NCBI GenBank assembly: GCA_003228105.1 | Contig: QGNN01000003.1 | Coordinates: 258-64,257 of the forward strand | Length of the DNA: 64,000 bases | DNA from: Chloroflexota bacterium | GTDB taxonomy: Bacteria; Chloroflexota; Dehalococcoidia; Lucifugimonadales; UBA826 | Direction: 5' to 3' | In this document: positions 1-64,000 of the stretch, one piece after another | Numbering within the stretch: position 1 is the first letter of the stretch | Layout of the letters: each line of letters starts with the position of its first letter | Program-made: the position numbers and the translations under genes | Notes under the pieces: model-generated | Databases searched by the model: none | Seen by the model: only the letters and a program-made list of their open reading frames with translations | What the model was told of the DNA's origin: nothing

Positions 1-262
1 ACATGTCGGATTTTAAACCCCGCAGGGGTGTTCTTATTGTTGACACAAATAATTCTTTGTCCAACTCTTTTAGGGATGTATTTATATCGGTGAAAAAAGG
101 ATGTTCATTAGTGTTTAGCAGCAATGTCGCTGCCCCTGAGAGATTTATATCTTTTTCACCGCCGGTAGATTGATTGGTGACTCGCAGGATCGTAGAAAGA
201 ATGTCAGATTCATCCGATCCAAGTCTATTTGAATTTTTAAAAAGAGTTCTGAATAATCTCAC
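1..262 (-). CDS. hypothetical protein, N-terminal part only (runs off left edge)
   Basis: 87 consecutive sense codons on the minus strand from GTG at 262 to position 2 with no stop. It is absent from the supplied track, presumably because it has no stop inside the window. It starts a few nt after the htpX tandem stop. No family recognised. Confidence 0.35.
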   Translation of the reverse strand, partial: MRLFRTLFKNSNRLGSDESDILSTILRVTNQSTGGEKDINLSGAATLLLNTNEHPFFTDINTSLKELDKELFVSTIRTPLRGLKSDM

Positions 263-272
263 GGGTTCCCTA

Positions 273-1211
273 CTATCTGAGAAGGTGCCAATTATGCCTT
301 TGCATTTCTATTAATCGTGCCACCCTCATTTCTGTAGGTGGGTGGGAGGACATCAAGGATGCAATGGCATTTCCTTGTAATGCTGGGATTATGAAAAATG
401 CGTTGGCGTGTTCCACTCGGCGGAGATCTTTTTCTGGAATTTGTGCTATCTGCCCGCTAATTTTCTGGAGGGCAGATGCAAGATTGGTAGGACTACCAGT
501 TATGATTGCACCTTCCCTGTCAGCTGCGAGTTCTCTGTATCTTGAAAGGGTACTTATCAGTAATTGACTGATGAAGTAGATTATTATTACTCCAATATAT
601 AGAACCATCATCATAGCCATCGCTTGGCCGCCATTGCCTTGTCGTCTGTGACCTCCAACCCCCCCGAATAGACTCATCCAGAAGAGCATTTGCATTAAAA
701 ACCCAGCTATCACTACTATCAAACTTGCCCAAGTCATAACCATCATATCCCGATTCTTAATGTGGGCTAGCTCATGGCCTATCACCCCTTCTAATTCTTC
801 ATCATTCAGCTTATTCAACAGCCCTTGTGTGACAGCAACAGTGGCATGCTTTGGGCTCCTGCCGGTAGCGAATGCGTTTGGCGCTTCCGTGTCCATTATG
901 GCGATTGTACGTGGTTTTGGAATGCCGCCTATTTTTGATAGTCTCTCTATAATTTCATGTAACTTGGGTTGCTCTTCTTTAGTAACAGGTTTGGCTCCAG
1001 TTGTTTTCAGAACAAGTTTATCGGACATAAAGTATTGGAAAAGTACCATCCCAATCCCAATCACAAACACAAAAACGGGATTCATACCTGAAATTAGAAG
1101 TAATCCAAAAAGAGCTAAGTAGGCCATCACCAGCATCAATCCAATTATTAGCATTCTAACTGTTAACTGATGGTCTTTACCGATAGAATTTCGCTGCATC
1201 GTAGTTAGCAA
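273..1211 (-). CDS. htpX: M48-family zinc metalloprotease HtpX
   Basis: HEXXH motif (GHELAHIKNRD) embedded between TM segments, with typical HtpX length. Ends in tandem TAG-TAG. ATG at 1199 is an alternative start. Confidence 0.9.
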   Translation of the reverse strand: MLTTMQRNSIGKDHQLTVRMLIIGLMLVMAYLALFGLLLISGMNPVFVFVIGIGMVLFQYFMSDKLVLKTTGAKPVTKEEQPKLHEIIERLSKIGGIPKPRTIAIMDTEAPNAFATGRSPKHATVAVTQGLLNKLNDEELEGVIGHELAHIKNRDMMVMTWASLIVVIAGFLMQMLFWMSLFGGVGGHRRQGNGGQAMAMMMVLYIGVIIIYFISQLLISTLSRYRELAADREGAIITGSPTNLASALQKISGQIAQIPEKDLRRVEHANAFFIIPALQGNAIASLMSSHPPTEMRVARLIEMQRHNWHLLR

Positions 1212-1336
1212 CCTGTGGGTGATTAAATTTACTCTATAGATTATATTATAGTAGCTAATTTGGCTTGTGTTATTTTCAGAAATGAATCATTGCTGGATGG
1301 CCTATACAGCCGACCACCTCGGTAAAAAAAGCATAC

Positions 1337-2389
1337 TTGGTTAAGGAATATAAAGTGGCCTGGAAAACTATTGGTCAATCTAGTTCCATAGATCGTATTT
1401 CAAGAGCTGTCTCGTTAGATAGACTTTCACATGCGTATCTGATTTGTGGTATGGATGGGATTGGAAAAGTCACTTTTGCACGAGATATAGCAAAAGTTGC
1501 GAACTGTCTTGAAATGCCTAGCTCTTCCGGGCCTTGCGGATCATGTAACCAATGCATACGTATCGATTCCAATAATCACACGGATGTATTTATTTATGAT
1601 GTAAAAAAAGATTTGGATGGTGTGGGTCGAACTTCTACAATGGTCACTATCGACCAATTAAGAGAAGATTTTCTAAAGCAGGTTCACCGTAAACCATATG
1701 AAGGCCGCACTCGTATTTTTATTATCGCATCCATTGAAAGTATGAGATCAGAACAATCCAATATTCTTTTAAAAACGTTAGAAGAACCTCCTGATGATAT
1801 TGTAATTATATTGTTGGCGCGTGATGCATCTAATCTTCTGAGTACTATTGTGTCGCGATGTCAGGTTTTTAATTTGGAGCCGGTTGATGAATTAGAAATA
1901 CTGGAATATTTAAACGAATGTGGATTAGGAGCCGATGTCCCTATACGGGAGATCGCAAGGCTTTCTCGCGGGAGACCGGAATGGGCTTATCAAGCAGCTA
2001 TTAACCCTGAAATATTACATATGTGGGAAGATAAATTAAATCAGTTTATGGGGTGCCTAACCGATAGTTTGGAACAAAGGTTCAAACTATCGAGGGATTT
2101 GTCCACTCAGTTTTTTCGCGATCGAGATGAAGTATACGAGTTTTTGGATACCGCAATGACCTGGACTAGAGATGTATTGCTTTCTGGCAGTGGGAGAAAA
2201 GGAGAGATAGTGAATATTTCCCAAAAAGAACAGGTTCATGAGTTTTCTAGAATGTTATCAACCACAGATATTCTGAATATTTTAAGACTTATCAGAATCA
2301 CTTTCGATCATTTGAAGAAAAACGTTACTCCAAGCCTTGTTTTGGACAATTTAATGCTAAACCTTCCGGTCGCTACATCCATAAACTGA
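1337..2389 (+). CDS. holB: DNA polymerase III subunit delta prime
   Basis: Clamp-loader AAA+ features: HAYLICGMDGIGK, zinc module CGSCNQC, TLEEPP box and SRC motif (VSRCQVF). The track start is TTG; GTG at 1355 is an alternative. Confidence 0.85.
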   Translation: MVKEYKVAWKTIGQSSSIDRISRAVSLDRLSHAYLICGMDGIGKVTFARDIAKVANCLEMPSSSGPCGSCNQCIRIDSNNHTDVFIYDVKKDLDGVGRTSTMVTIDQLREDFLKQVHRKPYEGRTRIFIIASIESMRSEQSNILLKTLEEPPDDIVIILLARDASNLLSTIVSRCQVFNLEPVDELEILEYLNECGLGADVPIREIARLSRGRPEWAYQAAINPEILHMWEDKLNQFMGCLTDSLEQRFKLSRDLSTQFFRDRDEVYEFLDTAMTWTRDVLLSGSGRKGEIVNISQKEQVHEFSRMLSTTDILNILRLIRITFDHLKKNVTPSLVLDNLMLNLPVATSIN

Positions 2390-2408
2390 CAAATAGCCTA
2401 TTGATAGA

Positions 2409-2936
2409 TTAATTTCCCCAAGGTATAAATGGAGACCACTCATCCTCTAGTTTTCTATGATAGAAAATATAATACGGATTTGGTTTCGGAGCTAAAGGAA
2501 CCTTTAGCAGGGCCATTTGGGCTTCTAGCGGTGTTTTTTCAGCCTTGTTGTGGTTACAGGTCATACATGCACTCACCACATTTTCCCATGTATGTTTACC
2601 GTTTCTTGAACGGGGTTGAATATGGTCAATGGTCAGCTTCCTAGTTGAGATTCCGCAATATTGGCATGTGAAGTTATCTCTATAAAACAGTGCCTGCCTA
2701 GATAACCTTCTTTCTACCATTGGCTTTTTAACCATATAGTAGAGTCTCACCACCGACGGTATTGGAAATGCTGCGCTGGAACTCCTTATTTCACCTCGAC
2801 CGTTTATTACGGGCTCTGCCTTTCCTCTCCCCATTAATACGATTGCTCTTCTGACACTACAAATGTTTAATGGTTGATAGTTTTGGTTTAGAACTAATAC
2901 TGGTGATTCTATTGCAGGAGATGTAGCTGCAGCCAT
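2409..2936 (-). CDS. HNH endonuclease
   Basis: C-terminal HNH motif: CQYCG...IDHIQPRSRNGKHTWENVVSACMTCNHNK. Confidence 0.85.
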   Translation of the reverse strand: MAAATSPAIESPVLVLNQNYQPLNICSVRRAIVLMGRGKAEPVINGRGEIRSSSAAFPIPSVVRLYYMVKKPMVERRLSRQALFYRDNFTCQYCGISTRKLTIDHIQPRSRNGKHTWENVVSACMTCNHNKAEKTPLEAQMALLKVPLAPKPNPYYIFYHRKLEDEWSPFIPWGN

Positions 2937-2942
2937 CCTTGT

Positions 2943-3623
2943 TTAAGGTAACTTGGAATAAAGTATTTTTATCGCAGTCATATAGTCGGTAGGGATAATT
3001 CCGAAAGCATTATCTGGGGTGATTCGTAGAATTTTTACAAAAACAGGTGCCGTTCTGGAACTTAGTAGCGCCGTTTCTATTGAGATTCTGGTATTTTCAA
3101 TCTTGGCGTCAATACCATCTGTGGCGATGAATTCCTCACTTGAAATGACAGACGAACCGGGTATTTTGACAATTTCATGGAAATCATATACCAGCCTTGT
3201 AAGACCTGCAATAGTTACAGAAGAAATAATCACACCTACTATCAATCCAAGAATTATGCCAGCTATTCTATTCAATCCAAGAGTCGCAACGTCTATAACT
3301 GTGAGGAAAGGCCTGATAAATTTTAAGGCTATATTGATGATGATGAGTGTGAGAATGAGTACAATTACAAAAGCTACAACAGTTGTAAATGTATCTACAC
3401 TGAGATTAATTCCACTTAGTTTACTGAGAGCCTTTGCTGAAGAAGAATCTAGCCCGAGAGCCCCTCCGATAAGTTCTCCAACAGCCTGGGACACCTCACC
3501 CGAAATTCTCCAGCCCACTAGTATCCCGACTCCATAAATGCCAGCCACGAATATTCCAGTTTTGAGCCCCCAATACATGGATACAATAAGGATGCCTAGT
3601 ATCACAAAATCTAGCCAATTCAT
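2943..3623 (-). CDS. CvpA-family integral membrane protein
   Basis: Multi-TM protein with N-terminus MNWLDFVILGILIV..GLKTG, typical of the colicin V production (CvpA) family. Family call is from memory. Confidence 0.7.
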   Translation of the reverse strand: MNWLDFVILGILIVSMYWGLKTGIFVAGIYGVGILVGWRISGEVSQAVGELIGGALGLDSSSAKALSKLSGINLSVDTFTTVVAFVIVLILTLIIINIALKFIRPFLTVIDVATLGLNRIAGIILGLIVGVIISSVTIAGLTRLVYDFHEIVKIPGSSVISSEEFIATDGIDAKIENTRISIETALLSSRTAPVFVKILRITPDNAFGIIPTDYMTAIKILYSKLP

Positions 3624-3700
3624 ATTCTTACCTGCTCAACATTAGACTTTCCAAGGAAGCAGGTTCAGTTTAGCATATGGTCTGTTAAATATTGGATTAG

Positions 3701-4639
3701 CTAATTTCGTGGAGGCTCAACAGGTACGGGGTTTATGAGACCACTTCCTAGGGAGATCGGTATCAGTTGATCCAACTCATCCAAAGTCCATTTCCCATCT
3801 TTATGGATACTTTTTATTACGTGCCGTGGAGAGTAAAGCGATAAAGCCCAACCACTGGTACCAAAAACTTGTCCTGTAATACCATCTGCGGCTTCAGAAC
3901 AGAGATAGACAACCTTAGGTGCATTGTTGCCGGGATCTCTATATTCTGCAGGCGGTTCTGATGGGTTTGCAGTTACTAACCCGACGGCTTCTCTCTGGTC
4001 CTGTCTCAGTTGTGTTGTAGATTGGGGCACAGTATCTGTCATCCTAGTAGACCCTCCAGGGTAGACTGCATTCACCATTATGTTATAGGGCTCAAGTTCC
4101 TTTGACACAGCCCTTGTGAATCCAACCATACCTTCCTTGGCCGCAGCGTAATTACCTTGGCCCGAGGCACCTAATCCGGATCCGGAGGAGAATAACACGA
4201 TTCTGCCATATCTGTTGTTGATCATGTGAGGAACCGCATTTCTCACCATATTAAAGGCACCGTACAGATGTACTTGCAATACTAAGTCCCATTCTTCCTC
4301 AGTCATATTAAATATCATTCTGTCCCTTAAGATGCCTGCTGGATGACAAAGTATGTCCACTGCCCCAAAGGTATCTACCGCTTTTTGAACAATTTTTGCG
4401 GCACTATCGAAATCTGCTACTGAGTCATATGAGGCAACAGCTTCTCCACCTGCAGCCTTTATTTCATCAACTACTAAATCTGCGGGAGTGGAAGAATCGC
4501 CTGTACCATCAAGTGATCCTCCAAGATCGTTAACTACGACTTTGGCACCATCTCTTGCTAACCAAAGTGCGACTTCTCTTCCTATACCACGACCGGCCCC
4601 CGTTACTATTGCTACTTTTCCTTCAACCCTCTTAGTCAC
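3701..4639 (-). CDS. SDR oxidoreductase resembling the dehydrogenase domain of multifunctional enzyme type 2
   Basis: TGAGRGIG Rossmann motif, SSGSG serine region and YAAAK. The block VNDLGG..DG.G......ADLVVDEIKAAGGEAVA..DSV resembles HSD17B4-type 3R-hydroxyacyl-CoA dehydrogenases. Confidence 0.8.
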   Translation of the reverse strand: MTKRVEGKVAIVTGAGRGIGREVALWLARDGAKVVVNDLGGSLDGTGDSSTPADLVVDEIKAAGGEAVASYDSVADFDSAAKIVQKAVDTFGAVDILCHPAGILRDRMIFNMTEEEWDLVLQVHLYGAFNMVRNAVPHMINNRYGRIVLFSSGSGLGASGQGNYAAAKEGMVGFTRAVSKELEPYNIMVNAVYPGGSTRMTDTVPQSTTQLRQDQREAVGLVTANPSEPPAEYRDPGNNAPKVVYLCSEAADGITGQVFGTSGWALSLYSPRHVIKSIHKDGKWTLDELDQLIPISLGSGLINPVPVEPPRN

Positions 4640-4702
4640 CTTTTCACCTCTTCGTTTGCTTTATTTTCATTTGTATTAAAATTTGTTTGGAAGAAATGGG
4701 TA

Positions 4703-5626
4703 TCAGAATCCATATCCCATCATTTTGGGAAATAAAACATCCATCTCTTCCATTGTGAAATTACCCCATTTGTTCACTACATTTTCAATGTCGGGGTTGG
4801 AATAAACGTACAGACTTCCTCCACGTACGCCTAGCACATATCCATTGATATTGGGAGCTGCATTTGTGCATAGGTAAACAGCTAATGGAGCGATATTTGC
4901 AGGCTCATCTGGAGATCCCACTCCTGACCATACCGGTATTTCGGGTGATGGCCCAATTCCGGCCCTTTCATCCCGAGAAGGTGCAGATACGTCTGGTAGT
5001 CTGTGTTGATCTACGGCACCAGGGAATAATCTGGTTTCAGCCATAGGGGATATTGCGTTGGCAGTAACACCGTATTTCCCCAAATCTTTCGCAGTAGTTC
5101 TGGTTAATCCAATAATTCCTTCAGTAGCTGCGGCATAATTTGACCGTCCTACATCACCTAACCCGGCATCAGCCACCATATTTACGATCCTTCCAGATTT
5201 CTGTTGCCGAAACAAGATTCCCGCAAATTTGGTGGTCGTGAATACACTTTTAGAATTATTGCGGACTACCTGGTCAAAATCTGATTCAGTCATCTGATAA
5301 ATCATGCGATCTTTTAATGACCCAGCAGAATTTATAAGAATGTCAATTTGACCATAGTTATCGACGCAAGATTGGATTAAATTCTCACCACCTTCCATTG
5401 TCGATACGTCTGAATAATTGGCTATAGCATTGCCGCCAGAAGAATTAATTTCGTCAACAACAGCATCGGCTGGTATGTTGGATGCCCCGGTTCCGTCGAC
5501 TTCGGTACCTTTGTCGTTAACGACTATTGAAGCCCCTTCCTCTGCAAGCAGCTTGGTAATACCTCTACCAATCCCTCTTCCTCCACCGGTAACCACCGCT
5601 ATTTTTCCTTTTAATCTGTTTCCCAT
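4703..5626 (-). CDS. SDR-fold paralogue with degenerate catalytic tetrad
   Basis: TGGGRGIG Rossmann motif and the same MFE-2-like block. The Ser position reads VADAG and YxxxK reads YAAAT. Confidence 0.75.
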   Translation of the reverse strand: MGNRLKGKIAVVTGGGRGIGRGITKLLAEEGASIVVNDKGTEVDGTGASNIPADAVVDEINSSGGNAIANYSDVSTMEGGENLIQSCVDNYGQIDILINSAGSLKDRMIYQMTESDFDQVVRNNSKSVFTTTKFAGILFRQQKSGRIVNMVADAGLGDVGRSNYAAATEGIIGLTRTTAKDLGKYGVTANAISPMAETRLFPGAVDQHRLPDVSAPSRDERAGIGPSPEIPVWSGVGSPDEPANIAPLAVYLCTNAAPNINGYVLGVRGGSLYVYSNPDIENVVNKWGNFTMEEMDVLFPKMMGYGF

Positions 5627-5772
5627 TTCGCAACCGTCCTCTTTTAAAAATTTTAGAAAACTGTCGAATCATTTTGTGTTTTTGATTCTAACGCTGTGTC
5701 CAGTCGGGTCAATTATAAAAGGATAGCTACCCAAAAATAAACACGGGGTTTGGATTTTATCTTCGGTGACGC

Positions 5773-6801
5773 TTAACTCTTGGGGAATTTTTTGAGTGAC
5801 AGAAAATAAATCCCCGTTACGATGAATTGAAATGGCGATATAAGAGCACCAACGAAAACGTCGAGGATAAGTAAAGTAAGATCTGACTTCAGGTTGGATG
5901 AAAGCAAGGTTAATAGAATGATTGGTAGCATCGTCAGGATAAGAATGGAGAGAAATACGCCAAAAGTTGACCACCATCTTTTTTCCACTAGTTCCCAGCT
6001 TGTCTGAATGGATCTTGTAATACCTGTGTTATCTAGCACCATTGATGACCATGCGAACAACCAGCGTACCAACAAGAATATAAGGATTGGGATACCTATC
6101 CATATAAGACTTAATGCAACAGGAATTATCAATAGTCCGATCAGAAATAATGAAAGTATTATTAGTCTTCCTAGTCGAGACATAGAATAGTTGAGGCAAA
6201 CGATTGGAGAAACTTTTTGGGAGTTAGTGAATTGGGCAGCACCAACAATGATTGCAGTTGCGGATATTAGTTTTGCAATAGGGCTAATTAAGATAAAAAT
6301 TAATATCGTAAATATTTTCCATGTGGGGATGGTTTTTAATTCCGAAAAAAAATTTCCTGAAAGCTGAGTCTCACCATACTGCTGCAAATCTTGTAATGAA
6401 ATCGTTTCTGCCTCAAGGAGAGCACGGACGATTATACCGATCAGGAGGGCTGGGACGCCATTTACTAACGCCAATATTAGGAAACTTTTAAAATTCTGTT
6501 TGTAAGCGGAAACTGAGACTGTAATTAAGTCGACCAGTTGTCCCGGTTTTGGCAATAACTGGTCTTCGGAATTTACAGGTTGGTGTGGTTCATATTGGAT
6601 GCTTTCAGTATCACTTAGATTTTGAGATTCGTATCTTGCCTCGAGATCACTGGAAACAACTTGCCCACAATTTGTACAGAAAGCCTGATTTTTGTTTATT
6701 TCTCCACAGCGGTCGCATTTGATTCCTATATCAACTCCGCAACCACCACAAAACAGGCTACCTTCGGTATTTTCGAAATCGCAACTTTTGCAGGGTTCCA
6801 T
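5773..6801 (-). CDS. zinc-ribbon domain membrane protein
   Basis: N-terminal double zinc ribbon (CKSCDF..CGGCG..CDRCG..CTNCG) followed by multiple TM helices. ATG at 6801 lies 4 nt after the M16 stop; the track start at 6831 would overlap the M16 gene. Confidence 0.6.
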   Translation of the reverse strand: MEPCKSCDFENTEGSLFCGGCGVDIGIKCDRCGEINKNQAFCTNCGQVVSSDLEARYESQNLSDTESIQYEPHQPVNSEDQLLPKPGQLVDLITVSVSAYKQNFKSFLILALVNGVPALLIGIIVRALLEAETISLQDLQQYGETQLSGNFFSELKTIPTWKIFTILIFILISPIAKLISATAIIVGAAQFTNSQKVSPIVCLNYSMSRLGRLIILSLFLIGLLIIPVALSLIWIGIPILIFLLVRWLFAWSSMVLDNTGITRSIQTSWELVEKRWWSTFGVFLSILILTMLPIILLTLLSSNLKSDLTLLILDVFVGALISPFQFIVTGIYFLSLKKFPKS

Positions 6802-6805
6802 CTCT

Positions 6806-9457
6806 TTATATGATGTTGCCGTACATATCAATGACGAAGAGTGGGTATCCTAATTCTTCTAATTGTTTTTGAATTTTATCTCTGTCACCAACAACAATCA
6901 TTTTTATTTCGGTTGGTAATATGTGCTTCATAGCTGATTCTCTAACATCATCGAGTGTCAAATTCGAAATTTTTTCTATATTGGTCTCAAAATAATCCAA
7001 AGGCAGATCAAATGCGGCCATGTTTAGTAATTGATTTGTAATTTGTTGATTGGACTCGAATTGAGAAGGCACGCTTTTTAGTAAACCTTCTTTTGCCTTT
7101 CTAAATTCCTCAAGGCCAATCGGGTTTAATTCGACAATTTCAGTTAATTCTTTCAATGTTTCAAAGACTGATTCTTTCGTAACGTCTGTTTGTACACTTC
7201 CTCTAGCAACTAAAATAGAAAGAGGGTTCATCCATTCAATGGATGAATGGAACCCGTAACTGTATCCTTTGTCTTGTCTTAAATTCATGTTTAGGCGACT
7301 GGAATAATCACCACCAAGTATGTAATTTACAAAGGCAAGGGAATGGTAATCTTGATGTTCTCTTGGTATTGATATATGGCCTGCTCGTAATATTGATTGA
7401 GCTGAACCAGGCCGATCTACCAGATATACAATTGGGCCTTTGCCAGCGGGAGACTCTGAGTTAAACTGATTTTCTTTGGGCTTTTGGTGATTTGCTAAGG
7501 TGCCAAATTTTTCGGTTATTAATTCGGCCGCAAGATCTGGTGAAATATTGCCCACCACAATGAATGTCTTTTTAGAGGTGAGTAGAGTTTTTTCATAGTG
7601 TTTTTGAAGATCATTTGTTTTCATTGCGGCAACACTAATTTCATTCCCACTAATAGTATGGCCGTAGGGTGTGGCAGGTCCTAATAAAATAGATCTCATA
7701 GCAACAGATGCAGTAGCATCCGCACTATCCTGGATGGAACGGAGATCAGATAATTTCTCTTTTCGTATTCGTTCCATTTCAGCTTCCGGAAAATTCGGGT
7801 TTAATATCATGTCTGACAAGATGTTAAGTTCTTGGTTTGTGTTGTCGGATATTCCAGAAACAGCTATAAAGGTGTGCTCTCTTGATACATCTTTGGTCAC
7901 TTGAGAGCCAAGGAATTCCATTTCATCAGCGATTTGAGAACTGCTTCTCCTATGTGTTCCTTCAGATAACATATCCGTTGTAAACTGAGAGAGTCCAGGC
8001 TTTTCCTTTAGGTCTTCCACGGACCCGGTGTTAAAAAATAGCCCAACCGTGGTCAGCGGTAATTGGGAGCGCTGAATGACTAGCAGCCTTGTCCCATTTT
8101 CCAGAAATATGTCCTTTGGTTGAGGAGCTGAAAATGTAGTGGGTACCGTGGCTTTTGGGATATTAGTTCTATCAACTTGTCTTGGAGAAGGGTTTGTGTC
8201 TTTAAGTGGGTTAACAGTAAGGCCTACAAAATTGTTGTTGAGCAATTTTGCCGCTGTTGAAACATCACGAGCCGATACCTTTATGTACCTTTCTACGTCG
8301 GTTTCTATAAGGCCAGGATCCCCAGCCAACACATTGAAATGATTTAATTGATCGGCTTTACCCCCAAATCCACCTATTTTTTCTAGTTGCCTAATATGGT
8401 ACGAACTTATTCTGTTATGGGCCCTTTCCATTTCTTCGTCGGATGGTGGTGTATGTGATATCTCATCTAATGATTCTCGGATTTCTTTATAGATTTCTTC
8501 TGTGGTTTGTCCGGGATTTGCTGTGGCGATTATATGGAACTCACCTGATATCTCTTGTCCGTGATGGTAAGCCTGGATGTCCCTAGCAAGTTGTTTTTCA
8601 TAGACAAGGTTTCGTTCCAGCCTTGAACTTCTTCCATCGGCCATAACGACAGATAATACGTCTAAAGCCGCTTGTTCCTGAGTAAATTCAGGGGTCGTTG
8701 GCCATGCTAGATAAAGTCTAGGAAGATGCACAGAGTCTTCTAAAGTGACCCAAGTTTGCCCTTTTAGGGCAGAATCCATTTTGAGAAATCTGTTGATTGT
8801 AGGTCCCGGTATTAAATTTCCGAAATATTTGTCGACAAGCTCAAAAGTTGAATCCGGGTCTATGTCTCCAACCACGGAAATACTTGCATTGGAAGGATGA
8901 TAGAAATTGCGGAAAAATTCCTTTACATCTTCTATCCCTGCTCTATCCAAGTCTTCCTGAGATCCGATAGTGGGCCAGTTATAAGGATGTGGAGGTGGGA
9001 AAAGAAGTTCTTGAAGTTTCAAATAAGCCATTCCATATGGCCGATTTTCATAACTTTGCCTTCTTTCGTTTTTCACCACTTCTCTTTGCAAATCGAATCT
9101 GTCCTGGTCCAGGGCCTCTAGTAAGAATCCCATTCGATCCGATTCTAGCCATAATGCCAACTCCAAGTAGTTTGAAGGCAAATTCTCCCAATAATTTGTC
9201 CTATCGTTTGTTGTAGACCCGTTTACCATAGCCCCTATCTCCTGGAGAGGGCCAAAATAATCCTTATCATGATTTTGGGATCCTTCAAACATCACGTGTT
9301 CAAATAAATGCGCAAACCCTGTTTTACCAGGTACCTCGTTCTTTGATCCTACGTGATACCAAACATTCACGGCTACGCTTGGGACTGTTTTATCAACATG
9401 GGTGATGATCTCTAGACCATTTTGGAGAGTATGCTTTTCGAAAGGTATCGATATCAT
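6806..9457 (-). CDS. M16-family (insulinase/pitrilysin-like) zinc peptidase, fused double-length form
   Basis: Inverted zincin HxxEH (HLFEHVMFEG) near the N-terminus. The 883-aa length corresponds to two M16 halves in one chain. Confidence 0.9.
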   Translation of the reverse strand: MISIPFEKHTLQNGLEIITHVDKTVPSVAVNVWYHVGSKNEVPGKTGFAHLFEHVMFEGSQNHDKDYFGPLQEIGAMVNGSTTNDRTNYWENLPSNYLELALWLESDRMGFLLEALDQDRFDLQREVVKNERRQSYENRPYGMAYLKLQELLFPPPHPYNWPTIGSQEDLDRAGIEDVKEFFRNFYHPSNASISVVGDIDPDSTFELVDKYFGNLIPGPTINRFLKMDSALKGQTWVTLEDSVHLPRLYLAWPTTPEFTQEQAALDVLSVVMADGRSSRLERNLVYEKQLARDIQAYHHGQEISGEFHIIATANPGQTTEEIYKEIRESLDEISHTPPSDEEMERAHNRISSYHIRQLEKIGGFGGKADQLNHFNVLAGDPGLIETDVERYIKVSARDVSTAAKLLNNNFVGLTVNPLKDTNPSPRQVDRTNIPKATVPTTFSAPQPKDIFLENGTRLLVIQRSQLPLTTVGLFFNTGSVEDLKEKPGLSQFTTDMLSEGTHRRSSSQIADEMEFLGSQVTKDVSREHTFIAVSGISDNTNQELNILSDMILNPNFPEAEMERIRKEKLSDLRSIQDSADATASVAMRSILLGPATPYGHTISGNEISVAAMKTNDLQKHYEKTLLTSKKTFIVVGNISPDLAAELITEKFGTLANHQKPKENQFNSESPAGKGPIVYLVDRPGSAQSILRAGHISIPREHQDYHSLAFVNYILGGDYSSRLNMNLRQDKGYSYGFHSSIEWMNPLSILVARGSVQTDVTKESVFETLKELTEIVELNPIGLEEFRKAKEGLLKSVPSQFESNQQITNQLLNMAAFDLPLDYFETNIEKISNLTLDDVRESAMKHILPTEIKMIVVGDRDKIQKQLEELGYPLFVIDMYGNII

Positions 9458-9460
9458 ATT

Positions 9461-9895
9461 CTACGGCTTGTTAGGGAGTGATATTACTCCTGTTCCTATG
9501 ACGAGTTTCACTTCATCAGAATTTTCCATAACTACATCACATCCTAATTTTGTACTGCCCCCAGTCTCATCTTTATCTGTCACTATTCCACTGAATGTCA
9601 GGCCTTTGTTGTGAGGAACTGTCTGTCGGAAAACCACGTCTATTTTGAGGAGACAAACTGTGTCTGACCAGTCAGTTAAAACTTGTGCCATCAGCGCTAT
9701 ATTCATTGGGCCTGGCACGATGGCTTCCGGCAGTCCCTCGCTGTTGGCTACTTCTTTCGAGGTAAATCTTGAAGGGGTGATTTTCTTTTCTCTAACAGAA
9801 ATGAATTCGATCACGTCTTCGTCAGTGACGGATCTTTTTATGGGACCAATATCGTCTCCGATTTCAACATCTTCAAAATACAGATTCTTTTTCAT
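9461..9895 (-). CDS. MaoC-like (R)-specific hydratase/dehydratase, hot-dog fold
   Basis: 144 aa with a MaoC-dehydratase-like core (..SRFTSKEVANSEGLPEAIVPGPMNIALMAQVL..). Overlaps the upstream partner by 4 nt. Confidence 0.7.
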   Translation of the reverse strand: MKKNLYFEDVEIGDDIGPIKRSVTDEDVIEFISVREKKITPSRFTSKEVANSEGLPEAIVPGPMNIALMAQVLTDWSDTVCLLKIDVVFRQTVPHNKGLTFSGIVTDKDETGGSTKLGCDVVMENSDEVKLVIGTGVISLPNKP

Positions 9896-10344
9896 CTATT
9901 TTTATTCCTTCTAACAAAAGATTCCGTTACTAAAGCAACGGTGGTATCATCCTGGTTCCTAAATTTTGTCTCCCAAACAGCAAAAACCATTTTCCCAGAT
10001 CTACCTGTTTTGGCATAAACATTGTCCAATTTGGTACTAGCTGAAAGGACATCACCAGGTCGAATTTCTGCTTTACATTCGATAGACTGACCAGCGAAAA
10101 AGCTTATTTCCCCAAATTCAAGTTTTATATCAGGTCTGGACACTCCCGAAACAAAAACATTGCAGATCGTTGGCGGGGCTACTATATCCCCGTCGCCATT
10201 ATTATTCCCCACGTACCTTGGATTCGTTTCTCCTGTCGATTTCGCAAAACTTAATATCATTTCTCTGGTAAGCTCGAAAGTACCAATATGTGTTTCCACT
10301 CCAAGCAAACTTCTGTCGTATACGATTCCTTCATCTGTTGTCAT
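9892..10344 (-). CDS. MaoC N-terminal-like (HadA-like) hot-dog domain protein
   Basis: 150-aa protein resembling the N-terminal half of FAS1/MaoC dehydratases (..FAKSTGETNPRY..). ATGA overlap with the downstream MaoC gene. Confidence 0.6.
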   Translation of the reverse strand: MTTDEGIVYDRSLLGVETHIGTFELTREMILSFAKSTGETNPRYVGNNNGDGDIVAPPTICNVFVSGVSRPDIKLEFGEISFFAGQSIECKAEIRPGDVLSASTKLDNVYAKTGRSGKMVFAVWETKFRNQDDTTVALVTESFVRRNKNR

Positions 10345-10365
10345 TAGTTACTCCAAAATCTGCGA

Positions 10366-11007
10366 TCAGGATTCAAGTCTTACAGCGGTAAAACGGCCTC
10401 TTCTTAGTTCCTGCACTAAATCAGATTCATTCTTTATTTCTTTTTCAAAACTTGTCATACAGGTACCTATTGCACTCACTATGTGAGCGTCACTTCCTCC
10501 TGTTCCTAAATATCCTTTTGCCTTAATCAAAGATTCGGCTTTTTCTCCTTCTCCTGGCCTGTTGGACCCGTTGAGTTGCTCGACGGATTTAACTGTTTCA
10601 AAACCGGTTACACCGCCATCTAAATATTCAGCAAATCCAATTCCTGCTCGGCCTGGGTGGGCTGGAATTGCTATTCCTCCATAGCTGTCACAAATATCAA
10701 CTAGGTTTTGTGCACTCATGTTAACATCTGAGAAATCCAACTCACCGGTAATTTCTTCTGAAATTCCGTAAACGAGGAAATGTCCGGTGTCTGTGTCTAA
10801 TTCAGCGCCTTTTAAAATGATTATTCCGTCATCTGAGGCTAAACTAGCATAGTTTTTATCGTGGTCGAATTGCCTGTGCTCTGTTAAAACAAATCCATCT
10901 ATTGATTTGCCTTTTCTTCGCAGCACATTAACCCATTTTATGTATTGTTCTACCGTTGCTCTGGAATCGTCCGATGCAACTGAGTGAGTGTGTAAATCAA
11001 GGAGCAT
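10366..11007 (-). CDS. PHP-domain metal-dependent phosphoesterase
   Basis: N-terminal DLHTHSVASDDS motif, with later AHPGR and GGSDAH metal-ligand motifs. Confidence 0.8.
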   Translation of the reverse strand: MLLDLHTHSVASDDSRATVEQYIKWVNVLRRKGKSIDGFVLTEHRQFDHDKNYASLASDDGIIILKGAELDTDTGHFLVYGISEEITGELDFSDVNMSAQNLVDICDSYGGIAIPAHPGRAGIGFAEYLDGGVTGFETVKSVEQLNGSNRPGEGEKAESLIKAKGYLGTGGSDAHIVSAIGTCMTSFEKEIKNESDLVQELRRGRFTAVRLES

Positions 11008-11087
11008 AATAGGATTGAATGTTAGGTTAGCACCTTCCTGTAGTCAAGAAATAAATGTATTAAACTTAAGGAAATTGCATCCAGAAG

Positions 11088-11894
11088 ATGCAGAAAACAA
11101 TAAAGTGGGTGATTAATATGGATTTAGGACTGACTGGAAAAATTGCTTTAATAACTGGTGGTAGTAGGGGTTTGGGAAGGGAAAGCGCATTGTCCTTAGC
11201 CAGGGAAGGCGCGAATATTGCTATATGTGGTAGAAGAAAAAAGGTGTTAGAGACGACGGTAAAGGAGATTGAGGAAACTGGAGCAATCTGTGTGGGTATA
11301 GTTGCTGATGTATCTGATACTGGGATGATGGGGGATTTGCATACTTCCGTCGTTGAGGCTCTTGGGCCGATAGACATACTCGTGAATAATGCCGGGGGAA
11401 CTAGATCCAGAGATGATATTAACGGAACCTCTCTAGAAGATTTTAAAGGCACCTTTGATTTAAATGTTTTTGGAGCTTTTGAGTTAATGCAACATGTTAT
11501 ACCGTCTATGAGAAGTAATGCTTGGGGCAGGATTATTAATATTGCTTCTATCTGGGGACGAGAATACGGTGGGAATATAGCTTATATGTCAGCAAAAGCG
11601 GCATTAATTGCTGCCTCTAAACATTCGGCAATTTCCTTGGCTAAAGACGGAATATTGGTTAATTCCATCGCTCCTGGTTCAATTGAACACCCTGGAGGTT
11701 CATGGGAACGTTTTCAAAATGACAATTCAGCTGAAGTTGTAGAAAATTTTATACAGGAAAATCTGCCTCTTGGCAGGTTTGGCTGGCCTGAACCACTGGG
11801 TGATTTGGTTGCCTATCTTGCCTCTGATAGATCTGGACTAATCACCGGTTCATGTATCGTAATCGATGGTGGTCAGAGCGTATCGATGATCTAG
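11088..11894 (+). CDS. SDR oxidoreductase (FabG-like)
   Basis: LITGGSRGLGRE, NNAGG and YMSAKAA (YxxxK). The likely real start is ATG at 11118 (MDLGLTGK). Confidence 0.85.
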   Translation: MQKTIKWVINMDLGLTGKIALITGGSRGLGRESALSLAREGANIAICGRRKKVLETTVKEIEETGAICVGIVADVSDTGMMGDLHTSVVEALGPIDILVNNAGGTRSRDDINGTSLEDFKGTFDLNVFGAFELMQHVIPSMRSNAWGRIINIASIWGREYGGNIAYMSAKAALIAASKHSAISLAKDGILVNSIAPGSIEHPGGSWERFQNDNSAEVVENFIQENLPLGRFGWPEPLGDLVAYLASDRSGLITGSCIVIDGGQSVSMI

Positions 11895-11897
11895 GAT

Positions 11898-12899
11898 TTA
11901 GTTTTTCAAGGATCTTTTAGGGTTAGGATGCTCTAACACTTCAGGGTTGACTAAGTTCTCAGGCATGCTATTTCTGTATACCCTGACGACTTCGCTTGCT
12001 GCTCGTTCTTCTAGCTCAAGTATGGATTCTTGAGAGAAGAAAGCTGTGTGAGGGGTTATTAGTATGTTTTCCAGTTGCATCAAGGGATGATCCCTTGATG
12101 GTTCATTATCCACCATGACATCTAAACCTGCACCACCTATTTTCCCATTCGATAGAGCCTCGTACAAGGCTGCTTCGTCGATCAAAGGGCCTCGCGCTGC
12201 GTTGATTAGGAAGGCATCATCTTTCATTAAATCAAATTGTTTCGGTCCGATCATTTTTTCGGTGCTTGGAGTTAATGGTGCATGAAGTGACACAAAATCC
12301 GAATTCTCCAGTAGTTCCTCAAGACTTACCAATTTTCCACCTGAAGATTCCACTATTTCTTTAGGAGTGAATGGATCAGAGGCCAATATATTTAAGCCGA
12401 AAACAGAGGCTTTTTCTGCTACTGCTTGTCCGATCCGGCCAAATCCTACAATGCCAATAGTTTTACCTCTCAATCTTTTGATACGCATCGTTAAACCCAA
12501 ATGACCCCACCCATCGGATTTTACTGATCGGTCGAATAAGGCTATTTTTCTATTCCAGGTATGTAGCATTGCTAAAACGTGGTCAGACACTTCATCTACG
12601 CAATAATCAGGAACGTAGGTCACCGGTATACCGAGTTCGCTTGCCGTACCCACATCTATATTATCAACACCAACTCCAAATCTTCCTATCGACACACAAT
12701 TTTCTGCGGCTCTAATTACATTCCCGGTAACTTTTGCAAAACATGTCATGATTGCATCCACGTCTCTAGCTAACTCAATCAGAGTATCTTCCTCCCCATC
12801 AGGCGCTACTATAACCTCCGCTCCTGCAGCTTCCAAAACAGCCCTCTCTGGCTCTATTGTCGGCCATACATGATCAGTGATAAGGACTTTCCAACCCAT
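11898..12899 (-). CDS. D-isomer-specific 2-hydroxyacid dehydrogenase (CtBP/PGDH-like)
   Basis: NAD motif GIVGFGRIGQAV, plus INAARGPLID and TPHTAF catalytic-region motifs. Confidence 0.85.
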   Translation of the reverse strand: MGWKVLITDHVWPTIEPERAVLEAAGAEVIVAPDGEEDTLIELARDVDAIMTCFAKVTGNVIRAAENCVSIGRFGVGVDNIDVGTASELGIPVTYVPDYCVDEVSDHVLAMLHTWNRKIALFDRSVKSDGWGHLGLTMRIKRLRGKTIGIVGFGRIGQAVAEKASVFGLNILASDPFTPKEIVESSGGKLVSLEELLENSDFVSLHAPLTPSTEKMIGPKQFDLMKDDAFLINAARGPLIDEAALYEALSNGKIGGAGLDVMVDNEPSRDHPLMQLENILITPHTAFFSQESILELEERAASEVVRVYRNSMPENLVNPEVLEHPNPKRSLKN

Positions 12900-12932
12900 T
12901 TATTTCTCCCTTTCGTTAAGGTTACTTGACAA

Positions 12933-14576
12933 TTAAATTGATGTTAAATCTCTCGGCATCGGATTAAACATGCACCCTTCGACAAAAACTTCGAAGAAAT
13001 CCGGAACAGTTTCCAATTCCAAATGGTCTATGCTCAACACTAACTTTTCTATTTCGATTCTCATTTCGATTGATTTAAGCATCAATATTGCACCTTCGAG
13101 TGAAGCATTTCCTACCTTTTCAATCTTTTTTAGGGGAAAATTGGCTATAAAGCCGATGTCCCTAGCATTTGATGAATTTATGTAGTTTGCGAAGCCTCCT
13201 GCCAGGTACAGTTTGGATATTTCACCAATCGGTGCACCGAAATGGCGCAACGCCAAATATTGACCACAGTAGTTGGCAGATTTCGCCTGAGCCAGGGCAC
13301 TAATGTCAGATCGGGACAGAGCCATATTTGCTTCTTCGGAAAATATGTAGGCATTATCTCCATTTGAGTAAACTCCAAGTTCGGTCATCAAATTAGATTT
13401 TCTCAGTTCGGCTAATAAATCAATCAACCCCGATCCACAGATCCCTTGGATACCGGCACCTCCTATAGTGTCAATCTCCAAAATACCGTCTCGAATTTTA
13501 ACGGATTCAATAGCCCCTTCATACCCAGGCATACCGTACGTTATGTCGCCACCCTCAAAGGCTGGTCCAGCAGGGCAGGAGGCTGCGACCATTTTATGTC
13601 GAGTTCCTATCACAACTTCAGTGTTGGTTCCTATATCCACTAACATTATAGGATTTTCGGATTCTTCAGCCGTTATCGCCAGTAAGTCCGCTGCTACATC
13701 TGCACCTACGTGAGACCCAATTATAGGTCCACTATAGATTCGAGCTTGAGGGAATATTCGTAGACCAAGTTCCTTTGCACTTATATTAATAGCAGTGGAT
13801 TCTCGTGAACCGGATTCCATATCATGTTGGATAATCGATTTGTATGGTTTTTCGCCCACGGATTGTACATTTACACCAAAAAGTATGTCCCTCATTGTAG
13901 TGTTTCCGACTAGTACAGCATCATAAATTCTTCTTCGATGAATTTTATGTTCTCTAAGCATTTCACCTATTTCATAATTGATCGATGACAGCAATACTTT
14001 TTGCAATTCACCTTTATTTGGACCACCATCATAGGAAATCCTGTTCATTACATCAGAACCCCCAAATCTTTGTGGGTTTTCAAAAGAGGAAGTGATTAAA
14101 ATGTCCCCGCTTTCAAGATCTACGATGCTTAATACTATGGTGGTGGTCCCAATATCCCCCGCCAACCCTAAAATGTGACCCTGATATCTGTCCGAATCCA
14201 TTTCCTCTATAAAGACCCTGTCATCTCTTTTGGTAGCAACGCTATCTAATTTAACAGGCCTCTTCACTCCTGAGGTTAAAATTTTCGGTTGTCTTCTTAG
14301 TGTGCTGAATTCAACATTTGATGTTAAATCTTCGACTACAGCTTGGCAGGCCAACCTGTAATTACCTCTTAAAAAAGTTTCCTCTTGGGTTTGTTGATTT
14401 AGAGAAGCCATCCCCTTTTTTATTTCCACCACACACTCATGGCATTCACCGTTTCTACCACAAGCAGTAGGAACTCTAATTTTGAGGTCATCGGCGTAAT
14501 CAAATATCGTTTTATGAGGGCCTATTGGATACTCTTTGCCATCGGCAAAAACTGGAGACATTGGCGATACCTTCAA
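12933..14576 (-). CDS. corrinoid reductive-activation protein (RamA/RACE-like): 2Fe-2S ferredoxin fused to an ASKHA ATPase
   Basis: N-terminal plant-type ferredoxin cysteines (CGRNGECHEC...LACQ) followed by a roughly 400-aa actin/sugar-kinase-like domain (GDIGTTT, VDIGTNTE). ATG at 14561 has a GAAGG Shine-Dalgarno (SD) sequence and is the likely start. Confidence 0.8.
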   Translation of the reverse strand: MKVSPMSPVFADGKEYPIGPHKTIFDYADDLKIRVPTACGRNGECHECVVEIKKGMASLNQQTQEETFLRGNYRLACQAVVEDLTSNVEFSTLRRQPKILTSGVKRPVKLDSVATKRDDRVFIEEMDSDRYQGHILGLAGDIGTTTIVLSIVDLESGDILITSSFENPQRFGGSDVMNRISYDGGPNKGELQKVLLSSINYEIGEMLREHKIHRRRIYDAVLVGNTTMRDILFGVNVQSVGEKPYKSIIQHDMESGSRESTAINISAKELGLRIFPQARIYSGPIIGSHVGADVAADLLAITAEESENPIMLVDIGTNTEVVIGTRHKMVAASCPAGPAFEGGDITYGMPGYEGAIESVKIRDGILEIDTIGGAGIQGICGSGLIDLLAELRKSNLMTELGVYSNGDNAYIFSEEANMALSRSDISALAQAKSANYCGQYLALRHFGAPIGEISKLYLAGGFANYINSSNARDIGFIANFPLKKIEKVGNASLEGAILMLKSIEMRIEIEKLVLSIDHLELETVPDFFEVFVEGCMFNPMPRDLTSI

Positions 14577-14639
14577 ATTATATTTGGTTAAGTGAATTCT
14601 ACAGTGCGCAAAAAAAAGATTGTGCTATTAGCCTTCAGG

Positions 14640-14885
14640 TTAATTGCTGGGCTCCCACGCCGAACGATAATCTAGGTCATCACTTCCAAGACAAAGGTAC
14701 AATTTTCCTACGGTGCCTGGTCTATCTTGGTTTCGGCAACTAAATTTCGCGGTGCACCCGTCCTCAGAATTTTTGTACGGGCATCTCCATGTGGACACTT
14801 CCGAGACTGTATCTGAGATAGACTTGAAAATTGATTCAAGCTTTCCTAAACTCTTCTTATATTTTTCTTGGTTGACTGGTTCCAT
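14640..14885 (-). CDS. small Cys-containing hypothetical protein
   Basis: 81-aa ORF inside the corrinoid operon with 5 Cys residues (WRCPY..DGCTAKFSCRN..LCLG). Weak SD. No family recognised. Confidence 0.4.
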   Translation of the reverse strand: MEPVNQEKYKKSLGKLESIFKSISDTVSEVSTWRCPYKNSEDGCTAKFSCRNQDRPGTVGKLYLCLGSDDLDYRSAWEPSN

Positions 14886-14922
14886 ATTTTTGTCTCATTG
14901 GCCACAAAACATTTGATAGGCT

Positions 14923-15681
14923 TTAATCAACCGGACTTATTGAAAGCTCCGCGTCGGGGCGCATAAAAGTTTTGGCTAAATCCACACAGGACATAGCATC
15001 CTTTCCGTAACCATCCGCACCCATGTCATCGGCAAATTCCTGGGAAAGAGGGGCTCCTCCAACCATAATTTTCACCACTTCTCGCATCTCAGCTTCTTCG
15101 AATGCGTCGATAGTTCTACCCATATTAGGCATAGTGGTTGTTAATAATGCAGACATTCCTAAAACCCCAGCTTCATTTTCCTCAACTGCTTCTATGAATT
15201 CCTCTGGGGATGTGTCTACACCCAAATCTATAACAGTAAAACCGGCTCCACTCAACATCATGATACAAAGATTTTTCCCGATATCGTGTAGATCCCCTTT
15301 CACTGTTCCCATTATCACAGTACCAGCAGGCTCTATGCCTGATTCGGATAGGATTGGCTCGACGTGAGCCATACCGGCTTTCATAGCTCTTGCAGCAACA
15401 AGGACTTCTGGTACGAAGATCAGATTGTCTCTGAATTTCACACCTACAATCGCCATTCCTGCTATAAGCCCATCATCTAAAATTGTATTGGCTGAAAACC
15501 CAGCTTCTAAGGCCTCTTTGGTCAATTGGTCAACTCTGTTATTGTCTCCTTTTATCAAAGAAACCGATATGTCTTGCATCAGAGGATCTGCTTCGTTCCA
15601 CAGGTTTCTAATGTGCTGCTGTTCTGCGGGGCTGGTTACATACCCTAACTCCGCCTCCAAATCTTCATTAATTACTGGCAT
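14923..15681 (-). CDS. cobalamin-binding corrinoid protein (MtbC/MtsB/MetH B12-domain-like)
   Basis: B12-binding DxHxxG (GDLHDIGKN), SALLTT and VGGAP motifs, preceded by a helical cap domain. Confidence 0.85.
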   Translation of the reverse strand: MPVINEDLEAELGYVTSPAEQQHIRNLWNEADPLMQDISVSLIKGDNNRVDQLTKEALEAGFSANTILDDGLIAGMAIVGVKFRDNLIFVPEVLVAARAMKAGMAHVEPILSESGIEPAGTVIMGTVKGDLHDIGKNLCIMMLSGAGFTVIDLGVDTSPEEFIEAVEENEAGVLGMSALLTTTMPNMGRTIDAFEEAEMREVVKIMVGGAPLSQEFADDMGADGYGKDAMSCVDLAKTFMRPDAELSISPVD

Positions 15682-15788
15682 ATGGTAAACGAACCTCTGA
15701 TATTTATTGAATCATGTTTCATTAGAAGATAAACATAAATGGCATCTGAAAGGAGCAATTATACGACTAAATTACAGTCAGACATAGG

Positions 15789-16826
15789 TTATCCATGCCT
15801 TTCAGCGGTCCAATCTTTAATGGCCAAAGGAATCTCCATGAGGTTTTCTAGTTTGGTCGCTAATGGCACTGCGCATTCTGGCCCAATCATCTGGACTCCA
15901 GCCTCCAAACATTTGTAGACCTCTTGCCTTACTTCCTCAGGACCTCTGGCGTACAAAGTTTCCGGATTATTAATATTTCCTACAAGAGTGATTCCTCCAT
16001 TTACAGCATCCATAGCTGCTTGAGGGTCATTTTTCGAATCGAAATGAAAAGAGGCCATTCCTGTTTTGGCAATATATGGCATTCTGTCGAGGGTTTTTCC
16101 GCATATGTGCAAAATGAGAGGTGCTTCCAATGCATCTACCATTTCCGTGTGAATATCTTGCAAAAATTCTTTGTAATATTCCCCGCTTACTAGATCACCT
16201 GTGGCGTGATCAGGGAATGTCAGCGCATCAGCTCCTGCATCTATCTGGGCTTGTCCGAAAAGTATGGAAATCTCCTTTAATTTTTCTAAAGCCTTTTTTG
16301 TTTCATCTGGATTGTCCACTGTGCCCAACAAAAAACTCTCCACGCCAAAGACATGGTAGGCGAGAGTCCAGGGACCCATCGTTTTTCCAATAATAGCTAC
16401 TTCATCCCCCAACTCATCTTTCAGCATTCTGATTGAGTCAGTGATAGCCTTCATGTCTCGATGCTCGAGTATGCCCGCCGGTATCTTTACATCATCAGCG
16501 GACTTCCAAATGGGGTTATACATTCGCACTGTGGGCCAGTTGTCTTTTTCTTCCCATTGCATTTCACATCCTAGAGCGGATGACTCTTGTATTATGCTGA
16601 AATAGGGCGAAACAGAATCGAAACCTAATTCCGTATACCCAGTAGCAGCTAACCTGGCTGCCATTTCTCCATCCTGGCATGCGTAAGGGAAAGGAGCATC
16701 TACCAGATCCATTAATTCCACTGTTGCGACATTGGTTGGATTCACAGCCGGGGTTCTGTCGACAAGTTTACCGGCTAAAGCGTTCATCACCCGTTCTTTG
16801 GGTGACATCGTTTCTTGATAAGGCAT
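15789..16826 (-). CDS. URO-D-fold MtaA/MtbA/MtsA-like zinc methyltransferase
   Basis: Uroporphyrinogen-decarboxylase-fold protein carrying the MtaA-type zinc ligand pattern H-x-C (LILHICG) and a distal Cys (GPECAV). Strong AAGGAG SD. Confidence 0.8.
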   Translation of the reverse strand: MPYQETMSPKERVMNALAGKLVDRTPAVNPTNVATVELMDLVDAPFPYACQDGEMAARLAATGYTELGFDSVSPYFSIIQESSALGCEMQWEEKDNWPTVRMYNPIWKSADDVKIPAGILEHRDMKAITDSIRMLKDELGDEVAIIGKTMGPWTLAYHVFGVESFLLGTVDNPDETKKALEKLKEISILFGQAQIDAGADALTFPDHATGDLVSGEYYKEFLQDIHTEMVDALEAPLILHICGKTLDRMPYIAKTGMASFHFDSKNDPQAAMDAVNGGITLVGNINNPETLYARGPEEVRQEVYKCLEAGVQMIGPECAVPLATKLENLMEIPLAIKDWTAERHG

Positions 16827-16845
16827 TTCTCAAACGCTCCTTGAT

Positions 16846-17520
16846 TTATGTTTGACTGAAACCTAAGGTATTAGTGGTCATTTGGCCTCTCATGGATTCT
16901 GCTTGCATCATCGTTTCTATGCTACTTACATTCCGGGAATACGGTAGCAGAATCCTTAACAATTCATCATGATTCAGGCGGCACTCGAAAGCTACTTCCT
17001 GATCTCCCATTTTGTCCATTTCACCGTATTTGGAAAACCCTGCGATAATCATCCGCAGACGCATAGCCGGATTTTTCGCTTCTCCACTAGCAGATATCTG
17101 GTAGTGCCGAGTGTTGTCTCTCTCAAACCCTTCTGCTTTGATGATTAAATTGGATTTACTATCCTTTATCTCCATTGCGGCAGTGTTTGTGGCATATTCC
17201 GGATCTTTTCCAACGGCTTGGGATAATAGAAATCGGACTGGCCTACTATGAATTAAACCGCACTCGAATTTGGCTTGGTTATGCGTCTCAGGCACTGGAA
17301 TCATGCCTCCCAGGGATACTAATAAACCTCGAATTTCTTCGATCCGTTTTTCTACGCCAGAGTTGGTGCTAAAGGACCACACTGTGAAGATAGAATTTTT
17401 CACATATAGGCCTATAGATATTTCATTGAATCTTTTGTCTGTAGGAATTAATTCCAGACAGTGGCCATATTTTGCTATGACATCTTTTGGTCTAGGGCCA
17501 TCGTAGGAGACAAGTTTCAT
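16846..17520 (-). CDS. hypothetical protein (224 aa) in the corrinoid operon
   Basis: ATG at 17520 has an AAGGAG SD and starts 2 nt after the upstream stop; the track start at 17592 would overlap that gene by 70 nt. Internal repeat-like motif: KFECGLIHSRPVRFLL / AFECRLNHDELLRILL. No family recognised. Confidence 0.6.
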   Translation of the reverse strand: MKLVSYDGPRPKDVIAKYGHCLELIPTDKRFNEISIGLYVKNSIFTVWSFSTNSGVEKRIEEIRGLLVSLGGMIPVPETHNQAKFECGLIHSRPVRFLLSQAVGKDPEYATNTAAMEIKDSKSNLIIKAEGFERDNTRHYQISASGEAKNPAMRLRMIIAGFSKYGEMDKMGDQEVAFECRLNHDELLRILLPYSRNVSSIETMMQAESMRGQMTTNTLGFSQT

Positions 17521-17522
17521 GT

Positions 17523-18425
17523 TTATACTCCTTGGGTTTCTTCCAATAATTTTGAAAATGCGGAAATATGATCTGGTCCGGTTCCACAACACCCCCCAAT
17601 GATATTGACTCCAATTTCCTTTAACTTCATAAATCTCTCCGCCATGTAGTTTGGTGGTTCAGGGTAGAGTATTTCTCCAGCTTTGAGAGACGGGATACCA
17701 GCGTTTGAATGTACTAATAGTGGAGAGTCAGTAGCATCTCTCATCATGGATGCTATCTCTATCATGTTATCTATTCCGTTTCCGCAATTGGTTCCCACAA
17801 TATCGGCCCCAGATTTAACCAATTCGACTGCGGCCTGTTCAGGTGTTACGCCCATCATTGTAAAATAGCCTCTTGGACCTTTATCAAAGGTCATAGTGGA
17901 TATTACAGTTAGATTGGTGTTTTCTTTAGCCGCTCGGATAGCTATGGACGCTTCATCGAGAGCTGTCATAGTTTCTATAACTATTCCATCAGCACCGCCT
18001 TGCTCTAAGGATGTCACCTGACTACAAAAGGCCTGATACAAATCTTCTTTTGAGACAGCCCCCAAAGGCTCTAAGAATTCACCACTTGGACCCACAGAGC
18101 CACATACGAAGGTCCCTGGCTTCGACTGGCTTTTTGCATGCTCAGCTGCGAGCCTGTTAAATTCGTCTACTTTGTCTCCAAATCCGTAATGGCTTTGCCG
18201 AAAGTTGGTGCCACCAGAAGAATTAGTGAGAACAATGTCAGATCCTGCATCAAAGTAGGATTTTGCCATTCTTCGGACAATTTCAGGGTGGCTTACGTTG
18301 AACTCTTCAGGACATCCACCCGGCTCCAGGCCGTTTTGTTGCAAAAAAGTTCCGGTCCCTCCATCTGAAACCAGCACCTCTCCATTCGATAGTCGATCCA
18401 GTATGCCTCGGGATTTTAAATTCAT
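17523..18425 (-). CDS. homocysteine S-methyltransferase domain protein (MetH N-terminal/BHMT-like)
   Basis: Stand-alone 300-aa Hcy-binding barrel with zinc ligands in VGTNCGNG and IIGGCCGTGPDHI. Confidence 0.85.
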   Translation of the reverse strand: MNLKSRGILDRLSNGEVLVSDGGTGTFLQQNGLEPGGCPEEFNVSHPEIVRRMAKSYFDAGSDIVLTNSSGGTNFRQSHYGFGDKVDEFNRLAAEHAKSQSKPGTFVCGSVGPSGEFLEPLGAVSKEDLYQAFCSQVTSLEQGGADGIVIETMTALDEASIAIRAAKENTNLTVISTMTFDKGPRGYFTMMGVTPEQAAVELVKSGADIVGTNCGNGIDNMIEIASMMRDATDSPLLVHSNAGIPSLKAGEILYPEPPNYMAERFMKLKEIGVNIIGGCCGTGPDHISAFSKLLEETQGV

Positions 18426-18440
18426 TTTGTTTTTAACCTT

Positions 18441-18782
18441 CTAATTCGATTCTATCCATCCGTCGATGGATCCTGCACTGTGGGTTCTAGACCCATTTTT
18501 ATGTAAATCCCTCAACTTGGCCACAAAATTCTGCGGCATTCCTTTATTGTAACGATCTGCTACAGACTTCAAGACATTATCCAACTCTCCAAACATTTCA
18601 AAATATTCGCCCCATTCCCATGCGTCAAGATATTCATCCGAACCGTAGCTGCCTTCCATCATCGAAATTGCATCTACAGCCTCTTGGAACCTCGAATCCA
18701 GCGGTAGAGATTGAGTCTCAGAGTTATTGGTTATCTGCACCTGTACTGGAATTTCTTTCCAATACATTAATCGTACTTTCAA
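18441..18782 (-). CDS. small conserved protein, first gene of the corrinoid operon
   Basis: 113-aa ORF (MYWKEIPVQVQ...). From memory it resembles the roughly 100-aa 'virulence factor' Pfam domain that co-occurs with MetH-type domains. ATG at 18767 is the likely start. Confidence 0.45.
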   Translation of the reverse strand: MKVRLMYWKEIPVQVQITNNSETQSLPLDSRFQEAVDAISMMEGSYGSDEYLDAWEWGEYFEMFGELDNVLKSVADRYNKGMPQNFVAKLRDLHKNGSRTHSAGSIDGWIESN

Positions 18783-18923
18783 AATTCTAATCCTAGAAGA
18801 ACATAATTACAGTCATTATAGTTCCATAGACAAACATACAGAAGCTACGGTTTCCACATACCTATTTCTGATTGGTATGTTATAACTCAATAATTCTTAA
18901 TAGGATTCTAAAAGGAGAGCACT

Positions 18924-19784
18924 ATGCCACATGCACCGATCAACGGAATAGACATTTATTACGAAGCCTACGGTACAGGTGACACGATTGTATTTTGCCA
19001 TGAATTTGCAGGAGATATTCGATCGTGGGACTTACAAGTAAATCATTTTTCCAGAAATTTCCAAGTAATCACTTACTGTGCTAGAGGCTATTCTCCGACT
19101 TCAGTACCTGAAAAGCCAGAATCATATAGCCAAGATCTCGTTGTTGATGACCTTAAAGGGTTGATGGATTTTTTGAGAATTGATCAAGCTCATATAGTTG
19201 GTCTTTCAATGGGAGGAAATGTTGCCCTAAATTTCGGTATTAAATACCCGGAACAAGCCAAAACATTAACAATAGCAGGGACGGGGACTGGTTCAGATAA
19301 TCCTGACCTTTTTCGGGAACGCATTTTAAAGTTTTCGGATGGAATGAGGTCAGAAGGTATGGCTTTTATGTCAGATTACATTAAAGGCCCCCAAAGGGTT
19401 CAGCACCAGTTGAAAGACCCTAAAGGCTATCAACTTTTCTGTGAACAATTCTTGGAACATTCCAACATAGGTTCTGCCAATACCTTCTATGGCATTATGG
19501 CCAAAAGGCCGCCTATTTTTGATTTAAAGAACCAACTTTCAAACATAAAAACTCCGGTTTTAGTGATGACCGGGGATGAGGACGACCCCTGCATTAAACC
19601 ATCCCTTTTTATCAAAGAATCTATACCTGGTGCAGGCCTAATAATGTTTCCAAGATCCGGACATCCAATTAACCTAGAAGAGCCACAGTTGTTTAATACT
19701 TCTGTAACTGAATTTATCAATCATTCAGGGGCCTCCTACTGGGGGCCACGCGGTCAGGGTGAGGCAGAAGGATCTTTAACCTAA
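18924..19784 (+). CDS. alpha/beta-fold hydrolase
   Basis: Nucleophile elbow GLSMGG (GxSxG), HEFAG oxyanion region, AAAGGAG SD. Confidence 0.85.
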   Translation: MPHAPINGIDIYYEAYGTGDTIVFCHEFAGDIRSWDLQVNHFSRNFQVITYCARGYSPTSVPEKPESYSQDLVVDDLKGLMDFLRIDQAHIVGLSMGGNVALNFGIKYPEQAKTLTIAGTGTGSDNPDLFRERILKFSDGMRSEGMAFMSDYIKGPQRVQHQLKDPKGYQLFCEQFLEHSNIGSANTFYGIMAKRPPIFDLKNQLSNIKTPVLVMTGDEDDPCIKPSLFIKESIPGAGLIMFPRSGHPINLEEPQLFNTSVTEFINHSGASYWGPRGQGEAEGSLT

Positions 19785-20002
19785 CAGAATTTTGAGTTGG
19801 TGGTTGGATTACCGGTCGGAATGGGACAGCCGAAATCTGAGAGATAGCAAGAAGTATTTGTTGTCTGAACTTACTCCGAAACCAGCACAGGACTAAATAA
19901 TATCCCGGCACGTCATGGTAGCACCGCCGGCACGCTGCCTATCATGTTTATTCATGATGTAAAATTCTGATTAAATTTTCGTTGAAAAAATGGGGTTCAA
20001 AA

Positions 20003-21109
20003 TCAGATCTGATACTTGACTACCGAATAATGATCGAGCTCTAGCCCAAGGCCTGGTTTGTCATGGAATGGAGACCAGTAACCATCCTTCTGTTTTGGGA
20101 AATCTACGTACCATAACTTATCTCCCTCCAGAGACACATTCATGTACTCAACGACTTGCAGATTTGGCGTTGCGCATGCTACGTGAAGATGGGCTAATTG
20201 AAGTGCATGTGGAGCTACCGGCAGGTTAAAAGAATGCGCCAGATGGGCTATTTTCAGCCATTCTGTGACACCTCCAACTCGGCCAATATCGGGCTGAACA
20301 ATATCAGCTCCTCCACGACTGATAAGATCTCTAAAGCCATATTTTGTGTATTCGTGCTCCCCCGTAGCTATAGGAATACTAGTGGCTTTGGATATTTCGG
20401 CCATTCCATCTATGTCATCTGGTATCAAGGGTTCCTCAAACCAACCGACCTGAAACTGTTCAAATTCCTTAGCCATGTAGATCGCCTGTTTCCGGTAATA
20501 ACCGTTGTTTGCATCAATGTAGATGCTGACGTTATCGCCAACAGCCTTCCTCACTGCAGCGACCCTTTCAATATCTTCTCTTTCTGATGATCCAAAATTC
20601 TTTCCCACTTTCATTTTGACCCTTGGTATTCCGTCCGACACATATCTTGTCATTTCCTCAAGAAGTTCTTTTTCTGAGAAGTTGGTCCAACCACCACTCC
20701 CATAAACAGGAACGGAATCTGTATATGCTCCTAGCAATTTGTACAAAGGAAGGTTCACATATTTTCCTTTGAGGTCCCATAGGCCTATATCAATGGCTGA
20801 AATTGCGCAGAAGGCTATTCCCTTCCTACCATAGCCTCGTACTTTCCAGTACATGTCGTTCCATAATCGTTCTATATCCAGCGGGTCTTTTCCTACCAAC
20901 TCTGATTTAAGGGAATTTTCGATTACATCTATTACCCCTGGGGAGGCGTATGTCATTCCAAGACCCTCTATATTTTCATCCGTCTTGATGTGAACGAAGA
21001 TTTGCCCTCTTCCTCCTGATCCCTCCTTTGGGGTCGGTATGGTGGCGTCCTGTATCGGATGTCCTTCTGGGTTGTGAAGTTGAATTGCGGTTATGTCTGT
21101 TATTTTCAT
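20003..21109 (-). CDS. enolase-superfamily enzyme (mandelate racemase/muconate lactonizing family)
   Basis: Metal-ligand blocks IYIDANNGY, WFEEPL and IATGEHE. 368 aa. Confidence 0.85.
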   Translation of the reverse strand: MKITDITAIQLHNPEGHPIQDATIPTPKEGSGGRGQIFVHIKTDENIEGLGMTYASPGVIDVIENSLKSELVGKDPLDIERLWNDMYWKVRGYGRKGIAFCAISAIDIGLWDLKGKYVNLPLYKLLGAYTDSVPVYGSGGWTNFSEKELLEEMTRYVSDGIPRVKMKVGKNFGSSEREDIERVAAVRKAVGDNVSIYIDANNGYYRKQAIYMAKEFEQFQVGWFEEPLIPDDIDGMAEISKATSIPIATGEHEYTKYGFRDLISRGGADIVQPDIGRVGGVTEWLKIAHLAHSFNLPVAPHALQLAHLHVACATPNLQVVEYMNVSLEGDKLWYVDFPKQKDGYWSPFHDKPGLGLELDHYSVVKYQI

Positions 21110-21136
21110 TCTGGTCCCTTTAGTAAATTGATGAAT

Positions 21137-22807
21137 CTACATTTTTTCGGGCTTGCTCATGCCCATCAATTCTAGGCAGTTGACGAGCGTCAGTTTCGTT
21201 GCAGCACATAATTTTAACCTGGCCTTACTCAATCCAAGGTCTTTTTCATTTTCTGAAATGACTCTGCAATTCTGATAAAAGTTATGAAAAGCTGTCGCCA
21301 GTTCCAAAGAATAGTGTGGGAGGTGGTGAACTTCATAAGTATCTGCAATAGCATTAATTATGGAAGGCAATTCCAAGATTTTATTGATTAGCTGAATCTC
21401 AGATTCATGATTCAATATAGAAACCGAACCGTTTGAATAGTTTATCTTCTTTTCAACAGCTAGATCCAAGATGCTGCATATTCTCGCATGGCCATACTGA
21501 ATGTAATAAACGGGATTTTCAGAAGACTGGCTTTTAGCCAGATCTAGGTCAAAATCAAGCTGAGTTTCGTGGGCGCGGGATAAAAACATGAACCTGCAAG
21601 CGTCGGTTCCAATTTCATTTACTAGTTCTATCAGTGGAACAACGTTACCTTCTCGCTTGGAAAGTTTTTCAGTGGTTTCTCCTTTTTTGAACCGGACCAT
21701 TTGAACCAGAATTATTTCTAGATTGTCAGGGTCACAGCCGAGCATTTTCATAGCGGATTTGAGCCTTGGTACCTGACCCTGATGATCCGCACCCCAGACG
21801 TCAATAACAGTATCGAATTTTCTATGAATAAATTTATTGTAATGATATGCAATGTCAGTAGAAAAGTAAGTGGGGGTCCCATTATTTCGTATCAGAACAT
21901 TATCTTTTTCTTCCCCTAAATTGCTATTTAGTAGCCATGTCGCACCGTCTTTATCGGCCACATAACCCGTCTTTTTGAGCAGGCCTATGCATTTCTCAAA
22001 TTGACCGTCTTCAAAAAGACTTTTTTCACTGAACCAATTGTCGAAATCGATGTGCAGCGATTCAATATCCTCCTTAATGCCCTCTATCATTAGTCGAATG
22101 CCAGCTTTGCCTAGGTCTGACAATGCTCCAGGGTCATCAGTGTCATAGTTAGCACTATCTAAATCCCTTATTTTTTCAGCAACTACTACTACATCTTCAC
22201 CAGGATACGAGTCTTCCGGGAGTTCGACATCATTCCCGAGTGATTGCATATATCTAGCAACCAGGGATCGATTGAATTTATCTATTTGGGCTCCGGCATC
22301 ATTCAGATAGTATTCTTGTTCAACTTCGAATCCAGCGGACTTTAATACATTGGCAAGCGTACTACCGATCACAGCCCCTCTGGCATGTGCTACGTGTAAT
22401 CTTCCAGTCGGGTTGGCACTTATATATTCAACTTGAATTTTTTTGCCTTTCCCAGCATTAGTAACTCCGTAACTTTTTGGATCAGACAGCATCTGATCAA
22501 CCTGGTCTTGCAACCATTTTCTACTTAACACAAAGTTGAGGAAGCCTGGATTAGCCACCACTACATCTTCTAGAAGCGTATTTTTTTTCAGGTATTTAGC
22601 AAGCACATTGGCTATTTCTATAGGGCTTTTCTTCAATGGTTTTGCTAGCTTCAACGGAAGACTTGAAGCATAGTCACCGTGCTCAGGGTTTTGTGGTCTT
22701 TCAACCGCGGTGTCTCCGATTTCAGCGGCAGGTATAAGATTGTCCTGTTGGGCCTCTTCAAAGGCTTTTTGAATCGAAGCGCTGAGAATCTCAGGAATGG
22801 TTGTCAA
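21137..22807 (-). CDS. argS: arginine--tRNA ligase
   Basis: 556 aa with a class I HIGH-type motif (HVAHARG), a KMSKS-like motif (KLSKREG) and a C-terminal DALR anticodon-binding-like region. Confidence 0.95.
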   Translation of the reverse strand: MTTIPEILSASIQKAFEEAQQDNLIPAAEIGDTAVERPQNPEHGDYASSLPLKLAKPLKKSPIEIANVLAKYLKKNTLLEDVVVANPGFLNFVLSRKWLQDQVDQMLSDPKSYGVTNAGKGKKIQVEYISANPTGRLHVAHARGAVIGSTLANVLKSAGFEVEQEYYLNDAGAQIDKFNRSLVARYMQSLGNDVELPEDSYPGEDVVVVAEKIRDLDSANYDTDDPGALSDLGKAGIRLMIEGIKEDIESLHIDFDNWFSEKSLFEDGQFEKCIGLLKKTGYVADKDGATWLLNSNLGEEKDNVLIRNNGTPTYFSTDIAYHYNKFIHRKFDTVIDVWGADHQGQVPRLKSAMKMLGCDPDNLEIILVQMVRFKKGETTEKLSKREGNVVPLIELVNEIGTDACRFMFLSRAHETQLDFDLDLAKSQSSENPVYYIQYGHARICSILDLAVEKKINYSNGSVSILNHESEIQLINKILELPSIINAIADTYEVHHLPHYSLELATAFHNFYQNCRVISENEKDLGLSKARLKLCAATKLTLVNCLELMGMSKPEKM

Positions 22808-22837
22808 TGTTGCAACTCCGATAAACCTTGATCTTCG

Positions 22838-23896
22838 CTATCCCGTGACGTGTATTGTAGGATCAGTGTCTGAAGGAGTGTAAACTTCCCCAATTATTTG
22901 ATTACTTAATGTGCCTGCCTCAGACAGCAATTGTTGTAATTTATCTGCCTTATCTGGGTTGACTGAAATCAATAGTCCTCCAGAGGTCTGGGCATCGGAT
23001 AAAAGGATTTTATCGTTTTCTGAGATTTCTTTATCCCACAACACCGTCGATTTTAGAGAAGCTAGATTCCGAATAGTTCCTCCCGGTGCTATTCCTTGTT
23101 CCAATAGATCGGTTGTGCCCTCTATCACCGGTACTTTGGACTTATAAATCCGGGCACCTAGCCCACTGCCCTCCATCATTTCTCTCAGATGCCCCAACAA
23201 TCCAAAACCTGTAACGTCAGAGCAAGCGTTTACGCCAACTGAAATCATACATTCGGAGGCGGATTTGTTAAGCGCAGCCATAATTGCAACAGCATTTTCA
23301 AGAACCTCAGCAGCTACTTTTTCTTGTTTTCCGGCAGTAGTTATTATCCCAGTACCTATAGGCTTTGTTAGCAGCAAAAGATCTCCAGATTTGGAGGTGC
23401 TGTTTGCCGTTTGTGAGCCAGGGTTTACTATTCCTGTTACTGAAAGTCCATATTTCGGTTCAGCATCAACCACACTGTGTCCTCCGGCTATTACTATGCC
23501 GGCTTCGAGTGCTTTTGAGGCGCCACCTTTAAGGATTTCCCCCAGAATCGACATGTCTAAATCTGAAGGGAAACCAACCACGTTTAATGCCGCGATGGGT
23601 TTGGCTCCCATTGCATAGACGTCACTTAGGGAGTTAGCAGCAGCTATTTGTCCGAAGATAAATGGGTCATCCACAATCGGGGGAAAAAAATCGACTGTTA
23701 AAACGACAGCCAAATCATCGTTTAACTTGTAAACGGCGGCGTCATCACTAGTCTTTGTTCCAACTAGTAGGTTTGGATGTGTCATATCTGGCAGCTGGCT
23801 CAGAACTTGAGCCAGGTCGTCTGGACTTAGTTTAGACGCTCAACCTGCGCACGATGCAAGTTCTGTGAGCCTAACTTTTTCATGTTGATGCTGCAT
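22838..23896 (-). CDS. selD: selenide, water dikinase (selenophosphate synthetase), Sec-containing
   Basis: The track ORF (22838..23785) lacks the catalytic N-terminus. Reading upstream in frame gives MQHQHEKVRLTELASCAG-UGA-ASKLSPDDLAQVLSQLPD, which matches the SelD G-[C/U]-G-C-K-ISP loop. UGA at 23840..23842 falls on the catalytic Cys position. ATG at 23896. Confidence 0.85.
23795..23815 (-). promoter_or_regulatory. candidate bacterial SECIS stem-loop in selD mRNA
   Basis: Perfect 8-bp stem CUGGCUCA/UGAGCCAG with 5-nt loop AGUUC. It starts 25 nt after the UGA, and a loop G lies about 34 nt downstream of the UGA. Confidence 0.55.
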
Positions 23897-24036
23897 TTTT
23901 AGTATCCTAGCTGATGAAATTATTAACTATTATATCTGTATCCCGGTTGCTATATAGCACAAAGCGGAAATTCACTATTCGGATATCATTAGGTCGCATC
24001 ATTTTTTGAATAAGTAAAAAGGTTTTTATTTTACAG

Positions 24037-25017
24037 ATGAGATACTCTGATTTTTCGGTTAATGATATTAATTTGTCCGTTATCGGATTTCCTTTGTGGA
24101 CTTTGGCAACCAGAGGCTGGGGGAGAAAGGATCCCAACGTTGCCATTTATTTATTGCGGCAGGCGTTTAACCAAGGTATAAATTTTTTTGATACCGCGGA
24201 TTCTTACGGTAACGGGTACGGGGAAGAATTACTTCGAGAAGCACTCTCTCCAATAAGAAAAGAAATCGTTATATCTACTAAATTTGGGTTCGACTTTTAT
24301 TCGCCCCAACTAAACAATGAAGGTGGGGGCAGTAAAAAATTTAACCCTGAATATGTTTCTTATGCCTGTGAACAATCTTTACGCCGCCTTGGAACTGACT
24401 ACATTGATATGTACCTTGTTCATTATCCATCTTATGATGAGGTCGAAAACGATGATTTATATGAAGTGCTCGAGAAACTTGTAGAGGCAGGAAAGATCTT
24501 GAGATTCGGACTGGCAATCGATGACGGACCGGAAGCAACGGAAATAGCTAAACTGCTTGTTTCAGAAAGAAAGTTAGATTTAATTCATGCACCTTTTAGT
24601 TTGCTGGAACAAGACTTAGTTTCAAGTCTTTCTGAGATCAGCGAGGACTTATCTGTCATAGCCAGAAGAATTCACGCATTCGGTCTGCTAGACGATTTTT
24701 ACGATCCAAAAATCTTCCAAGACTCTAACCTTGGGCAACAACAAGACCACCTCGTATTTAGCAATATTTTAGCAAGGCGGCCATATTACGATTTCGTCTC
24801 AGATATTTTCGAAGAGAATATTTCAGATATTGCCTTGAGGTTCACGATAACAAATCAAAGTATTGCTTCGGCACTTCCAAATATTAATGATATTGATAAC
24901 TTATCTGACTACTGTTTATCGGCCGATAAACCGGATTTGGATGACGAACTTATGCAAGGGATAAGTGACGTATTTCAAGAGCAGAAACAAAGTGGGCAAA
25001 AAGAGGAAAATGAATAA
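24037..25017 (+). CDS. aldo/keto reductase
   Basis: AKR signature region GINFFDTADSYGNGYGEELL and the later IDMYLVHYP block. Confidence 0.8.
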   Translation: MRYSDFSVNDINLSVIGFPLWTLATRGWGRKDPNVAIYLLRQAFNQGINFFDTADSYGNGYGEELLREALSPIRKEIVISTKFGFDFYSPQLNNEGGGSKKFNPEYVSYACEQSLRRLGTDYIDMYLVHYPSYDEVENDDLYEVLEKLVEAGKILRFGLAIDDGPEATEIAKLLVSERKLDLIHAPFSLLEQDLVSSLSEISEDLSVIARRIHAFGLLDDFYDPKIFQDSNLGQQQDHLVFSNILARRPYYDFVSDIFEENISDIALRFTITNQSIASALPNINDIDNLSDYCLSADKPDLDDELMQGISDVFQEQKQSGQKEENE

Positions 25018-25034
25018 ACGCCAGCGAGATTTTG

Positions 25035-25496
25035 TTAGCTAGTTTGTCTTTTCTTTTTGGCCCTTTTCATTTCATCCTCAATCAACTTGAAGTCTCTACT
25101 GGGTAGTAAATGTATGCGATCCCAAAATGCTAGAGGCCAATCTTCTGGAGCCCATCTCTTCACGTACTCTAGACTTGGCCCTAATTGAAGACCGTCTATG
25201 TATTGTTCTTCATCTAAAACATAGTTGGGTTTCAATGTAATTCTGAATTTATATTCGCCAGGTTTATCTATAGGGGTCCAAATTGGAGACGCGTCCTCAA
25301 AATAGTCGGAGATTATGGTGGCCGAGGCGGTCCAGCATTTTTTATTCCTGTCAAAAAATATAACGCGATCTTTTGAATGCATTCTTTGGGCCCGTCTTTT
25401 ATATTTGGCGCTCATACCAAATACCTTATAGCCTTTTTTCCGTGTAATGGCAGAATTTTCGCTGTTGTCCACAAACATCCAGTAATTGGACCCCAT
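25035..25496 (-). CDS. EVE/PUA-like domain protein
   Basis: 153 aa. The NYWMF... N-terminus and beta-rich core resemble EVE (PUA-like) domains, followed by a basic C-terminal tail. Weak call. Confidence 0.45.
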   Translation of the reverse strand: MGSNYWMFVDNSENSAITRKKGYKVFGMSAKYKRRAQRMHSKDRVIFFDRNKKCWTASATIISDYFEDASPIWTPIDKPGEYKFRITLKPNYVLDEEQYIDGLQLGPSLEYVKRWAPEDWPLAFWDRIHLLPSRDFKLIEDEMKRAKKKRQTS

Positions 25497-25688
25497 CTTT
25501 TCCCCTTATTTTCTCGATTTTGAGATTACTAGGTTAGTTTTAGCAATATAGAGTAATTTCCTCAACATTGTACATCTGTTTCATTCGGTATCTTTTTAAG
25601 GGGTGCGAGCTTGTATGATTAACGTATAAAATGACTGCTGAGTTGCGGTGGTTATTAATATCTAAACAAGTTAGATCGGCTAATTTTC

Positions 25689-26363
25689 ATGAGCGGTTTT
25701 TCAGCGATAATTTTAGGTGCGGGCACTGGAGAAAGAATGCGTGGCATCGATAAAATAATGACCACTATTTGTGGGCTGCCGACGATACTACATTCTGTAA
25801 ACGCATTCCTTCGAACGGGGATTTTTGAAACAATGACAGTGGTTGCAAATACTCACAATATTTCTAAGCTTGAACATTTGATGTCTAGTCCCGAATATCG
25901 CATGGTTCAGGTGATTCTAGGAGGTATTAGGAGACAAGATTCCGTTAAAATTGCTCTGGCCAGTATTGATGCTGTCGACTATGTGGTGATTCATGATGGT
26001 GCTAGGCCTTGCGTATCTTCTGATCTTATAGGCCGTGCTGTTAAGGCGACTCAAACCTCAGATGCAGCGATACCTGTGCTTCCAGTTACAGACACAATAA
26101 AGATAGTAAGAGAGCTCAATGTTGTGTCAAATGTGGATAGATCCAATCTCTTTTCGACCCAAACCCCTCAGGTTTTTAAATATTCTAATATAGTTAAATT
26201 CCATAAAAATTTTACCGATGATGTAACAGATGACTCATCACTTGTGGAGATCTCTGGTGGTGATGTTTCTACCTTTGCTGGAGACCCTGAAAATATAAAA
26301 ATAACAAATCCGATAGATATTGAAATTGCGGAAACTATTTTGCAGAGACGTAGGAATCTATGA
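25689..26363 (+). CDS. ispD: 2-C-methyl-D-erythritol 4-phosphate cytidylyltransferase
   Basis: AIILGAGTGERM P-loop-like motif, IHDGARP and TQTPQ blocks. Overlaps ispF by 4 nt. Confidence 0.9.
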   Translation: MSGFSAIILGAGTGERMRGIDKIMTTICGLPTILHSVNAFLRTGIFETMTVVANTHNISKLEHLMSSPEYRMVQVILGGIRRQDSVKIALASIDAVDYVVIHDGARPCVSSDLIGRAVKATQTSDAAIPVLPVTDTIKIVRELNVVSNVDRSNLFSTQTPQVFKYSNIVKFHKNFTDDVTDDSSLVEISGGDVSTFAGDPENIKITNPIDIEIAETILQRRRNL

Positions 26364-26845
26364 ATACAATTCGCACTGGTATTGGGATAGATATACACAG
26401 GTTGCAAAAAGGCGAGACTTTGATTTTGGGGGGAGCGGAAATCCCTTCTCAATATGGCTTGCTTGGACATAGCGACGGTGACGTCCTGATACATGCGATT
26501 ATAGACGCGTTTCTAGGCGCGGCCAATTTAGGTGATATAGGCAGGTATTTTCCTTCGAACAATCCAGAATATAAAGGGATAAGCAGCGGGAAATTACTAG
26601 AAATTTCTTTAGATAAGGTTGTAGCTGAAGGATGGAAGCCTGTGTTTGTGGATGCTACAATTGTGGCCGAAAAACCACTGCTTGCAGAATTTATACCACA
26701 AATGACATTTAACATAGCGCATGCCATCAATTTAACACGAAGAGATATCAGTATTAAGGCAACTACCGCTGACGGGTTGGGGTATATCGGTAGGGGAGAG
26801 GGTATTTCTTGTCAGGCTATAGTCACTATCCAAAAACCAGAATGA
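26360..26845 (+). CDS. ispF: 2-C-methyl-D-erythritol 2,4-cyclodiphosphate synthase
   Basis: RTGIGIDIHRL and GHSDGDVLIHAIIDAFLGA motifs. 161 aa. Confidence 0.95.
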   Translation: MNTIRTGIGIDIHRLQKGETLILGGAEIPSQYGLLGHSDGDVLIHAIIDAFLGAANLGDIGRYFPSNNPEYKGISSGKLLEISLDKVVAEGWKPVFVDATIVAEKPLLAEFIPQMTFNIAHAINLTRRDISIKATTADGLGYIGRGEGISCQAIVTIQKPE

Positions 26846-28200
26846 GACTGTACAACACACTAAACAGGGTAGTAGAGGAACTTGTTGTAGAAGGCAACAC
26901 TATCAACATGTATGTGTGCGGCATAACTCCTTACGCACCTTCACATTTGGGCCACGCCATGTGCGCGATAGTTTTTGATGTCATTAGGCGATATTTGAAA
27001 TACAAAGGATATAAAGTCCATTTCATACAAAACTTTACTGATATAGATGACAAGATGATAACCGCTGCCAATGACGAAGGAATTGAAGTGTCAGAATTGG
27101 CAGAACGAAACATTCAGACTTACCTTTCAGAATTGAGACAGTTGAACGTGCTTCAGGCTTCATGTTACCCAAGAGCTACCCAAGAAATCAGTTCTATAGT
27201 AGCCGTAATTTCTGATTTGATTGAGAAAGACTATGCCTATGCAACTTCCGGCGATGTTTATTTCAGGGTAAAGAAAGATAAGGACTATGGGAAATTAAGC
27301 AGAAGGAACGTCGACGAATTGCTGGCTGGTGCGAGGTTGGAAATAGAGGAGACTAAGGAAAACCCTGCAGATTTCGCCCTGTGGAAAAGCCAAAAACCAG
27401 GAGAACCGGCTTGGGATAGCCCTTGGGGACAGGGACGTCCAGGGTGGCATATAGAATGTACCGCTATGTCGTTAACGTACCTCAACAATAGAGTTGATAT
27501 TCATGGTGGCGGTCAAGATTTAGTGTTTCCACATCATGAAAATGAAATTGCTCAATCAGAGTCTTACACTGGGATTGAGCCTTTTGCACGATATTGGATG
27601 CACAATGGTACTTTGGGCTATGGGGAAGAAAAAATGAGCAAATCATTGGGAAATGTGTTTTCCATTGAAAAAGCTCTAGAAGAGTTCTCTTCTGACGCCC
27701 TTAGGATGTTTTTTATAAGCTCGCACTACAGGACACCATTAGTGTTCAGCGACGAATCCGTCAAAGGGCAACAACGCGCCATAGAAAGGTTGAAATCTGC
27801 GTTGGCATCCTTTTCAGGTGATGGAGCTGTCCTTGAGACAGCGGGCTACCGAGATAGGTTTGAATCGGCGATGGATGAGGATTTCAACACCCCCATTGCA
27901 TTATCAGTGATTTTTGATCTTGCGAGAGATATTAATAGAGAATCTACTAATGGATTGAATGTCGAGGCGGCCCAGAAATTACTTTATGACTTAGGTGAAA
28001 TTTTGGGGCTGATCTTAAAAAGCGAAGATGCGAACTTTGATGGAAATTCAGCACCGTTCATCGATTTGTTGCTGGATATTCGCGAAGGACTTAGAAAAGA
28101 AAAGCAGTTTGAATTATCGGACCGGATTAGAGATAGATTGGATGATCTAGGGGTATCAATAGAAGATACGGTAACCGGAGCTCGATGGAAAATGGATTAG
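26842..28200 (+). CDS. cysS: cysteine--tRNA ligase
   Basis: MRLYNTL N-terminus, HLGHA (HIGH) and KMSKSLGN. ATG at 26842 forms an ATGA overlap with the ispF stop; the track start at 26809 is probably too long. Confidence 0.95.
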   Translation: MRLYNTLNRVVEELVVEGNTINMYVCGITPYAPSHLGHAMCAIVFDVIRRYLKYKGYKVHFIQNFTDIDDKMITAANDEGIEVSELAERNIQTYLSELRQLNVLQASCYPRATQEISSIVAVISDLIEKDYAYATSGDVYFRVKKDKDYGKLSRRNVDELLAGARLEIEETKENPADFALWKSQKPGEPAWDSPWGQGRPGWHIECTAMSLTYLNNRVDIHGGGQDLVFPHHENEIAQSESYTGIEPFARYWMHNGTLGYGEEKMSKSLGNVFSIEKALEEFSSDALRMFFISSHYRTPLVFSDESVKGQQRAIERLKSALASFSGDGAVLETAGYRDRFESAMDEDFNTPIALSVIFDLARDINRESTNGLNVEAAQKLLYDLGEILGLILKSEDANFDGNSAPFIDLLLDIREGLRKEKQFELSDRIRDRLDDLGVSIEDTVTGARWKMD

Positions 28201-28221
28201 ATTTGGAGGCAGTTTAAGGTA

Positions 28222-28440
28222 TTAGAACCAACTGCTAGCGCTGATTATAGAAACAAGTATAAAGACCACGACTAGCGCTATAGTAAATCGAAATAATGCT
28301 AGTTCTATGCCTCTTCTTGTTCTGAAAGAAGATTCGGCAGCTCCGAATAAGGCGGTACCCTGTCCTTTCACCTGCATGAGTATGACAGCAATCAGCAGAA
28401 GAGATATAAAAATCATAGTTATGTTTATTGCAGTATCCAC
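28222..28440 (-). CDS. secG: preprotein translocase subunit SecG
   Basis: 72-aa two-TM protein with the glycine-rich loop LMQVKGQG...FG typical of SecG. Confidence 0.7.
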   Translation of the reverse strand: MDTAINITMIFISLLLIAVILMQVKGQGTALFGAAESSFRTRRGIELALFRFTIALVVVFILVSIISASSWF

Positions 28441-28482
28441 AAAGTAATTATACTCCTATTTTTTTACGATGTTGCGAGGATA

Positions 28483-29424
28483 TTAACCACAGTAATTTTC
28501 CATTATGAATTTGGCTAATTTACCAGAATTGTGCCGAACCCTATGTTCTTCGTCCAACAAATCGGAAGTTGCGATTATATGTTTCGTTGACTCTGTAAAC
28601 GGATCAACAGCTTCACCACGGAATTGTTCACCGATGTCACCAATATTATCATTGGCTATTATCATATCCAAAATTTCCGATCCTAGGTAATGTTCCAGTA
28701 CCTCTATGTGCCTTACAACGTTGAAATGCTGGGTTTCACCGATTTCGGTCGCCACGTTGCAAACGTAGTATTTAAGACCTTTTGATTCGGCAATTGCATC
28801 AACAATTCCTGGTACCATCAAAACGGGCAATATGCTAGTGTATAAACTCCCTGGACCTATTACTATCAAATCTGCATTGGAGATAGCTTTAATAGCTGTC
28901 GGTGAGGCTTCTGCATCGGGTGGATCTATAAATAATTCTTTGATTTCGGATGAACTTTCCTTGACGTTTGACTCTCCCTGAATAAACTGGCCGTCAGCTA
29001 ATTTCACGGATAAATTCATATTTTCTATTGTTGCAGGGACTACCCGTCCTGTAACTGATAATATTCTACTAGATTCGGTGAGAGCATCTTCAAAACTATT
29101 TGTCACATCTGTCATGGCTGCTATAAAAAGATTGCCAAAACTATGCCCTTGAAGTTCAGATCCTTCTGGGAATCGGTATTGGAATAATTCTTTTAGTAAG
29201 GAATCTTCGTCTGATAACGCCACGATGCAGTTTCTGAAGTCACCAGGGGGGATAATGCCCATTTCTCGACGTAATCTACCTGAACTGCCGCCATCATCTG
29301 TAACCCCGATTACTGCTGTTATTCGTTTGGTGTGTTGTTTGAGTCCCCTCAGTAATACTGATAGCCCTGTCCCGCCGCCTATTGCAACTATGCGAGGGGT
29401 CTTGTTTTTGAAATTATCGTTCAT
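28483..29424 (-). CDS. YvcK/CofD-family gluconeogenesis factor (UPF0052)
   Basis: IVAIGGGTGLSVLLRGLK N-terminal motif and the VTDDGGSSGRLR block. Confidence 0.85.
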   Translation of the reverse strand: MNDNFKNKTPRIVAIGGGTGLSVLLRGLKQHTKRITAVIGVTDDGGSSGRLRREMGIIPPGDFRNCIVALSDEDSLLKELFQYRFPEGSELQGHSFGNLFIAAMTDVTNSFEDALTESSRILSVTGRVVPATIENMNLSVKLADGQFIQGESNVKESSSEIKELFIDPPDAEASPTAIKAISNADLIVIGPGSLYTSILPVLMVPGIVDAIAESKGLKYYVCNVATEIGETQHFNVVRHIEVLEHYLGSEILDMIIANDNIGDIGEQFRGEAVDPFTESTKHIIATSDLLDEEHRVRHNSGKLAKFIMENYCG

Positions 29425-29457
29425 AACTAATTTTGAATTAAGATCGGAGTAATAAAA

Positions 29458-30942
29458 CTATTGTTTTTTTTGTTTATTGAGTTCTAAGGTGACGATGTCT
29501 GAGGCTATCTGTGGGTTAGCTTGGCCTTTGGTTTTCTTCATGACCTGGCCTACCAAATACCTCACAGCAGAATCTTTCCCGTTCAGGTAATCGCCCACAG
29601 CACTTTGGTTTTCAAGAAGTGTTTCTGTAACTACATTTTGTATGGAGGAGGAGTCATTTATTTGAGATAGTCCCTTCTCCTCTGAAATTTTTGTTGGATC
29701 ACCACCATTAATAAACATCTCGTCAAATATAGTTTTAGCCATTGAATTACTTATTTTGCCGTCGGTCACAAGCATAATTAATTTGGCAAGTTCTCTTGGT
29801 TCCACCTTTATTTCGGACCAGCTAGATTTGAGTTCATTTTTCATCCTATTTAAATCAACATTTATCCAATTGGCTGCCGCCTTTGCTGCATCCCTTTGAC
29901 CCATTGATTCAGAGAGGTACAGTAAAGCGTTTTCAAATAACAGCGTTGATTCCTTATCACCAATCATTACCGAGGCATCATAATTGGATAATCCAAATAT
30001 CTCGATATACCGCTCTTTTTTTTCGGCGGGAAGTTCAGGTATTTCGGACCGCATCTCATTTACCCATTTAGGCGAGATTAATATCGGAGGCAAATCAGGC
30101 TCAGGAAAATATCTGTAATCAGCAGCGTATTCTTTGGTACGTTGACTCAAGGTTGTACCTCTACCGTCTGACCACCCTCGAGTCTCTTGTTCAATATTTC
30201 GGCCTTCATCTAACAATTTTCGCTGTCTAATCTCCTCATATTTCAAAGCCCTAAATACGGATCTGAAACTATTGATATTTTTAATTTCCACTTTGGACCC
30301 AAGTTCCTTTGAACCCAAAGGTCTCACACTAATGTTGGCGTCACATCTAAAGCTACCTTCTTCCATATTCGCAGTGCTTGTCTCCAAGAACCTTATTATT
30401 GAGTGTAAATTAGTTAAATACTGGTTTGCCTCTTCAGGGCTGTTCATATCTGGTTCACTTACAATTTCCATCAAAGGAACCCCTGCTCTGTTAATGTCAA
30501 GTAGGCTGTATGTTTCTCCATAGGGTTCTTTTCGGTGTATCAGTTTAGCCACATCTTCTTCTAAATGTACTCGGGTAATTCGAATGTACTTTTCCCCGGT
30601 ATCTGGGCTTTTTATAGACAGCCTCCCATTAAGGGCTATCGGAATATCAAACTGAGATATTTGGTATCCTTTCATAAGGTCAGGATACGGGTAATTTTTT
30701 CGGTCAAATTTTGTTTCTGGTGAAATCTCGCACTCTAAAGCCAGCCCCGTTTTAATTACTAGATCAACTGCTTTCTTGTTTACCACAGGTAGAACTCCAG
30801 GCATACCCATACAAACAGGGCAGACTCGAGTATTCGGTTCTGAATTTTGGTAATCGGCACCGCAAGGGCAGAACATTTTGCTTGAGGTTAGGAGTTGAGA
30901 ATGAACCTCCAGACCAATTACCGTTTCATAGCTGTCAGTCAT
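29458..30942 (-). CDS. gatB: Asp-tRNA(Asn)/Glu-tRNA(Gln) amidotransferase subunit B
   Basis: IGLEVHSQL N-terminus, CPVCMGMPGVLP block and a YqeY-like C-terminal tail. 494 aa. Confidence 0.95.
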   Translation of the reverse strand: MTDSYETVIGLEVHSQLLTSSKMFCPCGADYQNSEPNTRVCPVCMGMPGVLPVVNKKAVDLVIKTGLALECEISPETKFDRKNYPYPDLMKGYQISQFDIPIALNGRLSIKSPDTGEKYIRITRVHLEEDVAKLIHRKEPYGETYSLLDINRAGVPLMEIVSEPDMNSPEEANQYLTNLHSIIRFLETSTANMEEGSFRCDANISVRPLGSKELGSKVEIKNINSFRSVFRALKYEEIRQRKLLDEGRNIEQETRGWSDGRGTTLSQRTKEYAADYRYFPEPDLPPILISPKWVNEMRSEIPELPAEKKERYIEIFGLSNYDASVMIGDKESTLLFENALLYLSESMGQRDAAKAAANWINVDLNRMKNELKSSWSEIKVEPRELAKLIMLVTDGKISNSMAKTIFDEMFINGGDPTKISEEKGLSQINDSSSIQNVVTETLLENQSAVGDYLNGKDSAVRYLVGQVMKKTKGQANPQIASDIVTLELNKQKKQ

Positions 30943-31043
30943 AATTTGTGTATACCAGCCCCTAAATAAACGTATGTATGTTTTGTAACGTAACTGAAAT
31001 TCTTATAAAGGCATCAATATTAAATCTAATGTGATATTACACT

Positions 31044-31316
31044 TCAACAGTTCGATATGCTAAAGACATTGAATTTTGTATATTGTACTGGGGAAAGCTT
31101 TACTTTTAATCCAGGGAAGAGAGTTGTGTGTATTTTGTGCTTACATTGAATAACCTCTCCGTGAGGAGTTTTGACCCAGAATATTGTTTCGTCGCCTCTG
31201 AAATCTTTTCGTACGACTATGTTTTTGCCGGTTGGTGTTGGTTCCATAGAAAGATCTGTTTGTCTTATCGCAACCTCAACTTGATCCCCATCAGAAAATG
31301 TTTCAGGCATTCTCAT
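31044..31316 (-). CDS. detached TOBE-like C-terminal domain of the upstream ABC ATPase
   Basis: In frame with 31365..32099 and separated only by TAA (31365..31367) plus 16 sense codons (GSVSGESVNTSIGALP). The sequence resembles the regulatory C-terminal domain of FbpC/PotA-type ATPases. Confidence 0.55.
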   Translation of the reverse strand: MRMPETFSDGDQVEVAIRQTDLSMEPTPTGKNIVVRKDFRGDETIFWVKTPHGEVIQCKHKIHTTLFPGLKVKLSPVQYTKFNVFSISNC

Positions 31317-31364
31317 GGGTAGTGCCCCGATACTTGTGTTGACAGACTCTCCAGAGACGGAGCC

Positions 31365-32099
31365 TTATATAAAATCACAATTTCCACTCATCAATGCGGA
31401 CTCCTTGCTATTAGGCCAGAAGTATATTTGATCAGGAGGCCCAACTTGCTGGATGGCTCCTTCCACCATAATAGCAACCCGATCCGAAATAGAAAAAGCC
31501 TCTTCCCTATCGTGGGTTACGAATATTGTAGTTGTGTTACTTGATTTTAAGATTTGCTCCATTTCCATTCTTACCGATAACCGTAAGGAAGCATCAAGAT
31601 TAGAGAATGGCTCATCCATCAGCAGAACGGTAGGGTTGGTTGCCAGAGTCCTGGCAATGGCGACTCTTTGTTGTTGACCACCTGATAGTTCATGTGGGTA
31701 CCTATCTTTTAGTCCTTCAAGCCTGGTTAACTGTTGCACCCTTTCTGAATTCTCATCCTGTATTTTCTTTTCAAGATTTGAAATCCCAAATAGAATATTT
31801 TTTTCCACCGTTAGATGGGGAAATAAAGCGTAATCTTGGAATATCATCCCTATGTTTCTGTTTGATGGTTGTAAGTTAATATTCGGGCCAAAAATTTTAT
31901 GGTTTTTGAGATAAATATTCCCTTGACTGGGATTTTCTAGCCCCGCGATTATTCTGAGAAGGGTAGTTTTGCCGCACCCACTAGGGCCAAGGATAGAAAG
32001 TATTTCACCAGCTAATAAGTGCATATTCAGGTTTTTTATAACGTGATTCTGCCCGAAATTAATATTCAGATTGCTACATTCCAAAAGAAAGTCACCCAA
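31365..32099 (-). CDS. ABC importer ATP-binding protein (FbpC/PotA-like), nucleotide-binding domain
   Basis: Walker A GPSGCGKTT, signature LSGGQQQR, Walker B LLMDEPFS, H-loop VTHD. Confidence 0.9.
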   Translation of the reverse strand: MGDFLLECSNLNINFGQNHVIKNLNMHLLAGEILSILGPSGCGKTTLLRIIAGLENPSQGNIYLKNHKIFGPNINLQPSNRNIGMIFQDYALFPHLTVEKNILFGISNLEKKIQDENSERVQQLTRLEGLKDRYPHELSGGQQQRVAIARTLATNPTVLLMDEPFSNLDASLRLSVRMEMEQILKSSNTTTIFVTHDREEAFSISDRVAIMVEGAIQQVGPPDQIYFWPNSKESALMSGNCDFI

Positions 32100-32103
32100 T
32101 TAT

Positions 32104-33723
32104 CTATTCACCCCACGAAGTATTAAAAATGTTATTTTTTAATACTATTATAGTAAGTGGTATGGATGACAGTAAGATTAGTAAAAGTGAAGGGATGGCG
32201 GCTCTTGCGAAAAACGCTTCTGAAGTAAACGACCAAATTGCAGTAGTGAGGGTATGGAAATCCAATGGCGCGAGTAGAAGAACTGCCGGTAACTCCTTCA
32301 TTGTTATTAAGAAAACAGTCGCAGCGGCCATGGTAAGTCCAGATTTCAGGAGGGGCATATTAGTCGCAATCACAGATTTGATACGACTTTTGCCTAGGGT
32401 CATTGACGACTCTTCATATCTGGGGCTTATTTGGGTCATTGATGACCTTATTGCACTTAGTCCCGTAGGCATACACAGCACAGCACAGGCTACCACCAGT
32501 AGAGGTAGTGTTTGGTAGATGGGAGACCCTATTTTCGATCCGAAAAATACGAGCGCTAAAGAAACTGCGATGCTTGGTAATGCATAACCGGTGTAACACA
32601 TTTTTTCGATGGCAGTTGTTAAAAAACCAGAATGTCTGATTGCTAAATAACCCACCGGTAACGATAAGGTAACTACTACAGTTGCTGTGAGTACAGAGAG
32701 TATGATGGAATTTAGAGCCAAAACATGATTGGGTTCTGCAGCTAAAATAGAGACGGTCTCCCCATGATACAACCCTCTAAGCACCCAATAGAGAAGAACA
32801 CATATTGGAATTGCGACGGATATCAGAGATACCAAAGCACACACCCCAGCAGCCGGCCATCGCCATTTTCCTATATCTATCGAGGGGAGTTTTTTTGATG
32901 AGCTACTTGAATTTTTGTAGTACCTTTTGTTTCCTCTAACTAGAAGTTCAAAGCACATAAATCCGGTAGCCACTATAAACAATGTTAGAGATAACAATGC
33001 AGCCGCATTTCTATCAAATCCAGCTTCATATTGGTTATAAATTGACCAGGTGAAAGTTTTGTAACGAAGTAAAGAAACAGCTCCAAAGTCACTCAGCGTA
33101 TATAAAGACACTAACAGTGATCCTGATAGGATGGCAGGTTTGATTGAAGGTATGGTCACCTTGATTAGAGTTTGAAGATGACTCAACCCCATCATTCTCG
33201 CAGTTTCTTCTCCCGACACGTCCATATTTGATAAATTTGACCTAATTGTAAGTATTATGTAGGGGTAATTGAGTAGGCTTAAGGTTAAAAGGCTTCCATA
33301 ATATCCGTACATAGCGGGGGCACGCCCAACCCCGAATAAAGTCCTTGTTATTTCATGCAGGAGACCCCCGTTTCCACTGAAGGATATGAGAATGTATGCC
33401 CCGACATAACTGGGTATCACGAGCGGTAGAAAAGTAAGAACTGACCACAGCTTGCGGTAGGGTAAATTAGTGCGAATTGTTAGCCAGGCAATTGGCACTG
33501 CTATAACTACGGATAACATTGTAACGGTGATAGCTAAAAACATAGACCTAGCAACGATCATGATCGTTTTGGGCCTCATTAGCCAAACCCATATATCAGG
33601 GTTCGATCCCGCAACCCGAATTATGAGATAAATTAGTGGAGTTATACATACCGCAGCCGCAATTAACGATGGTATTAGAACCCACATTGAAGTGTTGATA
33701 GGTATCGGTTTTATTAAAGTCAA
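32104..33723 (-). CDS. ABC importer permease, two fused MetI-like domains (FbpB/ThiP-like)
   Basis: 539-aa protein with about 12 TM segments in two homologous halves. TTG track start; ATG (MWVLIP) is an alternative. Confidence 0.8.
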   Translation of the reverse strand: MTLIKPIPINTSMWVLIPSLIAAAVCITPLIYLIIRVAGSNPDIWVWLMRPKTIMIVARSMFLAITVTMLSVVIAVPIAWLTIRTNLPYRKLWSVLTFLPLVIPSYVGAYILISFSGNGGLLHEITRTLFGVGRAPAMYGYYGSLLTLSLLNYPYIILTIRSNLSNMDVSGEETARMMGLSHLQTLIKVTIPSIKPAILSGSLLVSLYTLSDFGAVSLLRYKTFTWSIYNQYEAGFDRNAAALLSLTLFIVATGFMCFELLVRGNKRYYKNSSSSSKKLPSIDIGKWRWPAAGVCALVSLISVAIPICVLLYWVLRGLYHGETVSILAAEPNHVLALNSIILSVLTATVVVTLSLPVGYLAIRHSGFLTTAIEKMCYTGYALPSIAVSLALVFFGSKIGSPIYQTLPLLVVACAVLCMPTGLSAIRSSMTQISPRYEESSMTLGKSRIKSVIATNMPLLKSGLTMAAATVFLITMKELPAVLLLAPLDFHTLTTAIWSFTSEAFFARAAIPSLLLILLSSIPLTIIVLKNNIFNTSWGE

Positions 33724-33929
33724 TGTTTACTGATTTTCCTTGTGGGTCTAGTAATAATTGAAGTGCCAATATTAGGATTGAAAAATCATGAAAAAATTCT
33801 GATAAGTATAGCCTAATTTTATAAGGAAGTATGAACTAACAAATATAGTATCGCTAAGCATACCGTTAAGTCTTCTTTTACTGAATTGCTGTTTTTTCCT
33901 ACTGAACGTAGAATGCGCTCTCAAATAGA

Positions 33930-35051
33930 ATGCATCGAAGGGGGACTAAATTGTTAGAGCAGTTCAAAGTGCAACCGGAAGACCAAGTTAGAGTAACGGA
34001 AGAAAATCTTAGAAAAACAGTGGAGGCTGTATTTTCAAAGATGGGGCTTGACGACTCTGATTCAGCGTTGGGAGCTGATGTTTTGGTAAAGGCAGATATG
34101 AGAGGTGTGGACACTCATGGTGTCTCCAATATGCTGCGGTCTTATGTCACAGGGTATGGGAATGGGGAACTTAATTCTCATCCTAACTGGACTATAACAA
34201 GAGAAACCCCAGCCACCGCAAATATAGATGGCGATAGAGGCTTGGGGATAATTGTAACCCCGAAAGCAATGGATATAGCGATTGAAAAGGCCAAGAATGT
34301 GGGTATGGGAGTTGTGACTATTCATAATTCAAGGCACCTTGGTATGGCTTCATATCACGCTTTGAAGGCAGTAGAAAACGACATGATAGGCATGTGTATG
34401 ACATCGTGCCCTCCCGGGGTTTTACCGACCTTCGGAGCAGAACCTGTTTTGGGTACGAATCCCATAGCGATTGCGGCTCCTGCTGATAAAGAGGCTCCCT
34501 TTGTGTTTGATGCTGCCATGAGCGCTGTTGCCGGTAATAAACTAGGCCTTGCTAGAAGAAACGGGACGCAATTATTAGCGGGGTGGGTGGCCGATCATGA
34601 TGGTAGCCCAATTATGGAAGAAGTGGATCCTCCAACACCGGGCTATGAAGGTTCTGCTTCATCCTATTTGCTTCCCGTTGGAGGGACACGGGAATTAGGA
34701 TCGCATAAAGGGTATGGGATGATGTGTCTCGTTGACATATTAGGAGGCATTTTGACAGGAGGCGGGTATGGTATGAGCCCTGGCCGACCAAATTTTGGAC
34801 ATTATGTAGCCGCCTACAACATCGAAGCTTTCATGGACACGAAAGAATTTAAAAGAACCATGGATGAATGGATTAACATGCTGAATTCTTCCAAACCAGC
34901 ACCTGGTCATGATCGAGTTATGTATCCCGGCCAACCGGAGCATGAGGAGGTTATTGAAAGAACCGAAAAAGGTATACCTCTACATTATGAGGTTGTCGAC
35001 TGGTTTAAAGATATATGCGGCGAATTGTCTATTCCGTTTTCCCTGGTTTAG
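33930..35051 (+). CDS. Ldh_2-family malate/L-lactate/sulfolactate-type dehydrogenase
   Basis: ADMRGVDTHGV, GTNPIAIAAP and HKGYGM blocks typical of the Ldh_2 family. Confidence 0.85.
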   Translation: MHRRGTKLLEQFKVQPEDQVRVTEENLRKTVEAVFSKMGLDDSDSALGADVLVKADMRGVDTHGVSNMLRSYVTGYGNGELNSHPNWTITRETPATANIDGDRGLGIIVTPKAMDIAIEKAKNVGMGVVTIHNSRHLGMASYHALKAVENDMIGMCMTSCPPGVLPTFGAEPVLGTNPIAIAAPADKEAPFVFDAAMSAVAGNKLGLARRNGTQLLAGWVADHDGSPIMEEVDPPTPGYEGSASSYLLPVGGTRELGSHKGYGMMCLVDILGGILTGGGYGMSPGRPNFGHYVAAYNIEAFMDTKEFKRTMDEWINMLNSSKPAPGHDRVMYPGQPEHEEVIERTEKGIPLHYEVVDWFKDICGELSIPFSLV

Positions 35052-35056
35052 TGTAG

Positions 35057-35099
35057 ATATTCTCGTCAGGGCTAGATAAACGAGCCCTGACGAGAATAT
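35057..35099. terminator. bidirectional hairpin between convergent genes
   Basis: Perfect 17-bp inverted repeat ATATTCTCGTCAGGGCT / AGCCCTGACGAGAATAT with a 9-nt loop, followed by TTTT on the plus strand. Confidence 0.7.
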
Positions 35100-35100
35100 T

Positions 35101-36714
35101 TTAATAATCCCTAAAAGGATTAGGCATTGGTCCAACTGGTACTTCTATCAATGTCGGAGCTTCTATACTCAGCGACTCTTGCACGGCTTTCCCTAGTTCA
35201 AGTGCTCCGCCTTCGACTCTTACACCCCTCACACCAAAAGCTTCAGCGAGCTTCATGAAATCAGGGTTATGAACTTCAGCCCCATATTCTCTTCCATTAA
35301 ACATGTTGATCTGATCTCTCATTACGTTTCCGTAAGCGTTATCGTTAAATACCACAGCAACCACGTTGATTTGGTGTTTTGCAGCCGTGGCTAACTCCTG
35401 GACATTGAACATAAATCCACCATCCCCACAAACAACCACAACTGCCTTATCTGGTTGTGCAACTTTAGCCCCTAGTGCGGTTGGATAAGCATATCCCAGA
35501 TTACCGTAATAGGAGGAGGTAATGTAGGTCCTTGGTTCATAAACTTCAAATTTATTTCTACTGTAATACCCAATTTGAGTCATACCTGAGATGAATATTC
35601 CATCATCCGGCATGACGCTTCGAATGGCTTTCGTGAAAGATTCTTGCGGTTCAATTACCGTGCCGGGATTAAATCTTTCGGCCTTTAGTTTTGTTAGCTC
35701 TTCTTCTCTACTTTCACGAGGCGGCATTACGTTTTTCAAACCATTTAAAATCTCTGTGAGAGTCTTTTTGGCGTCGCCATTGACCCCTTCTGTGTTGTCA
35801 TAATTACGACCTATTTCTTCATCGTCTATGTCAATCTGGAGGACTTTTTGACCTGTCAATTGTTGGTTGTTTAGGAACCTCGTCCCAACGGCCACAACCA
35901 AGTCATAGTCTTGGATTCTATTTTCAAAAAAAGTGTCGTTTTTGAATCGAAAACTACCGATTGATAGGTAGCTTCTGTCTGAAATAGCTCCTCTACCTTC
36001 ACCGGTTGCTATAACAGGGGCTTGTAAAAATTCCGCTAAAGATGTTAGTTCCTTTGATGCTTCACCAGATATTCCCCCCCCCCCGGCCCATATAAGAGGG
36101 TTTTTTGCATTGGAGATAAGATCAACCCCCCGGCTTACGCTTTCTTTACTAGCCGCAGGCCTCTCATATTTTCCAGCTTCCAACAAGTTAATATCAGCTG
36201 TGTCGGAAAGGGTTTCTGGGGGTATTTCTATTTGGACTGGCCTTGGTCTCCCTGTTTGTAGTTGCTCAAAGGCTTCATGCACGGCCTCTGGTATCTCAGC
36301 AGGATCCAGTATAAGTTTTTGATGTTTGGTAATGGGTTTTATTGTTTCAATTTGACCTTTTATTTCGTGGAGCATTCCTCTTTCAAGGTTAATGTGATCC
36401 CTCTCAATCTGACCTGACACAACTAAGATAGGAGACGATGCTGAATATGCTGTACCTATTCCTGCACTGGCATTTTGAAGCCCTGGCCCTGGCACAACCA
36501 ATGCTGTACCTATACCTCCCCCTGCCCGGGAATACCCATCAGCCATATAGGTTGTAGCCTGTTCATGTCTGGTATTAATAAACCGTATTCCTGGCTCTTT
36601 TGCCAACCCATCAAGGAGATGGTACAGCTGTACCCCCGGCAAACCAAAAATTACTCTCACTCCTTCTCGGTAAAGTGATTTGGCGAGTGCTTCGCCCCCG
36701 GTCATTTTTGTCAT
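35101..36714 (-). CDS. thiamine-diphosphate-dependent enzyme (acetolactate synthase-like)
   Basis: N-terminal GGEALAKSL..GV..IFGLPG and TPP-binding motif GDGGFMFN...NN. 537 aa. Confidence 0.85.
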   Translation of the reverse strand: MTKMTGGEALAKSLYREGVRVIFGLPGVQLYHLLDGLAKEPGIRFINTRHEQATTYMADGYSRAGGGIGTALVVPGPGLQNASAGIGTAYSASSPILVVSGQIERDHINLERGMLHEIKGQIETIKPITKHQKLILDPAEIPEAVHEAFEQLQTGRPRPVQIEIPPETLSDTADINLLEAGKYERPAASKESVSRGVDLISNAKNPLIWAGGGGISGEASKELTSLAEFLQAPVIATGEGRGAISDRSYLSIGSFRFKNDTFFENRIQDYDLVVAVGTRFLNNQQLTGQKVLQIDIDDEEIGRNYDNTEGVNGDAKKTLTEILNGLKNVMPPRESREEELTKLKAERFNPGTVIEPQESFTKAIRSVMPDDGIFISGMTQIGYYSRNKFEVYEPRTYITSSYYGNLGYAYPTALGAKVAQPDKAVVVVCGDGGFMFNVQELATAAKHQINVVAVVFNDNAYGNVMRDQINMFNGREYGAEVHNPDFMKLAEAFGVRGVRVEGGALELGKAVQESLSIEAPTLIEVPVGPMPNPFRDY

Positions 36715-36725
36715 GAATGTTTCTC

Positions 36726-37895
36726 CTAGTTCTGGGTTTTGTTTTTGTAGCTTTCTGTCGCCTTGCTGAGAGATACGGTTTTTAATGCTTGTAAGTTATC
36801 CCTATTGTCTTCAGACCATTTTTGAGATGTCACCAAATTATCAAGCGAGCCTTGGAAATGGGGCATGACGTATCGGGCTATTAATTCATAACTGTGTCTT
36901 ACTTGTTCTCTAGTGCCCCATTCTGTAGCCTGAATCATGAAACCACCAAATCCTCCACTTTGCTCGCCTAGTTCTTTGATTTTTTCTATTAGATCGTCTG
37001 GGGTTCCTACACACCAAGCCCCGTTATCAGCCATGTAGTCTATTATTTTGTCTTTGGGTCCGTCGTAATCAAAAGGTGTTCCCATAGTTTGGTGGAAATA
37101 ATCGTATTGGTATGCGGCTGACTTTTCTCTTGCTTGGTCCATTGCTTCTTTTTTGGTGTCAGCCAAATGAACGTGTAAGACGATCCTCCAGTCAAGTCTG
37201 TTTACAGTTTGACCGTATTCTTCTGCTGTATCTTCTGCGATTTTCCAGAAGTCCCCCAAATTAGAAGCTACGCTTCCGCCTCTTATGACACTAACAGAAA
37301 GTACTCCCAAACCATGCTTTCCAGCTGCAATCATCCCTGAAGGTGATTGTGCTGCTGCAACGGCCATCGGAAAATGCGGTTCTGTATAGGGTCTCAAGTG
37401 TATTAAGGCTTCCCTCAAAGTGAACCAGTCAGATTCATAGGTTATCGGCTCTGTTTCTGTAAGAAGTCTTTTTATTATACCTATTGCTTCGTCCATTCGA
37501 GGTCTTTGTAAAGATGGTTCGATGCCAAGTGCATAGGCATCGGAAACCAAAGCGCCTGGACCTACACCCAGCATCACCCTCCCTCGGGTCAGGTGATCCA
37601 ATAGAACCATACGATTTGTAAGCATTAGTGGGTGGTGATACGGCAAACTGGCAACTCCTGTGCCTAGTTTGATGTGTTTGGTTCTTTCTGCTGCGACTCC
37701 TATAAATACCTCAGGAGAAGATATAGTCTCCCATCCCGCACTGTGATGCTCACCTATCCAAGCCTCGTCGAAGCCTAGGTGATCCAACCATTGTATTGTC
37801 TCTAGGTCCCTTTCTAGGGCGAGAGTTGGGTTGTCTCCTAGCGAGTGAAAAGGTGCTAGGAAAATCCCAAACTTCATTCGATTTGGTAAGGTCAT
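36726..37895 (-). CDS. LLM-class (luciferase-like) flavin-dependent oxidoreductase
   Basis: MKFGIF..., GFDEAWIGEHH block, TIM-barrel-sized 389 aa. Confidence 0.85.
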   Translation of the reverse strand: MTLPNRMKFGIFLAPFHSLGDNPTLALERDLETIQWLDHLGFDEAWIGEHHSAGWETISSPEVFIGVAAERTKHIKLGTGVASLPYHHPLMLTNRMVLLDHLTRGRVMLGVGPGALVSDAYALGIEPSLQRPRMDEAIGIIKRLLTETEPITYESDWFTLREALIHLRPYTEPHFPMAVAAAQSPSGMIAAGKHGLGVLSVSVIRGGSVASNLGDFWKIAEDTAEEYGQTVNRLDWRIVLHVHLADTKKEAMDQAREKSAAYQYDYFHQTMGTPFDYDGPKDKIIDYMADNGAWCVGTPDDLIEKIKELGEQSGGFGGFMIQATEWGTREQVRHSYELIARYVMPHFQGSLDNLVTSQKWSEDNRDNLQALKTVSLSKATESYKNKTQN

Positions 37896-38001
37896 TTGGT
37901 TTCTTTTCCTCCTAGTTATAATGGCAAGCCACCTATAGAGATTAGGGTGGGGATTAAACCCTGAAATGTTATCATCAGGTCTATATCTTCTTCAAACCCT
38001 T

Positions 38002-38814
38002 CTAGATGTAGTCGTACTTTTTTAGAACCGCAAGATCTTTACATGCCATGAAAGAAGTTCCTTGAAAACTTTTTATCATGGTTATCAATTTATCCAACAT
38101 GTTGAGCCTGCCCGGTCTTCCTATAATCCATGGGTGCATGGTTAAAACAAAGGTTCTTTTATATTTATATAAACCCTCAAATGCTTCAGACCATACTGAA
38201 TATACATGTTGAGGGCTCGCCATGACATTAGTTTGATTCAGGAAAGGAATGTAATTGAAAAATGGGTGATCATCTAATTCCCAATGTATGGGAATTTCAA
38301 TTATAGGTGCTTCTTTGGTATGGATAAGATAAGGAACGTCATTTCCCATCATACTGGAGTCATATAAAAAGTTATTTCTTTTCATTATTTCCAATGAATC
38401 TGGGCTCAATTCCCAACTAGGAGACCTATACCCTACGGGAGACTGCCCTGTTATGTCTTTTAGTATTTCCGAACCCTGCTTTAGTATCTTTTCCTCTTCT
38501 TGTGAGTTCAGTGTGGAAGGTGGTTCATGCATATAACCATGGTTCCCTATCTCATGACCTCTTCGATGAATGTCCAATACCAATTCTGGATGTGTTTCGG
38601 CTATGAAACCTGGTATGAAAAATGAAGACTTTATTTTGTGTGAATCTAATAGATCTAGAATCCTGGGTGTTGCGATTGAAGGACCATACTCTCTCATAGA
38701 CATTAAAGTAGGTAGATTTTTGGATGCTGGATTCCTGTTAATGGTTCCACTGATACCGTCGAGATCGAAACTTATTACTATCGGGCAAGCTATTTTGTCA
38801 GGCCAAATCACCAT
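38002..38814 (-). CDS. polysaccharide deacetylase (NodB homology) family protein
   Basis: FDLDG and HGYMHE metal/catalytic motifs. ATG at 38814 avoids a 37-nt overlap with proS. Confidence 0.8.
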   Translation of the reverse strand: MVIWPDKIACPIVISFDLDGISGTINRNPASKNLPTLMSMREYGPSIATPRILDLLDSHKIKSSFFIPGFIAETHPELVLDIHRRGHEIGNHGYMHEPPSTLNSQEEEKILKQGSEILKDITGQSPVGYRSPSWELSPDSLEIMKRNNFLYDSSMMGNDVPYLIHTKEAPIIEIPIHWELDDHPFFNYIPFLNQTNVMASPQHVYSVWSEAFEGLYKYKRTFVLTMHPWIIGRPGRLNMLDKLITMIKSFQGTSFMACKDLAVLKKYDYI

Positions 38815-38825
38815 TTTAGATCCGT

Positions 38826-40523
38826 TTATTTTTCTAGCAGTCTGGATACTTCTTCGATGCAATTTTGAATTGGGATAGTGTATGCCTGCTGTTCACTTCT
38901 GATCTTAACTTCGACTACACTGTTTTCCATGTTTCGACTACTTACAACCACTCTCAACGGCATGCCGAGTAGGTCCGCATCATTGAATTTGACTCCAGCC
39001 GATTCTTGCCTGTCGTCCCAAAGTACCTCAATACCTGCTTGTGACATTTCAGTGTACATTTCCTCTGAAGCCTCCATGACCTTGACATTATCTGTGTTCA
39101 GAGACGTAAGTACCACTTCGTATGGAGAAATAGCTTTAGGAAATATTATTCCTCTATCATCAGCATGTTGTTCTATTGCCCCAGCGAGAATACGCCCAAC
39201 CCCAATTCCATAACATCCCATGACTACGGGTTGTAGATTTCCGTCTTGGTCTGGGAACTTGGCCTCCATTGACTCAGAGTATTGGGTGCCTAATTTAAAC
39301 ACGTGCCCAATTTCGATCCCTCTTTTTGTATGCAAGGTTCCGGCGCAATTTGGGCACCGAAACCCATCTTCTGCTAAGGCAATATCAGTTAGTATTTCCG
39401 CCTGGAAATCTCTCGGATAATTTACACCCGATAGGTGGTACCCTTCCTTATTCGCACCTGCCAAAAAATTGTTACCTAAGTTGACAGAGTCATCTGCAAT
39501 CACCTTAATTCCTTCCATTCCTACAGGAGAAGCGGAACCTGATATTAATCCTTGTTTGGCAACTTCTTCTCTGGTGGCCAACCTTAAAGCACCGCCACCA
39601 ATACTGTTCTTCAACTTTACTTCGTTAATTTCCAAATCACCACGAATCACCGCTGTAATGATCTCTCGATCAGACTTATAGAAGACGGATTTGAGAGTTT
39701 TTTCTGGGCCCACTGAGAGGTACTCACAGAGTTGGGTTATGGTTTTTACCCCAGGAGTAGGCACTTCTTTTTGGCTGGTTGGAGGCTCAACGGGAATAGG
39801 TGCCCTGGTGAATTCTGATTTTTCTCCATTGGCCGCGTAGGAGCAGTGGTCACACATTACTATGGTGTCCTCACCTGAATCCGATAGAAGAATAAATTCT
39901 TTAGAATCTTTGCCCCCGATTGCACCGCTGTCCGCTTCTACTATTACGGTTTCAATTCCACAGCGCTTGAAAATGTTAATATAAGCATTGATCATCAAGT
40001 CATAACTTAGGTCTAACCCTTCCTTATTCATGTCAAAACTGTACGCATCCATCATGTCGAACTCTCTAACTCTTATTAGGCCCCCTCTGGGTCTAGGTTC
40101 ATCCCTAAATTTTGTTTGGATGTGGTACAAATTAAACGGAAGGTCTCTGTAGCTTTGTATGAAACTTTTCACTGTTTCGGTCATTAACTCTTCGTTGGTC
40201 GGAGGCAGGACTAGATGCCTTCCTCTGCGGTCTTGAAGTCTGATCATATCCGGTCCGTAAATTTCGTCTCTTCCAGACTTTTGCCAAATCTCCCTTGGCT
40301 GTAATAACCCTAGTTTTACTTCCTGAGCCCCTGCATTATCCATTTCTTCTCTAATGATCTGCTCTATTTTACGCAACGATCTCCATGCGAGTGGTAAGTA
40401 GCTGTATACACCAGAAGAAACTTGGTGCACCATTCCGGCCTGCAGTAATAACTTGTGGCTTATTAATTCAGTGTCGCTAGGAACATCTCTCAATGTCCTC
40501 ACGAATAATCGGGATACTTTCAT
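38826..40523 (-). CDS. proS: proline--tRNA ligase (bacterial type with INS editing domain)
   Basis: Class II motif 2 FRDEPRPRGGLIRVREF, a central editing insertion and a C-terminal anticodon-binding domain. 565 aa. Confidence 0.95.
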   Translation of the reverse strand: MKVSRLFVRTLRDVPSDTELISHKLLLQAGMVHQVSSGVYSYLPLAWRSLRKIEQIIREEMDNAGAQEVKLGLLQPREIWQKSGRDEIYGPDMIRLQDRRGRHLVLPPTNEELMTETVKSFIQSYRDLPFNLYHIQTKFRDEPRPRGGLIRVREFDMMDAYSFDMNKEGLDLSYDLMINAYINIFKRCGIETVIVEADSGAIGGKDSKEFILLSDSGEDTIVMCDHCSYAANGEKSEFTRAPIPVEPPTSQKEVPTPGVKTITQLCEYLSVGPEKTLKSVFYKSDREIITAVIRGDLEINEVKLKNSIGGGALRLATREEVAKQGLISGSASPVGMEGIKVIADDSVNLGNNFLAGANKEGYHLSGVNYPRDFQAEILTDIALAEDGFRCPNCAGTLHTKRGIEIGHVFKLGTQYSESMEAKFPDQDGNLQPVVMGCYGIGVGRILAGAIEQHADDRGIIFPKAISPYEVVLTSLNTDNVKVMEASEEMYTEMSQAGIEVLWDDRQESAGVKFNDADLLGMPLRVVVSSRNMENSVVEVKIRSEQQAYTIPIQNCIEEVSRLLEK

Positions 40524-40544
40524 ATGGTAAATACCTTCTAAAAA

Positions 40545-41717
40545 TCAGCTAACAGAGTTTTTTGTTGGTGACGATAATTCTTTTTCGACTTGTTTGATTT
40601 CTACCATCAGTTCGGTAAGCATGTTAGATTCATCCACGATTTTTGACTTTTTCCCTTTACGGAAAATCACTGCTTTCCCTACTCCGGCGGCAATTCCAAT
40701 ATCAGCATCCTTGGCTTCTCCCGGACCATTGACCTCACATCCCATAACAGCGACCTTGATGTGCGTTTTTGTGTCCTTCAGTAGTTGGTCCACTTGGTTG
40801 GCCAGGCCCCTTACATCTACATCAGCCCTGCCACAACTCGGACACGCGACAAGAACAGCTCCTTCTTTTCTTAGACCTAATGCCTTTAATATTTCAAAGC
40901 CAGTAATCACCTCTTCAGTCGAATTATCACTAAGGCTTACGCGTATTGTGTCTCCAATACCCTCATATAGTAATATACCCAACCCTATCGCACTTCTAAT
41001 ACTCCCAGATTTTGCTGTACCAGCCTCAGTGATACCTAGATGAAGAGGGTATGGGATCAATTTTGACATTCTTCTGTAGGCCTCTACTGTTGTATCTATA
41101 TCGAAGGCCTTCAAGGATATTTTAATTAGATCGAAATCCAAATTTTCAAGCAGGTCAATTTCCCATAATCCAGTAGCAACCATATGATCCACTGCCGTAT
41201 AATCTGAACTAGGAGTACTACCCTTAGTTAGTAAGTTGACCCCATCATCATGTCTGTTCAGGCCACGGGTTTTTCCTATAGCTCCTACCGGAGGTAGACT
41301 TCCGAAATTTACCCCTATCCTGATTGGCACTTCTCGTTGCTTGGCTAATTGGACCACCTCTTTAACCTTTTCTTCGTCCCTTATGTTTCCAGGGTTAAGC
41401 CTTAGGCAATCGACACCGCTTTTCAATGATTCAATAGCTAATTCATGATGAAAGTGGATGTCTGCAACGACAGGAATACTTGTGCCTTTCTTTATTTCTT
41501 TTAATGCTTTTGCTGCCTCCATGTCAGGCACGGCGCATCTAATTATCTCGCAGCCCGCATTTTCCAGTTCCTTTATTTCAGTAAGCGTAGATTTCACATC
41601 CCTGGTGTCAGTTTTTGTCATGGATTGCACTGATATGGTCGCGTCTCCACCGACCTTTACATCACCCACAAAAATCGGTTTTGTTACTCTACGCATTTGA
41701 AATTCCCGGCACCTCAT
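40545..41717 (-). CDS. ispG: 4-hydroxy-3-methylbut-2-en-1-yl diphosphate synthase
   Basis: ISVQSMTKTDT, RCAVPD and CPSCGR...MGCEVNGPGE Fe-S motifs. ATG at 41696 is an alternative start. Confidence 0.95.
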   Translation of the reverse strand: MRCREFQMRRVTKPIFVGDVKVGGDATISVQSMTKTDTRDVKSTLTEIKELENAGCEIIRCAVPDMEAAKALKEIKKGTSIPVVADIHFHHELAIESLKSGVDCLRLNPGNIRDEEKVKEVVQLAKQREVPIRIGVNFGSLPPVGAIGKTRGLNRHDDGVNLLTKGSTPSSDYTAVDHMVATGLWEIDLLENLDFDLIKISLKAFDIDTTVEAYRRMSKLIPYPLHLGITEAGTAKSGSIRSAIGLGILLYEGIGDTIRVSLSDNSTEEVITGFEILKALGLRKEGAVLVACPSCGRADVDVRGLANQVDQLLKDTKTHIKVAVMGCEVNGPGEAKDADIGIAAGVGKAVIFRKGKKSKIVDESNMLTELMVEIKQVEKELSSPTKNSVS

Positions 41718-41727
41718 TGATTAATAA

Positions 41728-42921
41728 TTACCTAAAAAAACTATCTCCACTTAAAATTCGGATAATGTCAAAATAACTCATCACCACCACTAGACCTATT
41801 AGTACAATGAATCCTGTCATGTGGATAGCCCCTTCCCTTTGAGGGGAAATCTTCTTGCCACCTCTGATTCCTTCAACCAATACGAACATTAATCGACCCC
41901 CATCTAGAGCAGGAATCGGTAATAGATTAACGATTCCCAAGCTGATACTGATTAAGGCGGCGAGCTCAAATATAGGGGCAATTCCTACCTTAGCGACTTC
42001 TCCCGTGATCTGAGCAATCCCGATTGGTCCGGTCAACCCAGGGTTTTCACCGCTACTTACTAAACTACCAATTCCTTGTGCAGAAAAGGAGATAACTTCA
42101 GCTATTTGGTTAAATGCTGTGGGTATGGCTTCGTGTAAAGGAAGTCGAGTTTTAACCACTCTACTATTAGTAGTTCCAATTAAAACTCCAATAGAACCTT
42201 GCCGTAAAACGTCTCCGACTTCTAACGATGGGTTATATTGTTTTGCTTCAGAAATAGCTATTTCTTTTGTGTATTCCGAGACTATTTCTACAACCCTGTA
42301 TGAAAGAGGGTCTTCTCGAGGTGTTAGGCGTATATATTCAGAAGTCGCAAATTCGGGAGATCCAGGTAATCCTAACCTTGAATTGCCTTTTCTTATTAGC
42401 AGCTCAACTTCAGTTCCTTTCTTGCTTTCTACTTCCTTAACAAGATCGATATGGTTAGAGATTTCAAAAGAGTTTATTTCTAAGATTGAGTCGCCTTTTT
42501 TAAGCCCAGATTGTTCAGCAGGTGAATTTGGTGCTACACCGCTGATAGTAACAGTACCAACCAATGTGTCATGAGGTAGGGAAAGGATGATTGCAAATAT
42601 AAATAATGGTAATAGTAGGTTCACAAAAGAACCAGCCATTAAGACAATCGACCGTTTTAGGATTGACTGCCTAGCAAAACTTCGGGGTTCAGTGGGGTCT
42701 TCCTCACCAACCATTTTGACAAACCCGCCAAGAGGAATCAGATTGATGGAATATAGGGTTTCCCCAATAGATATTCCCCACAACCGGGGCGGGAAGCCAA
42801 ACCCAAACTCGGTTACTTTAATCCCAAAACGCTTAGCTGTTAGAAAATGACCAAGTTCATGTACAAAAACTAGTATTGATAATACTGGAATAACTAGTAA
42901 CCAACTTGGCATGGGTATCAT
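41728..42921 (-). CDS. rseP: RIP site-2 metalloprotease RseP (M50)
   Basis: HELGHF zinc motif in TM1, a central PDZ domain and NLLPIPALDGG. 4-nt overlap with dxr. Confidence 0.9.
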   Translation of the reverse strand: MIPMPSWLLVIPVLSILVFVHELGHFLTAKRFGIKVTEFGFGFPPRLWGISIGETLYSINLIPLGGFVKMVGEEDPTEPRSFARQSILKRSIVLMAGSFVNLLLPLFIFAIILSLPHDTLVGTVTISGVAPNSPAEQSGLKKGDSILEINSFEISNHIDLVKEVESKKGTEVELLIRKGNSRLGLPGSPEFATSEYIRLTPREDPLSYRVVEIVSEYTKEIAISEAKQYNPSLEVGDVLRQGSIGVLIGTTNSRVVKTRLPLHEAIPTAFNQIAEVISFSAQGIGSLVSSGENPGLTGPIGIAQITGEVAKVGIAPIFELAALISISLGIVNLLPIPALDGGRLMFVLVEGIRGGKKISPQREGAIHMTGFIVLIGLVVVMSYFDIIRILSGDSFFR

Positions 42922-44060
42922 TTACCTGAGGTCAGTTCCGACACCCGTTCATAGGCCCACTGGAATGCTTCCAACATCTCAGTGGTAGTCGGGTTTATTA
43001 TAGATTCGTGGTCTTGTATTGCCTGTTCGATGAGAGTGTGTATTTCAGTGAATTTGATTCTGCTATCCAGAAATGCCTCTACCGCGGCTTCATCGGCTCC
43101 GCTAAGAGCTGAAGGCCAGGTACCTCCTCGCTTGGCAATTTTCAAAGCAATCTCAAAACAGGGATATCGATCTTGATCAAGAATTTCAAAATTGAGTGAT
43201 CTAGTTTTCTTTGGATCAAAAGGAGTTGTTGGTGGCTTTGGGGCCCGAGCTGGAAAAAACAAAGCATGCTCTATTGGTATCCTCATATTTGGATAACTTA
43301 ATTGAGCTTTTGTTGAACCGTCTGAAAATTCAACCATCGAATGTATTATGCTTTCAGGGTGCACAATAACTTCTATATTTTCCCACGGCACATTGAATAA
43401 CCACTTAGCTTCAATCACCTCGAACGCTTTATTCATCATGGTGGCAGAGTCAACACTAATCTTTGGACCCATTTTCCAAGTAGGGTGTTTTAATGCATCA
43501 CTTGGAGTGGCGTCTGATAAAGACCCTAGAGGAGTGTTTCTGAATGGTCCTCCCGATGCGGTTATTATCAATTTGGAAACATTGCTGTCCTCTCCCCGTA
43601 AGCACTGCCAGATTGCACTCGGTTCGCTGTCAATCGGCATCAAATGAACGGAGTTGGATTCTGCCAAGGAGATTAATTGTTCCCCTGCCATTATGATCGT
43701 TTCTTTATTTGCGATCGCTATATTCTTCCCCTTTTTGATTGCTTCAAAAGTAGGAATCAAAGCTATATTGCCGGATGTTGCTACTACAACGGTATCGACC
43801 CTTTCGTGGGTAGCTATATCAGAAAGGGACATTACCTTTTCTGATATTTCACCATTGGTATTCAATTCTTTATAATAATCGCAGGATATTGCTTGAGGTT
43901 GAAATTCAAGAATTTGTTCTTCCAATACTTGTGTATTTTTATTGGCCCCAAGGCAAACTACATCGAAGTCCTCAGGGTAGCTTCGCACCACTTCCAATGT
44001 TTGAGCACCCACTGAGCCTGTAGAACCGAGGATGGATAGATTTTTCTTTCTCCTATTCAT
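42918..44060 (-). CDS. dxr: 1-deoxy-D-xylulose 5-phosphate reductoisomerase
   Basis: ILGSTGSVG NADPH motif, LANKE-type block (IANKET) and HPES block. Confidence 0.95.
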   Translation of the reverse strand: MNRRKKNLSILGSTGSVGAQTLEVVRSYPEDFDVVCLGANKNTQVLEEQILEFQPQAISCDYYKELNTNGEISEKVMSLSDIATHERVDTVVVATSGNIALIPTFEAIKKGKNIAIANKETIIMAGEQLISLAESNSVHLMPIDSEPSAIWQCLRGEDSNVSKLIITASGGPFRNTPLGSLSDATPSDALKHPTWKMGPKISVDSATMMNKAFEVIEAKWLFNVPWENIEVIVHPESIIHSMVEFSDGSTKAQLSYPNMRIPIEHALFFPARAPKPPTTPFDPKKTRSLNFEILDQDRYPCFEIALKIAKRGGTWPSALSGADEAAVEAFLDSRIKFTEIHTLIEQAIQDHESIINPTTTEMLEAFQWAYERVSELTSGK

Positions 44061-44884
44061 TGTGCAAAATAATATAGTACTGGAAAAGCCAATACAATCG
44101 AGTCTAACCTGTCCAAAGCCCCTCCATGTCCTGGCATTATTGAGCCTGAATCTTTTATGTTTGCTCTCCTTTTAAGAGCTGACTCAAATAAATCTCCTGT
44201 TTGGGCCAATACAACAAATATGATCCCTAGTGTCATTAGTGAATATAGCCCTAATGCAGTAAATCCGAAACGAGTTAGCAATAGCCCGCCAGCTATGGCG
44301 GTTGCCAAACCACAAACATATCCCCCTAAAGCGCCTTCTAGTGTTTTATTGGGGCTTACTGTGGGGAAAAACGGGGTTTTCCCGACGGCTTTTCCCGTTA
44401 TGTATGACCCTGTGTCGTTGGCCCAAACTATTAGGGATAATAATACAATCCAGCCGAGGCCATGCTCGCTATTTCGAACAAGAACAGCGAACGAGAGCAA
44501 TCCTCCCGTATATGATACTGAAGAGACCACACAAGTAAAAATTCCTAGCTTTCTATCTCTACCCCATATCAAAAGTATTAAGATGGATATGCATATGAAC
44601 GACAGAAGAACTACCGGTAATATGATGGAACTAAGTTCGATGTTAAAACGAGGAAGGCCCAATAGATAACTATCGTAAATTTGCACCAACGCAACTAACA
44701 ACCCAGATAAAATGGCTGATATAAGTGGTTTCTTTTGGATATTTCCACCAGTAATTCTTGCCAATTCATACGCGGAAACCACGGCCCCAAATATAATTAT
44801 GAGAGAAAACCATATTCCTCCCATAAATATCCCTGCAAGCACTAAAGGAAGTGCCATAGCCGAACTGATTAATCGGGATTTCAC
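44057..44884 (-). CDS. cdsA: phosphatidate cytidylyltransferase
   Basis: Multi-TM protein with C-terminal signature SALKRRANIKDSGSIMPGHGGALDRLDS. Confidence 0.85.
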   Translation of the reverse strand: MKSRLISSAMALPLVLAGIFMGGIWFSLIIIFGAVVSAYELARITGGNIQKKPLISAILSGLLVALVQIYDSYLLGLPRFNIELSSIILPVVLLSFICISILILLIWGRDRKLGIFTCVVSSVSYTGGLLSFAVLVRNSEHGLGWIVLLSLIVWANDTGSYITGKAVGKTPFFPTVSPNKTLEGALGGYVCGLATAIAGGLLLTRFGFTALGLYSLMTLGIIFVVLAQTGDLFESALKRRANIKDSGSIMPGHGGALDRLDSIVLAFPVLYYFAQ

Positions 44885-44930
44885 TGTATATTTTCCGGAA
44901 ACCTAATATTCTTATAGGCTCCATAAACCA

Positions 44931-45626
44931 TCATAATTCACCAAATTTACGATTTCTACTTCGATATACACTTATAGCTTTTGAAACATCGGATTCATTA
45001 AAATCAGGCCAAAGAGTTTCAGTTGAATAGAATTCTGAATATGCCGATTGCCATATTAGGAAATTACTTAATCTCTTTTCTCCCGCTGTGCGTATTATCA
45101 TGTCTGGGTCTGGAATTCCCTTGGTATATAGCCTAGTCTCGATCTGGTGTTCACTAATTTCTGAGGGGCTCACCTTGTCTTCGACCAGTTCTTTTACTGC
45201 TTTCACGATTTCTGATCTGCCACCGTAATTGAAGGCAAGATTGAGGATTAATTTATCGTTGCGGAAGGTTGTTTTTTCGCATTTTTTTATTGCTTCCATC
45301 ACTTCAGGAGGCAGGGAAGATTTTTCTCCCAGGTGGGTAATTTTTATTCCCTCGGTGTGCAGAAATGCCAGCTGGTCAGCAATGGAAGATACTGTTAGCC
45401 TCATAAGGTTATCTACTTCGGTTTTTGGGCGGTTCCAATTTTCTGTGGAGAAGGCGTATAGGGTAATATACCTTACGCCGTGAGCTGAAAATGCTTGGAG
45501 CACTTTTTGGATATTTAGTGTTCCTTTTTCGTGACCAGAGCTTCTACCTAGTCCTTGGGAGGTTGCCCATCTTCCATTGCCATCCATAATGATGGCTACA
45601 TGGCGTGGGCTTTTATTCTTACCCAT
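44931..45626 (-). CDS. uppS: isoprenyl (undecaprenyl) diphosphate synthase
   Basis: HVAIIMDGNGRWA and RTAGEKRLSNFLIWQSAYSE motifs. Confidence 0.95.
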   Translation of the reverse strand: MGKNKSPRHVAIIMDGNGRWATSQGLGRSSGHEKGTLNIQKVLQAFSAHGVRYITLYAFSTENWNRPKTEVDNLMRLTVSSIADQLAFLHTEGIKITHLGEKSSLPPEVMEAIKKCEKTTFRNDKLILNLAFNYGGRSEIVKAVKELVEDKVSPSEISEHQIETRLYTKGIPDPDMIIRTAGEKRLSNFLIWQSAYSEFYSTETLWPDFNESDVSKAISVYRSRNRKFGEL

Positions 45627-45638
45627 AGCACAATTGGG

Positions 45639-46202
45639 TCACACCTCCATCACCTCTTTTTCTTTTTTGGACTTAATTGAATCCATTTCATATACGAAGG
45701 AGTCGGTGACATTCTGAAGCTCCTGTTGAGCTTTTCTACCATCATCTTGAGATATCTCTTTGTCTTTATCTAAGGTCCTTATTTTTTCCAAACTATCTCT
45801 ACGTATATTTCTTATTGCTACATGCCCTTCTTCAACCAGGTTTCCAACCAGTTTAACCATCTCCCGTCTTCGCTCTTCAGTTAATTCAGGTACGTTTATT
45901 CGTATGATTACACCATCAGAATTAGGAGTCAGCCCAAGATCTGATTTCAGTATACTTTTCTCTATTTCTTTAAGAGCTTCCTTGTCAAAAGGCTGGATGA
46001 CTATAGTACGGGCCTCAGGCACAGATATCGAAGATAATTGGTTTAAAGGTGTGGAATTACCATAATATTCAACATCAATATTTTCAACGAGATTAGTTGA
46101 AGCCCGCCCCGTTCTCACTGCAGATAGATCCCTTTGCAAAGAATCAACACTTTTGTTCATTCTTTCTTTAGTGTTTTTGAATATTTCTTCAATGTCTTCC
46201 AT
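45639..46202 (-). CDS. frr: ribosome recycling factor
   Basis: 187 aa with LSAVRTGRAS and the IRNIRRD block. Confidence 0.95.
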   Translation of the reverse strand: MEDIEEIFKNTKERMNKSVDSLQRDLSAVRTGRASTNLVENIDVEYYGNSTPLNQLSSISVPEARTIVIQPFDKEALKEIEKSILKSDLGLTPNSDGVIIRINVPELTEERRREMVKLVGNLVEEGHVAIRNIRRDSLEKIRTLDKDKEISQDDGRKAQQELQNVTDSFVYEMDSIKSKKEKEVMEV

Positions 46203-46207
46203 GTTTT

Positions 46208-46936
46208 TTACTCCTCCTCTGTGACCAGAGTCCCGACTTTTTCACCGGAGACTATACGGTTTAGGTTCCCTTGTTTAAAAAGATCAAAAACAACGATAGG
46301 AATACTGTATTCCATACATAACGACAAAGCCGTGCTATCCATTACCTTGAGACGTTTATCTATTGCATCTATATAAGAAATACTCTCGTAGCGAACCGCA
46401 GAATCATCTAATTTAGGATCTTTATCATAAACACCATCCACATCATTTTTTGCCATTAGCAATACATCTGCTTCTATTTCTAAAGCTCTTAAGGCAGATC
46501 CTGTGTCAGTGGTCACGAAGGGGTTACCTGTACCTGCTGCGAACAATACAATACGGCCTTTCTCTAGGTGGCGTATCGCCCTTCGTCTTATGTACGGTTC
46601 GGCCACTTGTTGGATGTTTATGGCACTCAGAGTTCTTGTTTCGAGTTTATGTTTTCTCTCTAACGAATCCTGCAGTGCCAATGCGCTTATTACTGTTGCA
46701 AGCATCCCTGCATAATCGGCAGAGGCTCTTTCCATGCCTTCAATCTCTGCTTCAGAACCTCTCCATATATTTCCGCCACCTACAACGATTCCTAATTCAA
46801 TACCCTTTGAAGTGACTGACTCTATCTCTTGAGCCATATAGTCCAGAGAGTCAGGATCTATTCCGTGACTTCTTTTTCCCTTTAGTGATTCCCCACTTAG
46901 CTTTAACAGAATCCGTTTGAATGGTTTGTCTGGCAT
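46208..46936 (-). CDS. pyrH: UMP kinase
   Basis: ILLKLSGE and VVGGGNIWRG motifs. ATG at 46936 lies 7 nt after the tsf stop and is preceded by GAGG; the track start at 47014 overlaps tsf. Confidence 0.95.
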   Translation of the reverse strand: MPDKPFKRILLKLSGESLKGKRSHGIDPDSLDYMAQEIESVTSKGIELGIVVGGGNIWRGSEAEIEGMERASADYAGMLATVISALALQDSLERKHKLETRTLSAINIQQVAEPYIRRRAIRHLEKGRIVLFAAGTGNPFVTTDTGSALRALEIEADVLLMAKNDVDGVYDKDPKLDDSAVRYESISYIDAIDKRLKVMDSTALSLCMEYSIPIVVFDLFKQGNLNRIVSGEKVGTLVTEEE

Positions 46937-46943
46937 ATTTGCC

Positions 46944-47447
46944 TCATTCACCCAGGGAAAATCTTTGGAATCTCCGGACCTTAATGTTTTCCCCAAGCTT
47001 TCCAACAGTTTCATTAATAAGATCTTGGATTGTTTTTGAGGGGTCTTTGATAAATGACTGTGATAACAAACACTTATCCTCAGTTACTGTGGCATTTTTC
47101 AATGCATCTTCCATGGTAAGGAATTCCGGTGACATAGCTGCGACTTGCATTGCTATATCGTGGGCTAGAGATGTGAAATCATCTGTTCTAGCCACAAAAT
47201 CAGTTTCACAGTTGATCTCTATCATGGCCCCTATCCTACCGCCGCTGTGTATGTAGGTATCGATTAGTCCTTGATCTGTTTCTCTACCTGCTTTTTGCGC
47301 AGCTGATGCAATTCCTTTCTCCTTGAGGAAGGATTCAGCTTTGTCGAGATCCCCTTTACTTTTTTCCAAAGCCTTTTTGCAATCCATAACGCCGGCACTT
47401 GTTCGGGCGCGCAATTCTTTGATTAATTGGGTAGTACTAGCAGGCAC
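46944..47447 (-). CDS. tsf: translation elongation factor Ts (short form)
   Basis: N-terminal UBA-like IKELRARTSAGVMDCKKAL. Only 167 aa. Confidence 0.9.
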   Translation of the reverse strand: MPASTTQLIKELRARTSAGVMDCKKALEKSKGDLDKAESFLKEKGIASAAQKAGRETDQGLIDTYIHSGGRIGAMIEINCETDFVARTDDFTSLAHDIAMQVAAMSPEFLTMEDALKNATVTEDKCLLSQSFIKDPSKTIQDLINETVGKLGENIKVRRFQRFSLGE

Positions 47448-47487
47448 GATTTCTCCCTTGAAATTTCATTAAACGGGATTGTTACGG

Positions 47488-48579
47488 TCAGTTGGTATTT
47501 TCTTCAGTTTCCTCAGAAATCGATGTTTCTATGGGAACGGAAGGTTCGGATTCTGAAACATCGCTTTCAGAATTTTCTTCAATTTTTTCAGAAATCGATT
47601 CTTCTTCAATAGTGTCTGAAGTCACAGAATTTTCAGGACTGGGTACGGGTTCTTCAATTTCTACAGAATTTATTTCCTCGCTGCTTTGTGAAGGTTCTGA
47701 TTCTGAATCATCACTTTCAGGGTTTTCCTCAGCTTTTTCAGAAATCGATTCTTCTATGGTAACTGTGGAATATGTGACCATTCTAGGGTTCGATTCTTGA
47801 TTTGGATCTGTAAGATCATCAGATTGCTCAGCGTTCCTTTGGTGGTACCCATCTATAATCGCATCAGACATTCTTCCTGTGATTAATCTGACAGATCTTA
47901 TGGCATCATCGTTTCCCGGGATTGGGTGGTCGATAAGATCGGGATCACAGTCGGAATCTACCAATGCGACTATCGGTATTCCAACCCGGTTAGCTTCCGC
48001 TACAGCTATCTCTTCCTTTCCAACGTCGACTATGAACATTGCCCCCGGCATTTCGGTCATTTCCTTTATCCCGGACAGGTTTTTATTTAATTTGGTTATC
48101 TTCTCGTCAATCTTCAAAGACTCTTTTTTTGTCAGACTTTCGAAGTCCCCCTGATCACGTCGAGTTTCCAAATCTACCAGATAATCGATTCTTTTCTGAA
48201 TAGTTTTGAAATTGGTCAGAGTTCCTCCCAGCCATCTATTAGAGATGTGTAAGGAATTACTTCTTTCAGCTTCAGTCACTATCGTATCCTGGGCTTGTTT
48301 TTTTGTACCTACCATCAGAATCTTTTTTCCACTCGCAGCCACTTCACTCAGAAATGCTGCGGCTTCTTCTACCAAATTTAAAGTTTTCTGTAGATCAATT
48401 ATATGGACACCATTTCTGTGAGTGAAAATATACCTGTTCATCTTCGGATTCCATCGCCTTTTTTGGTGGCCAAAATGAACTCCAGCCTCTAAAAGAGATT
48501 TCATCGTTATCGGTGCAGTATCCTGATCTTGGATTGTATTTACCTCAACAGCCTCTTCGACCATGTATTTTCCTTTCAA
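47488..48579 (-). CDS. rpsB: 30S ribosomal protein S2 with long acidic C-terminal extension
   Basis: [19 protein letters not shown] core, followed by a roughly 115-aa Glu/Ser/Asp-rich tail. Confidence 0.95.
47543..47760 (-). repeat. imperfect ~70-bp direct repeat inside the rpsB tail, copies 150 bp apart
   Basis: Copies start at 47543 and 47693 and share the core TCAGAAATCGATTCTTCT. They encode [25 protein letters not shown] and [24 protein letters not shown]. Confidence 0.8.
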
Positions 48580-48711
48580 TGTGATAGGTTATCTGACTAT
48601 TTTGAAGCCCTTAAACCATGATTATCTAACCGTGTTTCCCAACCTAAAAAACGCCGGGAAAGTATAACATGAGACTACTTCCCCAGTAAAAGCACATGTA
48701 AAAAATAAAAA

Positions 48712-49341
48712 TTAGTTAGCGAGATGCTTTTTCAATCGTACCAGTTTGTCATTCAGTGAATTTCTGTAATCCAAGGACTGAATATCGTATACAGTCATGA
48801 TTTTAGCATCCTCATGATTGTCAGCGTAATAGGATTTTCTTAACCCTTGTGTAGACATCCCATATTTTTTATATAGTGATATAGCTGGTACATTTGAGAC
48901 TCTAACTTCGAGGGTTAACGACCTAGCTCCTTTTTTTATCGAATTTAATAAGGCTGAATATAGAAGAAACTCTCCAATCCCCTTTCGTCTATGAGACCTC
49001 CTCGTACCGATGGACATGACATGAGATTCTTCAACAGTTGTATCCCAAAGAAAGATAAATCCGGTAAGGAAGTCCATCCCATCTTGCGATCCTGTATTAG
49101 TGGAACGGTAGTGCAAAGGATTTCTTATATCTTTGGAATAAGGTGAAAACTCCTTTCTCTCCACCATTTGTGAGTTAGATACTGCAACCAGAATAGTCGA
49201 AATCTTTCTTTGGAACTCTCTTCGAAATGAAGTAGGAGGAAACAATTGAGGAAAAGCATCTGATTCAATAAATGAAACTTGAGAAATATCCTCTGCCTTC
49301 ATTTTTCGTATGGATTGGGTATGGCCTTTAGATTTCGCCAT
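48712..49341 (-). CDS. GNAT-family N-acetyltransferase (RimI-like)
   Basis: Acetyl-CoA motif A RRKGIGEFLL, with an insertion in the N-terminal half. 209 aa. Confidence 0.75.
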   Translation of the reverse strand: MAKSKGHTQSIRKMKAEDISQVSFIESDAFPQLFPPTSFRREFQRKISTILVAVSNSQMVERKEFSPYSKDIRNPLHYRSTNTGSQDGMDFLTGFIFLWDTTVEESHVMSIGTRRSHRRKGIGEFLLYSALLNSIKKGARSLTLEVRVSNVPAISLYKKYGMSTQGLRKSYYADNHEDAKIMTVYDIQSLDYRNSLNDKLVRLKKHLAN

Positions 49342-49548
49342 TTTGAAAGGGTATTCCTTGTGAAGTTTTTTTGGTTTTGGCTAAGATTCTTAAAGTCATG
49401 CAATAAATTGCAAGAATAAACTGCTAGAAATTGTTTTCAAACTACTTGATATATAGGTCACATCCCAATGTAGAATAAAGGATCCCTGTGGATTTCGTGG
49501 CTCTTTGCAACGGCAACCACAATATTTAGGCTAAGTTTCAAGGAATCT

Positions 49549-51234
49549 ATGCAGCACATCCTTAGAATAATAAAAATTGCTCTGAGGTACAAATACAGAT
49601 TAGCTTTCGCTTACCTATCTACGATAGGAGCCATAGCAGCTTACATTTTTCTCCCTAAACTATTCGGACAGGCAATTGACTCTGTCGCAGAGCCTATCTT
49701 AGCCGGTGGCAAAGTGGAAACAGAAATCCTTTACCCATGCATATTAATTATTTTGGGATTAAGTGTTATTCGTGGAGGTATGTCGTATTTCCAAACATAT
49801 TTGGCAGAGACATTGTCTCAATATGTTTCCTACGACCTAAGGAATTCTTTTTATGATCATGTTCAGCATCAGAGTTTTGCTTTTCATGATAGGCATCACA
49901 CCGGTAATCTGATGTCTAGAGCCATAACAGATGTGGAAAATATACGTATGTTTATAAATATGGGACTTGTCAGGGCCCCATATTTCATAGCTCTTTTCTT
50001 AATAGTAGCTGCGATCTTGATTTCTATGAATTGGAAATTAGGACTCTTGAGCGCTAGTTTTATGCCTATTGTTGCTATTTATACTAGCTCAGTCCGACTT
50101 AAGATGAGGGCATTATGGCTTTTAGTACAACAAAAAATGGCAGAGCTAAGTATTATTCTGCAGGAAAATTTTTCAGGTCAACGTGTAGTCAAAGCGTTTG
50201 CGTCGGAGCACCATGAAGAGGATAAATTTGAAGTAAAAAATTCCGAAGTCTCCAATATTTATGTGGAAGCAGAGAAGTTACGGGCCTCCAGCATGTCTTT
50301 CATGTTGTTTACTTTTATGGTGGCCATGGCCTTGATAATTTGGTACGGGGGGCGACAAGTTATGAATGGGACTATGACGCCTGGTGAATTAGCGGCCTTT
50401 GTTTTTTATCTCCAAATACTGGCCTTGCCGGTTAGGATGGCAGGATGGGTGGTGAATGCGTACGCTAGAGCCGCCTCAGCAGGGGAACGAATGTTCGAGA
50501 TACTTGATGCACCATCTCCTGTCGAAGAAAGATCAAATGCAGTTGAACTTGAAAACCCTCAAGGGCACGTTAAATTTGAGAATGTGTCTTTTGCCTATGA
50601 TGGAGGCAAACCTGTTCTTAGGAATATAAATTTAGAGGCAAAGCCGGGTGAAATAGTCGCATTGGTTGGCCCCCCTGGGAGTGGTAAATCGACTATTGCA
50701 AACCTTCTTCCAAGGTTTTATGACGTTTCTGCGGGGGTAATAAAAGTGGATGGGATAGATTTAAGAGAGTTCACTTTGCAATCTTTAAGAAAAAATATAG
50801 GAATGGTCCAACAGGAGGTCTTCTTATTCACTACCACCTTAAAGGAAAATATTAAATATGGTAAAGAGAATGCTAGCGATGAGCAGATGGAAAACGCCTC
50901 TTCGATCGCTCAATTGTCAGATTTTATTGAGGGTCTTGAAGAGGGCTATGATACTTACGTTGGGGAAAGGGGATCCACTTTATCAGGAGGCCAACGTCAG
51001 CGAATGTCGATAGCTCGAGCGATTCTGCTAGACCCTCCAATATTAATATTGGATGATTCAACCTCCAGTGTGGATGCAAACACTGAAGATAAGATAAAGG
51101 CAGCGATGGATAATTCGATGGAGGGAAGAACGACATTCATCATCGCGAATAGGCTTAGCACTGTACATAGAGCGGATAAGATAGTGGTTTTGAAGGATGG
51201 AAGGATCATCGAAGAAGGTTCTCATGACGAGTAG
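49549..51234 (+). CDS. ABC exporter half-transporter (TMD-NBD) with a degenerate ATP site; C-terminus cut by in-frame TAG
   Basis: Six TM segments plus NBD: Walker A GPPGSGKST, LSGGQRQR, Walker B ILDDS (Asp instead of the catalytic Glu), H-loop IANRLS (Asn instead of His). The reading frame continues for 27 codons past TAG to 51318. Confidence 0.85.
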   Translation: MQHILRIIKIALRYKYRLAFAYLSTIGAIAAYIFLPKLFGQAIDSVAEPILAGGKVETEILYPCILIILGLSVIRGGMSYFQTYLAETLSQYVSYDLRNSFYDHVQHQSFAFHDRHHTGNLMSRAITDVENIRMFINMGLVRAPYFIALFLIVAAILISMNWKLGLLSASFMPIVAIYTSSVRLKMRALWLLVQQKMAELSIILQENFSGQRVVKAFASEHHEEDKFEVKNSEVSNIYVEAEKLRASSMSFMLFTFMVAMALIIWYGGRQVMNGTMTPGELAAFVFYLQILALPVRMAGWVVNAYARAASAGERMFEILDAPSPVEERSNAVELENPQGHVKFENVSFAYDGGKPVLRNINLEAKPGEIVALVGPPGSGKSTIANLLPRFYDVSAGVIKVDGIDLREFTLQSLRKNIGMVQQEVFLFTTTLKENIKYGKENASDEQMENASSIAQLSDFIEGLEEGYDTYVGERGSTLSGGQRQRMSIARAILLDPPILILDDSTSSVDANTEDKIKAAMDNSMEGRTTFIIANRLSTVHRADKIVVLKDGRIIEEGSHDE

Positions 51235-51314
51235 CTAGAGAAAGGCGGCATTTATAATGAAATTTACGAACTGCAACTTCGCCCTCAGGATGAATTAAGC
51301 TCTGAGGTGAGTAA

Positions 51315-53219
51315 ATGAATCTCGGTTTAGGCGGTATGTCTGCCTCTAGAGGCCAGGCAGACGAGGAATTTTTCGGATCCGCATATGATCAAAAGGTTAT
51401 TCTGAGGTTACTTCCTTATATCAAACCCTTTATGCCTTTGGTAATCGCCTCATTCGTTTCGATGCTGATTTATACCTTTACTTTGGTAGCCGTTCCTTGG
51501 CTCATACAATGGGGGATTGATAACCCCATTAGGGATGGCCTGCAAACCGCAACCGACTATAAAGCAAGTGCAAGCCAAGCAGGAGAGGAGACTAATCTAA
51601 CACAACTCAAAGAACTCCTTTCTCCTCATATAAAGATTCTAAATATTCTTTTCGTTGTTTTTATAATTAATGCATTTACCAATTGGGGCACTAATTACCT
51701 TCAACAATATGCAATGCAAAGAGTGGGACAAGGTGTTCTTTATAGGTTGAGAAGAGCATTGTTTGGTCATGTGCAAAAGCAATCCCTATCCTATTTTGAC
51801 AAGACAGAAGTGGGAAGATTGATGTCCCGTGTACAAGGAGATGTTGGTCAATTGCAGGAGTTTGCAGCTTTAGTAGTAATGAGCCTAGGTGAATTACTGA
51901 GCCTTGTAGGGATTGTGATTGCCCTTTTGGTGATGGACCTGGAATTAGGCCTTATTACGATGGCGGTGTTGCCTGTTTTAATGACCATTATGGTCATTTG
52001 GCAAAAATATGCTAAAAGATCCTTTAGTGAAATTAGAACACGAATCGCGATAGTAAACGCCGCGTTCAACGAAAATATTTCAGGAGTCAGAGTAGTTCAA
52101 AGCCTTAATAGACAACAAAGAAACCTTGAAATATTCGATGAAAAAAACATAGCTCACAGATGGTCCAACGTAATCGCAGGCAGATATGCTGCAGGCCTTC
52201 TACCGGCGGTTGATATTCTTACTGCCGTCGCAATTGGGCTTGCCTTGTATTTCGGTTCCAAACTGGTTGGGTTGGAAGAAGGTCAGTTACTTCCAGGAGT
52301 GTTAGTCGCCTTTGTTATGTATGTACAAAGGTTTTTTGATCCCATTCGTAATTTGACTCAACAATATACCCAGCTGCAAAGATCCATGGCTTCGGGAGCG
52401 AGAATTTTTGACTTGATGGATAGAGAGCCGGAATTAATAGACATAGAAGATGCTATTGATATGCCCGAAATAAAGGGAAATATTGAATTCAAAAATGTCA
52501 GATTTAAATATGTGGAAGGTGAAGATGTACTAAAAGGGATAAATTTGACAATGAATGCTGGTGAAACTGTTGCTGTCGTGGGACCAACCGGTGCAGGGAA
52601 GACTAGTATTGTGTCTATTTTGTCCCGATTCTACCCAGTTAAGCGGGAAGAAGGTGCTATATTGATCGATGGTATCGATATTAGAGACGTCAAAAGAGCT
52701 TCAGTGGTGAGCCAGATGAGTATGGTTTTACAAGAACCATACCTTTTTTCCGGTACGGTGATGGAGAATATTAAATATAACCACGTGCATGTGACTGATG
52801 CAAAAGCCATCTCTTCGGCAAAAGTAGTCGGTGCACACGAATTTATTATGCAGCTTGAGGGCGGATATGACACTTTTCTGTCAGAAAGAGGGGCCAACAT
52901 CAGTTTAGGCCAGCGCCAATTGATAAGTTTTGCGAGAGCCATCGTTGATGATCCCAAAATACTTATCCTGGATGAGGCTACTGCAAGTATTGATAGCCAT
53001 ACTGAATTAGTTATTCAGACTGCCTTGAGGAAGCTATTAGAAGGACGTACCGCTATCGTTATAGCTCATCGATTGTCCACGATACGAGGAGCGGATAAAA
53101 TAGTGGTGTTAGAGTCAGGTGAGGTGGCGGAGGAGGGAAATCACCAAGAATTAATGGATAAAGACGGTCTCTACGCTCATCTCTATAATATGAATTTTCA
53201 GTCGATTGAGGATTTGTAA
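51315..53219 (+). CDS. ABC exporter half-transporter (TMD-NBD), consensus-site partner
   Basis: Walker A GPTGAGKTS, Walker B ILDEAT, H-loop IAHRLS, and a non-canonical signature ISLGQRQ. The ATG overlaps the extended upstream frame as ATGA. Confidence 0.9.
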   Translation: MNLGLGGMSASRGQADEEFFGSAYDQKVILRLLPYIKPFMPLVIASFVSMLIYTFTLVAVPWLIQWGIDNPIRDGLQTATDYKASASQAGEETNLTQLKELLSPHIKILNILFVVFIINAFTNWGTNYLQQYAMQRVGQGVLYRLRRALFGHVQKQSLSYFDKTEVGRLMSRVQGDVGQLQEFAALVVMSLGELLSLVGIVIALLVMDLELGLITMAVLPVLMTIMVIWQKYAKRSFSEIRTRIAIVNAAFNENISGVRVVQSLNRQQRNLEIFDEKNIAHRWSNVIAGRYAAGLLPAVDILTAVAIGLALYFGSKLVGLEEGQLLPGVLVAFVMYVQRFFDPIRNLTQQYTQLQRSMASGARIFDLMDREPELIDIEDAIDMPEIKGNIEFKNVRFKYVEGEDVLKGINLTMNAGETVAVVGPTGAGKTSIVSILSRFYPVKREEGAILIDGIDIRDVKRASVVSQMSMVLQEPYLFSGTVMENIKYNHVHVTDAKAISSAKVVGAHEFIMQLEGGYDTFLSERGANISLGQRQLISFARAIVDDPKILILDEATASIDSHTELVIQTALRKLLEGRTAIVIAHRLSTIRGADKIVVLESGEVAEEGNHQELMDKDGLYAHLYNMNFQSIEDL

Positions 53220-53247
53220 TAAGGTAAAAGCTTCTTAAGAAACACTT

Positions 53248-53672
53248 GTGTCTAACCCGATTTGGAGTTTAATGCTTGTAAGCGTAGAAGAATTTATACT
53301 TTCCTTACGGGTGGCTAGGTTATCTACTGTGACCCCTTCCGGGGTTTCTCATTCAGTACCTATCTGCTTTGCTTTGTCCGGTAACGACACGATCTATTCT
53401 CCAATTGATGCAAAGCCAAAAAAAATATAGACAAACCTCTTGAAAGAGTTAACGACATAACAAATAACGATGGAGTTGTTGCTTTATTTGACAGATATTC
53501 AGAAAATTGGAATGAGTTGGCATATGTGATGGCTAAAGGTAATGCCAAAATTGTGCATGATGAACAGGAAAGCCTACTGGCTGTGAAATTACTTGAAGAG
53601 CGATAGTTACAATATCGGCATCAAAATTATCTTCCTAAAGGGGCAACGATTATTGGTATCGAAAGTATATGA
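53248..53672 (+). pseudogene. PPOX-class (probable F420-dependent) oxidoreductase, disrupted
   Basis: Family-like sequence (ARLSTV..VPICFAL..IDAKPKK / NIDKPLERVNDI..ALFDRYSENWNELAYVMAKG.. / LQYRHQ..GATIIGIES) is spread over two frames. There is a frame change in the A8 run at 53418..53425, an in-frame TAG at 53604..53606, and a possible further shift near 53668. Confidence 0.7.
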
Positions 53673-53828
53673 TTATATCTCCTGGGGGACTTCTCAATAA
53701 ATTTATTGTAGGGTTTATTTTTATTAAAATGCCCGTATGGTATCTATTTTTCTTATAGCGGACATATAATCACTTCAATTTGAAAGTGTTTTTGAATTTA
53801 CGAAAAAGAAATATTAAAATAATAGTTT

Positions 53829-54197
53829 ATGAGAATTTATTTTTGTCCCGAATGTGGCGGTTACTCATTGGGGCCGGCAACATCATGTGATGAATGCCAA
53901 ACAGACCTACCGGAAGATTCTTGGGCAGAGATAACTGAGGAAGAACTTCAACAGCTGCAGTACGTAGAGGATTTTGATCTTCCGCATGGTATTCCGACTT
54001 GGGAGTATGACGCGGTAAAGCTGAAAACCGACACAGAAGAAGGCGGACTACGCTACACAACAGGTCTTCTAAAGCGCATGGGAGACAAGGGCTGGGAATT
54101 GGTGAACATCACTCCGCTAGGTGACAAGGATGGCCCTCGATACGGTATTTTTAAAAGGATATGGGAGGAAGGCCACGGTGACGAAGATGATTCATAG
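53829..54197 (+). CDS. zinc-ribbon / DUF4177-like small protein
   Basis: N-terminal CPECG...CDEC zinc ribbon. The C-terminal WEYDAVKL...GDKGWELVNI...YGIFKR region resembles DUF4177. Acidic tail. Confidence 0.5.
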   Translation: MRIYFCPECGGYSLGPATSCDECQTDLPEDSWAEITEEELQQLQYVEDFDLPHGIPTWEYDAVKLKTDTEEGGLRYTTGLLKRMGDKGWELVNITPLGDKDGPRYGIFKRIWEEGHGDEDDS

Positions 54198-54692
54198 GTT
54201 GTGTAGATAGGTTTTATAGGCCGACATTATTTCTTGATCATAAGGGAATGGGAGTTCAGGTATTTTGCCTAATTCGAACCATTTTATCTCGCTTACCTCT
54301 TCAGCGGCTTTGGCTGTACCTGATTTGTGAGTTGCCACATATACATGCACTATCACTGGTCCCTTTCCTGAAAATACCCCTAGATAGCGATGTGGGCTGG
54401 CACAGATTGTGGTTTCTTCGAAGACTTCTCTAACTAATGCATTTTCGATAGATTCACCGCGATCTACATAGCCTGATGGCAGACTCCATTTTCCTAAATG
54501 AGGTTCTATGGCTCGTCTTATTAGCAATATTGTGTTGTTTGATGGAACTATCGCCACTACTGCGACCTTAGGATCTACATATTTGAAAACATTACAGGCC
54601 TCACAGAATGATCTCATCTTGCTGCGATCGTATTTTCTCACCAAATGTGTACCGCAAAATTGGCAGTATTTATTTTGTTCAATCATATTCAC
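54192..54692 (-). CDS. NUDIX hydrolase with N-terminal zinc ribbon
   Basis: CQFCG...CEAC ribbon and NUDIX box GYVDRGESIENALVREVFEETT. Confidence 0.85.
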   Translation of the reverse strand: MNMIEQNKYCQFCGTHLVRKYDRSKMRSFCEACNVFKYVDPKVAVVAIVPSNNTILLIRRAIEPHLGKWSLPSGYVDRGESIENALVREVFEETTICASPHRYLGVFSGKGPVIVHVYVATHKSGTAKAAEEVSEIKWFELGKIPELPFPYDQEIMSAYKTYLHNL

Positions 54693-54805
54693 TGAAAAAT
54701 GCTCACATTTTTAAAATATGAGCCAATATTTAGTACTCTGTATAATTTCAAAGTATAAGACCTGGAATTTTACTGTAAAGAACCAAGAGTGAAGTCGAAA
54801 GATTT

Positions 54806-56023
54806 ATGAATATAGAAAATCTTTTAGAAAAAACACTTACGAAACCTCAGTACGAAGCGATAAAAATACTGGGAGGCCAGTTTCATAAAAAGGGAACACG
54901 TGCTTTCTTGGTTGGGGGAACCATAAGGGATTTGCTTCTAGAAAGGGAAGTCTCAGATATCGACATTATTGTGGAGGCAGATCCTTGGAACCTAATACAT
55001 AAATTTGATCCAAAATATCCATTAGATATGATTTCTAACTCTCAGTTCAACACCTGTAAGATAAAAATTTTAGACCAAGCAGTGGATCTTGCGATGGCTA
55101 GGAAAGAGATATATCCGGCCTCGGGTGCGTTACCTGTAGTAACTTCAGCCTCAATTGAAGATGATTTGGGGAGAAGAGATTTTTCAATAAATGCTTTGGC
55201 AGCTTGCATTAACCCTCCAAATTGGGGGGAAGTACTTGATTTGTATAGGGGGTTAGAAGACTTACAATTAAAACATGTGAGAATCTTGCACGCCGGATCT
55301 TTTAAAGATGACCCAACACGTATATTTAGGTGTATACGGTATTCCGGGAGGCTGGGATTTTCTGTTGAAGGTGATACGAAAACCCAATTACTGAACGATT
55401 CAACATATCTTGCTCAGCTAAGTGGAGTACGTATAACCAACGAACTAGCAAAGGTTTTTTCTGAAAAGAACGCAAACTCTATTTTTGATCTAATGGATCA
55501 ATTTAAAGTTTTGGGGCATATTCACTCTGGATTTCCGAAAGAACCAGAGTTTTCCGAGAGGAAAAGCCTTTTGGAAAATATCAGAATTCCTACCCCCGAA
55601 TTTGTTTTCTACGTACTGATTTCATTAATTGAACCCAATCAAAGGTTGGATTTAATTAAAAGACTTGATTTAGGAAATAAATTGTCAAAATTCGGGACAG
55701 ATTTAAACCGCATCGAACGTCTCGAAGTAAATTCCTCGCGCAGCGAGATTTTCAAACAACTCACAGAGGTCTCCGAAATTGCAATATCAGTGGCTGAATC
55801 ATATGCTCCGAGAGAGCTTAGGAGCAGTTTAGAACTATTTGTAAATGAACTAAAAACTATTAGTTTGTGTATCGGCGGCGAAGACCTTATGGCTATTGGT
55901 ATACCTCAGGGCCCTAAGATCGGGGATATCTTGTCCAAAATTCTTACGTATATGATTGATTCTGGGCCTCAGACCAAGTCCGGTCAGATTCGTATGGCTA
56001 AGAAGTTTTTCAGCGATTCCTAA
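54806..56023 (+). CDS. tRNA nucleotidyltransferase / poly(A) polymerase family protein (class II, no HD domain)
   Basis: Head-domain motifs FLVGGTIRDLLL..SDIDI, RRDFSINALA and DDPTRIFR. Confidence 0.8.
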   Translation: MNIENLLEKTLTKPQYEAIKILGGQFHKKGTRAFLVGGTIRDLLLEREVSDIDIIVEADPWNLIHKFDPKYPLDMISNSQFNTCKIKILDQAVDLAMARKEIYPASGALPVVTSASIEDDLGRRDFSINALAACINPPNWGEVLDLYRGLEDLQLKHVRILHAGSFKDDPTRIFRCIRYSGRLGFSVEGDTKTQLLNDSTYLAQLSGVRITNELAKVFSEKNANSIFDLMDQFKVLGHIHSGFPKEPEFSERKSLLENIRIPTPEFVFYVLISLIEPNQRLDLIKRLDLGNKLSKFGTDLNRIERLEVNSSRSEIFKQLTEVSEIAISVAESYAPRELRSSLELFVNELKTISLCIGGEDLMAIGIPQGPKIGDILSKILTYMIDSGPQTKSGQIRMAKKFFSDS

Positions 56024-57438
56024 CCCAAATATGTCCCTGAAACTCCTGGTTCTGTCATGGATTCCGGGTCAAGTATTTTTTTTAATTCTTGTTTACTCAA
56101 ATCTGTTTCAGCAAGAGCCACTTCGAAGATAGTCTGACCGGTTTGTTGGGCTTTATGTGCCAATGCTGCGGATTTATCATACCCAATATGTGGGACTAAA
56201 GTAGTCACTATCGCGAGACCTTTCTCAACCATCTCAGGGCCTTTTGAAGTTGAGCTAAGGCCGTCAATGCATTGGCTGGCTAAGTTTGACGACGCCGTTG
56301 CTAAGAGATCAATAGATTGTAAAAGATTATAGGCTGCCACAGGCATCATTACGTTGATTTCAAAGTTTCCTGATTGGCCAGCTATTGCGACGGTTGTGTC
56401 GTTTCCTATAACCTGCGCTGACACTTGGCACACTGACTCAGGTATGACAGGGTTCACTTTACCTGGCATTATAGAACTGCCCGGTTGTACTTCGGGAAGT
56501 TCAATTTCACCAAATCCTCCCCGAGGCCCAGATCCCATCCACCTCACGTCGTTGGCTATTTTCATCAAACTCACCGCGATTGTTTTCATCGCACCACTGG
56601 CTTCTACTATATTATCCAAAGTACTTTGAGCTTGAAAATGATTGGAGGTTTCTTTGATTTCTAGCCCAGCTGCTCTTGTTAATTTTTCACAAACTCTTTT
56701 AGCAAATTCTGGATGTGTGTTTACTCCTGTACCAACTGCCGTGCCCCCTAAGGCGACTTCACTGAGTTCTTGAACTGCATGTTCTGCTCGGCGAATTCCT
56801 CTATTTATTTGTCCTGCATGTCCGGAAAATTCTTGACCAAGACGAACAGGGGTCGCATCCTGTAGATGTGTTCTTCCCGTTTTAATAACCGGCATGAATT
56901 CTTGGGATTTGACATTGAGGGAGGTCGATAATTTTTTTAGAGAAGGAATTAAATCATTTGTTATAGCTTTGGCGGCAGCCAAGTGTATCGATGTTGGTAT
57001 GACATCGTTTGAAGACTGACCAGTATTTACGTGATCGTTAGGGTGAACGGGATCCCGAGAACCCAATTCACCGCCAAGTATTTCAATTGCCCTATTTGAA
57101 ATGACTTCATTGGCATTCATATTTGTGGAAGTTCCCGAACCAGTTTGAAAAATGTCTACGACAAATTGATCATCAAATTTGCCCTCCGAAACCTCTGTTG
57201 CAGATTTGATGATTGCGTCTCCCAATTGTGAATCTAACAATCCGAGTTCAATATTCGTTTCGGCAGCAGCTAGTTTGACCATCGCTATTGCTTCAATAAA
57301 AGACCGGGAGAAACGTAGATCGCTTATTGGAAAATTGAGCACTGCTCTCATTGTGTTAGCGCCATAATATGCTTCCGACGGGACCTGGAATTCTCCCATC
57401 GAGTCTCGTTCTTTTCTAAATGCTTGGTTCTCTGACAA
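56020..57438 (-). CDS. aspartate ammonia-lyase / class II fumarase family enzyme (AspA-like)
   Basis: GSSIMPGKVNPVIPE signature (the PV-PE context favours AspA over FumC) and the N-terminal YYGANTMRA..NF.IS block. Confidence 0.85.
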   Translation of the reverse strand: MSENQAFRKERDSMGEFQVPSEAYYGANTMRAVLNFPISDLRFSRSFIEAIAMVKLAAAETNIELGLLDSQLGDAIIKSATEVSEGKFDDQFVVDIFQTGSGTSTNMNANEVISNRAIEILGGELGSRDPVHPNDHVNTGQSSNDVIPTSIHLAAAKAITNDLIPSLKKLSTSLNVKSQEFMPVIKTGRTHLQDATPVRLGQEFSGHAGQINRGIRRAEHAVQELSEVALGGTAVGTGVNTHPEFAKRVCEKLTRAAGLEIKETSNHFQAQSTLDNIVEASGAMKTIAVSLMKIANDVRWMGSGPRGGFGEIELPEVQPGSSIMPGKVNPVIPESVCQVSAQVIGNDTTVAIAGQSGNFEINVMMPVAAYNLLQSIDLLATASSNLASQCIDGLSSTSKGPEMVEKGLAIVTTLVPHIGYDKSAALAHKAQQTGQTIFEVALAETDLSKQELKKILDPESMTEPGVSGTYLG

Positions 57439-57546
57439 TTTACTACTCCAAAGTTTACTGTTTGAAATTTCAGGAGGCTATTTCTTAATTTCTACAAGAT
57501 CATTAAGAAAATGACAATTCATAAACCTCTGCATACTTATATTAGC

Positions 57547-58191
57547 TTATAAAGTTTCCTTAATAAATTCGCAGCTCAACTTACCGACTAAATCACTGTG
57601 TTCCCTGAAAAAATGGTCGGCTCCAGTCACCACTTCTGTTCTCTTTGGTTCCGACATTCTGTTAGCTAAAAACTTAAACTGGCCAAGAGTAAAATCGTGA
57701 TCCCTGTCCCCAAGTATCAGCAATTTTGGTTGAGTTATTTGGACAGTACCATATTGGGCAAACTTATTTTGTGGGCATGCAATTGACACAAGAGATTTAA
57801 TTAAATTGGTCCTAAGGGCTGATTCTAATGCCATCCAGGCGCCAAAAGAATACCCAATAATTCCTAGACGGCTGCCATCTATCTTTGAGTTAGAACTTGT
57901 CAGATTAACTACCTCCTCTGTATCTATCAATTCATTGGCGCCATCGCCACTTTCTCCGCTACTCATTCCTACACCTCTTTGGTTAAACCGTAAGGTAGCT
58001 ATCCCACTACGCAATAAATAGCTGGAAATTTGGTTCAGTAAAGCATCGAACATATTACCCCCATATCGGGAATGTGGATGGCAGAGGATAACGCATGGAG
58101 GTCTTTTGACTTGGTCGGGGGTTTCCAAAAGAGCTTCAAGCTCTGAGGTTCCGGTTGATAAAATCGTTAATTGTTTGTTTGCATCAGTCAT
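57547..58191 (-). CDS. alpha/beta-fold hydrolase
   Basis: CHPHSRYGGNM oxyanion region and GYSFGA nucleophile elbow. 214 aa. Confidence 0.7.
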   Translation of the reverse strand: MTDANKQLTILSTGTSELEALLETPDQVKRPPCVILCHPHSRYGGNMFDALLNQISSYLLRSGIATLRFNQRGVGMSSGESGDGANELIDTEEVVNLTSSNSKIDGSRLGIIGYSFGAWMALESALRTNLIKSLVSIACPQNKFAQYGTVQITQPKLLILGDRDHDFTLGQFKFLANRMSEPKRTEVVTGADHFFREHSDLVGKLSCEFIKETL

Positions 58192-58328
58192 ATAGTTACC
58201 CCGGAAAATTGGTAAAAGTTCAAGAACGGCTCACAATTCAAAGTTAAGTATAGTAATTAAGAAAAGCCGTTGCTAGAATCAATAGGTAAAAGTAAAAGTC
58301 AGAATGAATTTAGCCTGGTGAAAATGTT

Positions 58329-59360
58329 ATGACGAAAGTTGATCTTAGAAGCGATACAGTTACTCACCCATCCCCAGAAATGCGGGAAGCCATAGCCAAT
58401 GCGAAAATCGGTGATGATGTCTTTCATGACGATCCATCAATTAATAAACTGGAAGAAATAGCGGCGGCGAAAGTAGGTAAAGAGGCATCAGTTTTTGTAG
58501 CTAGCGGGACAATGGGCAACTTGATTTCTGTGTTGTCTCATTGTGGGCGTGGTGATGAAATAATCCTTGGTGACAAGGCACACATTTTCCGGTCGGAAGC
58601 AGGCGGAGCCGCAGCTCTCGGAGGGGTTTCTTACCATACGGTCAGGAATGACGCTCGCGGTATGCTTGATCCTTCAGAAGTCGAAGAGGCTATAAGAGAC
58701 TCAACAAATGATCATAATCCTCACACTGCGGTTATAGCTATTGAGAACACCCAAAACAACTGTGGAGGTAGAGTACTTACTCCGCAAGATACCAAATCGA
58801 TCGCAGATGTGGCTCATAATCATGAATTGCCGCTTCATGTGGACGGGGCTAGGATATTCAATGCGGCAGTCAAATTGGAAACCCCAGTTGATGAAATGTT
58901 GAAGGAAGCAGACACAGTTAGTTTTTGTTTGTCAAAGGGACTTAGTTGCCCTGTAGGTTCAATCGTGGCAGGCACGTATGAATTCGTCGAAGAGGCGAGG
59001 AGATGGAGGAAAATGGTGGGTGGAGGCATGAGGCAGGCCGGTTTTCTTGCTGCGGCCGGTATCGTTGCTTTAGACCAGATGGTTGATCGTTTGGCTGAGG
59101 ACCATGCTAACGCAAAGAAATTGGCAGAAGGATTATCTAAAATAGAAGGGGTAACGATAGACCCTGACTCGGTTGATACGAATTTAGTTTTCTTTGAAGT
59201 GAAACACTCTAATAAGAATGAATTGATGAAAAAATTAGAGTCGGAAGGAATAAAAGGAGCTTCACCGTATTCCCGATGGAGATTCGTGACCCACTACGGG
59301 GTGGATTCCGAAGATATAGATTATGTTTTAGAAGTTATGACCAACGCTATGACATCATAA
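58329..59360 (+). CDS. ltaE: low-specificity L-threonine aldolase (PLP)
   Basis: DLRSDTVT N-terminus, SGTMGN and the FCLSKGL PLP-lysine block. Confidence 0.9.
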   Translation: MTKVDLRSDTVTHPSPEMREAIANAKIGDDVFHDDPSINKLEEIAAAKVGKEASVFVASGTMGNLISVLSHCGRGDEIILGDKAHIFRSEAGGAAALGGVSYHTVRNDARGMLDPSEVEEAIRDSTNDHNPHTAVIAIENTQNNCGGRVLTPQDTKSIADVAHNHELPLHVDGARIFNAAVKLETPVDEMLKEADTVSFCLSKGLSCPVGSIVAGTYEFVEEARRWRKMVGGGMRQAGFLAAAGIVALDQMVDRLAEDHANAKKLAEGLSKIEGVTIDPDSVDTNLVFFEVKHSNKNELMKKLESEGIKGASPYSRWRFVTHYGVDSEDIDYVLEVMTNAMTS

Positions 59361-59434
59361 CTTCATTGCTTGTGCCGGCATCATACCAATGCTTTTAATA
59401 TTGACCCCATAGCGTTACTAGGCGCGGTTTATTT

Positions 59435-60637
59435 ATGCTAGCCTTGTTTAAAAATCAGACTTTTCGTCGTTTTTTCTATGGTCTCTTGTTCGACGATGCC
59501 GCCATGATGGTGAGTCCTATGCTCCAAGGTTGGATTGTTTTAATTCAGACGGATTCTGCGTTCTGGGTTGGGGCCACTGCCGGAGTCTCAGGGGTTGGGA
59601 TGACATTATTCAGCCCCTTGGCTGGAGTTTTAATAGACCGTTACAACAGAAAGGTATTGTTGTTGGTTACACAAGCTATTCAAATAGTTCTAGTCGCCAT
59701 TTTGGGGATAGCGGCTTTTTATGAACTGCTAGAGGTATGGCACGTGTTGGGGTATGGGTTCTGTGCGGGGGCTTTCCATGCTGTAAGGCTTCCTTGCAAA
59801 ATGGCTATGACTTTAGATTTAGTAGGCCCTAAAAATCTCCTTAAGGGAACTGCAGCTAACTTCTTTTCTATGACAGTTATGGGAGTTTTAGCCCCGCTGG
59901 CAGGCGGGTGGCTTATCGAGCGGGAAATTTATTTGGGATTTGTCTTAATGCTTATATCCTTGCTTGTATCAAGTTCAATCTACTTAAATCTTCAGAATAT
60001 AAAATCTCCAGAAAAATCTGGCTCGTCTCATCTGGAGGATTTAGTTTATGGTGCTAAATATGTTGTCAATAATTCAATAATCCGATTTTTGATACTTGCA
60101 ATACTAGTCACGGAAATATTTGGATGGGCCGTTGAATCGATGTTGCCAGTAATCGCAAGAGATGAACTTGGATTAGATGCCCGAGGATTAGGGGTTCTCA
60201 TGTCAGTAGGGGCATTAGGAGCCGCAATATCTACGGTAATCATGACTGCGATGCCAGATGTGGAAAATAAGGGGAAGCTGGTGATTTATGGACTGTTTGG
60301 ATTTGGTTTTGGATTAATCGCATTTGCATTTTCAGATATTTTGCTTCTATCAATGATTTTGCTGGCTCTTGCTTATGGCTCAGGAGTGATTTATGAAAGC
60401 GGTCTGTCGACCTTACTTCAAATTTCGGTTCCAGATGAGATGCGTGGAAGAGTGCTAAGTTTTCAATCTCTATGCTGGGGGTTTAGCGGGACTGCAGGAT
60501 TCCACACAGGAGCGGTTGCTGCCATATTAGGCGCTCCAATTGCAGTCGCGGCAGGTGGTGTGGTGGTCGTATCTAATGGTATCCGAATAGCTAAAAACAT
60601 TATATCCATTGGAGCCAAAGTGGCTTCGGGAAAATGA
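59435..60637 (+). CDS. MFS transporter
   Basis: About 12 TM segments and the loop motif GVLIDRYNRK between TM2 and TM3. Confidence 0.85.
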   Translation: MLALFKNQTFRRFFYGLLFDDAAMMVSPMLQGWIVLIQTDSAFWVGATAGVSGVGMTLFSPLAGVLIDRYNRKVLLLVTQAIQIVLVAILGIAAFYELLEVWHVLGYGFCAGAFHAVRLPCKMAMTLDLVGPKNLLKGTAANFFSMTVMGVLAPLAGGWLIEREIYLGFVLMLISLLVSSSIYLNLQNIKSPEKSGSSHLEDLVYGAKYVVNNSIIRFLILAILVTEIFGWAVESMLPVIARDELGLDARGLGVLMSVGALGAAISTVIMTAMPDVENKGKLVIYGLFGFGFGLIAFAFSDILLLSMILLALAYGSGVIYESGLSTLLQISVPDEMRGRVLSFQSLCWGFSGTAGFHTGAVAAILGAPIAVAAGGVVVVSNGIRIAKNIISIGAKVASGK

Positions 60638-60644
60638 TTAATCA

Positions 60645-61973
60645 TTATTCCTTGTATTCTTCTTTCCACCATTTGTTTAGTCGTTCTGCTATAAATTTTT
60701 CATAACCCAAATTTCCCGGAAAATAAAAATCCTTCGTCCCAAGATTTTTGGGAAGGTTTTCTGTTCTGACAAAATGGTCTGGATAATCGTGGGCATACTT
60801 GTAACCTTGGCCGTATTTTTCCTGTGACATTAAATCAGTCACAGGATTGCGTAAATGAAGTGGAACTGTATTTTCTCCTGAAGATTTAATTTCGGACATT
60901 GCAGAATTTATCGCTTTATAGGCAGAATTACTTTTAGGAGCGGAGGCTAGGTATATTGTGGCCTCTGATAGTATGATTCGAGCTTCCGGCATTCCCACGA
61001 AATGGACAGCCTGTTGAGCTGAAACAGCGATTGTTAGTGCTCTGGGATCAGCTAATCCTATGTCCTCGCTAGCCAATATAACAAGCCTTCTAGCTATGAA
61101 CATGAGATCTTCCCCGGCCAAGAGCAGCCTGGCTAACCAATACACAGAAGCATCAGGGTCTGAGGCTCGGACGGATTTTATAAACGCCGATATTGTGTCA
61201 AAGTGTTTGTCTCCCGCTTTATCATGCGGGAGAGTTTTGGTTTCTATCACTTCATCCAATAATGATTTATTTATCAGTATTTTATTGCCTTGGATATCGG
61301 CGGAGTCTGCTGTCAGTTCTAATGTGTTCAACGCCCATCTGGCATCCCCACCGGACAATGCAGCTATATCTTGGAGCACGCCGTCTTCAATGGAAAGATT
61401 TCTTTTTTCTAAACCTTTCTCAGAATCGTTCAGAGCATTGGTTAATATGCGGACAATGTCTTTCCTTTCCAGGCCATTTAATGTGAAGACTCTACATCGT
61501 GATAAAAGTGGAGCAATTATTTCGAATGACGGATTTTCTGTGGTGGCGCCTATGAAAGTGACAGTGCCATCCTCTACATGTGGCAGTATTGCATCTTGTT
61601 GGGCTTTATTAAATCGATGAATTTCGTCAATAAAAAGGGCAGTCCTTTGCCTCGACATTCCTAGTCGTGATTTAGATTCAGCAATTAATTTTCTCAACTC
61701 AGACACCCCAGAAGTGACAGCACTGATTTTTTCGAGATGGAAATCCGAAGTTGAAGTTATAAGGTTTGCTAGGGAGGTTTTGCCTGTCCCCGGTGGCCCC
61801 CACAAAATAAACGAAGGAATTCGTCCTGCGTCGATACTCCTCCGTAGGGGGCTGTTTTTGCCGGTTAAATGGGCCTGGCCAACTATTTCATCAAGAGTTG
61901 TCGGCCGCATTCTTGCGGCCAAAGGTGCGCTATCGGACAGGTGTCGGTCCGCCTCAAAATCAAACATGTTCAT
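60645..61973 (-). CDS. rarA: replication-associated recombination protein A (AAA+ ATPase)
   Basis: Walker A GPPGTGKTS, Walker B LFIDEIHRFNK and an MgsA-type C-terminal domain (YLARLL..GED). Confidence 0.95.
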   Translation of the reverse strand: MNMFDFEADRHLSDSAPLAARMRPTTLDEIVGQAHLTGKNSPLRRSIDAGRIPSFILWGPPGTGKTSLANLITSTSDFHLEKISAVTSGVSELRKLIAESKSRLGMSRQRTALFIDEIHRFNKAQQDAILPHVEDGTVTFIGATTENPSFEIIAPLLSRCRVFTLNGLERKDIVRILTNALNDSEKGLEKRNLSIEDGVLQDIAALSGGDARWALNTLELTADSADIQGNKILINKSLLDEVIETKTLPHDKAGDKHFDTISAFIKSVRASDPDASVYWLARLLLAGEDLMFIARRLVILASEDIGLADPRALTIAVSAQQAVHFVGMPEARIILSEATIYLASAPKSNSAYKAINSAMSEIKSSGENTVPLHLRNPVTDLMSQEKYGQGYKYAHDYPDHFVRTENLPKNLGTKDFYFPGNLGYEKFIAERLNKWWKEEYKE

Positions 61974-62062
61974 CGTTTTAGCCTCGATGGATGTGCAAAA
62001 TGGTTTGGCCTACGTACTGCAATAGTGTACAAGAATCAACGTTTAATTGATGGGAGAGTAAA

Positions 62063-62371
62063 ATGCATAAATCCTTGATTTGTGACAGATGTAAAGAAAC
62101 GATAAACAACTCCACTTATCTGGTTAGCTCGAATGGAGTAACTGAACATCGCCATCTTCTTTGTCTTTTAAGATATTTTTCAATGTTGAAACGCTCTTTT
62201 TGGGCCGCCAGTTTGGTTGGGACAATTTTGATTTTATTGAACCAAGGGGACTTCATATTTGCTGGAGACTTTTATAAAGGGTTAGTTTGGAAGGTGCCCT
62301 TGACATACCTGGTGCCATTTTGTGTTGCTACGTGGGGAGCTGTCACCAATTCCAAGTCTACCTATGCTTAG
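62063..62371 (+). CDS. small membrane protein, NrtS-like C-terminal region with N-terminal Cys ribbon
   Basis: The ..SLVGTILILLNQGD...VPLTYLVPFCVATWGA region resembles the NrtS nitrate/nitrite transporter family (from memory). CDRC...HRHLLC lies at the N-terminus. Confidence 0.4.
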   Translation: MHKSLICDRCKETINNSTYLVSSNGVTEHRHLLCLLRYFSMLKRSFWAASLVGTILILLNQGDFIFAGDFYKGLVWKVPLTYLVPFCVATWGAVTNSKSTYA

Positions 62372-62670
62372 AGAGATGATACGAGAACTGCTATTGTGGC
62401 CCCTGGACCTCCTTCTGCAGGTGGAGCAGGGTAGTATCTTTCAACATCCGGATGTGCAGTTAGGAACTCATGCACTGCTCTCCTCATATCTCCGGTTCCT
62501 GTTCGCCCGTGAATTACCCTGATTTCTTTCCTACCGGCCTTTGTAGCATCTTTGATATAAGACTCCAATCTTTGAATGGCAGGTATTACTTTATCCCTTC
62601 GTAAATGGATTTCACTTGAGACAGACAGTTTTTTGAAAAGAGTAGATTCCTGCGGGTTTTGGTAGGGCAT
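62368..62670 (-). CDS. Smr-domain protein
   Basis: 100 aa with IRVIHGRTGTGDMRRAVHEFL, typical of the Smr/MutS2 C-terminal nuclease domain. Its start codon directly abuts the selA stop. Confidence 0.7.
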   Translation of the reverse strand: MPYQNPQESTLFKKLSVSSEIHLRRDKVIPAIQRLESYIKDATKAGRKEIRVIHGRTGTGDMRRAVHEFLTAHPDVERYYPAPPAEGGPGATIAVLVSSL

Positions 62671-64000
62671 CTAATTTTGTAGGCTATATGCTATGGAGGC
62701 TATTAAAGTATCATCGTCACTCTGCAGTACCGTTCGAAGATCAAATATGACCGCGTCATCTTCAATTCTAGGAACTACAGGGCTGGTTGCAGTTCTAATT
62801 TTCAATGCAAAATTCTCAGGATTCTTTACTGTTAATTGAATTCCAAATGAATCCATCGTTTCTCCCGGCAAACTACCACCACCGATCGTCGACTTTGTTC
62901 CAATTACTTTTGCTGAATACAGGTCACTGCTAGGGATTTTGGTAGATATATTGTGAGCCCTTGTACGGAGATCATCCAATTCAGCCGATATCATCTGCCA
63001 GACAGGGATTTTGTTTTGAGCCTCTTCTTTAAGGTAGTGAATCAACGTGGTAGTCAATGCAGCCAAATTCATTTTGTCTATTCTAAAAGCTCTGGCTAAA
63101 GGATGATTCGATAGTTTCTCTATATAGCTTTTCCTACCTATAACTATTCCTGCCTGAGGCCCACCTAATAATTTATCTCCTGAAAAGAAGCATAAATCAG
63201 CTCCTGCCGCTATGCTTTCCTGAGGCCGTGGTTCTGGCGCTAGACCATATTTGGTTGTATCCAATAATGAGCCACTACCCACATCGTGTAGAACAGGAAT
63301 TCCCTTGCTGGTCCCTAGGTTTGAAAGGTCCGAAATTGAAGGGGTTGCCGTGAATCCAATTATCTTGAAATTGCTCGAATGTATAGAGAGAATTACTCCA
63401 GTATCTTCATTTAATTCCCTTTCATAATCCATCACATAGGTTCTGTTAGTAGTGCCGACTTCAGTCAGAATTGCGCCACTTTGCTTTAAAACATCTGGTA
63501 TTCGGAAACCGCCACCGATCTCCACCGCTTCAGACCGTGAAACTATTACCTCTTTCCCTAACGCCAGTGCTGAAAGCCCCAGCATTATAGCTGCAGCATT
63601 ATTGTTGACCACAAACCCTGCCTCAGCTCCAGTTAGACTAGATAGCAGTTGGGAAATCCTCGCTTGCCTAGATCCTCGCTTTCCAGAACCTAGTTCTAAT
63701 TCCAAATCGCTGTAGGTTTTAGAAGAATCAACAGCTGCCTCCATACTTTCAGTACTTAAAGGAGCACGCCCGAGGTTGGTATGAATGACTACGCCGGTTG
63801 CATTTATAACGGTTCTGGGCCAATGGGACCAGTTTCTCTTTACGTGATCTGAGACTTGGTTGGATATTTCCAATATTGTTGGAATTTCTGATTCACTATC
63901 AACGGTTGACCTTATATGACTTAATTGTTCTCTTATTAGATCTGTTACGGCTTCTGCTGAAAACTCGGTCATCAATTCGGAAATTCGCGTGTCTGAAAGC
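62671..64000 (-). CDS. selA: L-seryl-tRNA(Sec) selenium transferase, probably truncated by the window edge
   Basis: The FSGDKLLGGPQAG PLP-lysine block and VGTTNRT are family-typical. The frame stays open upstream of the track start (63975) to position 64000 (..LSDTRISEL-MTEF), so the true N-terminus probably lies outside the window. Confidence 0.9.
   Translation of the reverse strand, partial: LSDTRISELMTEFSAEAVTDLIREQLSHIRSTVDSESEIPTILEISNQVSDHVKRNWSHWPRTVINATGVVIHTNLGRAPLSTESMEAAVDSSKTYSDLELELGSGKRGSRQARISQLLSSLTGAEAGFVVNNNAAAIMLGLSALALGKEVIVSRSEAVEIGGGFRIPDVLKQSGAILTEVGTTNRTYVMDYERELNEDTGVILSIHSSNFKIIGFTATPSISDLSNLGTSKGIPVLHDVGSGSLLDTTKYGLAPEPRPQESIAAGADLCFFSGDKLLGGPQAGIVIGRKSYIEKLSNHPLARAFRIDKMNLAALTTTLIHYLKEEAQNKIPVWQMISAELDDLRTRAHNISTKIPSSDLYSAKVIGTKSTIGGGSLPGETMDSFGIQLTVKNPENFALKIRTATSPVVPRIEDDAVIFDLRTVLQSDDDTLIASIAYSLQN

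Follow-up and report, generated by a model that had tools for sequence, protein, structure and literature searches.

A corrinoid methyl-transfer operon of a marine SAR202 bacterium with a conserved module of a predicted MtaA-like methyltransferase and a new protein family

Introduction

A working corrinoid methyl-transfer system comprises one donor-side and one acceptor-side enzyme. An operon of an aerobic marine SAR202 (Dehalococcoidia) bacterium of the Chloroflexota raises the question of which methyl donor loads its corrinoid protein. The operon lies in a contiguous stretch of 64,000 nucleotides, referred to here as the window. A first-pass annotation had described seven genes, interpreted as a methionine synthase that draws its methyl group from a donor other than methyl-tetrahydrofolate (methyl-THF). 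The genes were analysed by family models, structure prediction and a survey of related loci.

Results and Discussion

Operon layout

All seven annotated open reading frames were found to be real, co-oriented and tightly spaced on the minus strand (12933–18782), and the annotated parts list agreed with Pfam and NCBIfam domain assignments. The operon had, however, most likely been drawn one gene short. The transcription unit probably comprises eight genes, g1 to g8 (11898–18782), with intergenic gaps of 2 to 107 nt, because a D-2-hydroxyacid dehydrogenase gene is kept after the activase (RACo) gene in SAR202 and other Chloroflexi relatives. The probable last gene, g8 (11898–12899, minus strand; 333 aa; PF02826 and PF00389), begins 33 nt downstream of g7 and encodes a D-isomer 2-hydroxyacid dehydrogenase resembling SerA and glyoxylate/hydroxypyruvate reductases (PGDH 252 bits, glyoxylate reductase 226 bits, both below cutoff). 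Every SAR202 and Chloroflexi locus has such a gene directly after RACo, with a 4 nt overlap in locus L016, and the gene recurs near the module in other phyla.

The divergent intergenic region upstream of g1 (18783–18923; 141 nt) is the presumed promoter region; an Rfam search found no riboswitch in it, and a scan for the sigma-70 consensus gave nothing above chance. A Sec-containing SelD and SelA are also encoded within the window, and threonine synthase and aspartokinase genes are among the neighbours.

Corrinoid protein and activase

Gene g5 (14923–15681, minus strand; 252 aa) encodes a B12 cap and a Rossmann B12-binding domain (PF02607 and PF02310). Its His-on motif DxHxxG reads DLHDIG and is invariant in 48 of 48 sequences, so that the protein is predicted to be a His-on corrinoid carrier; its best NCBIfam match, MtgC_2, reached 207 bits, below the cutoff of 370. 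Gene g7 (12933–14576, minus strand) encodes a RACo/RamA-like reductive activase of 547 aa (542 aa from the gene callers' start) with a 2Fe-2S ferredoxin domain and an ASKHA ATPase (Fer2, RACo_middle and RACo_C_ter), and matched the RACo structures 3ZYY (3.7e-66) and 4C1N (9e-61). The 81-aa protein of g6 (14640–14885, minus strand) has four Cys residues and no family match. It is 58–63 % identical to 86-aa reading frames of other Chloroflexi, with all four Cys invariant. In locus L024 its counterpart is fused to the activase: the N-terminal extension of that 650-aa RACo is 35 % identical to g6 (E 2e-15). In many loci a gene of this type separates the corrinoid protein gene from RACo. Gene g6 is a genuine conserved gene, although public gene callers skipped it, and as an accessory module it is predicted to form with g7 an ATP-driven reductive activase that takes Co(II) to Co(I).

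Homocysteine methyltransferase

The first gene, g1 (18441–18782, minus strand), encodes a small protein of 113 aa from PF13769 ('Virulence_fact'; E 1e-15), for which a PDB sequence search found no relative; in related loci its counterpart adjoins the homocysteine or the pterin methyltransferase gene. Gene g2 (17523–18425, minus strand; 300 aa) encodes a stand-alone, MtgE-like PF02574 protein (E 6e-60), whose zinc ligands C214 (NCG) and C279/C280 (GGCCG) are invariant in 18 of 18 homologues. By sequence it is a MetH-type zinc homocysteine S-methyltransferase.

The alternative that g2 is a corrinoid-independent BHMT/SMM-type enzyme, merely co-located with a corrinoid system unrelated to methionine, was checked and is highly improbable. 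It would agree with the best NCBIfam names ('betaine-homocysteine S-methyltransferase' PRK07534, 244 bits; YitJ-type bifunctional, 239 bits; both below cutoff) and with the more YitJ/MmuM-like homocysteine methyltransferases of some pterin-type clusters. In the PDB search, however, g2 was far nearer to the MetH homocysteine domain of T. maritima (1Q7M, 2e-49, the best match) than to BHMT (3e-23) or a YagD-type/SMM-type enzyme (1e-8). Moreover, g2 is a 300-aa barrel only, is translationally coupled to g3, and remains part of the operon even among deeply diverged SAR202 members. Genetic work has identified alphaproteobacterial PRK07534-type proteins as the MtgE module of split MetH (PMC12478193, PMC5764234).

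URO-D-fold methyltransferase

Gene g4 (15789–16826, minus strand; 345 aa) encodes a protein of the URO-D fold (E 5e-66). It passed the cutoffs of the MtaA/CmuA models TIGR01463 (248 bits, cutoff 235) and PRK06252 (262 bits, cutoff 244) and missed that of hemE by far (78 bits, cutoff 303), so that an identity as HemE was rejected, in keeping with the earlier assignment. The protein shares about 28 % identity with M. mazei MtaA (4AY7, E 4.5e-46), and its zinc motif H240-x-C242...C318 is invariant in 58 of 58 sequences; it is accordingly classed, by family, as an MtaA-like zinc corrinoid methyltransferase. A tblastn search of a plasmid collection gave no close match (best 26 % identity). The g4 orthologue of L024, a pterin-type cluster, is 64 % identical, and such orthology across cluster types fits a single shared function.

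A new protein family

Gene g3 (16846–17520, minus strand) encodes 224 aa counted from the ATG of public gene callers; the longest reading frame has 248 aa and starts at GTG. Searches of Pfam and NCBIfam, even at E 10, and of PDB sequences gave no match, and all its homologues (490 close, 216 representative) are named 'hypothetical'. An AF2 model (pLDDT 81, pTM 0.77) found no match in the PDB with Foldseek (best E 0.015, TM 0.15). The N- and C-terminal halves align with each other (hhalign, probability 97.4 %, E 1e-11), which indicates an internal tandem duplication. Two invariant FxCGxxH motifs supply C87, H91, C180 and H184, together with D185; the Cys and His residues are invariant in 89–90 of 90 sequences, and the set suggests a metal site. 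The C-terminal tail is conserved and predicted to be disordered. From these features g3 is a new tandem-repeat Cys2His2 protein, never found without g4; a role as partner subunit of g4 is suggested by adjacency only.

Could g3 itself be the donor-side enzyme, a new small zinc methyltransferase like MtaB? With g4 as the MtaA-like MT2, the module would be a complete MtaB/MtaC/MtaA-like system to which homocysteine or pterin methyltransferases were added. The gene order g3, URO-D gene, corrinoid protein, RACo mirrors sets of MT1, MT2, corrinoid protein and activase, g4 is most like MT2 enzymes, and the Cys2His2(+Asp) set could bind a metal. At about 215–225 aa and with no TIM-barrel-like prediction, however, g3 is unlike every known MT1, and no structural relative supports catalysis; the operon would hold three methyltransferases, with the thiol acceptor of g4 unexplained. 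This makes the proposal unlikely.

Conservation of the module

In precomputed Pfam annotation of the contigs holding exactly these proteins, no MttB (PF06253), pterin-binding (PF00809), MtaB or MtmB gene was present in the whole window or several kb beyond each end, as the first-pass annotation had stated for the window. The neighbourhood was surveyed in 80 metagenomic loci, with denominators counting those with enough sequence. The URO-D gene follows g3 in 41/41 loci, the corrinoid protein comes next in 36/36 and RACo in 28/28; this four-gene core is common to ocean, soil and peat bacteria. The third methyltransferase is swapped between loci while the module stays constant: it is pterin-binding, of the homocysteine type (SAR202 and few others), or both. 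A pterin-binding methyltransferase was found in 15 of 19 long loci, four of which also carry the homocysteine methyltransferase and the PF13769 gene; two have the homocysteine enzyme only, and two have neither. Homocysteine-only operons represent three or more gene orders and lineages (SAR202, large-genome Chloroflexi and the L036/L069/L076 type), with g3 identity as low as 43 % within SAR202; their only methyltransferases are g4 and g2. In the marine relative L108 the homocysteine methyltransferase, g3, URO-D and pterin methyltransferase genes are packed together. Pterin-type clusters bear a divergent GntR/FCD regulator (30 loci), MTHFR with DUF5981 (9 loci) and PurU (9 loci), as is typical of operons for demethylation and C1 oxidation. 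Neither a transporter gene nor a catabolic gene specific to one substrate was conserved near the module in the surveyed loci.

The claim that methyl-THF is not the donor was borne out in part: the operon and its flanks hold no folate-side gene, but the pterin methyltransferase, often with MTHFR, in most relatives and in L108 indicates that folate is normally part of the system's world. It is very unlikely that g4, with g3, is a URO-D-fold methyl-THF:corrinoid methyltransferase replacing the pterin-binding domain, which would make the SAR202 operon a complete folate-dependent methionine synthase. The missing PF00809 gene and the threonine synthase and aspartokinase neighbours, which fit a housekeeping methionine role, speak for it, as does the reported preference of the MT2-family enzyme MtsF for methyl-H4MPT as donor (bioRxiv 10.1101/548461). 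Beside the canonical pterin methyltransferase of 15/19 long loci and L108, however, the orthologous URO-D enzyme would be redundant, and its strictly kept thiol-type zinc site would be unneeded for N5-methyl chemistry.

Proposed mechanism

The whole can be read as a corrinoid-protein 'hub' for methyl transfer. Together, g4 and g3 would act as the donor-side enzyme (MT1), moving the methyl group of a non-folate compound X to Co(I)-g5, and g2 would transfer it from CH3-Co(III)-g5 to homocysteine to give methionine; in most other lineages the module's methyl group would pass to tetrahydrofolate via the pterin-binding methyltransferase, often followed by MTHFR. The logic is likened to that of MtgB-MtgC-MtgD/MtgE and CmuAB. 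Loading from a non-folate donor by the MtaA-like enzyme and/or a protein of no known family, as had been proposed, accounts for the comparative data most economically, because the module stays constant as the other methyltransferase changes. Every part keeps its catalytic residues across relatives. That g3 and g4 load the corrinoid in this way, and that SAR202 passes the methyl group straight to homocysteine, is favoured tentatively. In homocysteine-only operons g4 would be donor-side, since g2 is the homocysteine acceptor enzyme and g4 the sole other methyltransferase. The MtaA/CmuA family (TIGR01463) also includes the chloromethane enzyme, MT2-family MtsA and MtpA act donor-side on methyl sulfides (bioRxiv 10.1101/548461), and in aerobes MtgBCDE serves methionine synthesis and demethylation with one corrinoid protein (PMC12478193). 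By homology, X may be a methyl-sulfur compound (methanethiol, DMS, MMPA or a sulfonium donor) or a methyl halide; methanol and methoxy compounds are also conceivable.

Several points count against this donor-side role. Most of the characterised enzymes close to g4 methylate thiols on the acceptor side. Transfer of a simple thioether methyl group to THF is thermodynamically uphill, as judged from methyl-pterin:thiol reactions, and would fit pterin-type clusters badly if X were such a compound. The neighbouring threonine synthase and aspartokinase may point to a housekeeping role in biosynthesis, no gene for transport or for the breakdown of a particular substrate is conserved around the module, and g3, placed as partner by adjacency, has no recognisable fold. 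In L108 the URO-D enzyme coexists with a complete split MetH, which makes a trans-encoded SAR202 pterin methyltransferase plausible.

The operon might then belong to an ordinary split MetH with an MtgD-like pterin methyltransferase elsewhere in the SAR202 genome, methyl-THF being the donor for both branches and g4 with g3 forming a second acceptor branch that methylates another thiol or selenol (sulfide, selenide or a small thiol). This is possible, if rather doubtful. Methyl transfer from methyl-THF to a thiol is the thermodynamically favoured direction, g4 falls in a clade of thiol-methylating MT2 enzymes with the His-Cys-Cys zinc site kept, the pterin methyltransferase, often with MTHFR, stands beside the module in most relatives, and L108 joins both sets. 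In roseobacters the genes of split MetH lie apart from one another (PMC12478193), and the window's Sec-containing SelD and SelA recall the tie of Mlp clusters to methyl-selenide chemistry (PMC10418091). Against it, the homocysteine-only operons, in three independent arrangements, would all need a donor enzyme in trans; the GntR/FCD regulator and PurU found with pterin-type clusters suggest catabolism; and it is URO-D/g3, rather than the homocysteine methyltransferase, that never varies. Apart from MetH, we know of no corrinoid-dependent thiol methylation in aerobes.

Comparison with known systems

The nearest relatives of the operon are the split MetH of Phaeobacter inhibens (PGA1_c13370/c13350/c16040 with RamA-like and DUF1638 proteins; PMC5764234) and MtgB, C, D and E of Ruegeria pomeroyi (PMC12478193). 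Shared with these aerobes are a stand-alone MetH-type homocysteine methyltransferase, a stand-alone cap and B12-domain corrinoid protein and a RamA/RACo-type ATP-dependent activase. As in MtgBCDE, a single corrinoid protein would serve as the hub, linking a substrate demethylase to the branches for methionine and folate, and in relatives MetF and the pterin methyltransferase adjoin the module. In contrast, the SAR202 operon and window lack MttB-family MtgB, pterin-binding MtgD and DUF1638; the operon has the MtaA-like URO-D-fold enzyme, g3 and the Cys4 RACo partner, g5 lies below the MtgC model cutoffs, and the host is a member of the Chloroflexota.

In the methylthiol:coenzyme M systems of Methanosarcina (MtsA/MtsB, MtpA/MtpC, MtsD/F/H; bioRxiv 10.1101/548461), as putatively in SAR202, an MT2-family enzyme (MtaA-like, Zn His-Cys-Cys) takes the methyl group from a methyl-sulfur compound for transfer to a thiol. 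The SAR202 acceptor would be homocysteine via a PF02574 enzyme rather than coenzyme M, the host is an aerobic bacterium, and g3 is an additional obligatory component. The chloromethane system CmuA/CmuB (with MetF2, FolD and PurU) of Methylobacterium and Hyphomicrobium (PMC3621897) likewise combines aerobic corrinoid-dependent demethylation, a donor-side MtaA/CmuA-family enzyme and an acceptor-side pterin methyltransferase, with MTHFR and PurU neighbours as in pterin-type relatives of the module. The methyltransferase and corrinoid domains, separate in SAR202, are fused in CmuA, and the Cmu system is not known to include RACo, g3 or a homocysteine methyltransferase.

For Type 1 mlp clusters, Kountz and Balskus proposed methyl-S/Se chemistry and a methionine link; such clusters, confined to obligate anaerobes, require two or more Mlps (Mlp2, Mlp3) (PMC10418091), whereas the SAR202 operon combines a single Mlp with g3 and a PF02574 enzyme in aerobic hosts. 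Like the core methionine synthases MesA/B/C, the operon is predicted to form methionine from a methylated corrinoid protein with methyl-folate not the immediate donor; the Mes families use a MetE-like (PF01717) homocysteine enzyme with MtrA or CoFeSP as donors in anaerobes (PMC7857596), unlike the MetH-type PF02574 enzyme g2.

Conclusion

The locus had been put forward as an undescribed system. Its split-MetH part has already been described (PMC5764234, PMC12478193), and the novelty lies in the URO-D/g3 module only. The four-gene core probably feeds a methyl donor into methionine or folate.

Operon layout and genomic setting

The first-pass annotation had described seven minus-strand ORFs as an operon; all seven were recovered at the same positions, profile searches returned the domain content described for them, and the seven-gene observation is confirmed. 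In transcription order the genes encode a small PF13769 protein (g1), a PF02574 homocysteine methyltransferase (Hcy-MT; g2), a family-less protein of 224 aa (g3), a URO-D-fold protein (g4), a corrinoid protein with a cap and a B12-binding domain (g5), an 81-aa Cys-rich ORF (g6; 14640–14885) and an activase with Fer2, RACo_middle and RACo_C_ter domains (g7). The gaps between operon genes measure 2 to 107 nt; upstream the operon borders on a hydrolase gene in divergent orientation, and downstream on an SDR gene in convergent orientation. The eighth gene of the unit is most likely that of a D-2-hydroxyacid dehydrogenase (g8; 11898–12899), since every relative from SAR202 and other Chloroflexi has it immediately behind the RACo gene, with an overlap of 4 nt in the related locus L016. 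The g8 protein resembles SerA and glyoxylate/hydroxypyruvate reductases, scores below every equivalog cutoff and may use the demethylated product as its substrate or have a part in C1 metabolism linked to serine. No Rfam riboswitch (SAM, B12) was matched upstream of or within the operon at the gathering score or at E≤1, and a promoter and terminator consensus scan gave matches no more frequent than expected from shuffled sequence.

The host of the window is a marine SAR202 population (Dehalococcoidia, Chloroflexota). Marine metagenomes yielded contigs nearly identical to the window, among them a scaffold of 290 kb and the MAG record GCA_963577525.1; in the public assembly collection 42 blocks contain the exact g4 protein, and there are thousands of close homologues. 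Genes for an Ldh_2 family dehydrogenase, a TPP enzyme, a luciferase-like monooxygenase and a polysaccharide deacetylase (33930–37895), typical of SAR202 oxidative metabolism, are situated 15–25 kb from the operon, and no link to it was found. The ORF of SelD (22838–23896, minus strand), listed from 23785, extends upstream through an in-frame TGA (translation MQHQHEKVRLTELASCAG*ASKLSPDDL...); SelD is a selenoprotein here, as the TGA falls on the catalytic Cys/Sec position. SelA is encoded at 62671–63975, and in L110, a locus of a streamlined SAR202 relative, SelD and ArgS genes immediately precede the operon.

Homocysteine methyltransferase, corrinoid protein and activase

The stand-alone PF02574 protein g2 carries a Cys3 zinc site, as in split MetH, and all three zinc cysteines are invariant among its homologues. 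It is a homocysteine barrel of the MetH type: among solved structures the Hcy domain of Thermotoga MetH comes closest (1Q7M; 2e-49, 172 bits), compared with 3e-23 (86 bits) for BHMT and 1e-8 (39 bits) for the SMM-type YagD. Identification as a BHMT- or SMM-type enzyme was rejected, the MetH domain being closest and the curated equivalog cutoffs unreached (PRK07534, 244 bits, cutoff 338; PRK09485, 73 bits, cutoff 215). A corrinoid-independent g2 is a lesser rival. The stand-alone g5 protein has the His-on motif DxHxxG in 48 of 48 relatives and resembles MtgC-type corrinoid proteins, yet it scores below the MtgC NCBIfam cutoffs (207 bits against 370). The g7 protein is a RamA/RACo-like ATP-dependent reductive activase that matches the crystallised RACo 3ZYY (4e-66).

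A split, RamA-reactivated methionine synthase is known in Phaeobacter and Ruegeria (PMC5764234; PMC12478193), and by their sequences g2, g5 and g7 add up to parts of such an enzyme.

The small g6 ORF is a genuine gene. It is 58–63% identical to distant Chloroflexi ORFs and has four invariant cysteines; it also matches the N-terminal extension of the longer RACo encoded in the pterin-type cluster L024 (35% identity, E 2e-15), so that in other lineages its counterpart forms part of the activase polypeptide. Public gene callers skip g6 in SAR202 contigs (in the related loci L001–L004 at 11942–12187), and its counterpart is called as a gene of 79–86 aa in other lineages.

The URO-D-fold protein g4

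The g4 protein exceeds the cutoffs of the MtaA/CmuA family models (TIGR01463, 248 bits, cutoff 235; PRK06252, 262 bits, cutoff 244), whereas the hemE model gave only 78 bits against a cutoff of 303; HemE, the identity that would have undone the earlier interpretation, is thus ruled out. Scores remained below the equivalog cutoffs of the enzymes with coenzyme M as acceptor (MtaA_Meth, 230 bits, cutoff 400; MtbA, 206 bits, cutoff 600). Identity to Methanosarcina mazei MtaA (4AY7) is about 28%, which is the usual distance between MtaA, MtbA and MtsA (PMC10418091). The motif H240-x-C242...C318 aligns to the zinc-ligand motifs of 4AY7 and is kept in 58 of 58 relatives. A search of the plasmid collection, aimed at CmuA on pCMU01, returned no g3-like gene and g4-like URO-D proteins of at most 26% identity.

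The unannotated protein g3

Homologues of g3 number hundreds, every one annotated as hypothetical, and are found in MAGs of Chloroflexota, Rhodospirillales, Terriglobia and Gemmatimonadota. Neither g3 nor ten distant members matched any Pfam or NCBIfam model even at E 10, by which assignment to DUF1638 or another known family was rejected. A search of PDB sequences gave nothing but spurious matches to designed ankyrins at residues ∼160–210; this helix-rich stretch (HDxLxxLLLxxxxNV) also draws the giant repeat proteins P0304 and P0375, and all of these matches were judged spurious and not homologous. The AlphaFold model is confident (pLDDT 81, pTM 0.77), and a Foldseek search with it against the PDB gave no match (best E 0.015, TM 0.15).

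Internally the protein is duplicated in tandem (its N- and C-terminal halves align with an hhalign probability of 97.4%, E 1e-11), with one FxCGxxH motif per half; C87, H91, C180 and H184 are invariant in 89–90 of 90 sequences and probably form a Cys2His2 metal site. That g3 is itself a novel MT1 is a lesser rival to a role shared with g4. The final 25 residues are strongly conserved and predicted to be disordered; the idea that they mark the acceptor partner was rejected, since the tail type follows lineage, not the Hcy or pterin type of cluster. With g6, g3 makes two unannotated protein families in the system.

Conservation of a four-gene module

Scanning metagenomes with distant g3-like queries recovered 80 loci of soil, peat, lake and ocean origin, which were annotated by phmmer with the window proteins and those of L024 as queries; locus L055 was verified by hand. 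Where enough sequence was available, the g3-like gene was followed by a URO-D gene (41 of 41 loci), a corrinoid protein gene (36/36) and a RACo gene (28/28), and three further look-ups agreed with this invariant order. Like the operon, each of the 41 related loci has a single URO-D gene. The g3 module occurs in ocean, soil, peat and lake bacteria of SAR202, other Chloroflexota, Gemmatimonadota, Terriglobia and Rhodospirillales. A DUF433 and DUF5615 toxin–antitoxin-like pair splits g3 from the URO-D gene in the large-genome Chloroflexi loci L016–L019 (∼10730–11610 in locus coordinates) and is the only interruption of this junction. A possible exception to the module rule is the g3-like subgroup P0312 (L025, 8001–8651; L026, 4576–5226), the genes of which are not beside a URO-D gene; they follow an oligopeptide/opine-type ABC transporter and precede a Methyltransf_21 gene.

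A third methyltransferase was counted in the 19 loci with at least 8.5 kb of downstream sequence. A pterin methyltransferase (PF00809), with the methyl-THF:corrinoid protein type as best NCBIfam match, was present in 15, four of which also had an Hcy-MT and PF13769; two loci had only the Hcy-MT, and two had neither enzyme. The reading of g4 as the folate-side enzyme is unlikely, since in those 15 of 19 relatives it would be redundant with the pterin methyltransferase. The g4 protein of SAR202 and the URO-D enzyme of pterin-type clusters are 64% identical. Operons with only the Hcy-MT occur in three settings: in SAR202 lineages, with g3 proteins only 43% identical and the eight-gene order and flanking synteny kept; in large-genome Chloroflexi, with the toxin–antitoxin pair inserted; and in L036, L069 and L076, with a different gene order. 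A short marine contig (L108) carries a g2-type Hcy-MT, g3, the URO-D gene and a pterin methyltransferase gene head to tail.

Genes adjoining the module

Pterin-type clusters are accompanied by a divergent GntR/FCD regulator in thirty loci and by PurU in nine, and in nine pterin-type loci a gene between those of RACo and the pterin methyltransferase encodes an MTHFR+DUF5981 protein; fusions of MTHFR (PF02219) to PF12225 ("MTHFR C-terminal") of 513–550 aa were located at L093 14358–15968, L065 4877–6478 and L031 12584–14236. LipA and 2-hydroxyacid dehydrogenase are also among the recurrent neighbours. An APH-family kinase is encoded near the module in fifteen loci (e.g. L056 5051–6070; L093 8108–9112). 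Its best NCBIfam match, to methylthioribose kinase, is weak (61–67 bits, cutoff 275) and covers only the N-terminal 140 residues; the kinase could be a hint of methionine salvage or a coincidence. Aspartate-family genes adjoin the module in unrelated lineages, namely a threonine synthase gene in L016 (7741–8922; 550 bits, above cutoff) and aspartokinase genes in L024 (14650–15873) and L076 (15367–16779). No transporter or substrate-specific catabolic gene conserved near the module was found.

Methyltransferases absent from the window and its flanks

Gene content was checked with precomputed Pfam annotation of public contigs that carry identical proteins and span the window and sequence beyond both its ends. 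The first-pass annotation had reported a window free of MttB, MtaB, MtmB and pterin-binding genes; none was found on these contigs, flanks included, and no folate or MttB gene lies immediately outside the operon or the window. PF00809 (MtgD, methyl-THF methyltransferase), a gene of which adjoins the g3/g4 module in many relatives, is missing from the operon, from the rest of the 64-kb window and from its flanks, and PF06253, the MttB-family MT1 of MtgB-type systems, is absent from window and flanks. PF07796 (DUF1638, activase partner) had no match among the operon proteins or their neighbours, and the PF01717-type catalytic domain (core MetE, MesA–D) was not found in the window.

Comparison with known systems and proposed function

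The system belongs with the corrinoid three-component methyltransferases and split MetH, and contains a four-gene module of wide phylogenetic distribution that had not been described before. The novelty lies in the fixed coupling of the corrinoid protein and its activase to g3 and an MtaA-like zinc enzyme. Unlike the Phaeobacter and Ruegeria split MetH, the SAR202 operon, with window and flanks, has neither MtgB nor DUF1638 nor a pterin subunit. Type 1 mlp clusters, which are restricted to obligate anaerobes, combine at least one Mlp2 with Mlp3 (two or more MtaA-like genes), a corrinoid protein and Ram/RACE (PMC10418091), whereas the SAR202 operon has a single URO-D gene. In the Cmu chloromethane system CmuA is a methyltransferase fused to a corrinoid domain and CmuB a pterin methyltransferase; in contrast, g4 and g5 are separate genes and the operon lacks a pterin methyltransferase. 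In the literature that was searched, no description of the four-gene module or of the operon in SAR202 was found.

In the scheme proposed here, g4 and g3 would together act on the donor side, taking the methyl group from a non-folate compound X, and the acceptor enzyme would be exchangeable, serving THF, homocysteine or both. This follows the logic of MtgB-C-D/E and CmuAB, and MT2-family enzymes on the donor side are documented for MtsA and MtpA. The scheme is the simplest that leaves all cluster types self-sufficient, and we hold it tentatively, at somewhat less than even weight. The earlier interpretation, a methionine synthase with a methyl donor other than methyl-THF, stands in part: the operon does lack a folate or MttB gene, and the non-folate donor is retained only at that tentative level. 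Among the reasons for this caution, the characterised enzymes closest to g4 methylate thiols, methyl transfer from a simple thioether to THF would be thermodynamically uphill, and in L108 the URO-D enzyme stands beside a complete split MetH. The main rival reading, considered less likely, has the folate subunit of a split MetH encoded elsewhere in the genome; g4 and g3 would then form a second, thiol- or selenol-methylating branch.

For the donor-side scheme, homology would place methyl-sulfur compounds or methyl halides first among the candidates for X. Since the same g4 orthologue serves THF-type clusters too, donors that offer a good leaving group, namely sulfonium compounds, methyl halides, methanol or aryl methyl ethers, should be thermodynamically easier than simple thioethers, as we infer from established energetics.

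Biological significance

It is somewhat doubtful that g3, the MtaA-like enzyme, the corrinoid protein and RACo constitute an unrecognised, widespread aerobic donor-side enzyme that demethylates an environmental C1 compound (e.g. methylated sulfur compounds or methyl halides), with which SAR202 would make methionine directly, bypassing methyl-folate, and in which substrate activation would depend on g3 as a new metal-binding fold. If the operon makes methionine from a non-folate methyl donor, it would be a third aerobic corrinoid demethylation route besides Cmu and MtgBCD, and would give a function to g3 and g6, families without any annotation. A cobalamin-dependent "DMS methyltransferase" of aerobes, postulated since 1993, was still unidentified in 2019 (PMC6548844); the donor-side scheme, if correct, would supply a candidate for it. 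The invariant four-gene module is a testable candidate for methyltransferase steps that have long been looked for, for example in aerobic DMS or methanethiol turnover or in cmuA-independent methyl-halide turnover. The conservative reading, split MetH with a thiol-methylating branch, would if true represent a second aerobic cobalamin-dependent methylation, which would still be new. SAR202 bacteria rank as one of the dark ocean's most abundant groups. If they do form methionine from a non-folate donor, models of their B12 demand, methyl-group cycling and methionine supply would change.

Follow-up and report, generated by a model that had tools for sequence, protein, structure and literature searches.

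Organization of the selD locus

The stretch of DNA analysed here (64,000 nucleotides, called the window below) belongs to the MAG of a marine SAR202 bacterium (Chloroflexota), with a size of 1.62 Mb, assembled in 52 contigs and 88.7% complete. The minus strand of the window carries selD at 22838..23896, a frame of 352 codons followed by a TAG stop (22840..22838), which starts with an ATG at 23896..23894 and contains a single in-frame UGA at 23842..23840, read here as selenocysteine (Sec). When this TGA is translated as U, the extended frame gives MQHQHEKVRLTELASCAG-U-ASKLSPDDLAQVL..., 352 residues in total. The Sec codon (23840..23842, minus strand) specifies residue 19, the last position of a C-A-G-U motif, and is aligned with Cys17 of E. 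coli SelD. The 18 N-terminal codons located 5' of the UGA, MQHQHEKVRLTELASCAG (23843..23896, minus strand), are left out by a standard ORF call. Indeed, as had been noticed in the original prediction, the standard ORF list contains only 22838..23785 on the minus strand, a truncated selD of 315 aa that starts at Met38 (MTHPNLL), lacks the catalytic loop and corresponds to the usual output of a gene caller. The two starts, 23896 and 23785, are 37 codons apart. On re-reading the sequence, all the coordinates initially assigned to selD, its UGA and its hairpin turned out to be correct.

A Shine-Dalgarno-like AGGA (23905..23908, minus strand) precedes the ATG at 23896 by 8 nt, and the ribosome-binding site CAGGATA to which it belongs is kept at the same distance from the ATG in related genomes. 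At the other end of the gene, argS (21137..22807, minus strand), taken from the ORF list and named from a reading of its translation, follows selD in the same orientation, 30 nt after the stop codon of the latter. Judging by this spacing, argS and selD are probably co-transcribed.

Features of the extended SelD protein

The selD equivalog model TIGR00476 matches residues 9-316 of the extended protein with 390.3 bits, against a cut-off of 125, and NF002098 matches residues 5-350 with 370.3 bits, against a cut-off of 299. Both alignments start upstream of the TGA; in particular, the match from residue 9, 5' of this codon, supports the initial proposal that the extended frame is a full-length SelD. 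The protein contains the two expected domains, AIRS (PF00586) at residues 51-157 and AIRS_C (PF02769) at residues 169-339.

Among solved structures, the best match is SelD of E. coli (PDB 3u0o, 2.4e-77), and this alignment puts U19 on Cys17 and K22 on Lys20, so that the UGA does fall on the catalytic cysteine, where it had been predicted. In E. coli SelD, the residues Asp51, Asp68, Asn87, Asp91 and Asp227 have ATP/metal-binding roles. All five are identical here in the pairwise alignment, within the segments SDDAAV, TVDFF, AANSLSD and SDVTGFG. The second-best structural match, SelD of Aquifex aeolicus (5.4e-71), also has its active-site residue on U19. From these sequence comparisons, the gene is predicted to encode a selenide, water dikinase (selenophosphate synthetase, SelD).

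Conservation of the in-frame UGA and of the surrounding codons

A scan of one genome per species retrieved 80 selD loci, among which a close set is formed by 11 SAR202/Dehalococcoidia MAGs from independent studies (L017-L027), with 65-98% identity. The TGA is present at the same codon in all 11 close relatives, which supports the in-frame UGA as a real feature of the gene. The N-terminal peptide located upstream of the TGA is likewise conserved in 11 of 11 relatives, and stop codons sit just upstream of the shared selD ATG. When these relatives are aligned with the window sequence (12 sequences), the 18 codons preceding the TGA show 4, 3 and 17 variable columns at codon positions 1, 2 and 3, respectively, and the 18 codons following it show 6, 3 and 13. 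Since variation is biased to the third position on both sides of the TGA, this stretch behaves as a coding sequence under purifying selection.

Over the whole set, the catalytic column of selD is TGA in 66 of the 80 loci and a cysteine codon, TGC or TGT, in the other 14. Within the genome itself, TGA ends 214 of the 989 long ORFs, thus this codon has not been reassigned. Collectively, the conserved TGA, the coding signature around it and the normal use of TGA as a stop make an error, a pseudogene or a reassignment very unlikely.

A hairpin downstream of the UGA

A predicted bacterial SECIS hairpin is located at 23795..23815 on the minus strand, 27-47 nt downstream of the UGA. It is composed of a perfect 8-bp stem, CUGGCUCA/UGAGCCAG (23815..23795), and an apical loop AGUUC (23803..23807), the latter being separated from the UGA by 32 nt. 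The loop G (23806) is the 34th nucleotide after the UGA, in agreement with the spacing first proposed. The hairpin alone folds at -12.7 kcal/mol; the 58 nt that start from the UGA fold at -17.9 kcal/mol, which, for the window sequence alone, represents a modest excess of stability over shuffled sequences (z = -2.0). The bSECIS model allows a loop of 3-9 nt, an upper stem of 4-16 bp, a G in the first two loop positions, a UGA-to-loop distance of 16-37 nt and an MFE <= -7.5 kcal/mol (PMC13188914). With a loop of 5 nt, a stem of 8 bp, a spacing of 32 nt, a folding energy of -12.7 kcal/mol and a G-U at loop positions 2 and 3, the selD hairpin lies within all these limits, though its spacing is near the upper one.

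In the 12-sequence alignment, 94% of the cells of the 8-bp helix are paired, and shifting the 3' partner by 1-3 columns lowers this proportion to 8-47%. At four of the eight pairs, both partners have changed; in the LMQVLQQL variants, for instance, C-G is replaced by U-A, and U-A by G-C. The hairpin, originally described as SECIS-like, is thus both conserved and covarying in the relatives. Furthermore, the residues encoded by its two arms change together (A/M/S with S/Q/R), and the RNA constraint therefore appears to shape the protein.

The hairpin was also compared throughout the larger set of selD genes. Of the 66 Sec-type genes, 26 have a core CA(A/G)GUN(C/U)UG that starts exactly 30 nt 3' of the TGA, and they come from phyla that include Bacillota, Myxococcota, Planctomycetota, Abditibacteriota and Marinisomatota; hairpins of other kinds, at 16-21 nt, occur in further Sec-type genes. 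A perfect-stem hairpin at <= -7.5 kcal/mol was found in none of the 14 Cys-type selD genes. Over the 60 nt that follow the catalytic codon, the mean MFE is -18.6 kcal/mol in Sec-type genes versus -12.4 kcal/mol in Cys-type genes (p = 1.4e-4).

Several other structures were considered in the same region. A weaker CGUCU/AGACG stem, which had been pointed out as lying nearer to the UGA, is indeed present on the minus strand at 23818..23838 (23838..23834 with 23822..23818), directly 3' of the UGA, and folds in the window. A role for it as an alternative element did not hold up, as most relatives have lost its second pair, located at wobble positions, without any compensating change; on this sequence evidence, the stem is probably non-functional. 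RNAalifold also draws a possible outer helix, pairing GGU/AGC around the UGA with GCU/GCC downstream; there is hardly any variation in its columns, and no pair in which both partners have changed. Inside selD, about 130 nt after the UGA, a hairpin followed by a T-run (23691..23713, minus strand) resembles a terminator but was discarded: its stem is broken in most relatives and is thus a chance product of the VDFFPP codons. Finally, an Rfam scan of 23700..23950 at E <= 10 gave no family match. Rfam is not known to include a curated general bacterial SECIS family, therefore this null result is uninformative.

Selenocysteine machinery of the genome

The same contig carries selA, which codes for selenocysteine synthase, about 39 kb from selD. 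On the minus strand of the window, it occupies 62671..64000 and is cut by the window end; the full ORF extends over 62928-64298 of the contig (C3). Its product matches TIGR00474 at full length with 534 bits, against a cut-off of 268, and contains the Pfam domains SelA (447 bits) and Se-cys_synth_N. The presence of selB, on which the original prediction had made its case depend, was also confirmed: a full gene is located on another contig (C1:8890-10740, 349 bits), and its product combines the EF-Tu-like domains with the winged-helix domains SelB-wing_2 and SelB-wing_3, which are of the SECIS-binding type.

The case of selC is less direct. No complete tRNA-Sec was found in the MAG by ARAGORN or RF01852, so that the expectation of a selC gene was borne out only in part, by a 5' fragment of 36 nt at a contig end. 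This contig (C32) terminates, at 23377-23412, with GGGAGCGGTTGAGGCCTGGTGGTCTCTGCGGACTTC, a sequence of 36 nt that corresponds to the beginning of tRNA-Sec, has one substitution relative to selC of the congeners and is cut inside the anticodon loop. selC is present in 10 of 10 genomes of the same genus, and congeners have an intact tRNA-Sec with the anticodon UCA. In congeners (L105-L107), the complete selC, with a length of 97-98 nt, is located just downstream of a small thioredoxin-like ORF, which shows a WCQPC motif on reading of the sequence, and about 2.8 kb further on lies a sequence matching the start of contig C38. Since the far flank continues on C38, this contig and C32 are neighbours, and synteny with the congeners indicates that selC is present but broken by the assembly. 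The set of tRNA genes called in the MAG is incomplete, with neither tRNA-Trp nor tRNA-Tyr, which fits the completeness estimate of 88.7%.

A single selD was found in the genome, in the TGA form, and a search of the genome for a second, Cys-type SelD able to bootstrap the system found none. One further match (C10:10125-10886, plus strand; L121:1492-2496), of 334 aa, scores 117 bits with HypE, 100 bits with ThiL and about 94 bits with SelD and has no Cys/Sec loop. It was rejected as a second SelD, being an AIR-synthase-related protein without the N-terminal loop and below all family cut-offs. Selenouridine synthase (TIGR03167) was not detected in the genome, and selenophosphate therefore most likely serves Sec synthesis.

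Other candidate selenoprotein genes

The genome was scanned for in-frame TGA codons flanked on either side by coding potential and accompanied by a SECIS-like hairpin, and a Pfam check was then applied. This procedure yielded at least four further candidate genes in which a Pfam domain spans the in-frame TGA. Three of these are a rhodanese whose active-site position would be Sec (C9:33307-34053, plus strand; ITY-U-QGGIRA), an Rdx/SelW-like protein (C1:15714-15989, plus strand) with a CVPU motif, and a DsbA-like protein (C23:25998-26660, minus strand) with the sequence FDFV-U-PYVY. Their predicted hairpins lie 17-21 nt after the TGA, versus 32 nt in selD.

Another candidate is a homologue of the catalytic subunit of ferredoxin-thioredoxin reductase (FTR; C18:5989-6417, plus strand, L108; PF02943, 76 bits), which contains two in-frame TGA codons in the motif CP-U ... 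CPC ... CI-U. These two codons fall where the redox-active disulfide is located. Among 31 related genomes, 18 bear the gene, at 61-99% identity, and each of them retains the two TGA codons. A two-Sec FTR has been reported from GOS ocean reads (PMC2398784); the gene described here corresponds to it, and this match would assign the reported FTR to SAR202.

An additional candidate ORF (C2:39047-39472, minus strand) shows a good coding score around an in-frame TGA (GNVIDV-U-NNIF) and weak NHL/beta-propeller matches. On the other hand, a possible M-F-C-G-Q-U extension at 14895-14897 (minus strand) of the window failed the filters; its five upstream codons score -1.8, which is weak evidence against it. 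Taken together, selA, selB, the fragment of selC and no fewer than four further redox genes with an in-frame TGA indicate that the lineage uses selenium and that the Sec trait is in active use.

Alternative readings of the UGA

A first alternative takes the 315-aa ORF, starting from Met38 (23785), as the true gene, with a loop that is either dispensable or supplied in trans and an upstream frame that is non-coding. This ORF is what table-11 ORF finding returns, and the public predictions of close relatives agree with it. However, the 18 codons on each side of the TGA are conserved as protein, with variation at third positions, and the alignments with the selD HMM and with the E. coli structure begin at residue 5-9, thereby including the catalytic Cys17/Lys20 loop. 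The ATG at 23896 is preceded by a ribosome-binding site that is conserved, and neither a second SelD nor a separate loop-bearing protein, from which the missing loop could come, was found in the genome. The possibility of a downstream start had been raised at the outset; when confronted with the orthologues, it is the extended start that is supported in 11 of 11 relatives, and we consider the shorter gene to be highly improbable.

In a second alternative, for which the draft state of the MAG (52 contigs) could be invoked, the TGA would be an assembly or sequencing error, or a nonsense mutation in a pseudogene. Yet the same TGA recurs in 11 related species whose genomes were assembled independently and, in the set that covers several phyla, in 66 of the 80 selD loci. 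It is followed by a covarying hairpin, and the gene is otherwise intact and under purifying selection. At the level of sequence comparison, this explanation is effectively refuted already, and we leave it practically no weight. Alternatively, the UGA could be decoded as something other than Sec, through near-cognate read-through with Trp or Cys or through a lineage-wide reassignment, the hairpin merely stimulating the process. The incomplete selC of the assembly would be in line with this proposal, but TGA serves as a regular stop in 214 of the 989 long ORFs, a dedicated Sec machinery is encoded, and the congeners have an intact tRNA-Sec with the anticodon UCA. Moreover, the codon falls on the Cys/Sec catalytic position of a family in which Sec is well established. 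Decoding by another amino acid thus seems very unlikely.

Proposed decoding mechanism

The reading that we retain, with a high level of confidence, is a Sec-decoding selD with a functional SECIS. Translation would start at the ATG 23896, and the UGA at codon 19 would be bypassed as a stop. The hairpin would recruit the SelB-GTP-Sec-tRNA(Sec) complex to the ribosome, leading to the insertion of Sec. The predicted product is an enzyme of 352 residues with a flexible Gly-rich loop, C-A-G-U-A-S-K, in which Sec would act as the catalytic N-terminal residue. SelD would then make selenophosphate, to be used by SelA for the conversion of Ser-tRNA(Sec) into Sec-tRNA(Sec). We infer the actual insertion of Sec, the binding of SelB to the hairpin and the activity of the enzyme from the features described above. 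Since the only SelD found is the Sec form, SelD should depend on its own product.

A further idea is one that we regard as speculative and rather doubtful: the selD hairpin could represent a distinct, selD-specific class of SECIS shared across phyla, whose spacing tunes decoding. This class would be characterized by the core CA(A/G)GUN(C/U)UG, which coincides with the codons of the conserved peptide (L)AQVL and lies at a distance of exactly 30 nt from the UGA. In this genome, the same SelB would have to read both the selD hairpin and the predicted hairpins of the other selenoprotein genes, at 17-21 nt. If so, the large distance between UGA and loop could serve to keep selD decoding inefficient, or to make it respond to selenium, and would thereby tune the autocatalytic loop of an organism in which the only SelD found requires Sec.

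Consequences for annotation

The main value of these observations concerns annotation. The best 120 public protein predictions all have 238-328 aa, and among them, nearly all those at 92-99% identity have exactly 315 aa. For close relatives, the public SelD predictions are cut to 315-324 aa and are devoid of the catalytic loop, thus the very region that includes the Sec residue is missing. The warning that gene callers would mis-annotate this gene is therefore justified, all of these best 120 predictions being shortened. A truncated SelD may thus have entered the automated metabolic reconstructions of SAR202, from which the selenoprotein trait could then be absent. The use of selenium by this abundant deep-ocean lineage agrees with marine selenoprotein surveys (PMC2398784). 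As for selD itself, the case brings no new biological principle.

Comparison with known systems

SelD is often itself a selenoprotein (PMC4561486). It constitutes the second most widespread prokaryotic selenoprotein family (PMC13188914) and, together with SelW-like proteins, the most widespread selenoproteins in ocean surface metagenomes (PMC2398784); these reports bear out the initial statement that Sec-containing SelD is known in many bacteria. The selD gene described here is an ordinary member of this family, and since Sec-SelD is among the most widespread bacterial selenoproteins, there is little new in its occurrence. Examples of Sec-SelD are those of Aquifex aeolicus (PDB 2yye/2zod) and Haemophilus influenzae. 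The A. aeolicus protein is a natural selenoprotein that was crystallised with Cys replacing Sec. With the bacterial Sec-SelDs, the present protein shares the TIGR00476 family, the position of Sec in an N-terminal Gly-rich loop, a SECIS hairpin within the coding sequence and the dependence on selA, selB and selC. It differs by its host, an uncultured SAR202 lineage (Dehalococcoidia, Chloroflexota). Two small peculiarities are the CxxU (C-A-G-U) motif and a hairpin placed at the long end of the spacing range. In the GOS survey, the CxxU motif was present in about 5.6% of single-domain Sec-SelDs (PMC2398784).

E. coli SelD (3u0o) is aligned over residues 6-337 and has the same domain architecture, but its Cys17 is encoded by UGC and no SECIS accompanies it, whereas the corresponding codon is UGA here. 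The closest point of reference for the hairpin is the SECIS of E. coli fdhF, the model element of bacteria, which has the apical core CAGGUCUG and a loop G-U at +23/24 from the U of the UGA. The two structures are alike in being stem-loops inside the ORF, immediately downstream of the UGA, with G-U in the first loop positions. As in fdhF, the upper stem of the selD hairpin is rich in G/C and carries an A-U pair that closes the loop, with the core CA(A/G)GUUCUG. On the other hand, counting from the U of the UGA, the loop G-U of selD is located further away, at about +37/38, and no bulged U is evident in its upper stem.
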